64,000 bases of DNA, from contig CM119371.1 in assembly GCA_051294905.1 (NCBI GenBank), forward strand, positions 37,388,001-37,452,000. The letters run 5' to 3'. Below, one piece after another: positions 1-64,000 of this stretch. The notes under the pieces were generated by a model. That model was not told where the DNA came from and searched no databases. It was given only the letters and a program-made list of their open reading frames with translations. This DNA is from Botryllus schlosseri. Its lineage: Eukaryota. Made by a program: the position numbers and the translations under genes. Numbering within the stretch: position 1 is the first letter of the stretch; each line of letters starts with the position of its first letter.

Positions 1-249
1 AGCTCGCTTCCGGTCCTATTGGGGAGTTTGGGGTGTGGCAGTTACGGACCAGGCAAGAATGCAAATCGTTGGGTGCAACGGATAGTCCTGCATAGAGGTG
101 GGCGATGGGTGCATTATGACGTAACAGGCAAATGACGTATGATTTATAAAGAAAGTTGTTATCTCATTAGACCTTTTCATCGCAAGCCTTATTTATATTG
201 TCTTCCAATATCTCTTCTGAAATTAGTTCTAAGAAGTAAAACGAATGTA

Positions 250-405
250 ATCGGGGGTAATCGTGATTACTTTTGAAAAGTAATCGTAATCGTAATCGAC
301 TACTTCCTGATTTGGCCGTAATCGTAATCGTAATCGTAATCGCGGGATTCACAAGTAATCGTAATCGCAATCGATTACATTCGTCAAGTAATCACCCCAT
401 GTCTG
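250..405. repeat. (GTAATC)n-rich end of a probable non-autonomous DNA transposon
   Basis: Repeated cgtaatcgtaatc motifs ending in ...gtaatcaccccatgtctg; no partner end confidently located. Confidence 0.45.
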
Positions 406-1674
406 AACCCTAATGTCAGACGATTGGATGGTACGGTTGGCGTTAAAATCAGGAATGCATTGCTATACAAACCCACACAATCCGAGTAATTGATGATTGT
501 TGTTTATGGATAAGCTTAGGCTTCATTCACTTCTTATCTATGCAGTACACAAATCACCATATCTTTCAATAACCACGTTTGGCATCCTTGTATGTCCAAG
601 TAAACACTTTCACCTTCTTGAATAATTATTACTCACATAAGATTCATGATTAACACACAGTTATATCGGGCCGGGTAGGTCAATCGAACAATATTGGAAA
701 ACTGACTGAAATAATGCCAAATTATCTTTACTATCACACATATCCTTATACATAAAGAGTAATAAGGTTCAATTAAGCTTAAATTAGGCTGCATAAGGAA
801 TATGGTAATACATACGGCTTGGTGGATTTGATTTTGCTCTGCAGAGGGTGCTTACACCTCATCTGCTCAAGCTAAACCGTAGGAGTTCGGAGTATTACAA
901 AGTTTGTAGTACAAAGGCGTTACGAACACGAACTAGGCACACTTTTCCTATGGATCAGCAAGCTTAGTGGAATCACCAATATGTCATACATAGGCCTATG
1001 CCTTTACGATCCAGACTTGGCCTGAGATCATCAGTCGAAGAACAGGAAAGCGTGTCTAAGCCTGAATTGTGAAGTTCACATTACAAACAGGCCATTGCAC
1101 TGGTCAGTACATAAACTGCCCAGTGATTTGATAATCCGATGTGATGCAAGATAAATTTCTATTGGACGTAAGACGCTAATGTGGTTACACTAATTTTATT
1201 TATAACAGCCTCTAAGTAAACAAAACTTGTTATAGATCTAATGTGCTAATTTGTTATAGCCGAAGAAACGCTAAATTCTCCTGTTAGCCAACATGAATGT
1301 GTGCCAATATTCCAATATTTTGCGTTCAAATATGCCAAATGTCAACACTGGCATCAGCTACTATTACCTACATTCCTACAAGGTCCGTATACAATATCCA
1401 TACACGGTGTATGTTTCCGAGCAAGTGAGCAACTAATATACCCATTCAACTCCTTCTTTTTTAATGCAGTGACGTAATCCTATCGCGCGGAAATATTATC
1501 TCAAACTTTGCAGTATACACGCATCGAGAGCGTTTCTCACTTGTGAACTAGAAAAGCCTAGCTACCAACAAGTTTTTAGAATTGCTTCCAAACGACAAAA
1601 GTTACGGGCTTACTGTACTTAATATCGTGTTTATTTAAATTATTCCACGTTGGAAAAAGTGAAAAACTCGGACA

Positions 1675-1815
1675 ATTTTCATTCGCACTCATCGGGATTT
1701 TTCATTCGCACCATTCGCACCACGCTTGCCGTTCGCACTCATCCGGATTTTTCATTCGCACCATTCGCACCACGCTCGTCATTCGCACCGAAATTTTTTT
1801 CATTCGCACTATTGC
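1675..1815. repeat. Short tandem array of ATTCGCAC motifs (MITE-like subterminal repeats)
   Basis: About eight copies of (c)attcgcac within 140 bp. Confidence 0.55.
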
Positions 1816-3532
1816 GAACCGTCACACAGGTTGAAAAGCACTGCCCTACTTGATCACCTCTTATCGTTACACTAACACTGTTGCCCTACCTCGCCCAGAC
1901 ATTGCTTCATTGATCATTTGCTACCATCGTTTGATTTTTCTTCTATTTTATTTTTTTAACTACTGTAACTTTTTTTACAGCCAGACTGTTTAGAGTCAAG
2001 TGTACATGTTTGATGCTGGTGTGATCAGACTAGATGACCCTCACAGTCTTATCGATCATTCCTATCTAATATCGAATACTGTGCATGCATATTTTCTGTA
2101 CCACCACCACTGCCGTGTGTTATGTATTTTGGTTTGATGAAAAATAAAGACTCTCTCTCTCTCTCTCTCTCTAGCCCAGTAAGTTTTAACCACTGGTCCC
2201 CGAGATATTTTGCAATTTTATTACAAATTTTCAAGATGCAATATGTTGAAGGCTTGTCCATTGATAAAATAAAATCAATATCAAATTTTAAATACATTGA
2301 GAACGTCGTGAAGTAACATATTAGGTCTGGGAGCATGTTCGATTTGACTTGAAGTTCAACCCATATCATTTGAGGAAATATGAGCGGCAAGTACTAATAC
2401 GAGTCGACTCACTAATCCGCGCAGTTTGCGCGATCATTCGTTCTCGATTCATTCCTTTTGTGAAGGGATGCACCATCACATAATGAAGTTTAGGCTAACA
2501 TAGGAATCCGGAAAGTGTGCGATAACCTCATCGGTGGAATAACGTTGACGGAAAAAGACTGCCCTTTATTGACCGGTAACTTCGATATATATGTATAATT
2601 GTCCATAGGCTCCATAATGGCTGGCACCTAATATCACTGTCGTGGTAATCTGTGCCCCACAGCACAAATCACAGAGCCCAGAGTAAAATTATTTGCCGGT
2701 GAAGAAATACCAATTTGGAATCGTGTGCGACCTTTCGTTTAGTACGCTTGGGTGATTTCAATATCTAGTCACAATATAACAGACATGCAGGAGGTGACGA
2801 AATATTGACATGCAATGAAGTAATTATTCCAACAGGCCCACCCGAATATGTTCAATTATTATCTAATACGTGTCCTAAATTTCTAATACGACCCCTCAAT
2901 CAACGTTACCGGAAAATCTGATAATTCTGACAGTAGGCTATACAAATTTACAGTAATATATGCAATCAACAATTTAATTGACCGATTCAGTCATGAATTG
3001 CCTATAGAAAACTATCTGCATATACTCAGTAGATTGAATGTGTTCACAAGTCCTTGAGAAAACAACCAACCAACTGTGGGGTCTGGGGGTGATGCCGTCT
3101 AGCTAGAATTTGGTTTATCGCTTTGTGGGGCCCAAGACTACCGTTTTGGGCAATTAGGCTGACGATCGGCCCTGATTTTGCTGATGGCCAGGTATAGCTG
3201 TAGTCAGGTGTCTTCGTGCGCATTGTCTTCGTAGTAGGGATCGTATATGAACCTCTGATGGGTTCAGGTTCGTGTGAACGCGAACCTTTTTGAAAGGTTC
3301 TGTGTGAACGCGATCGTGTAGCCTACCTATGACGTTACCTGACGTCAAATTGCAAATTCCAACAATACATATTTCAGTGAAGTGATATATTAATGTACAG
3401 CGACGACTGAGGCCACATTATGCCACAACGCTGAAGTACATGCTTACTTCTTAAAAGTCAGCAAATGTATCATTTGGAGCAATGAACTGATATAAATCCC
3501 CAAAAATCAATATCTTCCGTCGCTTTGCCAAC

Positions 3533-3708
3533 TGTTTCTTGCTGTTCATTTATTATGGCTTCCATGTGCCATCAACCAGAGATGATATATGAGATGAAGC
3601 GGTCAAGCACGAGTGATGCGGTCATGCACAGTTGGGTAAGGCATGACGTCATACCTTGCTACTTTACAGGGAAGCATCATCATAATACATACAATAACCC
3701 ACGTAACA
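3533..3708 (-). repeat. 3' LTR of Gypsy element
   Basis: 176-bp direct repeat of 5988-6163 (one mismatch seen); preceded on - by purine tract GAGAAGGGGA. Confidence 0.95.
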
Positions 3709-3805
3709 TCCCCTTCTCAAAACATCACAAAATAATAGAAAACGAAGCGAACCGAATTAGGATATAAATTACAGCAACGAATCAAGTTGTAACATAGTCT
3801 TGCAA

Positions 3806-5950
3806 CTATGCTGGTCGAATTACTGTACGACTTGGCCTGCTGCTACTGGAACCAGATAACGACCCATTAGTGTCGCTGTTCACTACTGTTGGTCTGGCAA
3901 TCGAAATGTCGTCAAAGTCAAATGCAACATGCGGGCGAGTTACAGTAGTTCGAATAAACTTTCTGTTGCGTCGGTAGATCGTTCCATCTGTCGCCTTAAC
4001 AATGTTCGATCGATCATTCAGTTGCTTAATCACCACCGCTTCGAGCCACAAGCCATTTTCTGTCCTTTTGAATCGAACCTGTTGATCAGGACTCAACAGG
4101 GCGAGGTCTTTTGCACCACGATTGTAATACTTTGCCTGTTTTCTTTTCCGATCCATAAGCGATGGAATGACATCAGAAACAATTTTCGGCTCAAGCAGTT
4201 TAGTTGCTATTGGCAACAAGGTCTTGGTGCGTCTTCCAAATAGCCTCTGTACTGGAGAGCCAGGAACAGTCTCGCCTGGAGTGTTCCTCCAATCTAACAG
4301 TACAATATTTATGTCTTTTTTGTCAGTTATCGCTTTACGAAGTAACGATTTGAAGATTTTCACAGCTGATTCCGCCTTTCCGTTCGATTGGCTGTGTCCT
4401 GGAGAGCTGGTCACATGTTCAAACTCATATTCCTTTGCAAATGCCTCGAAGTCATGAGCAGCATAGCATGGACCATTGTCAGTAATCAATTTCTCGCAGA
4501 TTCCATGACGTGCCATATGTGATTTTAAGCGGCGAATAACTGCTGTAGAAGTCTGTGAGGTTAGTCGATCTACCTCAAAATAATCCGAGTAGTGATCAAC
4601 TGTAATCAAATAATGTTGTCCGTCAGATTCACATAAATCGCTACTGATTATTTGCCAAGGACGTCCTGGTACCGGATGTGAAATCAGACTTTCTTTCTGT
4701 TGGTTGGGTTGGTGTAAGCCGCACGTGGGACAGCTTGATACGAAGTCCGTAATATCGTTAACCATGTTGGGCCAATACAAACATTCACGAGCCCGGCGTA
4801 CACAACCTTGAATTCCAACATGACTGGCATGAAGTCGCTTGAGAATAGTGCCTTTTATGGACGACGGTATGACAATACGATCACCCTTCAGAACGATTTG
4901 ATCCTGAAATGTCAACTCCTCTTTAAAACAGTAGAAATTTCGAATTGATTGGGGTACCAGCTTGGCTTCATTCGGCCACCCATGTTTTATAAAAGAGATT
5001 AACGTGTTCATGACAGAATCAGAGATTGTTGCTTGGCTGACCATGCCGAGCGTGGAGCTTGATACCGGTATATCATTCAACATGTCGATATGTGCAATCT
5101 GTTGAAAGATATCAAACGCATCAGCAGTTTCTGCGTCTTTGGGAGACTTTGGAATGTACGCACGACTCAACGTATCCGCCACAAATAATTGTGATCCAGG
5201 CTTGTATATCACCTCGAAGTCATACTTTTGGAGCTGAGGTAACATGCGCTGTAACCGTTTTGGTGCATTAACCAGACTTTTCTTTGTGATCACTTCCAGA
5301 GGTTTGTGATCGCTTTCTACTGTTACAAATCTGCCATAGACATATAACTCAAATTTTTCCATGGCAAAGAGAATGACAAGCAATTCTTTTTCGATTTGTG
5401 CGTAGTTGCACTCCGTTGTTGTCAACGCCCGTGAAGCATAGGCAACAGGGTGAGAGTTTTGCAATACACAGCATCCTAGCCCCTTTGAACTGGCATCACT
5501 TTGCAGTACCATAGGTGCGTTTTTGTCGAAGTATTGTAAAACTGGCGCGTTGATCAAGGTTTGTTTTATTTTCTCAAAGCATGTCCCATGTAGGATTGGA
5601 TCCCATATGAACGCGTTGTCTTTTTTTAGGAGTTCGCTGATGGGAGCGGTTATATCTGAAAGCTTAGGGGCAAAACGCTGCAGAAAATTTGTCATCGCTA
5701 AAATTCTCTGGACGCCCTGCTTATCCGTTGGAGGCGGCATTTTTATGATGCCTTCAATTTTGCTCGATGAGGGTTTTAGACCATCTTTTGAGATGGTATG
5801 GCCTAAGTAGGGCACTTCAGTCTGCAGATAGCGTAGTTTCGCTTTATTCAGTTTAATACCAGTTTGTTGACAGCGTTTCAACAGTTCAAAGAACTTTTTC
5901 TTATTGTCCATAGTCGCCTCTTCAACAGTATCGCCCACACCATAAATCAA
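3806..5950 (-). CDS. pol: Gypsy pol fragment: C-terminal RT, RNase H, H2C2 zinc finger and integrase core
   Basis: Open frame with ILIYG (post-YxDD), YLGH, QSDASSKGLG, YAQIEKELL, DHKPL, ADTLSR, LHASH...CPTC, TDNGP, SNGKAESAVK; the annotated ATG at 6004 lies in the LTR. Confidence 0.93.
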   Translation of the reverse strand: MIYGVGDTVEEATMDNKKKFFELLKRCQQTGIKLNKAKLRYLQTEVPYLGHTISKDGLKPSSSKIEGIIKMPPPTDKQGVQRILAMTNFLQRFAPKLSDITAPISELLKKDNAFIWDPILHGTCFEKIKQTLINAPVLQYFDKNAPMVLQSDASSKGLGCCVLQNSHPVAYASRALTTTECNYAQIEKELLVILFAMEKFELYVYGRFVTVESDHKPLEVITKKSLVNAPKRLQRMLPQLQKYDFEVIYKPGSQLFVADTLSRAYIPKSPKDAETADAFDIFQQIAHIDMLNDIPVSSSTLGMVSQATISDSVMNTLISFIKHGWPNEAKLVPQSIRNFYCFKEELTFQDQIVLKGDRIVIPSSIKGTILKRLHASHVGIQGCVRRARECLYWPNMVNDITDFVSSCPTCGLHQPNQQKESLISHPVPGRPWQIISSDLCESDGQHYLITVDHYSDYFEVDRLTSQTSTAVIRRLKSHMARHGICEKLITDNGPCYAAHDFEAFAKEYEFEHVTSSPGHSQSNGKAESAVKIFKSLLRKAITDKKDINIVLLDWRNTPGETVPGSPVQRLFGRRTKTLLPIATKLLEPKIVSDVIPSLMDRKRKQAKYYNRGAKDLALLSPDQQVRFKRTENGLWLEAVVIKQLNDRSNIVKATDGTIYRRNRKFIRTTVTRPHVAFDFDDISIARPTVVNSDTNGSLSGSSSSRPSRTVIRPA

Positions 5951-5953
5951 GAT

Positions 5954-5987
5954 GGAGGCGTGGGTTCGAATCCCACTTCTGACACCA
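5954..5987 (-). promoter_or_regulatory. Primer-binding site complementary to the tRNA-Leu 3' end, extended to at least 34 nt
   Basis: + strand GGAGGCGTGGGTTCGAATCCCACTTCTGACACCA: T-arm, acceptor strand and CCA of a eukaryotic tRNA-Leu, abutting the 5' LTR. Confidence 0.9.
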
Positions 5988-6163
5988 TGTTTCTTGCTGT
6001 ACATTTATTATGGCTTCCATGTGCCATCAACCAGAGATGATATATGAGATGAAGCGGTCAAGCACGAGTGATGCGGTCATGCACAGTTGGGTAAGGCATG
6101 ACGTCATACCTTGCTACTTTACAGGGAAGCATCATCATAATACATACAATAACCCACGTAACA
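5988..6163 (-). repeat. 5' LTR of Gypsy element
   Basis: 176 bp, TG...CA, flanked by the PBS inside and TSD CCAAC outside. Confidence 0.95.
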
Positions 6164-7571
6164 CCAACAACTTCTTCGAGGTCTTGCAAGGGAATACAAG
6201 CTTACGCCTTAACGACCTGTGCCAGACCTGACAATGTCTGACACGTCAGACTATTGATATATCGATATTGAGCTAAGTGTAAAACGGGATTGTATACTTC
6301 CTTCCGATGTTACTCCATTAACACGTTATACAGTAGCCAACACTCCGATCGCACAAATTTGGTTTTTATGATAAGATAAACATATAAAGTAATGATCGAT
6401 CCAATACGCCTGTTAGATTTTTCACAGTAGACAGCGATGTATTCTTTATATCAACTTCATTGATTGGTGGAATGAAAAGGTTGATTCGCTGACTACCCTA
6501 CATGTAGCGTATTTCCATCTTGATGTTTTATGACTTCGGGTCATGCTCAAAGTAGAGAGTCACTGAATATTAACAAACGGAAAGCTGGATATTTCAAGTA
6601 AACTATTGTATCAAAGAAAGTAAAATATTTGAGATTGGCAAGGTGCATGCTCGATAAGTGTTGATTTTCTTTATATTGCCAGCGTCAGGCATAGTGGCCC
6701 GAAGTTGAAAAGCAAAGAATTTCAGCCAATGATGTTATGATGTGAAAATTTGTAATATACGAAAAAGGTTCACAGTCCGTCTAAATTTCCGAGGTTCACA
6801 CACAGAAAGCGAACGTGAACCTCACGTTCTCACCATTCTAATTCAAAGTATAGCCAGAGTAACCTACGGCTGATGGTAGTGAGCAATGAGCAAGGTAGCA
6901 CGACAAGGTGCTTGGTTCGACTTTGAAACGCTTGTTCTCTCGATATTGTTAAAGAGAATATTTATTTTCGAATGAACCTGGTCGACTAATTCCACGACCT
7001 TCTTCGGGAAAGACTGTAAACGACTCTCGGCGCTAGCACGTTTATTTTGGCAGGGCAATTTTACCTCGACTCAGCAGACCCACTGCGGTATAGGCAGATG
7101 GATGCCATCATGAACTGAACATCTTTATTTACGACCAAACCCCTCAAAATGTCTCTCTCTAGCATCATATACTTGCATAAAACAGTTGCATACTTCACGT
7201 TTTGAGTTGATTTCAATTTTTGAAAATTCACCGGTGGGCTAAATATTTTTTGAAATTTTACCGGTCCGCTAGGTGAAAAAGGTTGAGAACCACTGATCTA
7301 GCTCCTGGGTTTAGATTTGGATTTGAGTTTGAATAAACCGATTTGATGACTTTGGGCGGATTTAGATCGGATATAGAATTACGGTTAGTTTCAAGAAAGA
7401 TGTGGATTTGGTCTTGAAATTTCTGTTATTTTTCAATAATAATGCGACTTCTGAACAAATTTCGGCCACTACCAGATTCAGAATTAAGTTGGGCGGATTA
7501 AAAAATTAATTATGGAACTGGATTTGGAAATAGTAAACCCGTCCATCTATGCTTACAAACAGCTCGCGCAG

Positions 7572-7669
7572 GCCTGAATTCGCCAAAGGAGACGACGACA
7601 GCGACAGCGTCAACTACAACAACTAGTACTACTGCTACTACTACTACGACCACGACAACGGAATCGCAG
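7572..7669 (+). CDS. C-type lectin gene A, Thr-rich stalk exon (upstream exons not identified)
   Basis: gcag|GC CTG AAT...TCG CAG|gtttgg; encodes LNSPKETTTATASTTTTSTTATTTTTTTTESQ; phases 1/0 match exon 4 of gene B. Confidence 0.75.
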
Positions 7670-7761
7670 GTTTGGCGAGATCCTGTTCGGTTGCAACGAT
7701 AGCTTTTTCGAAGCTCGAAAATTACGTTCACGAAATCTCTAAAAGCTGTGCGATATTTCAG

Positions 7762-7907
7762 GACTTGTTTGAGGATTGGGCAGAGTACGAAGAATGTCGC
7801 TATCAGACTGGAGAGGAGATACTTTTTTACTCCGAAGCGACCGCCGATTGTCGGGCAAAGGGGGCCGAACTCGCTCATCGGAACGTCAGGACTGCGGCTG
7901 ATCGTGG
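7762..7907 (+). CDS. C-type lectin gene A, N-terminal exon of the lectin domain (CTLD)
   Basis: tttcag|GAC...CGT GG|gtgag; DLFEDWAEYEECRY...YSEATADCRAKGAELA fits the CTLD W..CY..A...C....LA pattern. Confidence 0.82.
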
Positions 7908-8117
7908 GTGAGATCAACAGCTTGCTTTACAATACAGATATTTTGAATAGGGCAGAAAATAATGGAGTACTTGATTGATTCAGTCCTGAATCGAGCATTA
8001 GGCGTTGAGTAAAGTATTCAAGTGTTACTCATCATGACGTCATTACAGTATGAAAGATGTAGATTGTAGAAATTTCAAACTTATAGCTTTCGTGCTAGCA
8101 CAAAGTAGCATCTACAA

Positions 8118-11052
8118 CAGGGCTAGGCAATTGTTTTTTTCCGCGGGCTGAATGACAAGCAGAAAATATATTGGCGGGAAGAGTCAGAAATTTTAGCTGT
8201 ATCCTCCAGCGTATTGATTTTATTTCTAATTTGAAATCACTGAAATACACTAATTGATACTCAGTGGAAGTGTTGATATTGGGGAATGAGAAAGTGACGG
8301 TTGATTACCAAAACAATTTTCATTTGCCGTCAAATTTCGAAACAATGTTTAGCATGATACATTTTGAACTCTCTTTAAGCCCCTATCCGCGTTTTTCTAT
8401 CAATACATTTGAAATGTGTTTGGGATGGCAGAAACAGCACTTCGTCAGCCCCCTCCCCATGCCCCCAAAATCGTTGGTCTTGGGTCCTCCATATAGTTGT
8501 TAACCAAACTTCTGGGAGGGGGCGTGGCCCCCCCACACCAGACCCCAATCGGAATGCACGTTTTTAACAGTACTTCTAAGCGAGATTTCTTTTATACACT
8601 GATTGACAACGTTTCGTGCCCGAATTGCGCGAAGCGCGGAATTTTTCCATGATTCATTATTTAATCGGTCAATAAAATTGGTAATTGCATATATATTTCT
8701 GTATTTTCAACCTCTCTAAACTCACGAACTTAGTTTTACCGTTAGAGCTGATTGAGGTGTTGCCTTAGAAATATTCGGCCGGGCCCGTTGGTATGATTAC
8801 TTCGTTACGTGTTGTTACTTCGTGAACTCCCGTCTACTATGTGAAAAAAATATTGAAATCGGAAATTGGTATTTCCTCACTGCCAAATATTGCCTATCGA
8901 CAATTGGACGTGTGGTTTTCTCGATGTCGAACTTTTTCCCCTTTACTTAGTTAATTTGATCAGGAGTTTCAATTGCAGTGCCTTCTCGGCCTAAACTTGT
9001 CTTGGTGCGTCGTGGCGCGGCAATGGCTGACGCCGAAATGCCCTACTATTGATCTATAAATCGCGCACGTCGCGAGAAAAATTTGAAAGAAGTTGCATAA
9101 ATTTTCAAAAAAATACTCAATAATTTATGTTCGTTCACGATATCAATTTAGTCTCCCTTCGGGCTCGCCCCCCCCCCCCGATGGCGGGTTTTGGTGCGGA
9201 AGTTACAGTCCTGGAGATACTATAGAGCAGTGGTTCTTAACCTTTTTTACTCCAACGCCCCCTTTCAAAAATTATCGTGCTCCAGCGCTCCTAACCTCAT
9301 ATTGAAAGGAATGTAAAAAATACAATGACTAAGAGGGAGGGCCGTAACAGCACTTCGTCAACCTTCCTAAAAACGATTGCCTTGCGCGCCCATAGCGCAA
9401 TAAACCAAACTTTCGCCCCCAAGAACGCCGTAGCGTGATTTCGATGGTAGGCAAAGTTTGTGTGGCCTGGTCGCCCTAAGGTACCAAAATTTTCTATTAT
9501 GCATGAATGAATAGGTGGTAATTACATATATGAGTCGCTATAAACTTTTTATCCTCTCAGTTCACGTAATCTGATTTACCAGTAGCGCTTAGTGAGCTGT
9601 TGTATGGGTAAATAAAGGGCACGTAATTATTAATTAAATATATTCGGGCGTTCCCGTAGGTACAATTAATTCGTTACCAGGGCCATAACAGCACTTCGTC
9701 AGCCCCCTCAAAAAAAAACGTTGGTCTTGGGCCACCCTTCGGTTGATAAGATATACTTCCGGGGGGCTTCGCCACCAGACCCTCCTTCGGCTATCTGCTA
9801 TTTGCTGATACTAGTCATCTACATTGGGTGTCCGTTTACTGAGCCAGCTATTCTCGCCTAGACGCGCCAAGCGCGAAAAATTTCAGAAATTAATGATTGA
9901 ATTTGTCAATACGATCGGGAATTGCATGTATATTGATATCAATTTTTATCCTCTCTCTGCTCACGTAAACAGATTTACCGGTAGAGCTGAATGATTTTCC
10001 CTTTAAGCTGCGCACCTGCGCAGTGCTGACACGGTCTCTGCGCACACAAAATCTACGTTGCGCACAACAAATCCGAAGTTATGACCTTTTTTTAGTCGTT
10101 ACGCACTGTTGTCCAAGGGTCTGCGCAGTGGGTTGCTGAGTGTGCGCAGACTCGTCAAACGTAGAGCGAACATTGTGAGGTGTCTTCGAAACTGTAGGGC
10201 CCGTAACTAATAATTAAACACATTCGGGCGGGCGAACCCGTTGGTATGACTTCGTTGCATGATGTTATTTCGTGATCTCCTGTCTGCTATATCAAAAAAT
10301 ATAGAATCGCCTAACAGGGATGTCGCCCAACAGGAATATCTAGCTTTAGATATCCCTGTCGCCCAATCGTACTAAACTAAAAGACGCACACGATTTCAAA
10401 TTGGTATTTCTTCACTGGCATGTAATTTTTCCCTGCCAGATGAATTCGTCTTCTGGGGTTCAGATTGCTAAGACAGGAACATTCGGTGCCAGTCATTTAG
10501 GCGCCCATGGACAATTAAACCGATATGTCGAAGTTTTCGGTGTTAATTTGCTCTGAATACTAATTAGGGATATGTCCTACCACCACATCATCTACTGCGA
10601 AGCCATTTTTCTCCAGCGCCCTCCATACCGCTCCCTGAGCCCAGTCCCCCCATATCACCCCCTGAGCGTTTCCGCCCCCTTCAAAATCGCCAGCGCCCCT
10701 TGGGGGTGCTGGAGGCAAGGTCAAGAACCACTGCTATCGAGCTTATTGTCTTGGTCGATAGCTTCCGAGCGGTGTGTAGCTTGGCGAAATGGCCTGTGTT
10801 GATGATGTTGAGCCAAGTTTGCGGTTCTACCCAAATTCGCCGTCCCTTGACCAAGTGTATGTCTTCGTGTTTATGTAATAGAACCGACTTAGATGATACT
10901 CCTTAATCATATTCGTGGCATGTTAATGAACAGGCATGATAGTAAACGAATTTGCGGTCCTATGGTTTTAGTCCACGCAGCAACACTAAAAAGTAGGTTT
11001 TATATTTTGAAATTCAAGCAACCTCTCGAGGGCCGCACTTTGCCCAGGCCTG
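8118..11052. mobile_element. Nested cluster of hAT-like non-autonomous elements in an intron of lectin A
   Basis: Outer ends CAGGGCTAGGCAA/TTGCCCAGGCCTG with degenerate TSD atctacaa/ctccacaa; contains repeats also seen at 25550-26567. Confidence 0.55.
9228..10733. mobile_element. hAT (Charlie/Buster-like) non-autonomous element with nested inserts
   Basis: TIRs CAGTGGTTCTTAACC/GGTCAAGAACCACTG; 8-bp TSD CTATAGAG/CTATCGAG. Confidence 0.8.
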
Positions 11053-11484
11053 CTCCACAATCTACATAATGCAGGTTCTACATCACATCGCAATAAACGT
11101 AATTGGATATTTTGTCAACCATGTCTATTACATTACCCTTAGTGATAATATTGTTGGTTGATCACAGTGTCACATATATTGTCGCGGTGGAATCAGATAT
11201 TTTGATCCCTTTTACTTATAGTAAATCAGGTTTTCGTGAAATTTTCATTTTTATTGGCCGTATTTATATTTATCAAATTGTTTCAAAGTTAATCATGGCC
11301 AAGATATATGCTACTTTGATTCCACAGCGACGATATGTCTTTTTCACTGACGGTCGTAGCAGTAATACATCTTTCGTATGCTGCAATACGACCAATCGAG
11401 ATTTCAAGGCATCCACTGTGGAAAATGCTATCGAAACCAGGATTTCCGAGGATGAATTAACTCACTGCGGTAGGAGCTTGTATT

Positions 11485-12062
11485 CAGGGCTGTAATCAAG
11501 TCAAAAAGATGTTACTCACAAGTCAATCTCACTTTAATAGTTTTGGCTCGATTCAAGTCGAGTCATTGCAATTCACCACCGTGTCAAGTCCGAGTCGAAG
11601 TGAACGAGCAGAGGGTCGAGTCCAAGTCACGGTATCATGACTCGAGTCCGAGTCCAAGTCATTGTGTTGACTGCTCAGTTTCCTGTTAAAGTCTTGTAAA
11701 ATCCACATTCTATATAGCTCTGTGTGGTGATTGGAATGGTTCGCATTTATATTAAACCAATTTTACTCACTTTTTGCAGTTTCTGGTCGCATTTCAATTA
11801 TCAGTACCAATATACGAGATCTCAATAGTGTGGTCATATTACTATTCTTCGAAATTATAGTAAAATGTCGGTTTTGACTGTCTTAATCTCAAGTCATATG
11901 ACTTGGTTCGAGTCATGACTCGAGTCCAAGTCGAGTCAATACACAGATAGACTCGAGTAAAGTCGAGTCATTTTCATATTTTGATAAGATGACTCGAGTC
12001 AAGTCGAGTCATCAGAAAATCGTGACTCGAGTCGAGTCATGACTCGAGTCATTACAACCCTG
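11485..12062. mobile_element. hAT-like MITE with GACTCGAGTC subterminal repeats
   Basis: TIRs CAGGGCTGTAAT/ATTACAACCCTG; TSD cttgtatt/gttgcatt (6/8). Confidence 0.75.
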
Positions 12063-12239
12063 GTTGCATTTCAGCAATCGAAAGGGTCATCTCGCGCAAC
12101 TCGACTTAAATAAGGAGAAATATTCCTTGATTCAGATTCGAGTACTCGAATCATTGCGTATGCCAAGCCCTAGTTTCAAACTATAGATTACGAACTTAAA
12201 TAGGTTGGTAATCTATATTTGAACCGTTTTCAATTGCAG

Positions 12240-12528
12240 AGCGCTGTTTGCGTTCCTGGGCTTCACGCCATCGACTTTTTGGTTGCCTCTGTTTGACATG
12301 GCCGACACCGTGGACGTTCTCAGTCTTGGGTGGTTGGAAGGGGTGGACGCCAGCGGCGATCCTATCACGTCAACCTACGACATAGTCGCCGACACGACTT
12401 TGGTTGGGAGTCAAGATCAGTCTGCTGCTGCTATTGCGGTCGGTTCTGGTTGGGATACCATCGTATTTACTGGAAACACGGATTCAGGCTCAAAGACCTT
12501 CTACGTGTGCGAGTACTGTTCATCCTGA
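12240..12528 (+). CDS. C-type lectin gene A, last exon (CTLD C-terminal half)
   Basis: ttgcag|A GCG CTG; phase 2 joins the previous exon in frame; TFWLPL...LGWLEG...KTFYVCEYCSS-stop. Confidence 0.82.
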
Positions 12529-12830
12529 ACACATATAGGACCGGGTAGTGGCGTCCGCTTGCGCTATATCTACAATGCCAACTACTTCATCATATATGTT
12601 GATAACGTTGCATTTTTCGCGCGCTGATTGATGAGATGAAACAAAACCCTCGAGCTTAACACCTTATTAGAGTGGCAGCTTGGTGGTGTAGGCCTATTCG
12701 TGTCGGGGAAATCAGATTTCTCAGTAACGCAACACTGCATACCACCGCATTAATTCCTTGCTTAATCCCGAGATGATTCAAGGTTATTACTATCGACGTG
12801 TGCTGTTGTAGTTACTCCCTTGCCTTATTT

Positions 12831-13112
12831 CGGTGGTTCTCAAATTGGAGGGAGGCGCGAAGCTGCGGTCACCTGAAATTTATTTTGCGTTAGGCGCGAT
12901 TCACTTCCACTTCATGGTTATTGCTATGTGCATAGTCCGAATTTTATATATGAGAATTCTCTCATCAACAGTCATAACCTTACATGCCATCAAACTATCC
13001 GTGGGGATTATGCTTGCATTCTGTTTGCCTTTTGTGATATGAGGATAGGGAGGGGGCGAATTTTTTCACTTATCATAAAGGGGGCGTGCCTGAAAAATTT
13101 TGAGAACCACTG
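12831..13112. mobile_element. hAT-like MITE
   Basis: Ends CGGTGGTTCTCAAA/TTTGAGAACCACTG; related copy at 32291-32596. Confidence 0.65.
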
Positions 13113-13204
13113 CCATATAGGGTCTCCTGTTGGAGCTTTAAGGTAAAATGATGCACTGCTCCTGTAACATTAACGCGAAACAATAACTTCATATTGTAAA
13201 TTTA

Positions 13205-13244
13205 TTCGCTAAACGCTTTTCGACTGACTCTCATCAGTAGCGAA
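13205..13244 (-). ncRNA. Minimal type I hammerhead ribozyme of Penelope element
   Basis: TTCGCTA-CTGATGA-GAGTCAGTC-GAAA-AGCG-TT-TAGCGAA; perfect 7-bp stem I and conserved core. Confidence 0.75.
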
Positions 13245-13677
13245 CGTCAGTGATAGGGTGAATCAAATTCGAAATGTAGGAACTATTTTGTCTGTATGAC
13301 GTAATAATAACAAAAAACTAGTGGACAGACAAAATACCGTAGTAACGGTAAAAAACCAACGTTAACGAGTACATATTCGGTTACAAATAACAGAGAATAC
13401 AACGCACAATATTAATGAAATATTCCAAGAGTGTAGAGGCGTTCCTTCTGGCAACAGAGAATCGGCTTTCGCAGCTATATTATCGTAGATTCCAGGACCT
13501 TCAAATTAAAAAGAGAACGGCCACGTGCAACTATAGAAAATTGACTGTCATTGTAATGATCAGCAGATTCTGGATGGGATAAGAGATGCTGTCCAATAAC
13601 CGAATTACAAGCAGTAACTTGATCATAATCACGCCGTGTGTCACCAGACTGCGATGATGGAGTTGGAGAAACATTAG

Positions 13678-14727
13678 TTATTCTAATTTGCTCTGAGACG
13701 GGCGACCTACATACCGACTATCACATCGGCACGTGTATTCATATATTATGTTGCTTTGATTGGTCGCAGGTAGCACATCCTTTTGCGTTGCAGGCATCAG
13801 AGATTTCGTCATGAAGATTATCTGCGGTTCTACTTGTGAAAAACAATGCCTCACTGACGATTTAATTTGTTTTTCAAACCTGTTGGACACTTTCCCAATC
13901 CAAGGAAGATGCAAATAAACAGGACATTTTCTAGGTCCGAATGGTTTAACTTTTTTAAAATCTTTAAGTTTACGATCCATGGTCATTTTAATGATATGAT
14001 CAGGATAACCATTTGACTGAAACATTGACCGAATGTTATCCAATTCGGAATCAAGATTGACTTTACTATGAATCATCAGAGCCTTGTGCACCAGAGTTCT
14101 TATCAAATTTACTTTACGTTTTACTGGACCATAAGAATTCCGCGAAATGTATTGCCCATTGAATGTAGGCTTACGATAAACTGATGTAACAAAATTAGCA
14201 CCCGTCTTGTCGACAACAACATCAAGGAATGCTAATAAATTATTTAACTCTTTTTCCATGGTGAATTTCAGTGACGGGTGAAGACCATTCAATTAGCTCA
14301 GAAACAAATCACACTGGGATTCATTCTCAAATATTGCGAAGGTGTCATCAACATATCTTTGATACATTAATGGTCCATCAATATCTTCGAATAACCGTTT
14401 CTCGTAATACCCCACAAAAATGTTAGCCAGAATGGGACCAAGAGGAGATCCCATTGCAACACCACCAATCTGTTTATATATGGTGTTATTGAAACTAAAT
14501 TCGACATCAAAAGTGAGCAAGCGCATTAATTTAACGGAAGAAGACCTTGAAAATGGAGGAGATGGAAGGACACCACCATAGAATTCATTGGCACAAATCT
14601 CTATATTATCTTCAACTGGCACGTTCGTGAATAAACTAGATATATCAAACGAGCACATAGAGATTTCGGACACATCGAGATCAACATTACGAATGGTATC
14701 AGCAAATGTGAACGAGTCACGAATGTA
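13678..14727 (-). pseudogene. Penelope RT core, thumb and start of GIY-YIG
   Basis: ORFs 14293-14727 and 13678-14292 are in the same frame, separated by one stop. Confidence 0.88.
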
Positions 14728-14735
14728 GTTACCTC

Positions 14736-15693
14736 TAGGGATGGTGTGAACGTGAGGTTCACGTTGGCGTTCTGTGTGTGAACCTCGCAAATTTAGGGTT
14801 TCACGTTCACAAACGAACCTTGGTAGGTTCTTCACTATGAACCTTTTTCATATATTACAATTTTCACTTCATTATAACATCTTAGGTTGACATTTATTGC
14901 ATTTCAACTGTGGGCCACTATATGCATGGCGCTGCCAGCATAAAAAAAGAATCAACACTACCAGCATGTGCCTTGACAATCTCAAAAATATTATTTGCTT
15001 TGATACAAAAGTTTGCTCGAATATTTAGTGACTCTCTGCCGTGATCTTGACCCGCAATCACACAGCATCAAGGTATTCAGCGAATTATGCTTACTCAGCC
15101 AATCGATGAAATTGATATCGCTCTCGTTGTATGATGTAAAATATCAAGCAGGCGCACGGGGACAATCTTGATTTCATATGTTTATTGTACCATAAAAACC
15201 AAATCCGTGCGATTGGGTTGTTGGAAACTGATGTATAACTTGTTAATGGGGTAACATCGGTAGCAAGTATAGAAACCCGTTTACACTCTGCTCAATATCA
15301 AAGTGGCAAAACTCAGATGCCGAAAACATTGTCCGGTCTGGCCTGGACCCGTTAAGGCGTAAACTTATATTCCCTTGCAAGTCCTCGATGAAATTGTTGG
15401 CAAAGCGACGGAATATATTGATTCATTGGATTATTATATCATTTGATTGCCTCAGTAAATACATTTGACGACGTTTAAAACGTCAATATGTACTTCAGCA
15501 TTGTGGCATTATGTGGCCCGAGTCGTCTTCAGGTATCGTGTATATTAATATACGCTACTTCACTGAAATGTAAGGATTGGAATTATCAATATGACGTGAC
15601 GTCATGAGGTCCACGTTCGCGTTCACACAGAACCTTTCAAAAAGGTTCGCGTTCACACGAACCTGAACCTTTCAGAGGTTCTCACCATCCCTA
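14736..15693. mobile_element. Intact ~960-bp non-autonomous hAT element
   Basis: TIRs TAGGGATGGTG/CACCATCCCTA; 8-bp TSD GTTACCTC/GTTACCAC; further copies at 3235-6840 and from 39876. Confidence 0.9.
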
Positions 15694-15719
15694 GTTACCA
15701 CCATAGAACTAACTCACCT

Positions 15720-16250
15720 TAAGCAGCGGGCAGTGCAGTTTTTATCTTATTTTGACCTGATACGGTTTGACGTTATATGGACAAAATTGATGCACGTAAA
15801 GAGGATGAGAAGGTACAGCAGAATGAGCGTAACATCAGCTTGCTTCTCAAGACACGATATGGTACCAGGGCAGTCGCTGGTAGTAAGGTTATTACCAAGT
15901 TATCGGACTATGAGCTGAGTGACACTGAATGTGACACTCTTGGTCTTCATTTTTCTGTGCCACCGACAGAAATCAAGCGTGAGGAAGTTTTTGCTGAATT
16001 TGAGGTGTTACATTGACAATTGTCACATCATCACCAGAAATTTGATGATGAATGCAGAGCAAAGGAACACAGTGAGAGAATTGTCGCGCCTAAAGCCAAA
16101 CTAAGTAGCTTAGCGCACGGTTTTTGTGGAACTTCAAACGACAGAAGTGATTTTACAATGACGTCCGATTGCTACAGGAGCATCAGATCCCTGAAATCCA
16201 ATAAGTCAATTCATATAACCAAGCCTGATAAAGGATCTGGTGTAGTCATT
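15720..16250 (+). pseudogene. Penelope N-terminal RT-upstream region, inverted relative to the RT core
   Basis: ITKLSDYELSDTE...HFSVPP...EFEVL...SIRSLKSNKSIHITKPDKGSGVVI, typical of the Penelope pre-RT region; frameshifted. Confidence 0.8.
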
Positions 16251-16269
16251 GGACCCTGCAATGTATTTC

Positions 16270-16760
16270 ATTGGTATGATATTGTAATCGGATGTGAATT
16301 TGCTTGATGACATTCGATCAACATCAAAATTACCCGCCATGATAATGTCTGTGGTTCGAAGGCTTATTCCCCGATGTTTGTATTCCGACACATTGCATGC
16401 AATGTCATACACCCCTATTCACGCGAATACTTGTGTGGGCAAACAATCGTGACGTATGTGTGGATGGTGCATTGGTATTTTCTTCGTGGAAACAAAACAC
16501 GGGGTGTAACATGTTTACTTAAATATTGGTCGTTGGGTCATGAGTGAATATCGGGATCCGATCACACACTTTTTCATGGTCATCCGGTTTCAGCTGATTG
16601 GAGCGAAACTTATTGACCAATAAAGACACAATATAGTAAACATTCGTGAGAAAACTGACAAGTAACCAGGAATTGTTAGCGCGATGCGGAACATAAATTC
16701 AGCCGTTTTCCGAACACCGTTATCCACGTACCAACCAGTTACCAAAGTCAAGGAGGTGTT
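16270..16760. mobile_element. Left part of an older diverged copy of the Polinton-like family (insertion target)
   Basis: Diverged direct copy of 22334-22799; continues collinearly at 32877 after the TSD. Confidence 0.8.
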
Positions 16761-16804
16761 AGTAGTATAGTAGATCGCTCGCAAGCGGCTATTGTGGCTT
16801 ATGG

Positions 16805-17110
16805 GCCCGCTGGTGAGGTGCCGCGAAACTCGTGTTGGTGATGGCACCCTTTAAACCCCCCCTTCCGCTGGTGAGGTGCCATGTGTTCTTATAAGAACCT
16901 TGGTGATGGTACCCTTTCAGGTATAGGCTGCGTCGGTGATGTGCCGTGAAAACTCGTGTTGGTGAGTCGTACTTTCAGGTATAGGCTGCGTCGGTGATGT
17001 GACTGTCATGTATTCTTACGGGATCTCTGGTGATGTGCCATTGTTTCTTATGGTATCTCTGGTGATGGCACCCTTTCAGGTATAGGCTGCGGCGATGATG
17101 TGCCCACGGG
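16805..17110. repeat. Subterminal tandem repeats (GGTGATGTGCC / TTTCAGGTATAGGCTGCG motifs)
   Basis: Repeated motifs just inside the left terminus, mirrored at about 31410-31655 and 32790-32830. Confidence 0.8.
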
Positions 17111-20100
17111 TTCTTGTGTGATAGTGTACTAACGTTATAGGTATAGGTATCTCTGGTGAAGTGGTGTTAAATATCAAGTGTAGTAAACAGTGACGACATT
17201 ACTTAGTATATATATTCAAAAGTATTATATATGCCAATTTGAGGTAATCCCAACGTTTACGGTGAGTGCGACTTCAATATATCGTTATTCTTATGGCCGC
17301 GGCGGTGATTCGTACTTTCGGGTATAGACTGCGGGCGGCATGTCGTACTTTCAGCGAAAAAGGTGCGAAATAGTTTGCTAAATCTAGGAATCAGTCGCAT
17401 GGTAATGTTTTAGTAATTAGTTTGCCACAGAGCCGGCGTAGACGGTGATTCGAATATCAACAATACCCACGCTCTCAAACTAACACTTCAAAAAGGTGTG
17501 AAATAGGTTACGAATCCCGCGATCGCTCACAAGATAATACCTACGACATAACCATCGCTCGCGACTTGCTGTTACATACATTCCAATCACTCACGAGGTA
17601 CTATTTTGGTAATCAGTATGTCGCGGAACTGGATTTCGCCGATAAGATTTAATAAGTAACGAATAACCGAACCGTCGCAGACGGTGATTCGAATACCGAC
17701 AAATTCTCACTTATTTCTGATCCAACCCTAATCCTTTGCGAAGTTGGCGCTTATTCAAAAAGGTGTGAAATAATTGTAAACCCTACATCGCTGACAGGAT
17801 AATGCATCAGTCATAGCGATCTAGTTATAGTGCGGTGTCCATCCATTCGCGGGATGTACTAAAGGTAAATTCAGATAATCCAAAATGAAATATCTCGACT
17901 TTGACATAGACTGAATTGAAATAGATTGACAAACATAACTACCAACTTTCACCCAGTCACATTTCGAAATTATACGCACATTGATTTGAAACAAGTAATG
18001 AAACATTACAACTCTATTCGCGATCTGGCTTTCCGTTTGCCTAAGGACATTTTAACATCTTACCATACTCAAAAGAATTATTCACAACATTAACCGATGT
18101 TACAAATCTAGTTTTCACTTACTTGATTATATCACTACAACTCGCAAACTTGAATTAATTCATCTGGTTGTATTCATATGACCGATAATTTTTATCCAAC
18201 TGTAAAGGTCGTTATACTATTCTGTAAGACAGAGTATTTACTATTCGGTGCATATGCGACTTGACATAAACCTATTATATTTTGAGTATACGAGATTTGA
18301 ATGTCTGAACAATAACTGAGAATTAAATTATCACAATTGAATCCATATATGACAGCGTAAAAGATATTGGAATGTCAGCAACTCTTTACGGTCATACTTA
18401 CAACCACATTAACTAATGTACCCAGCCAACACGTCATGATCATTCCCGAAATCAACGCAAACGCGGCCACTGACTTGAGTTAACCACAAAACGGCATCAA
18501 GTTTTAAATCCGCTTGCAGCTGACGGATTATTCGAATGCATCGACGGAGAATATTATTGAATTCGTCGGTATTGTTACTTCAACAAATTTTCGCTTACAC
18601 TGACTGCGAAAGTTAATATCGAATGGTAAGACTTGATCACATATTTGTTGAGCACAGACATGACAAAACACATTATCGAGGTTTTATAAACTAGTCATAT
18701 TACTCTACACATCTATCAATATCAGAATGCAAGTCATCAAACTTTTTGTTAAATGTAACATTGCACTTTTGGAATCGGATTCGTTATAGTCATACAAATT
18801 GTATTAAACCCAACACCAAAACAAAACGACTTTTTAGTTCATTAGAATCAAATCATTCGTCTTCGACTTGTGCTTTATTAGATTGCACGCAACAATTCGT
18901 TACGAATGAGCTGTAACCAAAGTTAAGAAATCTTTGCGTCCACAGATATAGAAGATGAATCTACCTAACACAATCACGAATCGCTGTTTCAAGTATTTCA
19001 CGGATGTAATAAACTTGTTAGTGTCACCTATCTAAAAGTATGCATGCGTTAGATTTCCATGCCGACTGTTGCGATGTTTAGGATTCGCTTACAATGACCA
19101 AGAGTAAGGATTTAACATCAATGTCGTTACTGTCGGCATTCGCAACAGAGAATCGAAACATTGCACAGTGTGAAAATATACCCTTGATATCAAAGCACTA
19201 TCCCAAGTACACGATTAATACTCAACTCCGTTCGCACTTTTTATAGAACGTGCTAAATGTAAAATATCGCGAGGTTGCACTCTAAGACTTTGATCATTAC
19301 AAAAGTAAATTGGAATATGTTTGCTAAATGAATTCAATTCAACTAGAAATGTCTAGTGCACAACACTCGTAACATCAAGGAAGTACTTGCCACACTGTAA
19401 TTCCCTAAACGTGTTTTGCATTGTTGTTCATTTGTAGTATTGATTGAAATTGTTTTTCGAACCCTCAAATATTGATTCCCGACATGAAACCAAGCCGCTG
19501 AAAGTCGTTACCATCACAACGAAACCATTTGCACGATGTTTGCCAAATGTGTCTTATAGTTAGGTGTACCAGAATTATTTGTGTAACACACCGACACAGA
19601 AATCGGAAATTTTTCCGTTGTCATTCGTTAAAGTAAATGCCATCACAATACTCTGTCACTAAAAGACGTTACTTGTATGTGATTGAATTCCTAGCAACTC
19701 ACTAAACCGAACCCCAAAGAAATTTTACTCACTCGACGGATATGAAACAGCGTCGCTTAATCGGTCTATATCATTTTTCTAAATGCAAATCATATCCACC
19801 AAGCATAAGACAATTTTCACTCGCTTGGTAATGAAACCGAGGTGTGGGTCTTCATTCAATATTTTGTTTGTGTCAAATACTTTGCAATAAACACACTGGA
19901 GTGGTTGACCTTTCCATCATCAGGCTGTCATCTGTAAATCAAGCTTACATCCGATTTGTAACAGTATCGTTTACCTAACCGAGTAGGATGCACAGTTTGA
20001 GACTTTTGTCATTTAGTGATTGCTGAACATACCACTTCTAAATACTACGTTGATCGTAATTTCCATCATCGTAATAATCGAAGTACATTTGTTTCGAGTT

Positions 20101-21884
20101 CGTAACAACCGACTTTTCTATGACATGATAAATTTTTGACAAGTTATGCTTAGAATATTGGTGCATATCGCGAAAAATAATATACCACTCATATTGATAC
20201 TGTTACTCCATTGATCGGTATTTTCAAACGAGTCGATTTTCAAACGAGTAAAATTTAATTACTTGAGTTGTTCCGCTTAATCTATTTAAATTTAAACTCA
20301 CCCATCTTTCAAAACCACAACAAACAATGATAAAAAAGTATGCAATCAAACACAAGTTTTACTTTTGTAAGACACTAATTATTATTCCACGCATCTCATT
20401 TCATACTAAGTGCATAAGAAAGATATTCATGGAACACGAAAATATTCGATATTCCCATGCTACGAACATACGCAATGATTGGTGACGCTTTCAAACTGTT
20501 TCGATTTAGTGTAACAAATAACAACAACAACAATTTTCACTCTCTTCACTTATGAAAACAACAGACGAGTCTTCATTCAATATTTTGTTTGTGTCAACTA
20601 GTTACTTTGTATGATACCCCCACAACTCTTACCAAAATACGAAGGATATTAACATCGCACAAAGTAATCAACTTTACTCGATAATCTCACATCACGAAAC
20701 TAAAGAATGGTTGGTTAGACTCTACAAACTGTTTTGATACCTCAAGAACTTTATTGTCTGAATGGTTGTTCAAGTTCATGTATCTTAATAATCAAATAGT
20801 TTAACACAGAACTAGTACTAACAGAAACATCAGAGTTGTTTACACAAAAGTTTGTATGTGTGCAGTATGCGAATACCATGTGTAAGTCCAGCACAATTGC
20901 GGTATCCATCCGAGTTTAGTTAACACAAATTTATTACAACGGAGCCACGTAAACTTTCGTGAAAGAAAAGCATACTCACCTCCAGAGGGTTCTATCAATG
21001 CCATAGCAATAAACCCGCCACTCCAACAACATAGTACATATGTTTTCTAGTAACGACTCTCAAATCTTACGCCCAGATCAATCTACTTTGCTAAGGAAAA
21101 GTGCTGAGTCATCACAAGATTGTCCTTACAACAAAACAACCTGTAGATGGATCTGCATTGAAATGTTCCGAACCCTTTGCAGGCCAGTGACAAATTTTTC
21201 AATGGTTATTTTTAGTGAATCGAATTGTTGTTCAGCGTCAAGTCTCTATGTTGAAGCGCACATTAAAACAACACAGTCACAATCCAATTAAAACCACGAA
21301 TCTATTTTCATTTCCTAACAAACTGTCACATACAGAAAAATAAATTCTATTTCTCCAAAACATACTTGTAACCAATCGCTTTCATTAAACACACAACACC
21401 ATAAAAATATTTACTTTCTACAACATATACATTCCGATGTAGTCAAGAAATATTTGTATTAATCAAGTTCATCAACTTCTGCTTACGGTGTTAGTGTGTG
21501 CATGTCATACCTGTGGGTCTCGTATTAAAATGGACACGACACGACTGAATGCAAGGAGATAGAAATCGCATCGATTTATATGGGGTTACGGTTTTAAAAC
21601 GAATCATCTCTTTTGCATTGATCGGGACCGAACAAGTTGGTTACATGTATTCGTGGTAATGATTTCGCTTGTCATATGCGAATGATAGGGTTACTGTCAC
21701 GACAAATCAAATCTACATACAACAATTTTCTGACAATCATAATAGCAATTTCGTTCTCTCCCTTCGTAATTGTATACTGACGACAAGTAGATTGTACAAC
21801 TCGACAACTACGTTTAAGACCAATGACACTGAACTCACGACGTTTACCTATGTAAAATTACCACTTTCACATGGAGGTCCACCG

Positions 21885-22333
21885 TTACCTGAGTAAAAAT
21901 ATCATTGTCCTCTGGAGATCATTGGTTTACCCAGAGTTAGAATACATTTTCACTTGGAAATTTATTTTCCCCCGAGCAACAAACCATTTTCACCTCGAGA
22001 TCCGCCGTTTCCCAAAGTAATGATACATTTTCACTTGGGGGTCTAGCGTTTCCTAGAGTAACAAACCCTTTTCACTTGGAAATAGATTTTTTCTCGGAGT
22101 AACAACTCATTTTCACTTTGGGTTCTATCCTTTCCTGGAGTAACAAACCCTTTTCGTTTGTAAATCTATTTTTTCCTACAGCAACAAACCATTTTCACTT
22201 GGAAAAATACTTTTACCTAGAGTAACTAATCATTTTCCTTTGGAAATATATTTTTTCCCTGAGTAACAATGTCGTTTTCACTTGGAAAACTATCATTTAC
22301 CTGAGTACCAATACCGTTTTCACTTGGAAATCT
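21885..22333. repeat. ~39-bp tandem array (TTTTCACTTGGAAA...GAGTAACAA)
   Basis: About 11 degenerate units; mirrored at 23075-23600 and in the old copy at 33165-33530. Confidence 0.88.
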
Positions 22334-23074
22334 TATTGGTATGACATTGTTATCGGGTGTGCTTGATGACCTTCGATCTGCATCAAAATTACCGGCTATG
22401 ATAATGTCTGTGGATCGAAGGCTTACTCCCCGTTGTTTGTATACCAACACATTGCATGCAATGTCACACACCTCCATTTACGCGTATACTTGTGTGGGCG
22501 AACAAGCGCGACGTATGTGTGGATGGTATTTTTTCGTGGAAACACAGGGTGTAACATGTTTACTTGAATATTGTTCATTGGTTTATCGATTCAGACTTGA
22601 TATCCGGATCCGGTTACGTACTTTATCAGGGTTTCCGATTTCAAACTGAATGTCGAGACATACATTGACCAATAAAGACACAATATAGTAAACATGTGGG
22701 AGGAAACTCGACACGGAATTGTTACCGCGATGGGTGACATAAATCCAACCGTTTTCCGAACACCGTTATCCACGTACCAACCATCGTCGAGGAGGTGTTT
22801 TATTCAGACATTTTGACTCTGGACAATCCAAAGCACGAACCCGGACATCACAGACCTATCGAAACCTATTGTCCAATTTCCCAAACATGCATTTCGATAT
22901 ACAAGAGCACATTGCATGTGAGTAACTGAGGATTTTGATGGGATGCGCCAGCACAAGTGAATATGCGATTACACAAATGTATCGGAGTCGTTGTTGGTGC
23001 ATATTTTGTCACTGTCCGTTGTAAAAAAATACAAAAAAAATCAAATTGTCGAGTGTGCTTGTCAGTTTTCAAAA

Positions 23075-23600
23075 ACGAAAATGGTATTGTTACCCCGGGA
23101 AAAGATAGATTTCCAAGTGAAAACGGTATTGGTACTCAGGTAAATGATAGTTTTCCAAGTGAAAACGACATTGTTACTCAGGGAAAAAATATATTTCCAA
23201 AGGAAAATGATTAGTTACTCTAGGTAAAAGTATTTTTCCAAGTGAAAATGGTTTGTTGCTGTAGGAAAAAATAGATTTACAAACGAAAAGGGTTTGTTAC
23301 TCCAGGAAAGGATAGAACCCAAAGTGAAAATGAGTTGTTACTCCGAGAAAAAATCTATTTCCAAGTGAAAAGGGTTTGTTACTCTAGGAAACGCTAGACC
23401 CCCAAGTGAAAATGTATCATTACTTTGGGAAACGGTGGATTTCGAGGTGAAAATGGTTTGTTGCTCGGGGAAAAATAAATTTCCAAGTGAAAATGTATTG
23501 TAACTCTGAGTAAACCAAAGATCTCCAAAGGACAATGATATTTTTACTCAGGTAACGGTGGACCTCCATGTGAAAGTGGTAATTTTACATAGGTAAACGT
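23075..23600. repeat. ~39-bp tandem array, inverted copy
   Basis: TTTCCAAGTGAAAA...TTGTTACTC units; reverse complement of 21885-22333. Confidence 0.88.
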
Positions 23601-24729
23601 CGTGAGTTCAGTGTCATTGATCTTGTTAAACGTAGTTGTCGAGTTGTACAATCTACTTGTCGTGAGTATACAATTACGAAGGGAGAGAATGAAATTGCTA
23701 TTATGATTGTCTGAAAATGTTGTATGTAGATTTGATTTGTCGTGACAGTAACCCTATCATTCGCATATGACTAGCGAAATCATTACAACGAATACATGTA
23801 ACCAACTTGTTCGGTCCCGATCAATGCAAAAGAGATGATTCGTTTTAAAACCGTAACCACATGTAAATCGATGCGATTTCTATCTCCTTGCATTCAGTCG
23901 TGTCGTGTCCATTTTAATACGAGACCCACAGGTATGACAGGCACACACTAACATCGTAAACAGAAGTTGATGAATTTGATTAATACAAATATTTCTTGAC
24001 TACATCGGAATGTATTTGTTGTAGAAAGTAAATACTTTTATTGTGTTGTGTGTTTGATGAAAGCGATTGGTTACAAGTATGTTTTGGGGAAATAAAATTT
24101 ATTTTTCTGTATGTGACAGTTTGTTAGGAAATGAAAATAGATTCGTGGTTTTAATTGGATTGTGACTGTGTTGTTTTAATGTGCGCTTCAACATAGAGAC
24201 TTGACGCTGAACAACAATTCGATTCACTGAAAATAACCATTGAAAAATTTGTCACTGGTCTGCAAAGGGTTCGGAACATTTTAGTACAGCTCCATCTACC
24301 GGATGTTTTGTTGTGAGGACAATCTTGTGATGACTCAGCACTTTTCGTTAGCAAAGTAGATTGATCTGGGCGTAAGATTTGAGAGTCGTTACTAGAAAAC
24401 ATATGTACTATGTTGTTGGAGTAGCGGGTTTATTGCTATGGCATTGATAGAACCCTGTGGAGGTGAGTATGCTTTTCTTTCACGAAAGCTTACGTGGCTC
24501 CGTTGTAATAAATTTGTGTTAACTAAACGCAGATGGATACCGCAATTGTGCTGGACTTACACATGGTATTCACATACTGCACACATACAAACTTTCGTGT
24601 AAACAACTCTGATGTTTCTGTTAGTACTAGTTCTGTGTTGAACTATTTGATTATTAAGATACATGAACTTGAACAACCATTCAGACAATAAAGTTCTTGA
24701 GGTATCGAAAGAGTTTGTAGAGTCTAACC

Positions 24730-26567
24730 CAGTGCTCTTCAACCGGGGTTGTCGTACACCCTAGGGTGTACCAGAATTTGCAAAGGGTGTACCACTGGGA
24801 TGGGGAGTACAGGGGTGTACCAGATCCGAATTACAATGAGCCAATGGCTAGCTATCACAAAGGCAGGTTTATGGGTCAGTACCGTTTGACGCACAGGTTA
24901 ATGAGCAATATAGTACGATGTTATCTCAAGTGTTATACTGTACACGGCTTGATTGTGATGTCATAGGCAAATATTTCTCCAATTCATTTAGCCGTCGGCA
25001 ATAGACCAATGGTTCCGTTCGGTGTTGGAAAGTATGCAGTTAACAAACATGTGTTCAGCTAGTCATTTGTCTTTTAGTGATTTTTGAGGAAACCGCCGTG
25101 ATAGCTCAGACTTCTTGAATCGTTACTTCCTACCCGACGTTACTAAATACCGCAATGCACATAAATGAAGTGACATAGCCAGCCAGGGTCGAAACAGCTT
25201 CCACGTTGAAATCGAACCCCCTTTGCTTTAAAATGCCGATTTTATGTCTAATATTTCGCCATACATTTGCAATTTAATATTTTGTTATTAGTGATGCAAA
25301 TTAGCGACAATAAACTGTGTATAGCGGCATACGATCTGAGGTTACTGACAACTCTTGCAGCCCATGTTTGTTGTTTGTTTGTTTTGGGGTATTCATGGTG
25401 ATTGCCGACTACTATGGTCATTTACACCAGGCCTTCTTATTTTCCGTAACTGCCGACTTATAGCACTGCCCACCTCTAGGCTTTTGTAAGACACCGCTGA
25501 CGCAGATGGAGTGGCGAGGAGGAGCCTAGGTAAACCTCCAACACTTAGGCAGGGCCGTAACAGCACTTTGTCAGCCCCCCCAAACGTTGGTCTTGGGCCC
25601 CCCATAGGGTGGTAAACGTACTTCTGGGGGGATTGGACCCCCAGACCCCCCTCTGACTATACGCTGTTTATATACTGTACAATGTACATTGACTATACCT
25701 TGTTTCTTCATTCAGTGTCCGTTTAGCGAATCTGTTTTCCTTGCCTAATCGCGCGAGGCACGAGAAATTTGCATAAGTCGTGACTGAATCGGTCAAGATG
25801 ACGCTGCATATACATTGGGTGTCCGTTTAAGGAGTCAGCTTTGCTTGCTTTCTATAACTCATGACTGAATCGGTCAATATGATCGGCATTTGCATATATA
25901 TTGCTATCAATTTTTATCGTCTCTCTGCTCCCGTAATCTGATTTACCGGTAGAGCTGAGTAAGGTGTGCTTGAAAAGGTATGACCCCTCAATAATGATTG
26001 AAAATCTCCGGGTGTCCTACCAGTTGGCAGGAACGAAACAGCATTTCGCCAGGCCCCCAAAAAACTTGAGTCTTGGGCTCCTAGAGGGTGATAAACCGAC
26101 CACCCCCAATCACGTTTGTTCGCTTTTGCCACGAAATTGCAGCTGTATTGTTCAGTTAACCAGCGCTAAGCGCGACAATTTTTGATAATTCATGATAAAA
26201 TCGGCCAATAAGATCGGGAATTGCATATATATTGCTATCAAGATCTTGTCCTCTCTACTCACGTAATCGGAGTTACCGGTTGAGCTGAGTGATGTGTCTT
26301 TGAAACTGTAGAGTCCGCAAATAATAATTAAACATCTTCTGACGGGCGGACTCGTTGGTATGACTTCGTTACATGTTATTTCGTGACCTCCTGTCTGCTA
26401 TATCAAAAAAATATAGAATCGCCCAAACGTACTAAACTAAAAGATCACACGATTGCAAATTGGTATTTCATCACTGGCATCTAGTTTTCCCTGCGGGATG
26501 GTATTTGTCTTGTGAGGTTCAGATTACCAAGACAGGAACATTTGGCGCCAGTCATTTAGGCGCCTAT
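24730..26567. mobile_element. Fragments of hAT-like MITEs and a short interspersed repeat within the right arm
   Basis: Starts CAGTGCTCTTCAACC; 25416-25546 matches the repeat at 56397-56446 plus 57337-57433; 25550-26567 matches parts of 9330-10510. Confidence 0.6.
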
Positions 26568-28858
26568 TGTTCCGACGCGGCACTGAAGTCAATGAGTGGC
26601 GCTTTATCAGGTGTCGGGGTCCTGTCTGCTGCACACTAAATCTGGCAATGGGTACTAAGCAAGCGTTGCGTATCTCAAATCTCTTCTGTTTCAAATACAA
26701 GCAGTCCAAAACATACAATACGGAAAAGCTTGTTCAGAAATAGATACGTTAAATGGCGAGATTCGCAAGATTGCTTGCTCGTCCGATAGCAGTCGAAATA
26801 GAGAATGAATCAACAGCAACAGTGAAATATAAAGGAAAACGAGAACGGACGTCGCAACAATTAAATTAACCAATCATCAAATCAAACAATAGTAATTAAG
26901 ATCTGTCATGGAGAATAACGGAATGCAAATAAAGTTCGGTAACTAAAAACATGACTCGTCAAAACACTCCCCCACTTGACCGACTGTAATCGGTCAAAAG
27001 ATTCTTTCATCATCTATCCAAATCCCAAAGACGAACTAATGGATGTAGAATTACCGCCGAACCCGCTAATGTCGAGACAATCGCTTTTAATCGGTGATAG
27101 CTTCAATGAATCAGCTAGATCACGAGGTACAAAGCTCTTCCGGGAAATAGGGTCAAAGGCGATTTTAACCGGTTTACCTTCGCCATTGTGGTTGATCCGT
27201 CCCAACGCAATAGGCAGTAAAGTGTCTAAATCTGAATCCCGCAATGCAGGGGTGGAAACGCCAATAGTTGATACCATACACTTGGAGTTGCTCGATGGTT
27301 CCGCTGAAATGTGCAACAATTTGTGATGGGGTTTCCCACAGCCAGCGACGGAACAACGTTCCTTACATTGATGAAAATGCTTCGGATGACCTTGATGTCC
27401 TTTCGGTGATAAGCATCTAAAACACACTTTCCCAGGCTTCATAAGCAAGTCAGTCCATCTGTGGGCTGGATTTAATTTCAGAAATTCAAAACAATCTTTC
27501 AGTAAATGTGGTTTTGAGCAATAGGTGCATGATAGTGGGACGGATTGAATCACGAGAGACTGAGCAGAAAATGATTTATCAGGTTTCTCGGTGCCAACAC
27601 TAACCAGTTCATCTTTATGTGAGGGCTTTTCACGTGCGTCAGCAGGACGACGCCCATTCTGGGACTTATTCAAAGATTCCATCGTCGTTAACTCGGTTGG
27701 TAGAAATTCAAACAAAAGATCAGAATCAGGAGCCTCGTCGACTTCGATCAGGGGACTAGTTTTCCTGATCCAACGCTCATGCAACGTACCCGGCAATTGG
27801 GACTCCAGTACCTGTGTAAAGAGTTGGTCCCAAGAGACGTCATACTGAGATAAAATAGCCTTTTTGGCAGTAGCGGAATCGAGAAGTTGTCTGACTTTGT
27901 CGATCTTAAATTCTACTTTCTGACATTGCAGTAAGTCTGCGATGTGACTTCTCACGATCGCTTGCTTCTTCCCGTACCTTTCAAAGACGGCTTTCACTGC
28001 AGGCTCATAATTAATTGCCGTTGAAGGGAAACCATTGAGAAGGCCGGATGATGATCCTTTAAGAGCCGCCTTTAAATACGTAATTTTGTAAAACCGACTG
28101 ACCTTTGGATTTTCGTGAACCAGCGGCTCGAATGACTCCCAAAATGAGGGAAATGTCAAAATGTCGCCGTTGAATGTAGGCGGCACTATTCCACTGGGGA
28201 GCGATCCGGCGGCTTTCTCGGCATCCTCGGCAGCTTTAAGTGATGCAGATTTCGATTTAGCAAGAGGGAGGTGTGCCAGATAAATTTCTTTCGAGCTTCT
28301 CATGACATCAACGATTTCGGTCTTTAAATCACCCTCGTTAAGCTGGTCGATTTTGGCATCAACGAAGGTCTTGAGATCGGTCATTGCTATATCTACTGAT
28401 CGTATGAAGACGTTGATCTCTTCGAAAGAGGTGGGGTTCCGATATTTATTTTCCAGCGCTTGCAAAGACTCGACAACTTCGGCATGCATACGTCTGAATT
28501 TTCTTATAATGACCTCAGGTAGACATGGATCGCCGTTACTTGCCGATGGGTGGCCCGAGTTGAGTTGGTCTTTTGATGACTTCTGTCGAATTTCTTCCAG
28601 TTGCAGTTGAAATCGTCTTTCGCTTTCCTCACGCTCCAGCACCTGTCTCTGCTTGAGCTCTTCAAGCTGCAACTGAAACTTGCGGTCGGCATCTTCACGA
28701 TCTAATTGCTGCTGCCGGCGATCAGCTTCACGATCTAATTGCTGCTGCTGGCGATCAGCTTCACGATCTAATTTCTGCTGCTGACGATCGAGATCTTGCT
28801 GATGCTTCAGCATCTGAAAAAGCATGACCAGTTCAGATGGATTTTCAGTGGTGCTCAA
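26568..28858 (-). mobile_element. BEL/Pao LTR retrotransposon remnant: gag, start of protease, internal deletion, PPT and 3' LTR; 5' end lost
   Basis: Probable LTR 26568-26966 (TG...CA) preceded on - by purine tract GGGGGAG; BEL-type gag upstream. Confidence 0.82.
27014..28858 (-). CDS. gag: BEL/Pao Gag (DUF1759-like domain, three zinc knuckles) and degenerate protease start
   Basis: PTFNGDILTFPSFWESF...KITYLKAALKG...RYG; CTYCSKPHLLKDC, CFRCL..H...C, CSVAGCGKPHHKLLH; TLLPIA...AFDPISRKSFV. Confidence 0.9.
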   Translation of the reverse strand: MSTTENPSELVMLFQMLKHQQDLDRQQQKLDREADRQQQQLDREADRRQQQLDREDADRKFQLQLEELKQRQVLEREESERRFQLQLEEIRQKSSKDQLNSGHPSASNGDPCLPEVIIRKFRRMHAEVVESLQALENKYRNPTSFEEINVFIRSVDIAMTDLKTFVDAKIDQLNEGDLKTEIVDVMRSSKEIYLAHLPLAKSKSASLKAAEDAEKAAGSLPSGIVPPTFNGDILTFPSFWESFEPLVHENPKVSRFYKITYLKAALKGSSSGLLNGFPSTAINYEPAVKAVFERYGKKQAIVRSHIADLLQCQKVEFKIDKVRQLLDSATAKKAILSQYDVSWDQLFTQVLESQLPGTLHERWIRKTSPLIEVDEAPDSDLLFEFLPTELTTMESLNKSQNGRRPADAREKPSHKDELVSVGTEKPDKSFSAQSLVIQSVPLSCTYCSKPHLLKDCFEFLKLNPAHRWTDLLMKPGKVCFRCLSPKGHQGHPKHFHQCKERCSVAGCGKPHHKLLHISAEPSSNSKCMVSTIGVSTPALRDSDLDTLLPIALGRINHNGEGKPVKIAFDPISRKSFVPRDLADSLKLSPIKSDCLDISGFGGNSTSISSSLGFG

Positions 28859-31664
28859 TGTTACACAAATAATTCTAGTACACCTAACTATAAGACACAT
28901 TTGGCAAACATCGTGCAAATTGTTTCGTTGTGATGGTAACGACTTTCAGCGGCTTGGTTTCATGTCGGGAATCAATATTTGAGGGTTCGAAAAACAATTT
29001 CAATCAATACTACAAATGAACAACAATGCAAAACACGTTTAGGGAATTACAGTGTGGCAAGTACTTCCTTGATGTTACGAGTGTTGTGCACTAGACATTT
29101 CTAGTTGAATTGAATTCATCTAGCAAACATATTCCAATTTACTTTTGTAATGATCAAAGTCTTAGAGTGAAACCTCGCGATATCTTACATTTAGCACGTT
29201 CTACAAAAAGTGCGAACGGAGTTGAGTATTAATCGTGTACTTGGGATACCGCTTTGATATCAAGGGTATATTTTCACACTGTGTAATGTTTCGATTCTCT
29301 GTTGCGAATGCCGACAGTAACGACATTGATGTTAAATCCTCACTTTTGGTCATTGTACGCGAATCCAAAACATCGCAACAGTCGGTATGGAAATCTAACG
29401 CATGCATACTTTTAGATAGGTGACACTAACAAGTCTATTACATCCGTGAAATACTTGAAACAGCGATTCGTGATTGTGTTAGGTAGATTCATCTTCTATA
29501 TCTGTGGACGCAAAGATTTCTTAACTTTGGTTACAGCTCATTCGTAACGAATTGTTGCCTGCAATCTAATAAAGCACAAGTCGAAGACGAATGATTTGAT
29601 TCCAATGAACTAAAAAGTCCTTTTGTTTCGGTGTTGGGTTTAATACAATTTGTATGACTATAACGAATCCGATTCCAAAAGTGCAATGTTACATTTAACA
29701 AGGAGTTTGATGACTTGCATTCTGATATTGATAGATGTGTAGAGTAATATGACTAGTTTATAAAACCTCGATAATGTGTTTTGTCATGTCTGTGCTCAAC
29801 AAATATGTGATCAAGTCTTACCAATCGATATTAACTTTCGCAGTCGGTGTAAGCGAAAATTTGTTGAAGTAACAATACCGACGAATTCAATAATATTCTC
29901 CGTCGATGCATTCGAATAATCCGTCAGCTGCAAGCGGATTTAAAACTTGATGCCGTTTTGTGGTTAACTCAAGTCAGGGGCCGCGTTTGCGTTGATTTCG
30001 GGAATGATCATGACGTGTTGGCTGGGTACATTAGTTAATGTGGTTGTAAGTATGACCGTAAAGAGTTGCTGACATTTCAATATCTTTTACGCTGTCATAT
30101 ATGGATTCAATTGTGATAATTTAATTCTCAGTTATTGTTCAGACATTCAAATCTCGTATACTCAAAATATAATAGGTTTATGTCAAGTCGCATATGCACC
30201 GAATAGTAAATACTCTGTCTTACAGAATAGTATAACGACCTTTACAGCAGGATAAAAATTATTGGTCATATGAATACAACCAGATGAATTAATTCAAGTT
30301 TGCGAGTTGTAGTGATATAATCAAGTATGTGAAAACTAGATTTGTAACACCGGTTAATGTTGTGAATAATTCTTTTGAGTATGGTAAGATGTTAAAATGT
30401 CTCTTTGGCAAACGGAAAGCCAGATCGCGAATAGAGTTGTAATGTTTCATTACTTGTTTCAAATCAATGTGCGTATAATTTCGAAATGTGACTGGGTGAA
30501 AGTTGGTAGTTATGTTTGTCAATCTATTTCAATTCAGTCTATGTCAAAGTCGAGATATTTCATTTTGGATTATCTGAATTTACCTTTAGTACATCCCGCG
30601 AATGGATGGACACCGCACTATAACTAGATCGCTATGACTGATGCATTATCCTGTCAGCGATGTAGGGTTTACAATTATTTCACACCTTTTTGAATAAGCG
30701 CCAACTTCGCAAAGGATTAGGGTTGGATCAGAAATAAGTGAGAATTTGTCGGTATTCGAATCACCGTCTGCGACGGTTCGGTTATTCGTTACATATTTAA
30801 TCTTACCGGCGAAATCCAGTTCTGCGACATACTGATTACCAAAAGAGTACCTCGTGAGGGATTGGAATGTATGTAACAGCAAGTCGCGAGCGAGGGTTAT
30901 GTCTTAGGTATTTTCTTGTGAGCGATCGCGGGATTCGTAACCTATTTCACACCTTTTTGAAGTGTTAGTTTGTGAGCGTGGGTATTGTTGATATTCGAAT
31001 CACCGTCTACGCCGGCTCTGTGGCAAACTAATTACCAAAACATTACCATGCGACTGATTCCTAGATTTAGCAAACTATTTCGCACCTTTTTCGCTGAAAG
31101 TACGACATGCCGCCCGCAGTCTATACCCGAAAGTACGAATCACCGCCGCGGCCATAAGAATAACGATATATTGAAGTCGCACTCACCGTAAACGTTGGGA
31201 TTACCTCAAATTGGTCATATATAATATTTTTGAATATACAGAATTTGTGAATACAACTAATATAATATATATAATATATATATAATATATAATATTTTTG
31301 AATATACTGAATTTTTGAATACACTGTTTACTACACTTGATATTCAACACCACTTCACCAGAGATCCCTATACCTATAACGCTAGTACACTATCACACAA
31401 GAACCCGCGGGCACATCATCGCCGTAGCCTATACCTGAAAGGGTGCCGTCACCCGAGATACCATAAGAAACAATGGCACATGACCAGAGATCCTGTAAGA
31501 ATACATGACAGGCACATCACCGACGCGGCCTATACCTGATAGTACAACTCACCAACACGAGTTTTCGCGGCACATCACCGACGCAGCCTATACCTGAAAG
31601 GGTACCATCACCAGAGTTCCCATAAGAACACATGGCACCTCACCAGCGGAAGGGGGGTCTAAAG

Positions 31665-32780
31665 CAGGGGCGGGCATACTTTTGAGCTCGCGGGCCGCAT
31701 TTAACATCTGAATCCATTCGCGGGCCGCACTATATAAAATTGGGATTATAAACGAAAACGTGATATCGATATTTGATTATATAGTGAGGACATGGAGATA
31801 ATATACGTAAGTGCTTATATAAAACAAGCCAAACATTGCTTTGATGATGTCGTACACGCGTCAGAAACATATAGTGGCGAGATTTCATGGGCTGGCGTAC
31901 CTCAATAACCAATTTGTCAAAACTATAGAGATGAAAGTCGGTTGGTCCGATTCTTAGAACAGAATTTAAATTTAAATCTGTGAGCCTGAGCAGGGATCTG
32001 TTCATAGATTTTCTAATTCCCCTTTTGGTTCAGTTCCAGGACACACAATGCTGACAGCATCATAACCATGTTAGCTTCAAACACGCCTCTACTATGTGTA
32101 GATAAAATATAAATACCCCAATTCTACGCATACAAACGATTCTACCTAAGACACGCCCGAATTGTTTTTTATAAAGACAACACTGAAATAATTAAAAATG
32201 GAGTGGCTAATCTGAAATCCCAATCGTGATCCAAATTATGTCAATCTCGTTGCAGCTATCCCGTGGTGATATTAAGTATTTACCTTAGATCAGTGATTCT
32301 CAAACTTCTTAAGACACGCCCCCCCCCCCCCCTTATGATGGTGACAGATTTCGCGGCCCCTTATCGTCATATCACAAAACGCAACCAGGATGCTAGCGAA
32401 TCTAACGGGTAGTTTGATGGCATGGAAGGTTACGGCTGTGGATGAGAGATTTCTTAAATATATAATTCGGACTAAATACAGAGCAATAACTTTGAAACGG
32501 ATGGAAAACTTTGTTCAGTTGCGCTCAGCTTCACGGCCCCCTTCAGATGTTTTCACGGCCCCACCGGGGGCGTGTCCACCAGTTTGAGAACCACTGTCTT
32601 GGAATTATCATGGTGAAATATACTAAGAAATAGTTAATCAAGTCCCTGCATTAATTCGATTTTTGGTACCGGTACGCATTTTATCAATATTTTTAAAACG
32701 TTCCTTTAGACTCTCGGGGTCCGCACAGAACGGTGTTGCGGGCCGCATGCGGCCCGCGGGCCGTAGTTTGCCCACCCATG
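31665..32780. mobile_element. hAT (Charlie-like) non-autonomous element with nested MITE at 32291-32596
   Basis: Ends CAGGGGCGGGCA/TGCCCACCCATG; perfect 8-bp TSD GTCTAAAG; empty site in the left arm near 16849-16856. Confidence 0.92.
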
Positions 32781-32876
32781 GTCTAAAGGGTGCCATCACC
32801 AACACGAGTTTCGCGGCACCTCACCAGCGGGCCCATAAGCCACAACAGCCGCTCGCGAGCGATCTACTATACTACT

Positions 32877-35022
32877 GGTGTTTATTTCGTACATTTCGAC
32901 TCTGGAAAATCCAAAGTACGAACCCGGACAATACAGACATGTCGAAACCTGTATCATCGTCCAATTTCCAAAACATAGATGTCGGTGTACACGAGCACAT
33001 TGTTATTTCATGTGGTTAACCAATGATTTTGTTGGGATGCACCATAGCAAGTGAATATGTGATTACACAAATGTATCGAAGTCGTTGTTGGGGTATATTT
33101 TGTCACTCTCCGTTGTACCAATATGACACAAATACCAAATTGATGGTTGTGGTGGTCAGATCTCAAAACGAAAATGACGTTGTTACTTAGGAAACGTTTG
33201 ATCACCAAGTGAAAATGGTGTTGTTACTCTAGGAAAAATATATTTCCCAACGAAACTGGTTAGTTACTCTAGAAAACGATGGATCTCCAAACGAAAATGA
33301 TATTGTTAATCAAGGAAAAAATATATGTCCAAACGAAAACGGTTTGTTACTCAGGCAAACGATAGATTTCCAAACGAAAATGGTATCTTTACGCCGGTAA
33401 ACGTCGGTTGTCCAAGCGAAAATGGTAATTTTACACAAGTGAACGTCAGTTGTACAAACGAAAACGGTATTTTCACTCGGGTAAGCGTCAGTTGTCTAAA
33501 CGAAAATGATATTTTTACTAGGGTAAGCGGCGTGAGTTCAGTGTTACCATTATCGTTGGTCTTGTTAAACGTTGTCGCCAGTACTCGTTGGTGTACTATT
33601 ATGTGTGTGAAAAGGATTTACCCGTCTTGTGCAGAGTATCAGAGCATCGCGACAGTGAAGATATTTTTCACGTGACGAAACAAGATCATCGGTCAAATGT
33701 GATCACATGTATTTCGATTACAGAGTTGCTGTATAAGAGAGAAAGTCTAAAGTTAGCTCGTGCTGTATGCTTCAATTAAATCCATGCACAAGAAAGACCA
33801 CATGTAAATCGACACGATAGATTTCTACCTCCTTGTATTCCGTCGTGTCGAGTCCATTTTAATACCGGTATCCAGGTATGACACCCACACTAACACCGTA
33901 AACAGATGTCGAAGATCTTTATATAGATTATTAAAAATATTTTATAACTACATGTTCAACTTAATCGGTATTTTGACGTTGTAGAAAGTAAATAATTTTA
34001 TGGAGTTGTGTGTTGGATGAAAGTGATTGGTTACAAGTATGTTTTAACGTTGCGGAGAAAGAAAATTTCTTTTCTGTATGTGACAGTTTCTGAGAAAATG
34101 AAAATCAATTCGTGGTTTTAATTGAATTGCGAATGTGCTGTTCTAATGTACGCTGCAATGCGGAAACTAGGCGCTGAGCAACAATTCGACAAAACATATC
34201 CGTTGCACCAATTGGCACTGCAAATGGTTAGGAATATTTTTGATACAGCTCCATATTACTAGTCGTTTTATTGTGTCGACAACCATGTGATGACTCAGCA
34301 CTTTTCGTTAGCAAAGTAGATTGTTTTGTGCGTAACATTTAAGAGTCGTGACTAGAGATCATGCGTACATAGATAGGTGACCATGGTTTTGTTTTTGAAA
34401 GATGTCGCGATGTCGATATAATATTTTCTAGATGTCAAACACAGACAGATATCATGAATGTGTAGGACTCACGATAAACATATGTTGTGCACATACAACT
34501 CTGTTACAGGAACTATGATATTCCTGTGTACTAGTTATGTGTTGGGTCATTTGAATATTTAGATACATGGCCATTAGTGTAAAAAAGTTCTTGCGATATC
34601 AAAACATTTTGTAGAGTCTGACCAATCATTCCACAGTTTCGTAGTATGAGAATATCGAGCGAATGTTTTCGCGTGCCATGAATATCTTTCAAATGCCTTT
34701 AGTATGAAACGAGTTGAGTGGGACAACAATAATAATAATTGGTATCCTACCAAAGTAAAACTTGTTGCGTTTAGTTGCATACTTTCTATCGTTGTTCATT
34801 GCGGTTTTGAAAGACGGATGAGTTTACATCCAAATGTACTAAGCGTAACTCGTTACTCGCTTGAAAATCGACAACGGGAAAAATACCGGTCACTAGAGTA
34901 ACAGTATCAATATGAGTGGTGTATTATTTTTCGTGATAAGTAACCAGTCTTCTAAGCATAACTTTTCAAAGATTCATCATGTCATAGAAAAGTCGTTTCT
35001 TACGAATTCGAAACAATGGTAC
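32877..35022. mobile_element. Right part of the older diverged Polinton-like copy
   Basis: Collinear, clearly diverged match to 22794-24729, continuing as the reverse complement of about 20710-20090; ends at a CAGTGGCGGCTCG hAT-like terminus. Confidence 0.82.
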
Positions 35023-35792
35023 CAGTGGCGGCTCGTCCTATAGGGCAACTGGGGCATTGCCCCACCTAAAATTCTGTTCAATAACAATTCTTTACCATTT
35101 ATAGATGCACAGCAATCGATATATACCGAAATCACAGCGAATACCGCATTCTTCTTGGTAATTCGCTTGTAAATGCCCATATATAGCGAAGTCTCAGAGA
35201 AAATCGACTTCTCTTCTTGTTAATTCGCTTGTAAATGCCCATATAGAGCGAAGTCTCTGAGAAAATCGACTTCTTTTCTGTGTTTTCGCTTTGCAAATGC
35301 CAAGCCGGGGCATGCCCCGGTAGCGCTCATAACAAGCTTTCACTGTCTATTCTCTCAAAGCCGCGCACAATAACGAAACGGTGATTTACTCTCTCCTATT
35401 CATAAAATTGCCTTGCAACCGGGGCAACATAGGTCTGTTGCCCTTAAGGTGTGATGTAACAATCGTATCTATCTCTGAACTCGGTTACCGTCATATGCGT
35501 TTAGTCGACCTTTGCTGGTATAGGTCGATTTTGATGGTGTTTCACACCATGATAATTCTTCAAACTTGGTATGTCATGTCGTGATGGTTGTAGTTAACAC
35601 TGCCCAAAGTTTCAGGGTTTCTACCTAGAGTTTAGGGTAGTAATTCCGATCCGAAGTTGAGTGTGTGCTGATCCGTCATGAATCGCAAACAGATTTTACT
35701 CAAAAGCCAGTATCGGTATCCATTGATTTTGACGATGTTCAATACCGAGATCGGTCATGACATTCGGATCGGTAAGTCTTAATGTTGGTATC

Positions 35793-37309
35793 ATCATCAT
35801 TGGTTTATTAGCAATTTTATCAGTTCAATACACCACAAAAATGCGATACAATGAAAAGACAGGAAGATGTCGAAGCGACAAGGAGTAGTCTATGGAATCT
35901 GACACCCACCTTGGCCTAGGCGATGTAAAGAGGAGGCATGCACACTGAATGAAAGTAAAGAAGATAGTATAGAAAAAGAATGCGACAAGAAATAGGGCGG
36001 CATGTCATGGGAAGCGAGATCGATAGGTCAGTCGTGGTCCGGTAATTTTGAGGATGGACTGTATTTATTTAGTAGTAATTGCTTGTATTTCGACTTGAAT
36101 GTGGACATGCTCGTCGACTGTCGGATGGCCGGCGGGATACTGTTCCACACATCAGGTCCGGCATATTTGATGGAGCGATGATCTTTTCGGTCGATCATAT
36201 GATATTTGGACGACGTGGACGCGCGTGTGTTGTACTTGTGCGCTTTTGATTCAGAGGTAAAGAAGTCATTGAAATATTCGGGGCAACGACCGCAGTGAAA
36301 CTGATACATAAACTTGGCGATTTCTAGTTTCCGCATATCTTCTATGTTTAGGACGCCGAATCTCTTCAGCAGCGACTTATTGGATGGGCAGCCAGGCCCC
36401 TTTGGGGCCCTAGCTATGATTCGGAGTACTTTATGCTGTAGTTTCTGCAGTGGCTTGAGTGCAGTTTTACTGGCAGCCCCCCAACAGAGGATGCCATAAT
36501 GTAACTTCGATTGGATTAAGGATTTAAAGAGTATCAGAAGAACCCATGCTGGCATGAAGCGCCCAAGGCTGTAGAACAGGCCGCACTTCGGTGATAATTT
36601 AGTTTCTAGGGACTGAATATGACTCTTCCAGGACATGTTCGAGTCCAGTAAAACTCCGAGATATTTGGCATTATCTGTGTTGGAAACGGGCTGACCAGCG
36701 ATATTAACGGTTAGGTTATTTTTTGAATTTACTGTCAGCAATTGCGATTTCGAGGCGTTTATGCAAAGGTTGTTCTGGGCCGTCCACTCATGGACTTTGG
36801 GCATTTGGTCACCAGTCAGGGCATCTAGCTCGGCCGTCGAAGATGCGGAAGAGAGGAGGTGAGTATCATCAGCGAACAGTGTGGTGTTCAATGAGGAGGT
36901 TTCAAAAATGTCGTTGACATATAAGGTGAAAAGGACCGGTCCAAGTACTGAGCCCTGGGGCACACCACAGGTCACCGGGTGAGGAGAGGACAAGGTGTCT
37001 GAGATCGCAACCATTTGTTGGCGTCCAGTGAGGTAACTTTTCATGAGCTCAAGTTGTGGGCCCCGAAGTCCGTAACGCGCCAATTTCGAGATGAGAATTT
37101 TATGATCTACGCAGTCAAACGCTTTTTTTAGGTCGAGAAAAATGCTACATCCCACATTTCGCTTCTCTGAGATATCATAGTACTGTTCGGCCACTGTTAG
37201 GAGGGCATGAGCGGTTTGGTGTTTGTTTCGGAAGCCAAATTGTTGAGGGGAAATGACAGACATTTTGGCGAGGAATGAGGACAGGCGGGAGAGGAGCAAC
37301 TTTTCGAAC
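35793..37309 (-). mobile_element. 5'-truncated CR1/L2-group LINE
   Basis: RT ORF, 3' UTR, AATAAA and (TGA)n tail; GTATC duplicated at 35788-35792 and 37310-37314. Confidence 0.9.
36028..37309 (-). CDS. Non-LTR reverse transcriptase (ORF2 C-terminal part, uninterrupted)
   Basis: QFGFR, FLDLKKAFDCVDH, GVPQGSVLGPVLF, LFADDT, KYLGVLLD, YGILCWG, HKYNTR. Confidence 0.93.
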
Positions 37310-38664
37310 GTATCGAACGCTGTACCAAGTTTCAAGTTTGTCACTGAACTATGTTAGTGATAATTTCTTTTCCTAAGTCGAGTGAGAACTGACTCGTCAT
37401 TTATCGCAAACAGTTCTTACGCAAAGCCGGTATTGGTCTCTATTGATTTTAACGATGCTCCTTACCTAGATCCGTCATGAGCTTTTGCACGGTATGTCTT
37501 GATTTTAGTATCGAAAGCTGTGCCAAATCTCAAGGTTGACACTCAATGATTATGGCAGTAATTTTGGTATCAAGTTCGAGTATGGTAGAGATGTGCGCTG
37601 ATCTGACACTTCAGCCTACCTAACGCATTGCGGATTTCACGCAAAAGCCGGTGTATCTGTGCTAACGTTAACTGTGTTCCATACTGAGATAGGTGATGAG
37701 ATTATGATATCGTGAAACAGTTTACTAACATTCTCGGTTTGCATTCAAATATTTACTTTTACTTTATATTCTCCAATGACAATTTCACCCCTGTCAAGCG
37801 CGATAGCTGGCAACTAACAGCTGATCAGTTGATCGGCCTATTCCTCAGTACATTTTACGCAAAATTCGGTGTCGGTCTGTTCCTATTAATTTTGACAGTG
37901 TATCATACCGAAAAGTGTCATGAGGCTACTTCTCGATGATGTCATGTAACAGTGTAATAAGTTTACGGCTTTCATCCACGTATTTATTCGGTAATATATT
38001 TTCCAAAGGCGATTTCGCAGCAGACATATATACAGCAAGCCGTATGTGTCGTGTTACAGTCTCCAGTTTCAAAGCCAAAATCTCCTATGCTGTACCGAGA
38101 CCGAATTTCCGAGTTCTTCAGAATGATGTTTTGGATTCAATATTGCAGGCCGAATCTATGAAATAAAAATTGCGTATGTGTTCAAACTCGTTGACCTTTC
38201 CAGTTAGGCTTACAAATCTCTCGAGTTATAGTCGTTTCCATTTCTACAATGTATTAGTTTTGTCTTCTATGCGGTAGATGATCTGGTACTGTCGCAAGGC
38301 AAACTCGACATTGATCAAACCCGTCGACATGTATTTCCTGACTTCTGATGAATTCACGCACCGGAATGTCTTTGCAACATTTGATATATTTAAAGCGAAT
38401 AAACAACGCTTTCGAAAGAAGTTATGTCATCAACAGTAATAACCAATAATTTTGAAAGATATGAATATTCAACACGACTGACATTTATGAGAACCATCTT
38501 TTTTCATCACGCGTCATTGATTTAAAACTGCAACTCGCGCCGGAATCGATGGGTATCGATGGCCTATTCTGTTAAATCAGATCCGGTACTATCCGGCAGG
38601 CGTAGAATTTATTGGTTTCAGTAAAACAACAGATACGGTATCCGGTTCGTGGCAATGGTGGTAT

Positions 38665-38941
38665 TCAGTTTTCACAAAATTCGCACAGGTAGCGGTATTC
38701 GGAGGAATCGCACAGTTCGAATTGCAGGGTTGCAGGGTTGCTACCATCCACGCGCGCGCAAACCTCATCGCCCGGAGTGAGACTAGTGTCGAAAAGATTC
38801 GGTGTGAAGATGGCTGACGTAGAGACACCCTCCGACGGAGCGATAAACGAAGGGCTGTCGACATCTGACGATGCTCCCACCACCCCGTTAGCCCCCATCC
38901 AATATGTATTCCCCGAAGCGCCGACCGCGTCCATCAAAGCT
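38665..38941 (-). CDS. C-type lectin gene B, exon 6 (last)
   Basis: ttgcag|A GCT TTG; TYWMGANG...EVCARV...ELCDSSEYRYLCEFCEN-stop. Confidence 0.9.
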
Positions 38942-39245
38942 CTGCAACGATTCAGGAAAGCGGTCAGAACAGGGTTTCTCAATCTTTATTAACCTGGGAA
39001 AGCCTTACGCTAATCTGCCAGCCGTCGTTGAGTCCCATATTTTTGAAAATTTTCGTTGAGTATCAAAAATAAAATTTACCACACTACACATCTACCTACG
39101 CAATCAATAATACATTACTATAGATTACTTGTACACATAATGAGCTGAGCATCAACAGGTTTTTAAGGGAAATTACATGAAACTGTGATCTTAAAATATG
39201 CGGAAACAGCATAATGATTAGCTATATTTAGGGTTGCATTTAAAA

Positions 39246-39699
39246 GAGGCTTACCATATTTTGGAAATTTAAAAAGAGGACACTTTTTCAGAAATTTGAG
39301 ACATGCAAAACTGGAGAAGAATTCTCAAAAACCGGTAAATTTTCCCCACTTTGTGATCGGTTGACTAAAACAAACAAAAAAAAAACAAGGTCAACTTTTC
39401 CGCTCAGAGCTCAAAATACCGTTTTTCTCTCCACATTGCTAGGTGGATGACTAAAAAAAAAAAGTCTCTTTTCGGTCAGAGCTAAAATCACCGTTTTTCG
39501 CTCCGAAATACCCGCCGGAGCTTCACTTTTGTGCTAATTTGCGGCATATCACTCGCAATGTGCTCTAGATCTGACCTAAATTTTCAAAAAAGAGGACGAA
39601 ATCTCAAAAAAGAGGACAAAAGGGCGTCCTCCGAGGACACTTTCAAAAAAGTCAAAAAAGAGGACAAATCCTCTTAAAAGAGGACGTATGGTAAGCCTA
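39246..39699. mobile_element. hAT MITE (AGGCTTACCAT TIR, AAAAGAGGAC repeats)
   Basis: Perfect 8-bp TSD ATTTAAAA; sister copy at 40781-41179. Confidence 0.88.
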
Positions 39700-40780
39700 A
39701 TTTAAAACAAATGGTTGTTTAAAACATTTTGTTTAAAACATATTGTTTAAAACATGTTTTAAACAGTGTTTTAAACAACGGCCCATTGAAATTTTTTTTT
39801 AAGTTGTTTAATTATATAATTATGCCATAACTATTTAAATACTTCCTAAAAACATGTTGTATGAGCCTACGGACTAGGGATGGTGTGAACGTGAGGTTCA
39901 CGTTCGCGTTCTGTGTTTGAACCTCGGAAATTTAGAGGTTCGCGTTCATAACAGAACCTTGGTAGGTTCTGCACTGTGAACCTTTTTCATCTGTTACAAT
40001 TTTCACTTCATTATAACATCTTTGGTTCATATTTATTGCATTTTAACTACGAGCCACCCTATGGATGGCGCTGGCAGCATGAAAAATCATCACTAAACGA
40101 GCATGCACCTTGACAATCTCAAACATTTTACTTGATTTGCTACAAAAGTGTTCTCGAAATATCCAGCTTTCTGTTTGTGAATATTTAGTGACTCTCTACT
40201 GTGAGCTTGACCTCCAATCACACAACATCACGAGCTCAATACACTACATGTAGTCAGCGAATGATGCTTATTCAACCAATCAATGACATTGATATCGTTT
40301 TCTGGTTTAAAATATATAGCAGGCGCACGGGGTCATTCTTGACGTCATATGTTTACTTCATCATCAAGACCAAATCCGTGCGATTGAGGTTTCGCCTAAT
40401 GCTGTATAACTTGTGGGGTAATATCGGTAGGAAGTACAGAAACCCGTTTTACACTCTGATCAATATCGATGTAGCAATACTCAGACCCCAAATGCATTGT
40501 CCGGTCTGGCCTAGACCGTTAAGGAGTAAGCTTATATTCCCTGGCAAGTCCTCGTCGAAATTGTTAGCAAAGCGACGGAAGATATAAATTTTATAGCCGA
40601 CGTATACGATATGGGATGGTTGGTACCCTCGGAATATAGTCGGTTCGACAGCTGTATAGTACGTAGATGTAGATCATTGGTACGGAGTGAATGTTCTGAT
40701 GATGATGACCGTCGACCGTAAAAATGCTGCATGACGATGTAATCCTGTCCTGATTCAAATTATTTTTGGTCTGTATATAA

Positions 40781-41179
40781 TAGGCTTACCATATTTTGGA
40801 AATCAAAAAAGAGGACACTTTTTCAGAAATTTTCAACTTGCAAAACCGGAGTCAAATTCTCAAAAACCGGTTAATTTTTCCAATTTGTCCCACGTTTTTT
40901 ACTCTACATTGCTAGGTTGATGACTAAAAAAAAAAAAAAAAAGGGCATCTTTTCGCTCAGAGCTAAAATCACCGTTTTTCACTCCGAAATACCCACCGGA
41001 GCTTCACTTCTGTGCAAATATGCGCCATATCACTCGCAATTTGCTCTAAATCTGCCTAAATTTTCAAAAAAGAGGACAAAATCACAAAAAAGAGGACAAA
41101 AGGGCGTCCTCCGAGGACACTTTCAAAAAAGCCAAAAAAGACGACAAATCCTCTTAAAAGAGGACGTATGGTAAGCCTA
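40781..41179. mobile_element. hAT MITE, second copy
   Basis: TIRs TAGGCTTACCATA/TATGGTAAGCCTA; TSD GTATATAA/GTATATGA. Confidence 0.88.
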
Positions 41180-41777
41180 GTATATGACAGGGGTTGGAAA
41201 GCTATTTCGTCAAAGGAGCTACATTTGCCCTATATTTTCAATTGTGAGTATCAATCCACTATGACGTCAAAATTGAATATGCGTCACGTCATGGTTTGGA
41301 AAAAAAATGTTTAAAACAAGGGCTTTGTTTTAAACATGTTTGTTTTAAATTGATTTTTGTTTTAGTCGCAACCCTATCTATATTGCACATCCTCTGTTAT
41401 TCCCTTTTAGAGACCAGTTTGAAATACGAGGCTTCGACATCATATTTCTCAGTGGAAACTCCACAGCGTGACACCAATTGCCTAGTTGCAAATGAGCTAA
41501 GAAATATCGGAGATAATAAATTAGGCATTTCAGAAAGACATGATTGCGATTTCAAACTCCAACCACCCTGCGTACGCCACTGCACACGGCGTGCGTCAAC
41601 ACGTCAGTCACAATTCGATCGCGCCTAATTGCCTGCAGCGAATTACGGCCGAGGCGGGCATGTCATCCTGAAACATAATTATGTATGAGGTGAGTGTGTT
41701 TCTTGGCATCCAGCGGAAGCCCTGAGATTTGCTCTGGGAGTCTAGGTTCTAGAGAAATGTAAAGACAACCATCTCAC

Positions 41778-41938
41778 GCTCTCCTACTACTATCCGCCAA
41801 GAAACCGCTGACGACGAGTCTGCCTCCGGATATAAGTCCTTCACATTGATCCCTGGCATTTTCCCATGTCGAACGAGTCTCGGGAAAAATGTAATAGCAA
41901 CCATCATCCCCAAACTGAGTCCAATCGGCCAACGGGTC
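41778..41938 (-). CDS. C-type lectin gene B, exon 5 (CTLD N-terminal part)
   Basis: ttttctcag|GAC...AGA GC|gtgag; DPLADWTQFGDDGCYYIFPETRSTWENARDQCEGLISGGRLV; this frame is absent from the ORF track. Confidence 0.9.
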
Positions 41939-41954
41939 CTGAGAAAATTAGGTC

Positions 41955-42640
41955 GGCGTGTCATATTTGCTACGAAGTCTTTACTACCAGCAACGCGTGA
42001 GGATGTGCTTCCTGCGATTGATCAAAGCAACATAATTTACCAATATACGTGCCGATGGGACAGTCGGTATGTGGGTGGCACATCTCAACGCTTGCAACAA
42101 AGAATTCGTCAATACGTCCCACGTCAAATTAGGAATTCGCAGGGTGATGACATGTCTGCTTCATCATCACTGTCCCTAGTTACCATGCGTGATTATGACC
42201 AAGTAACAGCATGTAATTCCGCCATGGACAGCACTTATTGAAACGCCCAGAGTGTGCAAAACATTACAATATCAATCAGTTTTCCAAAGTAGCTCGTGGT
42301 CGTTCTCTTTTTCATTTAAAGGTCCTTGAATCAACCATTATAAAGCTGCAACAGCCGATCCTCTGCCGCCAGAAGGAACATCTCTACACGCTGGGAATCT
42401 TCCATTAGTGTTGTTTTGTCATTCGGCTGTTTTACAGCTGATTTTGTGTGTGCTGTACCGTAACCGTGCGCTGTTTACTGCTGTTCGCGACTTGTGTACT
42501 TGTCCTTATTACGTCACAACGACAAAATTCTTTCTTTATTTCGAATTTGGTTAACCTCATTTACTGGCGTTCACTGCTGAAGAGAGCCAGTCGAAAAGCT
42601 TCCAGTGGAATAAATTTAACAATATGAACGTATAGTTTGC
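41955..42640 (+). mobile_element. Penelope-like 3' fragment (GIY-YIG and hammerhead)
   Basis: DVLPAIDQSNIIYQYTCRWDSRYVGGTSQRLQQRIRQ; homologous to 13200-13830. Confidence 0.85.
42570..42609 (+). ncRNA. Minimal type I hammerhead ribozyme
   Basis: TTCACTG-CTGAAGA-GAGCCAGTC-GAAA-AGCT-TC-CAGTGGA; palindromic stem III; AATAAA follows. Confidence 0.8.
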
Positions 42641-42829
42641 TGCAATATTGAAGTTCTGTACTTCGAAAAGCCTAATCTGTATTGTGTTGAAATCATTTCT
42701 TTAACGGCGACTTTTTAATGTTAAAGTGCGTATAACATCACGATGTCATGTCTGCCACCGATGTTTTATAGAGACTTTTTGGGGTACAGTACTTTAATAT
42801 ACATGTTAATAATATATTCATATCATAAA

Positions 42830-43250
42830 TATATTAAAACCCGAAGCCTTTCGAGCTGACCCTCTTTAGGGGCAATAGCAGCATATGGAGAATTTCAAAA
42901 ACTTTCATATATCTGCATTGCACAAATCCAATTGTGACGTCATAGAAACGAAAACAACATTGAGTGCAGTATAGATTACTAACCTACGGTTAGTTATCTA
43001 TAAGTACAGACAAACTGCAAGCGCAGCTAGTGGCCAATTTTTAGCTAAGGCAAACACGCTCCTTCTGCTGGCATAAGCGCTGTTGATGGATCTTGATGAA
43101 TGTCGATTCCAGTGCGGACAAGTGATAAAATGTGTGGCCTCTGCCCAAAATCGAGAATCTCTCGTGACTATAGTTTTTGGCGCAAGTAGCAATTAAATGA
43201 ATTGAGTCTCGATATAACGTAGGCTGATACTTAGGTCTAAACTGGTATTC
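42830..43250 (-). mobile_element. Second Penelope-like 3' fragment (different subfamily)
   Basis: HLIATCAKNYSHERFSILGRGHTFYHLSALESTFIKIHQQRLCQQKERV resembles the GIY-YIG C-terminus. Confidence 0.75.
42839..42873 (-). ncRNA. Degenerate hammerhead ribozyme (core CTAAAGA, probably inactive)
   Basis: GCCC-CTAAAGA-GGGTCAGCTC-GAAA-GGCT-TC-GGGT. Confidence 0.55.
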
Positions 43251-44231
43251 CCTTAGTAGTGAGGATCGGGTCAACAAATTCTCTGGTCCGACTTCGATCC
43301 TGTTATTCAATTCTCTGGTCCGGCTCCGGTTAAAAATGGAAAAAAGTCCGTCCGGATATCCAATCCGGCTATGGTCCAAGTTCCGCCCTACACGGTACTG
43401 TGGTTCCTTAATCTATAAATATGGCTCGTTCATTTTCGCACTGGCTTGGTGGTTTGGTTACTTGCGGGTGGTTGGTTGGTTGGGGGTATTTAGTTACAAA
43501 AGTCATGTATATCAATGAAGACTCCAGCCGGATCAAAAGAGTACTGATCCGGCTGCGACCCGGCTCTGGTCGTATCAGACAAAAGTATTGATGCTGCTCC
43601 GGCCAAAATAATAGAATCATATTGTTCTACAATGGTGTGGATACAAGGAAATATCACGGCTCACTGAGATTAGATTACGACATTGTTTCCATTTGACCAA
43701 AGGCAATTTATCGCACTATTTAGACTGGCTTGCCTTGCGCGAAATTTGTAAAAAATTGAGCTCGATCGAAATCTACCGCCGCAATGATTGCGAAAATATA
43801 AATTTTGTTTTGTAATTAGCCTCGAATTTTGAGTTGTAACCGAGTTTGTTATTGTTACGCAACCATGGCGTCTGGAAGCCAGTGGGGAGCAGCGCAATTT
43901 CGCAAGCGTTGGCCATTGTTGCGCCAGCGATTGAGCATTCACCGGTGATGAACGGATATTGATTTTTGAGAAACCGAATCCGTCCGACAAGTCCAGTGTC
44001 TATGAAACCATCCGTCCGAATCGGATTTCGAAGTAGGTGTCCGGATTAAGGTTGCATCTCGGAACGAAAGCAAATGAAAAAGCATGAACATTTTTAGGCA
44101 ATCAACATATGAAATAACCAAGAATTGAATCATATTACCCAATAAATATCAATAAGTAACAGAAGATAATTGTTACGATAAAATTTGACAATTATGAGAC
44201 GTCAACCTCAACACTGGATGCAGATAATCCG

Positions 44232-44497
44232 CAGAGGTGGTCAAAGTAGTCACCGTTGCTACTCAAGTAGAAGTAGAAGTAACGCTGGAATTTCTACTCA
44301 AGTAGAAGTAGAAGTAGTGGTTCACAAGAAAGTAAGTAAGTAGATATTTTGTGTTTACTTTTGCCCACAAAACTGAAACCTGTCAAGTAGACGTAGAAGT
44401 AGTATAAACTCATAACTACTTAAAAAGTAGTGTGAGTAGGAAAAAACTACTTCAAGTACTTCAAAAAGTATAAGTACTTCGTTACTGACCACCTCTG
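44232..44497. mobile_element. hAT MITE (CAGAGGTGGTCA TIR, AGTAGA repeats)
   Basis: Perfect 8-bp TSD ATAATCCG. Confidence 0.92.
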
Positions 44498-45269
44498 ATA
44501 ATCCGCATTTACCAACAAATACTGGAAGGCGAGAAAGCTTGTTCACTAGCTATACTTGCTGATGCTTATAATACCATTGGACAATCAGCTCAAAATTTTG
44601 AGCACAATGCTTATAGTCGAGTCACACAAAATGTCAATATACAATTTGCGAAAGCAGAGAGCTGATTTGTATTTGTCTGGACCCTTGACCACCAGACTAG
44701 TCCTATCCCAAGGTGTCACCTGTATGTGTTCGGTTATCGAATTGATGTCTTCGTTCTGTGGGCTGGTAATCAAAACTCACTTCTGTTTACAACTATCCGA
44801 AAAACATCCATATGAAAAGTTACAGCTATCCGATAATATCCAAGAAATATCTGTAATAACATCTGATTCCTTATATGCGACTGCCATAAAGTTGTCCAAT
44901 ATCCGGTCTGAATGCTATCCAAGTCCGGCCGCTGCACATCACTGATTCAGTCTCTCATTGCACAGTTGATACTGCGTTATGGCATACTATTCCAGATGAC
45001 ATTGCTGCCTCCCAGTCCGTTATGACACAAAATATACCTGGCTGATTTACAGGGGTTCCAGGACCACGAGCAGAGTAAAATTTATCAGTACCGCATTGGC
45101 TTTCGATTGATCCCAATTTTGTCAAACTCCGCTCTCGTAAGTAGTGCCGCAAATTGCCTTTGGTCAAATGGTAAGAATGATGTTACCCAACCGCAATGAG
45201 CCGTGATATTTGCTTGTGCCCACACCATTGCAGGACACTATGGTAAAATAGTTGAAAAGACAATCTCAC

Positions 45270-45349
45270 TGCAGTCGTAGATGCCGTGGTCGTTGCGGTT
45301 GTCATCGCTTCAGTTGTGCTCGTGGTGGTCGTGGCCGGATTCAATGACC
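45270..45349 (-). CDS. C-type lectin gene B, exon 4 (Thr-rich stalk)
   Basis: ctccag|GG TCA...ACT GCA|gtgag; SLNPATTTTSTTEAMTTATTTASTTA. Confidence 0.85.
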
Positions 45350-45456
45350 CTGGAGCAAAGATATCATGAAATCGTTTACTTGTAATCAACTAAAACGGTC
45401 CGATTGAGAGAAAATTACGAATAAATTAGTTCTGACGTCATTATTCGAGCACTTAC

Positions 45457-45613
45457 TTAATAAGAGGTAGAGAATGACTATCTCAGAGGGGCTGTATCGT
45501 CGACGGGGAGCTCGCTGAGGTTGAGGCCGCGGTTGAGGTTGACCGACAGGCCAGTAGACCTGTCTTTGGTTGTAGGGCACCAAATTGAGGCTTTGGTGAG
45601 TGTCATATGACGC
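45457..45613 (-). CDS. C-type lectin gene B, exon 3 (Pro/Gln/Arg-rich)
   Basis: ttttgcag|GCG...TTA A|gtaagt; ASYDTHQ...GQPQPRPQPQRAPRRRYSPSEIVILYLLL. Confidence 0.82.
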
Positions 45614-45732
45614 CTGCAAAACACGAAAGCAATGTTAAGGGGCTTAGAATTGTTTGCTTCGAAGAATGAGGGCTCTGTTTGAAACCTCGGAAATATAGCG
45701 GACGTGAGTGATTGTGACGAAATAATACTCAC

Positions 45733-45761
45733 GTGCTTCGTCTCTGGTTCCGTCTCGTCTT
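45733..45761 (-). CDS. C-type lectin gene B, exon 2
   Basis: ttttaacag|AA GAC...CAC|gtgagt; 29 nt, phases 1/0 consistent. Confidence 0.8.
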
Positions 45762-45818
45762 CTGTTAAAACAAGAATCAGATGCGAGTGTTTCACGGTAA
45801 ATAATGGAGTACGCCCAC

Positions 45819-45876
45819 CTTCATTAGCGTAGACGACGAAAGCGTAAATAACGAGGCAAAGAATTGCAATCTTCAT
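45819..45876 (-). CDS. C-type lectin gene B, exon 1 (signal peptide)
   Basis: MKIAILCLVIYAFVVYANE then G|gtggg; the six exons total 762 nt, giving 253 aa plus stop. Confidence 0.85.
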
Positions 45877-47148
45877 TTTCGATCAACGGACTGTGGTATA
45901 CAGAATTCGCGACCCACTGCTTGGGAAGCACCACTCTGGACAATCTCAAGAATGTGACTCGCGCAACAACTATGTATTCAGTTTTACGGCCTGCAAAGTG
46001 TCAAGGAAAAAATGAAATAAATCAACTAACAAGTATACCTTTTTTAGAGATTTCGTATCTGAATGTCGAGCAGTCGATGCTATCGCTGACCGCGTCGTCT
46101 GAATGGACCCGAGGGCATTTCACGTCATTGACGTTCACAATCACAACAGATGACCCGTTTGAAAACTACAACTTTTGAATTTGACAGTATCGAATGAGCA
46201 GATAACATCATTTAATTTCATCCATGAGAACATCGAGACAGTAACGATGATGTAATCGCATTGTACGAGTCACCGCAGGCCGCAACTTGCGTTACAGGGT
46301 GGATTGTAATATTTTGCTGCTTATTCCCATTCGACACACGCCCTCTTGTTACTCAAAATCGCCCACTGGAGGGCGATATCGCCCACGTTGGAACATCTGT
46401 CCTAAACTAATCAAATAGAATCTTACATGGCATTGTGTCTTGTGGGTTTCTTAGCTTAATATATTTAAAGATTTGCTTTGACTGTAACAAGATATCAACA
46501 CAGTGAGAAAATTATTAAATTAATCTTACTAATTCTATTCTAATATTGAAATAACTCAACTAATCCTGTTCTAGTAACAACCAAACTAACACCAGACCGA
46601 TCCTACCACTGACACAAGTGCACTGAACAATGAATACCTCGAGCGCTATGTTACACGATGGCACCAGGATGGATACCATTAAACGATGGTAGCAAATGAT
46701 CAACGGATCAATGGATCAATGTCTGGGCGAGATAGAACAACAGTGTTAATATAACGACAAGAGGTGATTAAGTAGGCTTATGTTTTTTTTTCATCTATTA
46801 TAAGGCAATTTTGGAAATTTATTTGGGAATCTGAAAGGAGAACACTTTTACAAATTTCCAGAGTTACAATACCGGAGTAAAATCTGGAATATTTGCGAAT
46901 TTATTGCGATTTTGTAGTCGGTTGACCAAAATAAGTTATGTTTCTGGCTCAACATTCAGAAGGACCTGCCGGACTTGAATACTGATTTCCTATATCTATC
47001 AGTTGAATTTTAGCATACATTAAACAAAAAATTTTAAAAAAGAGGACAAATGCAGAAAAATCACGACATTTGGGTGTCCTCCGAGGACACTTTCAAAAAT
47101 GTCAAAAAGCGGACAAATCCCCTTGAAAGAGGACGTATATGGTACATG

Positions 47149-47340
47149 TAGGGATCAAGTCACTACCTTCGAGTTACGAGTCATTGCACATTTTTGACTT
47201 GAGTCAAGTCAAGTCACTTGAATTTTTGAGGTGACTCGAGTCAAATCGAGTCAAGTCAAGTCAAGTCAAGTCAAGTCACGAGTCAAGTCATGAGTCAAGT
47301 CACGAGTCAAGTCACGGGTAAAGTCACAATTAAAGTCAAG
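47149..47340. repeat. (AGTCA)n array at a probable MITE end
   Basis: Tandem agtca/gagtcaagtca units after TAGGGATC. Confidence 0.6.
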
Positions 47341-48291
47341 TTGCCTTTCGGAGTATGAGGCAAGATTACGTCATTGCATTTTTCTAGCTGTCTGAAATAC
47401 AGATCGAGGCGTCGGTGATTATGAACCGATGAACGAATATAGAGTTCAATATACACTCAAGAAGGCGCCCTATCGCTCACACATACGTAGAGCTGTTAAA
47501 CTGCGTAAGTAATTTCATAGCCTCAGTTAATAGTTACCAGCCAAAATAGAGAATTGACGAGATGCAATACACAATCCATTTACATATTGATATGATATGA
47601 TGGTTGAGGAGTATATAAACCATATTCGAATTAAATTTCAACAAAACAAGAGGTTTGGTTAAGGTAAGAACAGAGAACAGAAAAAGATATTTTGCTATCA
47701 AATTACTTTACTACTACTTTACGACAAGCTAAGCTGTAAGCTTCGATCACTTCGTTTGTGATCAATTAATTTGTGAGAGAACATTGGAGGCTCAATGAAA
47801 CCCACGATCATTGAATGATTCGTCGCTCTCACGGGTTAAACCGGCGTTTCGCAAACAATCTGAACATATGCAAGATACAGCGATTTTTATCGACACCGAT
47901 TACTTCATGACTTCTGCTTTTTGAAGTACTCAAGTAGTTTCCCTCTACTTCTAGTGCAGTGGTCGGGAACCTATGGCTCGCGAGCCATATATGGCTTTTT
48001 TGGGTATAAGATATAGCTTTTTGAGAAATTTTTAATTTTACACCTAATTTATCAATATTGCAGCAACTTGATAGTAAATTTTCATGACGGCGAGAATAAT
48101 TATTCTAGTGGCAGCATGAACTGAACAAGGGCCTTATAATATGGGGGAGGGCGCCATACCATGATATTTTCTAAAATGCGTAGTTCGAGTAAACAAATGA
48201 TTAGTGTCGCATTTCCATATCAATGCTATGATCTTCATCAAATCATGCGGACGAACGCTTATACGGTCGAAAATTGGATACTTCTTACACC

Positions 48292-48380
48292 GAGCGAGAT
48301 AGTATAACGGTGATGCGTCCAGCTTCTTGATCGGTAGGTCGTGGATTCTATCCCTGGCCGGGTCAGACGGAATGGAGCAT
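48292..48380 (+). mobile_element. Possible tRNA-derived SINE head
   Basis: Degenerate A-box (tagtataacgg) and B-box (ggattctatccc) at tRNA-like spacing. Confidence 0.35.
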
Positions 48381-48726
48381 AAACCAGACCAATTTGCAGA
48401 TGACGTCACACTGTATCTAAGACTCTATTACCACAGTCCTTGACGAATATCAAAGATCGAGAGATCAACACATCCAAGACGGAAGTCCTACCGCTGAACG
48501 AAAAATCGCGAAACAGACTATACAAAAGACTACGCACGCACATATGCTAAAGCCAGTAATCAAGATACTGGGCTTACACCGCGGTGAAAACGAACTGCAT
48601 ATGAACTTCGACAGACTGTGGCAAGGAGTCGAGAAAAGCGTAAGGCATATTAAATCAAAACGGCGTTCTTGGATGGGTAAAATAACGGCCGTTAAAGCAT
48701 ACATAATTAGTAAAATAACGTATACA

Positions 48727-50018
48727 CAGAGGTGGTCAAAGTAGTCAAGAAAGTTACTCGAGTAGAAGTAGAAGTAGCGACGAAAAAATTTACTCAAGTA
48801 CGAGTAGAAGTACTTCTTCCATAAGCAACCTAAAACTACTTGAAGTTGAAGTAGCATTGACTGACTTTAAATCTACTCAAGTAAGTAAGTAGTTGTGAAA
48901 ACGATCGTAATTCGTTGGAAGGAATTGTCAACAGGTGCAAATTGAGCTATGCGAAAGGTGCCGAGCTTCATTCATATTGATGCATACCAGGAGGTATTCA
49001 ATTTTCGACAGCATAAGCACTCGTCCGCATCATGGGATGAAAATGATAATATTGATATGGAAATGCGATACTAATCCCCTATTTAATCGAACAGCACGTT
49101 TTAGAAAATAACATGGTTTGGCGCACTACCCATATTATAAAGCCCGTAGTTTAGTCGAAGAGCAATATTGAGAAGTTGTAAAGGATGCGGTGAAAACACT
49201 TTGCGCTACTAGTAAACGTGAATAGAAATAAGGTGGATCGTAAAAATGCCACATTCTGTAGCTTTATTTCCGGAAATTAAAGGCAATACTACATTTGCTT
49301 TTATACTTCAACATGTATGTTATCCAGACAAAAGAACTGATATTAATAAGAACTCAAAGTATATGATACTGGGAATTGAAAGTGAATTATAAATACTACT
49401 TCTAAAAGCGGATAATGTATTTGATGTCATTAGTCCAGAAAGTTTCAAAGGTGGCATGCTAAAACAGCTCTAAAACTAAAGAAAAAAAGTCGGAGTCCAC
49501 TTTTCCGGATTAGGACACGCCATGGACTGCTAGATTACGATATGATAAGTAAATGCTGGATTGCAAAACATCAGTTTCAAACGTTATGATGATCCATAAT
49601 GTGATGAAATATTTCATATGGGCGAAGGGCGACAATGCGATGTGAGCGTAAGCAGGCCAACCCGCTACCTAAATTATATTCACCGATACTTTCGTGAAAT
49701 CATACTGGTTACTCCGTATCCACTGAGCGCGAAGCGCGACGAAAATTCTGGGCTTTACTCAACTTTTATGAAAATTAAATGTTGATACTCCTTGAAAACA
49801 GCCCCGAAATTCCTCAGGCTATCTTCCTGATTGGAGGATTAAACTACTTCTACTTGACAAACTGAAAATAGCGAAAAGTAAGTAAGTAGATCACAAAATA
49901 TTGCGAAGTAGAAGTAGAAGTAGCGAAAATCAGATCTACTTGAGTAAGTACCAGAAGTAGAGGAGAACTACTTGAGTACTTCGAAAAAGTAGAAGTACTT
50001 CGTTACTGACCACCTCTG
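48727..50018. mobile_element. 1.3-kb non-autonomous hAT element (long form of the 44232 MITE)
   Basis: TIRs CAGAGGTGGTCA/TGACCACCTCTG; perfect TSD CGTATACA. Confidence 0.93.
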
Positions 50019-51886
50019 CGTATACATAATTGCCAACAAGTAGATTTCAGACGACAAGATCAAGCAACTTGAACGCCTCGTCGTCGGCCTACTGTGGAGT
50101 CCTTCGAAACTCGAGCAAAAAAACAGAATGCAACTATTCAGACCCAAGCCAGAAGGAGGGATTGACAGGCCAGATATTGAAGCTACAACGCACGCAAAGA
50201 GAGCAAAAAGGCTACAACTTGGGAGCCCGATTGTTATCTGGCACGCGACATACAATCTGACAACGAAAGTGAGAGATATAAATTGCAATTTGTACAACAA
50301 CATCTACCCTCACAACCCTGACGGAGGAATGGAGGAAGGAAAAGGAAATCTTCGACGTAATCAGAAGCCAATCACAAGATGTACAAGAACAAAGCCGGCC
50401 AAAGCCCACGAGAAGCTTTTGACTGAACCACGAGGTTATTTTCGAAATTAGTAATATTATCAAAAATGAATTGGCCCGATTGTGAACTTGTAGCAGCCGT
50501 GCTCTATACTGCCCCTTATGTCAGCTGTAGTATCGTCGCACCGTGCTTTCACTTCCTTTTTTGCTTTTGGCCGCTTCGGCGGACGGACATATAATAAAAT
50601 CTCTGCAGCATTGTTGAATCGTGTGTGATCAACTACAGACGGAGGTCCCTTTACAAACTAGCAAGTACAACAAAAAATATGATTAGTCTCGCCGCAACGC
50701 TTGGGATGTGACTAGATCATCAGTTCCGACGCATCGGCAGATCCATGGGCCAGTCACATTTCTGGTAGATCTTCGTTTATTACAATAAAACAGAATATTC
50801 TGCGTCAGGTTTATCGAAAGTAAATTTTCTTCATGCTTCCCGCAATATGTTGTCACTCGATTTCTTGCTTTGAATGTTGTTACCCCTCCTGAAAATGAAA
50901 GAACACCTAATATACCAGATTGAGTATGCTATATCTATACTCACAATTACGAGAGAAAGCGTTGTACAACATGCGACCTTGCATTTGCGCTTGCAGAAAG
51001 ACCGTCGACGATGAAACCTATGCATAAAATGATTGACGCATGTTGGCCAAAGCTTTCGATATCGATATGTCCAGGCGCCGAATTGTCAAGTCCTTAAAAA
51101 CTGAACCCAGCGATATACAGCTATATTATTGACCTTCGCGCGGCTATTGGCCCTCGCAATAGTTCGTCTCTTGCATGAGGCCCTTTGGCCGAAAAGGTTG
51201 ACCCATCCTGGGCTATACCAACCCAATATCAAAGATCACATTGACAACACGCAACGTGAGATCTCGTATTGCATTAATGCTGAGAGTTTTACCGGCTCCA
51301 GAAAAACCAACGCGGGTTGGGTACGAAGAAAAGACGCCTACTTGAAAAACAAACGCGAATTCTGCCAACACGCCGACGATACTCTGCGCCATACCTTCAC
51401 ATAATGTGCAACTTACAAAAAAACTGTTCTCTCTTGTAATACAGGACCCCAAAACGGCTATTGACGCTACACCCGACGAGATCATGCGCAACGTATACGA
51501 CGGACCGCAAGCTCCCACCATAATAAAAGCTTTTATGAACGTGAAAACCCTTGTTTGGGAATGGAGAAATGTACTCGACATCCAAAATGAATACGATCAA
51601 AGTATTGACCAGCGCATCAACGATATAAGAAGTAAAATATACCAAAAAATTTAAGCGAGCCCACTAAACGCTCTGATACCACGCGATAAATGGAATCGTA
51701 TCGTATTTGTCGACCCACAAAACCCAGTCAATCCACCCGCAACCTATCCCAACCCCCTAACCTCCCATGCCATCCCCTTTACCCCATCCCCTAAACGGCC
51801 TAAACCCTTCCCCAACCCATCTATCCCTGCCCCTCAACCCCACCACCACTCCGCACCGAATACCCAACACACAACCCAAACCATAC

Positions 51887-52206
51887 GGTGTCCGGTCAAT
51901 ACCGAGGATGCTATTACCTAGAAAGACATTACCGAGAATGGACATTACCGAGAATGGGCAATACCGAGAATGGACATTACCGTGAACGGACACCACCAAG
52001 AATGGACATTACCGAGAATGCAATATATGCAATGCAGGCATGTTATGCATATGAACAGGCCGTTTGTGTGCATCACGGCGTTGCCACATTTCTCAGGTAT
52101 CAATTTCTCGAAAACGTCCCGTTACATCAAGTTAGCTTCTTGACATAGGCCATTCTCGGCAATGTCCGTTCTCTGTAATGTTCATTCTCGGTAATAGTAT
52201 GGAACC
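51887..52206. mobile_element. MITE with 9-bp TSD and 15-bp internal repeats (Mutator-like)
   Basis: TSD AAACCATAC at 51878-51886 and 52207-52215; GACATTACCGAGAATG repeats inverted between the two ends. Confidence 0.8.
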
Positions 52207-52956
52207 AAACCATACATCAAACGAATACAAGAACTTAATATGAAAAATACACGCAAACGAGCGCCAACTACCGGTGGATCCTACTACGTCCGCGACTGCA
52301 AATCGACATCAACTTCTGCGATGAAAATAACCGAACGACTACGAGCGCCAGCTAACGACGGCTTCTACTACGACCTCGACTACAAATCCGACTTCAGCAA
52401 CAGCTGAGACGAGATGACCCGATAACGGGGAAATATTTTCTTTTATGAAATTATTGCTATTTAATGTACATACTTGAATAAAAGTCACTCAAACAGTCAC
52501 ACCAAAGACTCGAAAACTGGTATCCGTGACTATCCTGCTATGCGCTCAGCATCCACCGATATAGCATCGTGGAGAAACAAAAAGCGGGGGTGCTGACTAG
52601 ATGACCTTACGGTCGTATCGAACCTCCGTCGTCAAAAGCATCTCGATGGTCAGGCGAAAACGACTAGCCCCTCCTCTCTCTCTCTCTAATGGTATGCATC
52701 AATATGAATCAAGCTCTGCACCTTTCGTATAACTCAATTTGCAGCTTTTGACAACCAATGCGAACGAATTACGATCGTTTTTACAACTACTTACCTAATT
52801 GACTAGATTTAAAGTCAGTCAATTCTACTTCTACTTCTAGTAGTTTTAGGTTGCTTTTGTAAGAAATAGGCTACTTCTACTCGTACTTGAGTGCATTTTT
52901 CCGTCGCTACTTCTACTTCTACTTGAGTGGCTTTCTTGACTACTTTGACGACCTCT

Positions 52957-53100
52957 ATTGTATTTCGACTTGAATGTGGACTGGACATGCTCGATGACTG
53001 TCGTATATAGCCGGCGAGATACTGTTCTGCAAGGTCCGGCATATTGGATGGATCGATGATCTTTTTTGTCTACCATATGGTAGTTGGACGACGCGGACAT
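52957..53100 (-). mobile_element. Short fragment of the CR1/L2-like LINE family at 36 kb
   Basis: Diverged match to 36080-36225. Confidence 0.7.
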
Positions 53101-56100
53101 GTTTCGTATGCTGTGATACCACCGATGTTCCCTCTAATTTTCGACGAGTCGGCGTACATTCACCAAATCACTGCGCAGACTCTTGGACAAAAGTGCGTAA
53201 CGACTAAAAAAGGTCATTTTTTGTGCGCATCTTAGATCTTCTGTGTACAGAGACCGTGTCAGCACTGCGCATTTGCGCACGTGCGCAGCTTAGAGGGAAC
53301 CTTGGATGCGACCAATCGTGGTTTCAAGGCTTCCACAACGGAAAACACTGTCGTTAGTATAATCACTATGTACTCTAAAAAATCATCTCCCACTTCATCT
53401 GGATGCTGATACTTGATTCGGAATTAAATCACTCTGGCACTCGCTTGAAACTAACGCCGGTAACCGCGTATTATGAGAAGAAAACACGATGCTATTGAGA
53501 TGAGTTGAGTTTATTGTTAATAATTTCATCCACACCGCAATATTGCGAAACAATGTCAAGACAGGAAGGTGTCGAAACGACTTGGCAAATGTTACGGAGA
53601 TCACAGAAATCTTTGGTTATTTTTCAAATCATTGGTAATTATAAACGTGAATCCCTGGTCATTTGCAACATTTTTAGTCATTTACAATAGGCCTTTTGCA
53701 GGACTTCGATCACGTGACTAGATACGCATAGCAACCACAAATTGGTTAGCAAGCTACTTTCTCGCGCACCTGCTTCAGTGCTAAATATCGCATAGTGTAC
53801 TGTTGATTTATGGTTGTAAACGTTTCGGAAATTTGTTATAGAAGTCATCAGAGATTTACCTGTGCTAGACGTCAATCCTGTACAAAGCACATAGAATGAT
53901 ATCGTCAGAATTACGCAGAAATCCGTCGTTAACGTAGCAGTATTTTGGATACAGTATATTATCGTTTTCGGGCTGTAAACGTTTTATATAAAACGCAAGT
54001 GTCGTGGAAATGCGCAAGGATTCAAATATGTTGGATGTCTTTGATTCATGAACTATGTAAACTCTTTGCGTCAAAATGATCGACATTGTAGCCGTTATTT
54101 GGTAGTCAACTATGATTTTATGACACAAAATTCGACATTGCAGGACATTGACTGCGTGATATTTATTGCAGCATTAAGTTAGGTGTGGATAGTATACTAT
54201 ACTATAGTTGTATTGTAGTGGTAGTTGGTAATCATTGCAGCATTTTAATGATTGATATCGATTGCAGTATATATAGGATACTGCTATATATTTTTAAGCC
54301 TAGAGACAATGACTGCCAGTGCCAGTACGTTGATGTGTTATGAATTCATGTAATGTGCTACATACCATATATATATTAAACATCCTATGCTATTGTATGG
54401 CTTCTCAGTTAAACAATTCAAAATATTTAGACCTCTACACCTATATTACAAGTTATTGATCATTCTGTCATGCTGCCAAGTGCCACTACCGGAAGAAAAA
54501 TGATCATCAGCTCCAATTGAGGTTACAACAAACTGTCCCGAGACCTGAATTACTTGATTGATTGCCTGGATTGGATTACTTCACTCTGTGGCACAGTACA
54601 AATATCTTGAGTTTCAAGACATGGCTATACCACATGTATACGAATTAATGATTTGATGGATTATCCCAAGAGAGCCGAACATAGGCAACTAAGAAATTGA
54701 TGATGCCCTCGTCAAGAATTCAGCCTGGAGCCAATTATTATCACCACATAAAATTCGGTCATGCGGTAGAAGGCAGCGTGGTTTCATGCCAACAGAAAAT
54801 GTCAGCAGATGATCTGACCACTGACTAACTGTCCTGAACTTATTCCCCGATGTTGATGTCTGCTTTGAAAATGATATTTCATTAGTGTACAGCAAGACAA
54901 GTGCTCTTCCGTGGATGCTATGAATATGTCTAGACAAGTGGCTACCCAGCAAACACAAAACCGTAAAAGGATCATCCGGGATCATCTCGATTAGGTTCTG
55001 ATTTTCTAAGTGTCGAGGGAATGTCTAAAATACGTAGTAGGATGGTCTTGTGGTTATATTCAATCAGAATAAATTCATACTCGGTGTTGTTCCATCTCAT
55101 GCATTAGGCTTCGTTATATCCGGTAGTTAACCTAATAATGCAAATTTTCTATCTCTCGCGGGTACGACTAAAATACGTAGAAAGGATGACTTTGTCGGTA
55201 CATTCAATCACGATGAATTCTATCCGGTTTTGTTCGATCTCATGCGGTAGCTTCGTTCTATCCATTAGAAAACAATGTTCTCCCTTCGTTTTATTGCGTG
55301 AGGATGTCACCGGTGTTGTATATTCGTGTTGTTGCTCTAAGGTCGAATAGCTTTGTTTTCCTCTGATATATATGATCTTCATTATATATATATTCGCTCT
55401 TTCGGTAATCTCGCATGTTCAACGAGTATGGTTAATAGTTTTATTCAGAGAATAACTAAATAAGTGATATGTTGTACGTTTAGGAATATGATTATCGATG
55501 CGTGACTTCTAGAATATTTCGGCGATTCAAATTTTACGTCATCGCGCCATACAAAGATTTGAAGCGCAACAGGTCGCAGCCAGGCATAGTTCGCTCTTTC
55601 TGTATGGTAAATGCCGTAAATATATAGGAATTGTGACTGACTGAGGTAGCGGGTTAAAGGTATATATGCAGTAGCATATAGCTTATGGGGTATTTCGAAT
55701 TGCCTGTAGTATATGACGCCTAGAGCTGTTTGACTTTCTGCAAAACAGGTGTAGACAACTATAGAAAAGTTTCAGCTTTTCCAGGTTAGAATTAGAGCTA
55801 AACCGTTTTTCCGAATTAGATTACAATTATATTGCGGGCATTTCGCTCTAATTTAGTGAAATTAGACCACTATAATTCGCTTCAAACATCTGAATTACCG
55901 GTACCTATACCTACGGTATATCATAATATTTATGCTTGAATTTTCTAGGTATATAAGTCATATAGATACATTCCTGTAGAACACTGATTCATGATTTTAT
56001 AAAAGTTGGTGCAAGAATGGAAATTTTCAACTTGATGTTGATTAATGGAGCAAAATTTGATATTTGAGTGCAATTATACCTCGAATCCAGTGACAAGATT

Positions 56101-56446
56101 ATTAATCGTTGAAACCAAACGCAGCTTGATTATGTTGGCCAGAGAATTTGGCTAGCCAGACCATATTGATGGAATATGGTCACAGTAAGATAATATTTTG
56201 GGCTATTTTACATGAACTTTCCAACATTTGATTTGATATGTCCACTAAAACAGTTGTTATTCTGCTTTCGAATAAGACCTTAATTGCTGGTTTCAATGGT
56301 AACTGTGTTTGTCAAAGGCTGCAAAGGTAATTTCTTTTCCTTGTTAGATGTTTATTTGTTTGTTTGTGGTGTTCATGGTGGTGGTTCGACTACACTGGTC
56401 ATTTTACACCAGGCCGGTTCTTATTATTATTATTCCGTATCTGCCC

Positions 56447-57336
56447 GATTACCAGTGAACTCGGCACTTGGTGAATTCGGCCGCACAAACTAGGCACTTG
56501 GTGAATTCGGCCGTGGTAGATCTCGTAGCGGTACCGGTCACCATGATTGGTTACTGGAATGTTTGCCGGTGAACTTGGCACTTTGAGTGGTTGTCAATGT
56601 TGTACGGCGGTCAGGGCATGCGTAGATCACACAGTCACGGCGTGATTAGATCACAGATTGCGTAATTGCGGGAAATAACGCGACGCTCTTCACTTGGTGA
56701 ACTCGGCCCTTGGAGGAATTGGCACTAGAACACCTTCGCATTAGAAATGCATTTAGTATGAATGAACAGTATCAAAAAGGAAATTTAAACGTGTCGTGGC
56801 TCGTGGTAGATCTCGTAATCTTGGGATCCTTCAACCGTGTTATCGAGACACCCTAATCCCAGAGTGGAATCGTCTCTCCAAAGGCAAAAAATAATTTATT
56901 TTGACGTGATCATGCGAAACATTTGTTGATGAGGAACACTGGCTTGTCGTGATCGATAAACGAAGAAGCGCCGCTTGATGTTCCACAGTTTTGATCTCAC
57001 ATACAACGCCAAGATCCATCTTCTCAAAACTTACACGACACAGGCCCGTGACTCACGCCATCGATTCCAAGCAGACCGGGCGTGGTCGGTATATGAGCGC
57101 TGTGTTATTTCCCGTGGCTACGCAATCCGTGATCTAATCACGCCGTGACTGCGCGATCTACGGATGCCCTGACCTCCTTACAAGATTGACGAATCACTTG
57201 ATAATACTATTATTAGTTTGATAAATCATATTAATAGCTGTAAATACACTTCATTTCAAAATTTCCCGAGGGCCGAATTCACCAAGTGCCGAGTTTGTGC
57301 GGCCGAATTCACCAAGTGCCTGGTGCATCGGCAACC
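56447..57336. mobile_element. MITE with 8-bp TSD and GGCACTTGGTGAATTCGGCC subterminal repeats
   Basis: TSD ATCTGCCC at 56439-56446 and 57337-57344; empty site in the related repeat near 25448. Confidence 0.8.
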
Positions 57337-57969
57337 ATCTGCCCACTTACAGCACGGCCCACTCCTAGGCTTTTTAAGACATGGCTATGCGAATCAGATG
57401 GCGAGGAGGAGCCTAGATAAACGGCCAACACTTCGGTAGGAATTATGTAGTCGACGTGTCACGCTCGAACCCGCAATTCATTGGTGTTTAGCTATAATGG
57501 AACGTACCACTACGTTTCCTCGCCATACCTTGTAAAATGAGACCGTAGCATTTGGCATTTCGTGTGGCAATTGACTTTTGTGTGGAAAATTGTGTTCGTT
57601 TTAGAACTTATCCGAAACTTTTATTCCGCCATAGATTGTATATGATAAAACAATATCGGAATTGATCCTAGAAGAATTCCAAAGCAACTCACCACAAAGG
57701 AGGATTTAAAGAAGTTTGATGGAAAATTGAATGAAAGCAAAAGCCTTTGCAAGAGATGTGGTATGTTGAATCTGTTTTGGTATTTTTAAATGGGCCTACT
57801 TTGTTGTGCCGATAGCAGACAGTATATATAAACGTAAGATGTGGAAGCTATCAAGGTGTTTTTAGAAATTCAGTCAGTCAAAGTGGACGATCGTATTGCT
57901 TGGATTATATTTAGGCTTATTTTAGCATCTTTGAGATGCAACTCTAAACGTGGACGGTCATGAACAGTA

Positions 57970-58631
57970 GGGCTCTTCAAAAATGACTTTTTTTCTCAAA
58001 TCGTACTGGCTACTTGATAAAATTGTTAGGTTGCCTAATTTAAGCCTACAAACAAAATATGGTTCAAATCCAGCCAGTATCCGCTTTGCTACAAGAGAAG
58101 AAAGTTCCTATTGATTATATAAAAATGAATAATAAAAAATTTGAAGATTTTCTGTTAACCCCATGAAAGTGTTAGGCTGTCTATAGAAACGATGCTCACC
58201 AAATTTGGTTCAATTCCAACCAGTTGAAGCGGAGTTATTGCTGTCGAAAAATTTGGATTTTAATAAAATAGTACTTACGGTGAGCACAACTTTAATAAGT
58301 AAACAAAGAATCGGTCACCGTAAATACTATTTTATTCAAATCCAAATTTTTCGACGGCAATATCTCCGCTTCCACTGGTTGGAATTGAACCAAATTTGGT
58401 GAGCATCGTTTCTATAGACAGCCTAACACTTTCATGGGGTGAACAGAAAATTTTCAAATTTTTATTACCTATTTATTTTTATATAATAAATAGAAACTTT
58501 CTTCTCCTGTAGCAAAGCGGTTACTGGCTGGAATTGAACCAAATTTTGTGTTTAGGCTTAAATTAGGTAACCTAACATTATTATCAAGTAGCCAGAACGA
58601 TTTGAGAAAAAAAGTCATATTTTAAGAGCCC
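57970..58631. mobile_element. Fold-back MITE, near-perfect ~660-bp palindrome
   Basis: GGGCTCTT.../...AAGAGCCC ends; ~300-bp arms; TA on both flanks. Confidence 0.85.
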
Positions 58632-61600
58632 TAATGTCCATGTGAGAGAAACGTTTTAGGGTAGGCCTACTCATATGTCTCGCAGCGTTTTCTACATAAT
58701 TGTCAATTGCGATACAAACTGTTTGCTTGTATTGGTAAAGCCATCCAACTTCGAATTGTAAAATGTTGGGAGTCTTGATATCAAATTTTTGAAAGGTGCA
58801 CTTTGAGAAGATTTCGGAATCTGTCAAATTATACAAAAATTTAGCAAATTCTTTGACATATTTCATCTATTTGGGACTCGATCAACGTAAAAGAATTGGT
58901 AATCATTTTATACAATGTATTGTATTTGTAGTTGAAGTATAGTAATAATTCTTATGGTTACCGCACTTGTAACGATTCACGGCCATAACTGGAATAATTA
59001 GAATGATGTAACTTTCAAATTGTCATGCATTTTGCAACCACATTGTTCTCAATTTTCAAGGTGCTGACCATTCGAGGAAGAATCACCCACCGGGAATTCA
59101 CGATCCGTAAACGCGGCCGACTGTTTCTCTCCTCAAGCGGAAGCGACAGAGAAGAGGAACGAAGAGAAAAAAGGAGCAGAAATAGCAAGAGTGTGACAAG
59201 TCGCGTCCGTTCGCTTTAATGCGTATTTCCATCCGCGAAGTAGTAGGTGGGAAAACTAATGGGCGTTTGGTTAGGGCTTATATAAGGTTGACTCCAGCGC
59301 TGTATTTGCTTAATGTTGCTATGAAATAGGGGTGGTGTCATTTAGTATCAATATTGACTATTGAAAGACCATTTGTTAGTGGTCATGGATTTGTTCGGCC
59401 AGTATGCAGTAATTTCTGATGGTCACTTCCCGGGCTTCTGTTCTCTAACCCCTCATGATTGTTATTCTGCTTCTAGTAAGACTGTCGATTCTAATGTTTT
59501 ATCGTATCATTTGTCGGAGGTTTCGCTCGCTTTATTTACAACGTTTTGCTCTCTGCTAGGTCAATTACTGGCTGAGTATCACTACAGCCTAAGAAACTGC
59601 ACTAATTCTCATTTTAATGTCTTGCTGGTTATCTTGCTGTCAATTCTAATAATTTATTAATGTCTATACCAGTGCCGCCATTCAAATGTTTTGTTCTCTG
59701 TACACAATATTGTTAGGTCTTCAGCTTTCCAGGCAGAGTATCATTCCACTTTCTAGACTTGAGTATATATCTCTCCAACTAGCTGCCAAATAACTGATTC
59801 ATTTGGATTGTTGAATTGATCATTTTGGACAGAATGTGAAGAAATTTTAGTCAAGAATTCTTTTTGTGTTAGTGGCTGTTTTCAAAGAGTGCTGAAGTAG
59901 TCATCGTTGATCTTGATAATCAAGTAGAAGTGACGATTGAAGTCAGTTCTCTAGTCATATAATATTTAAAAATATAATAATAAAACTTGAAAACTTGAGT
60001 GGAAATAGTTCAGAATCGAATCCATTTTAGTAAGTATGGGCGAAAAAAATGTAGGAGTCATTCGTTAGTCGCTACCTCTGCCATTTTCGCAGTACGAATG
60101 TCTTAGCTATTAATCATCATTTTCATTTTATTTCTGCAGGGTGTTGAGAAAAAAGGCCGCATGCTGGTTATTTAACTGGCTCATCAGAAGATGAAACCTG
60201 ATGATAAGGACTGTTTTCACTTTCTTTCTAAAGACATTCGTTCGTTTGTTCGTTTTATTTTTTACAACGGCATTATTGCCAATTCGTTTGAAATTAAATT
60301 ATCACAAATGTGATTAATATGTAGTAAATAATGTGGTGTGTGTACGCAGCCGTGATCAGGTTAAGCCCATAGTGGTAGAAAACAGGTTATTATATCAGGA
60401 TCTTCTTCTTCTAACGTAGGATCTACATTCTACTCACCATGTTTAAAGGCTGTAGCATCTGCATAATATTTACATTATTGAAGGACATGGAAAAGACGTT
60501 GAATTGAGTCGACACAAAATCCCCCTTTCTACGACCTGCCGAGATCTAATATCTACTATATCGGCTCGGCTTTTCTACATCTTTGGTCTGTACTGTGTTT
60601 GCTGGGTATGGAGGTAGAGGAAAATACATAGGCATAAGAGTCTCGGCAGTTATTGAACTTGATAAGGTTAACATGCATTTTTCTTCAACTATTTCTTATG
60701 CTCTGGGTATCGAATGCACAAAAATTAATAAATTGCACTTCTTTGCAAGTTTATTTGTAAATTCAATGGATCAAAGAATATCATAAGTTCAGAATATTAC
60801 GGAGTCAATGCAAAAGAAACAATGTTAGTCGTCTTTAGAGGATGTTTCGGAGTTGGTGAACCAATACACAGAGGGGGTCAGCAACGAAGTACTATTTTAC
60901 CTGAGTACTAGCGTCATTATGAGTTTAGGCTACTTCCACTTCTACTTGACACTTTTAAGGTAGTACTTTTTTGTCAGGTTTGGGATTTTGTCAACTAGAA
61001 AGTAACTTTGGCGCATGATTGCATCCCCTTCCAGCAGGAGGTCGTCATAAAATCTGGGCAAAATAGCCAAAGTACCACGGTAACTAAATTAATATTTGAA
61101 AATTGCACCTATTTGTGGTGTCATCACCCTTTTGCGTTGATCAAGAAGATGCAACATGCAATGTTTACAGTTGTCACATGGCATCAATTTCTTAAACTAA
61201 GTGATCCTCAACCAAATCTACTTCATGTAACGAATTTCTTGACTACTTTTCAGAAATTCATTTCTACTTCCACTTGAAGTACTTTGGACATGTCCTGGAA
61301 GTAATTAGTGCTACTTGTACTGGAGTATATATTAAGGCATTACTTCTACTCGGTTCCTAACAATGACCACGTTGACCACCTCTGGGTATAGGATGACCGA
61401 TCTTGTCACTGCGTTTGAGCTGCTCTAAGAGTTATTTGATAGTTACTTCCCTTAGTTCGCTAAACAGCGCACATATGTGACATCAACTATTTATCAAAAT
61501 CGCGTGTGATTTGCCAAATCCACTTCAATCGCAGTTGTGAAGTAGTGCTAATAAAATCGGCATTGTATAAGGCAACAATAAAGTGCACTGCTTTGCTTAG

Positions 61601-64000
61601 TCTTGATGGCAGGTTCTCCCAAAAGATACTTCCGATGTGTTCAGCGACATTTGTTTTATAGCAGCACGCCAGCACCCAAACCAGCAGACAGTATATCCTG
61701 ATCCTTGCGGGTCCCGGCTGCTTCAGTCATATCTTCCATCCAAAATCAGGCTCTACAACAGACAAATAGTACTGCTTGAACTAACAAATACTCTTACCAG
61801 AATATAAACCAATCGCTTTACTTCAAATGCATAAATTTAAGTACATATGATCAGAGTTGAGTACCGTAATACGACTACGTTACCGATGGATTTCTGCGTA
61901 ATTCTGACGATATCATTCTAAATGCTTTGTACAGGATTGACATCTAGCATAGGTGAATCTCTGATGACTTCTACAATAAATTTCCGAAACGTTTACAACC
62001 AGAAATCAACAGTACACTATGCGATATTTAGCACTGAAGCAGGTGCGCGAGAAAGTAGCTTGCTAACCAATTTGTGGTTGCTATGCGTATCTAGTCACGT
62101 GATCGAAGTCCTGCAAAAGGCCTATTTATAACACTCCTGCGGTGTGTAGATCTGCGGAAATTATTAATAAACCGATACTTCATTTGAACCGACAGCTCTG
62201 TAGATTTATTCATATCCTGCTTATATTTTGTTTTGAATTTTAAATTCGTTCGTTACATCTTTTTATTGTTGCCTGCTACTTTTGTTGTTGTTCCAACTTC
62301 AAACTAACCACTGTTCGACCTGTTTATTCTTGACGCGGGATTCGACCAAGGGCGAAGCCAGAAAAAATATTTGGGAGGGGCGAAAAATTCGATGACGTAA
62401 ATGAATAGCCCCCTTAAAGATAAGTATAAAAAATAGGTAACAATAACGATATGGTCTTGGGCCCTTATTGGATGATTAACACGGCACCTGGGGCGATCGT
62501 CAAGCATATATTCCACTCACAGACATAAATTGATGTGATAATATAATGATAGTGGAAATCTTGGGCATCGACACTTTCGCGAGAAAATTTTTCAGGGATA
62601 TGAATGAAATTGGTTCCTTGTATTGTTACTTGCATATTGCAAATACGTTTTAATTATCAGATTCACCGGTAGGGCTGATATATGTGGTGTCATCGAACAT
62701 TCAGGGGGCACTTAATTATACATATTGAACTATATATGTTCATACAACACGGCAAGCTATTTATGAATTTCTAGATGGTGGACACCGGGCGTGACAGTTA
62801 ATTGTCATATCTTCCCGTTACTTTAGGACTTGCGGTGAATGCTGTCCCCATTCAAAAGATCGCTCACGCGCAGGATCTTATACCCACGTAACCAGAAAAA
62901 AATTGTGGGGGGAGGGGGCAAATTGTTAATGAGTTTAGGGGAGCTCCCCCGTGGGAACACCTCGCAGAACCGTACACCGTTCCATTGCCTATTTTCATCA
63001 CTACCCTTGTATACATACGACCCTTAGTCACACGCACACGCATACCCTATGGAAGCTTCGAGTTGCCAACTATAGCTTGTATTAGGCGATCGTTTCACGG
63101 ACGAGCCCGGATTGCTGAACGGTCAGTGTGAGTTTCGGGCCTATAGTCGCGCCGACCGTAAATATTTTTGAATAAATAAAAGAATTTGATCGATAATATT
63201 GGTGCGTGTATACGAGCAAGTGGTGTCCATTCTTGGTAATTACTTTGTTGAAGCTAGGTTATCTCATCGTAAGCTCTTGTAAAGATCGACGCTACTTGAA
63301 AGATTGGAATCGCTGATACATATACCAAATCGAATCAAGAAAAACAAACTCCTTTGATCAGACTAGTGCGATTTCAAATTAGCCCTTTTTAAGGGGAGGT
63401 GGCGATATTTTCCTGTGTCAAACGCATTTATGTCGAAGGGGTCTGATTGCAGGGATAGGATCATCACTCGCCAGCCATTTAAGCAACCGAAAATCTATAT
63501 CGAAGGCTTCGGAATACATGCGTCGGTTTTATGGCCGTCAATCAATTGGGAACGCACTTAGCGGAGTCGCGTGTACCCTACTCTATATGTCTTCGTGTGT
63601 CCCGGAACGGAAATTGCCGGAACTAACATTCCCCAACCCACATACTAAACTGAAACTCCTCTAAACTCAATCAACTCAACGACCTCGAGCTACTCGACTC
63701 TATAGATAGTGTATCTACTGGTACTGTTGCATTCTTATAATTTCGAATGCAACAAAATTCAACTATGGGTATATGCGGAAGAATTTATTTTTCGGGATAC
63801 TGATAATAAAATCAAGACACGTAGGAACAATAAATCGCGCGAAGCGCGAATAAAATTTTTAGGTTACATTCATCTGCCCAAAAATACTGTAATATTAAAT
63901 GATTTTTCGAAAATTTTCCAAAAAATTGGGAAGGGGCGATCGCCCCTTTCGCCCCTCCCTGGCTACGCCAGTGGATTCGACGCTTTTGTACTCCATTGAT

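Follow-up and report, generated by a model that had tools for sequence, protein, structure and literature searches.

An abundant family of gene-less giant palindromes, probably derived from Polintons/Mavericks, in the genome of Botryllus schlosseri

The element at 16761-32876 of the window (the whole 64,000-nucleotide stretch of Botryllus schlosseri DNA analysed here) is very probably a non-autonomous, gene-less derivative of the Polinton/Maverick elements, belonging to an abundant family of giant palindromes from which it inherited its build. As judged from the copies compared, members of this family appear to span about 12-15 kb, with arms of 5.5-7 kb and a centre of 0.8-1.7 kb. The palindromic build itself appears to be inherited rather than formed at this locus, because copies elsewhere have the arms and the centre type in common, and those of subfamily A also agree exactly in the junctions between arm and spacer. 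Briefly, we advance the following mechanism. The element would have retained the cis-acting Polinton ends alone, and a putative Polinton integrase, supplied in trans, would have catalyzed both its insertion and the accompanying 6-bp duplication. The target would have been another member of the family, older and presumably silenced, and the chromodomain that the helper integrase is predicted to carry may explain this self-nesting.

Boundaries and anatomy of the palindrome

Both tips of the element read AGTAGTATAGTAGATCGCTCG inward, at 16761-16781 on the forward and 32876-32856 on the reverse strand; with up to three mismatches allowed, a motif scan of the window recovers these two matches alone, against an expectation of 0 from 100 shuffles. 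The tips thus display the AGTAGT...ACTACT arrangement, i.e., the (AGT)2 ... (ACT)2 motif of Polintons/Mavericks. According to one survey, vertebrate Mavericks combine the (AGT)2 end motif with a 6-bp target-site duplication (TSD) and terminal inverted repeats (TIRs) (PMC8097293). Immediately outside the tips lie two unstranded copies of GGTGTT, at 16755..16760 and 32877..32882. Two uninterrupted paralogues of the flanks (at C9b and C2b) read ...GAGGAGGTGTTTTATTC... with a single GGTGTT, and the hexamer is therefore a true TSD. The scan and these paralogous empty sites bear out the 6-bp duplication and matching tips that the preliminary description had reported; its caveat that GGTGTT might be a fixed part of the element falls away, given the single occurrence in the empty sites and the different TSDs of the other copies. 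On either side, the flanks are themselves family sequence (neither part assigned to a strand): the left part (16257..16760) is an older, degraded piece of centre or inner arm that is 77-85% identical to other copies, and the right part (32877..35022) runs outward along an arm and contains 41-42-bp repeats at 33158-33526. From these similarities, the copy appears to be nested within a fragment of its own family that is older than itself.

The inverted repeat extends from the tips inward to 22333/23107, leaving an unpaired centre of 773 bp (22334-23106). The earlier account of a ~5.6-kb inverted repeat around a ~770-bp spacer holds for the extent and the centre but not for continuity, as the self-comparison resolves into seven collinear blocks of 97 nt (97% identity), 336 nt (95%), 812 nt (99%), 1543 nt (98%), 1016 nt (97%), 93 nt (97%) and 518 nt (98%). 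Together the paired blocks account for 4,415 of the 5,573 nt of the left arm at ~97.7% identity, a weighted mean of the rounded block identities. The left arm (16761..22333; 5,573 bp, + strand) is non-coding, with no stop-to-stop frame of at least 100 aa inside it. It begins with AGTAGT in a terminal region (16761..17304, + strand) that is homologous to the TIR of an autonomous Polinton, and carries at its inner end a 41-bp unit repeated about 10 times in tandem (21926..22331, + strand), mirrored in the right arm at 23073..23549 (- strand). Within the element, these arrays are found only at these two places, ~5 kb from the tips.

The right arm (23107..32876, - strand) reaches 9,770 bp because it includes two arm-specific pieces. 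The first is a 4,129-bp unstranded segment (24730..28858) in place of 1,124 bp that the left arm retains at 19589-20712 and that represent the ancestral state, being collinear in C9a and C2b. This segment holds a truncated Pao/BEL-type gag frame (27014-28945, - strand; DUF1759, E 2.2e-20). The second is a 1,116-bp non-autonomous element (31665..32780, unstranded), flanked by an 8-bp duplication, GTCTAAAG, at 31657-31664 and 32781-32788, whose ends, CAGGGGCGGGCATACT and CATGGGTGGGCAAACT, agree in 13 of 16 positions, and which we take to be hAT-like from the length of its TSD and its end motif. The copy is an old, dead member of the family, since its arms have diverged by 2-3% and the hAT-like insertion and the Pao/BEL-containing replacement each sit in one arm only.

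Giant near-perfect palindromes are also a recognised class of assembly artefact, arising as palindromic chimaeras during long-read library preparation. Such an origin is vanishingly unlikely here because the arms differ by 2-3%, they bear two arm-specific insertions, one with its own 8-bp TSD, and the same build recurs at 12 other loci with related elements (11 of the 12 with a perfect 6-bp TSD of their own). The paralogous empty sites of the 6-bp TSD count against it too, as does a short-read contig of run X1 bridging the right junction (32820-32926), although this run is probably the assembly's own sample and not independent, and its contigs are fragmentary in the repeat, in pieces mostly shorter than 500 nt that cannot span the palindrome, with many joints coming from other copies.

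Polinton ends without Polinton genes

A search for autonomous elements with the same ends, as the preliminary description had proposed, led to C10b, a 17.4-kb element in the same genome with 756-bp TIRs and its own 6-bp TSD. Pfam searches identify in it an integrase (rve, E 6.7e-16, with a chromodomain, 7.8e-9) and, in a 1082-aa frame matching DNA_pol_B_2 (6.3e-7), the protein-primed polymerase pPolB. It also yields matches to P-loop NTPases, Pox_A32 (the A32-like ATPase) among them, most of which fall under the Pfam cutoffs, and a 432-aa frame resembling clusters with a DJR-like domain in 14-30% of their members, which is a lead only; the latter frame has no match among PDB sequences, and Pfam finds no protease among the frames of C10b. 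At least 43 pPolB loci are present in the genome; among the matches listed, protein identity ranges over 80-100%, with a class at 80-81% and one that differs at the N-terminus, and 32 of the 43 loci are free of internal stops.

The tips of the 16761-32876 copy are 84% identical to the C10b TIR over 551 nt, and ten other copies match the C10b termini at 84-95% over 300-520 nt. In two palindromes, Polinton-like sequence reaches 1.2-1.5 kb and includes stretches unique to one end of C10b that recur in both arms at 92% identity: left-end-unique sequence in C8a and right-end-unique sequence in C9b. The attribution to Polintons/Mavericks, which had rested on the termini and the TSD, is thus corroborated by homology to an element encoding pPolB and an rve integrase, along with the (AGT)2 motif and the 6-bp TSD. 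The further proposal of one Polinton end duplicated and inverted fares well as a general idea, as C8a and C9b illustrate, but the arms of the 16761-32876 copy cannot be equated with a Polinton genome, only their outer ~550 bp being alike. Here, the recognisable C10b sequence is the TIR, which is common to both parental ends. Beyond ~550 bp, the arms match neither the DNA nor the proteins of C10b, the one autonomous element compared; on that comparison, the inner ~5 kb of each arm would have a source other than C10b. Among the arm-block matches listed across the genome (40), none lies within 20 kb of the 43 listed pPolB loci.

The coding content tells the same story. Among the long frames in 16761-32876, there is only the Pao/BEL gag within the secondary insertion and no pPolB or integrase frame; 14 arm and centre frames taken from five copies give nothing above the Pfam cutoffs; and tblastn with all 21 C10b frames detects no remnants of Polinton genes in the arms of this copy, the matches being to TIR-internal frames and, in C8a and C9b only, to two subterminal frames. 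These frame, tblastn and Pfam results uphold the earlier view of a non-autonomous element, and since pPolB and an integrase of its own are lacking, we file it as a non-autonomous derivative rather than as an autonomous Polinton.

That the greater part of each arm bears no relation to the compared Polinton might instead favor a foldback-type transposon of another superfamily, Polinton-like at the tips only and moved by a cut-and-paste transposase. Foldback elements (FB of Drosophila, and Galileo of the P superfamily) do resemble the present family in their very long arms, internal tandem repeats (here, the 41-bp arrays), scarcity or absence of coding sequence and variation in the centre. Nevertheless, this alternative is highly improbable. 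The terminal 300-550 bp are 84-95% identical to Polinton TIRs, and the likeness extends further still in C8a and C9b. The TSD is of 6 bp, as in autonomous C10b (perfect in 12 of the 13 other complete copies), whereas FB generates 9 bp and Galileo 7 bp. The arms of FB have tandem subrepeats up to their tips, whereas in the present family the arrays occupy only the inner arm ends, ~5 kb inward; and at 12-15 kb its members are several-fold larger than FB and Galileo.

A family of transposed palindromes with alternative centres

Excluding C10b, we examined 12 other non-autonomous copies, of which 11 are palindromes with 3-7-kb arms and one (C9a) is degraded. Eleven of the 12 have a perfect 6-bp TSD of their own, C13a matching at 4 of 6 positions; with C10b included, 12 of 13 complete copies have perfect TSDs, all different (C10a, a 14th element missing its right end, stands outside this count). 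The first 10 elements comprised eight clear palindromes with arms 99.2-100% alike, the degraded C9a and the autonomous element with its 756-bp TIR; three further palindromes were found beyond these. Genome-wide, the terminal motif occurs 1005 times in forward and 1002 times in reverse orientation, against 12 and 18 for a reversed control, and 21 of 38 end pairs delimit elements of 13-15 kb. The 21-nt terminal motif has 0 matches in viral contigs. In the published literature, Repbase and subscription papers aside, we found no giant-palindromic Polinton derivative.

Four copies share a spacer of ~930-950 bp, with coinciding boundaries and 88-90% identity. This canonical spacer is absent from the 16761-32876 copy, whose unpaired centre (22334..23106, 773 bp, + strand) corresponds instead to a segment, S, that lies innermost in both arms of A-type copies (88-94% identity). 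The same centre type recurs in C14b, with its junction within 14 nt; at 11,936 bp, this sibling also fits the original size of ~12 kb estimated in the preliminary description. The position 22333/22334 had been read as the fold point of a snap-back event. Elsewhere, however, the sequence from 22334 onward starts a segment present on both arms, beside the ~930-bp spacer, and alignment of the centres suggests that 22333/22334 is probably the boundary of a central deletion. The loop in this copy and C14b would then be a single segment S, most likely left when an A-type palindrome suffered a deletion from its symmetry centre that removed one S and the spacer. Alternatively, this centre could stem from another, independent fold-back that turned round at a different place. 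We also considered S plus the spacer as an independent transposon, which would explain the sharp boundary of S but leaves its constant central position unexplained.

These comparisons bear directly on whether the 16761-32876 element was a singular product, formed when fold-back template switching doubled one Polinton end in one round of replication, and integrated at this site. A palindrome with Polinton ends and a clean TSD is what such an event would yield, and the one-end-specific Polinton sequence in both arms of C8a and C9b implies that fold-back or equivalent events do occur in the lineage. C14a, whose outer ends are heterologous, is likewise compatible with it, and indicates that ends are still being exchanged. 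As an account of this copy, though, a one-off event is very doubtful: at least 12 copies at other loci, all with TSDs of their own, carry homologous arms, 41-bp arrays and centres; C14b has the same centre type; and where the fold was supposed to lie, a segment begins that other copies have in both arms. The palindromic build, arms and centre are common to many transposed copies, and the idea of a singular snap-back product is accordingly set aside. Differing TSDs and flanks exclude the other copies being segmental duplicates of 16761-32876.

Concerted arms and their possible maintenance

Within young copies (C16a, C2b and C9b among them) the arms are 99.2-100% alike, as against 75-94% between copies. 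Near-identity within copies alongside a 6-25% difference between them indicates that arms have been re-equalised in each lineage; by this measure, the arms appear to evolve in concert. On the terminal 300 nt, the two arms of a copy group as sisters in 9 of 11 cases, the two exceptions being the right end of 16761-32876, interrupted by the hAT-like insertion, and C14a with its heterologous ends. In a 1-kb inner block, they are sisters in 4 of 4 copies with support of 100/100, and the arms of 16761-32876 have equal end branches (0.019 and 0.018). For this copy, the terminal-300-nt arm identity of 58.5% is meaningless, because the hAT-like insertion sits 97 nt from the right end and was left in the alignment; its arm comparison rests on the collinear blocks and the inner block.

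How might the arms be equalised? We place the process, at roughly even chances of being right, in the replication cycle, which seems to us the most likely route. A displaced or excised single strand would snap back into a hairpin, thereby restoring a double-stranded protein-priming origin, and one arm would then be copied or repaired from the other; after insertion, the arms would decay independently. A panhandle keeps the terminal repeats of adenoviruses and linear plasmids identical, and the proposed hairpin would be an extreme form of it. The same element and family could alternatively have its arms kept alike on the chromosome by arm-to-arm gene conversion, which is established in large genomic palindromes such as those of sex chromosomes and would equally produce arms that agree within copies and differ between them. 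We consider this unlikely. Older-looking copies have diverged arms (~97.7% identity in 16761-32876, 96.5% in C9a and 98.5% in C13a), insertions in one arm have neither been lost nor spread to the other, and the end branches of the two arms of 16761-32876 are equal, all of which fit free decay after insertion.

More tentatively, the family may consist of germline-fixed satellite or defective-interfering genomes of endogenous polintoviruses, a possibility to which we give a clearly smaller chance. The protein-primed polymerase of a helper would replicate the self-annealed hairpin, one arm being re-copied per cycle, which would explain the concerted arms; ends would be swapped with helpers by template switching; and the products would be packaged in Polinton capsids. 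Such packaging would account for elements without genes staying at 13-15 kb, some 75-85% of the length of the 17.4-kb helper, rather than shrinking to the size of MITEs.

Likeness to viral snap-back genomes and wider meaning

With autonomous Polintons/Mavericks the family has in common the (AGT)2 motif, the 6-bp TSD, TIRs and ends that are 84% identical over ~550 nt, but it is a palindromic family without genes whose inverted repeats, at 5.5-7 kb, make up ~90% of the element. By comparison, the inverted repeats of 134 intact vertebrate Mavericks range over 46-1,447 bp (PMC8097293), and the nearest published case that we found is that of butterfly Polintons with gene-bearing TIRs of ~2 kb (bioRxiv 10.1101/2025.02.07.637071). 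With snap-back or copy-back viral genomes, the family shares, to judge from C8a and C9b, the presence of one genome end, inverted, at both ends, along with a probable place in a protein-primed lineage and a presumed dependence on a helper. Genomes of adenovirus incomplete particles with large inverted duplications of one end were reportedly described by Daniell in 1976. Unlike these, the present elements form a germline-integrated, inherited family with subfamilies and something like a thousand pairs of ends, and most of their sequence cannot be traced to the helper.

The 16761-32876 copy matters in itself only as an illustration of the family and of how it nests within its own sequence. For genome annotation, ~2,000 such ends in a 495-Mb genome amount to a sizeable and easily mis-assembled class of repeats. 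Were the satellite interpretation true, transcripts of these elements would fold into multi-kb dsRNA, able to feed small-RNA silencing of sequences that share their ends. To our knowledge, there is no direct demonstration of how Polintons replicate; the "racket" model of Kapitonov and Jurka (2006), protein-primed and single-stranded, is said to have been inferred from Polinton genes. Abundant, gene-less elements with Polinton ends only, lineage-identical arms, ends swapped with autonomous elements and near-genome length offer sequence-level handles on that replication. With them, replication through a panhandle or hairpin, mobilisation in trans and, possibly, size limits set by the capsid become testable questions.

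Polinton ends and the nested insertion in the window

The element spans window positions 16761-32876, and both its termini read inward as AGTAGTATAGTAGATCGCTCG, a sequence that (allowing up to 3 mismatches) has two matches in the window, one at each element end, where none is expected by chance. A repeat search of the window yielded seven collinear inverted blocks with 95-99% identity (16761-22333 versus 32876-23107), the paired blocks covering 4,415 of the 5,573 nt of the left arm and leaving an unpaired centre of 773 bp. GGTGTT adjoins the element on both sides (16755-16760 and 32877-32882); the flanks (16257-16760 and 32877-35022) have their homologues within the family, in the part of other copies that spans centre and inner arm, and two of these copies, C9b and C2b, carry the flank sequence uninterrupted with GGTGTT present once. 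Hence, GGTGTT is a target-site duplication (TSD) rather than a fixed part of the element, and the palindrome, its ends and the duplication are confirmed as in the preliminary description. The window copy thus lies within 2.7 kb left of an older family member. Taken together with a locus where three Polinton-ended elements lie one inside another (G000:C1:16768420-16810257; own lengths ~13.1, 14.0 and 14.7 kb), this nesting suggests a preference for insertion into same-family copies; the helper integrase carries a chromodomain.

Across the 495-Mb genome, 62 or more significant matches to the terminal 440 nt occur, many as +/- pairs, ten of which were first retrieved for comparison, with the copies C14a, C14b and C13a being added later. 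On the evidence of its frames, one of these elements, C10b (C10:15432336-15449746; 17,411 bp; terminal inverted repeats (TIRs) of 756 bp; own TSD CACCTC), looks like an autonomous Polinton: one frame matches rve and a chromodomain, a 1082-aa frame matches DNA_pol_B_2 (Pfam), a further frame has P-loop/Pox_A32-like matches, mostly under Pfam cutoffs, and a 432-aa frame is similar to protein clusters with a DJR-like domain (a lead only). The genome holds at least 43 pPolB loci (80-100% protein identity), 32 of the 43 listed being without an internal stop; 11 of these 43 near-full-length matches have exactly one in-frame stop, TAA in 10 of the 11, in frames otherwise long and open. The ends of the window copy are 84% identical to the C10b TIRs over 551 nt, and those of other copies 84-95% over 300-520 nt. 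The 6-bp TSDs are perfect and mutually different in 12 of the 13 other complete copies (C10b and 11 non-autonomous ones); that of C13a matches at 4 of 6 positions, and C10a, a fourteenth element lacking its right end, is outside this count. These C10b-like ends and family-wide 6-bp TSDs, along with the (AGT)2 ends, 6-bp TSDs and TIRs of 46-1,447 bp that PMC8097293 gives for Mavericks, make the affiliation of the window copy as a non-autonomous Polinton derivative well supported. Thus, the earlier assignment to Polintons, made from termini and TSD, stands, and the autonomous relative with pPolB, integrase and its own 6-bp TSD, for which a search by terminus had been proposed, is found in C10b.

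The right arm is longer than the left because of two segments. The first, a 1,116-bp insertion present on the right arm only (31665-32780; 31657-32788 with its own 8-bp duplication GTCTAAAG), looks like a non-autonomous, hAT-like element with imperfect inverted ends (CAGGGG.../CATGGG..., 13 of 16 positions matching); the left arm keeps the uninterrupted counterpart of the site, CTTTAAAC. The second, of 4,129 bp (24730-28858), replaces what is 1,124 bp on the left arm, the latter version being ancestral, as it is collinear with other copies. The sole long frame of the region (27014-28945, minus strand) lies inside this replacing segment and encodes a gag of Pao/BEL type that is truncated (DUF1759, E 2.2e-20). 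Window 26163-26493, also within the segment, is 76% identical to intergenic C10b 4955-5289, probably as a small repeat common to both. A ~670-bp repeat interrupting only the left arm of the copy C16a (L040:3323-3993) occurs twice in the window (13163-13691 and 41987-42638; 92% and 75%), and C16a itself is flanked by a further repeat, present at window 14735-15018 and 39873-40377. In sum, the copy in the window is old, interrupted and nested; it belongs to a non-autonomous family of giant palindromes derived from Polintons, and its locus is ordinary within that family.

Centres, abundance and length of the palindrome family

Eight of the first ten pairs form clear giant palindromes (arms 3.4-7.2 kb long and 99.2-100% identical); of the other two, C9a is degraded and C10b is autonomous. 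C14a, C14b and C13a are palindromic too. Arm sequences are mosaic between copies (75-94% identity). Four copies (C6a, C8a, C16a, C16b) have in common a central spacer of ~930-950 bp with coincident boundaries and 88-90% identity, and three (C2b, C10a, C9b) a second spacer type. As these spacers recur at separate loci, whole palindromes have transposed. The one-off snap-back at the window locus that had been proposed gives way to 11 further palindromic copies with mosaic arms and common spacer types.

In copies with the ~930-bp spacer, a ~770-bp segment, S, lies innermost on both arms and meets the spacer at a palindrome of 13 nt, TGACTCAGAGTCA, which may mark the turning or breaking point of the palindrome; it flanks the spacer on both sides in the aligned junctions of C6a, C16b and C14a (L035/L036, L048, L050/L051). 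The window copy has a single S at its centre and no spacer. Sequence rightward from 22334 has more than 35 genomic matches at 97-98%, starting exactly at 22331-22333; what had been taken as a fold point at 22333/22334 is where S, present on both arms of the copies with the ~930-bp spacer, begins. The same layout is found in C14b (11,936 bp; TSD GCTGTC; arms of 5,515 bp at 99.6%), whose repeat/S junction is within 14 nt of that of the window copy; this type of centre has hence transposed as well. Without later additions the window copy would measure ~12.0 kb, in agreement with C14b and with the original size of ~12 kb first estimated. C13a, at 96-97% identity the nearest relative among those found, differs again in having an asymmetric centre. 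The centres of the window copy, C14b and C13a are probably products of deletions in a larger palindrome, starting from its centre of symmetry; alternatively, they could be independent fold-backs with different turn-round points.

A genome-wide count of the end motif AGTAGTN6GATCNNTCG gave 1005 forward and 1002 reverse occurrences; the reversed motif, as control, gave 12 and 18. The first 100 ends listed include 38 +/- pairs, defined by ends and spacing: 21 measure 13-15 kb with nested members subtracted, and eight 15-19 kb, scored pPolB loci lying inside two of these eight. The gene-less elements are tightly clustered at ~75-85% of the length of the helper, which may point to a packaging limit or could reflect shared descent instead.

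Exchange of ends and equalisation of arms

For the inner ~5 kb of each arm, sequence comparison and protein search detected no relation to C10b DNA or proteins, and none of the matches listed (40 arm-block hits, 43 pPolB loci) places pPolB within 20 kb of an arm-block hit. In the outer parts, C8a has 644 nt of C10b left-unique sequence on both arms, and C9b 911 nt of right-unique sequence, likewise on both (92% each). C14a (G000:C14:13701944-13715435; perfect TSD AACGTT) is a chimaera: its inner 5.5 kb are 99.86% identical between arms, and its outer ends (567 and 1,013 bp) are unrelated, one being C10b-TIR-like and the other having C10b left-unique sequence. One-end-specific sequence on both arms of C8a and C9b and the heterologous ends of C14a show that ends are swapped with autonomous elements and symmetrised afterwards. 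The notion of a duplicated Polinton end hence survives as end exchange followed by symmetry, and not as a singular event at the window locus. Two subterminal C10b frames of 188 and 217 aa without a Pfam match (L044:1136-1699(-) and L045:6210-6860(+)) persist on both arms in C8a and C9b, copies that otherwise lack genes, with protein identity of 92-93%; there may be a reason for their conservation, such as a sequence acting in cis or a small protein associated with the ends.

In 9 of 11 copies, left and right arms share 98-100% identity over the terminal 300 nt, against a between-copy median of 83.8%, the two exceptions being the window copy (hAT-like insertion) and C14a (heterologous ends). 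Likewise, a tree of an inner block of 1 kb groups left and right arm as sisters in all four copies (support 100/100), with equal branches for the window arms (0.019 and 0.018) as against ~0.14 between copies. Since free evolution from the origin of the palindrome would give divergence at the between-copy level, arms must have been re-equalised in each lineage. This seems tied to the mobile phase rather than chromosomal residence, because copies with signs of age are more diverged between arms (window ~97.7%, C9a 96.5%, C13a 98.5%) and arm-specific insertions persist in the window copy. Most simply, a single strand would anneal to itself as a hairpin; this would re-form the double-stranded origin for priming, and one arm might act as template for the other or correct it. 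An analogy for this step is offered by protein-primed replicons, whose terminal repeats undergo panhandle repair.

Known systems and Polinton replication

The nearest viral analogue of the family is provided by adenovirus incomplete-particle genomes, which Daniell reportedly described in 1976 as having inverted duplications. Foldback transposons (FB, Galileo) look alike but differ in ends and TSD from these palindromes. The nearest report found concerns butterfly Polintons with TIRs of ~2 kb containing hexon and adenain genes (10.1101/2025.02.07.637071); no giant-palindromic Polinton derivative was found described in the literature searched. The family is of real interest for Polinton replication.
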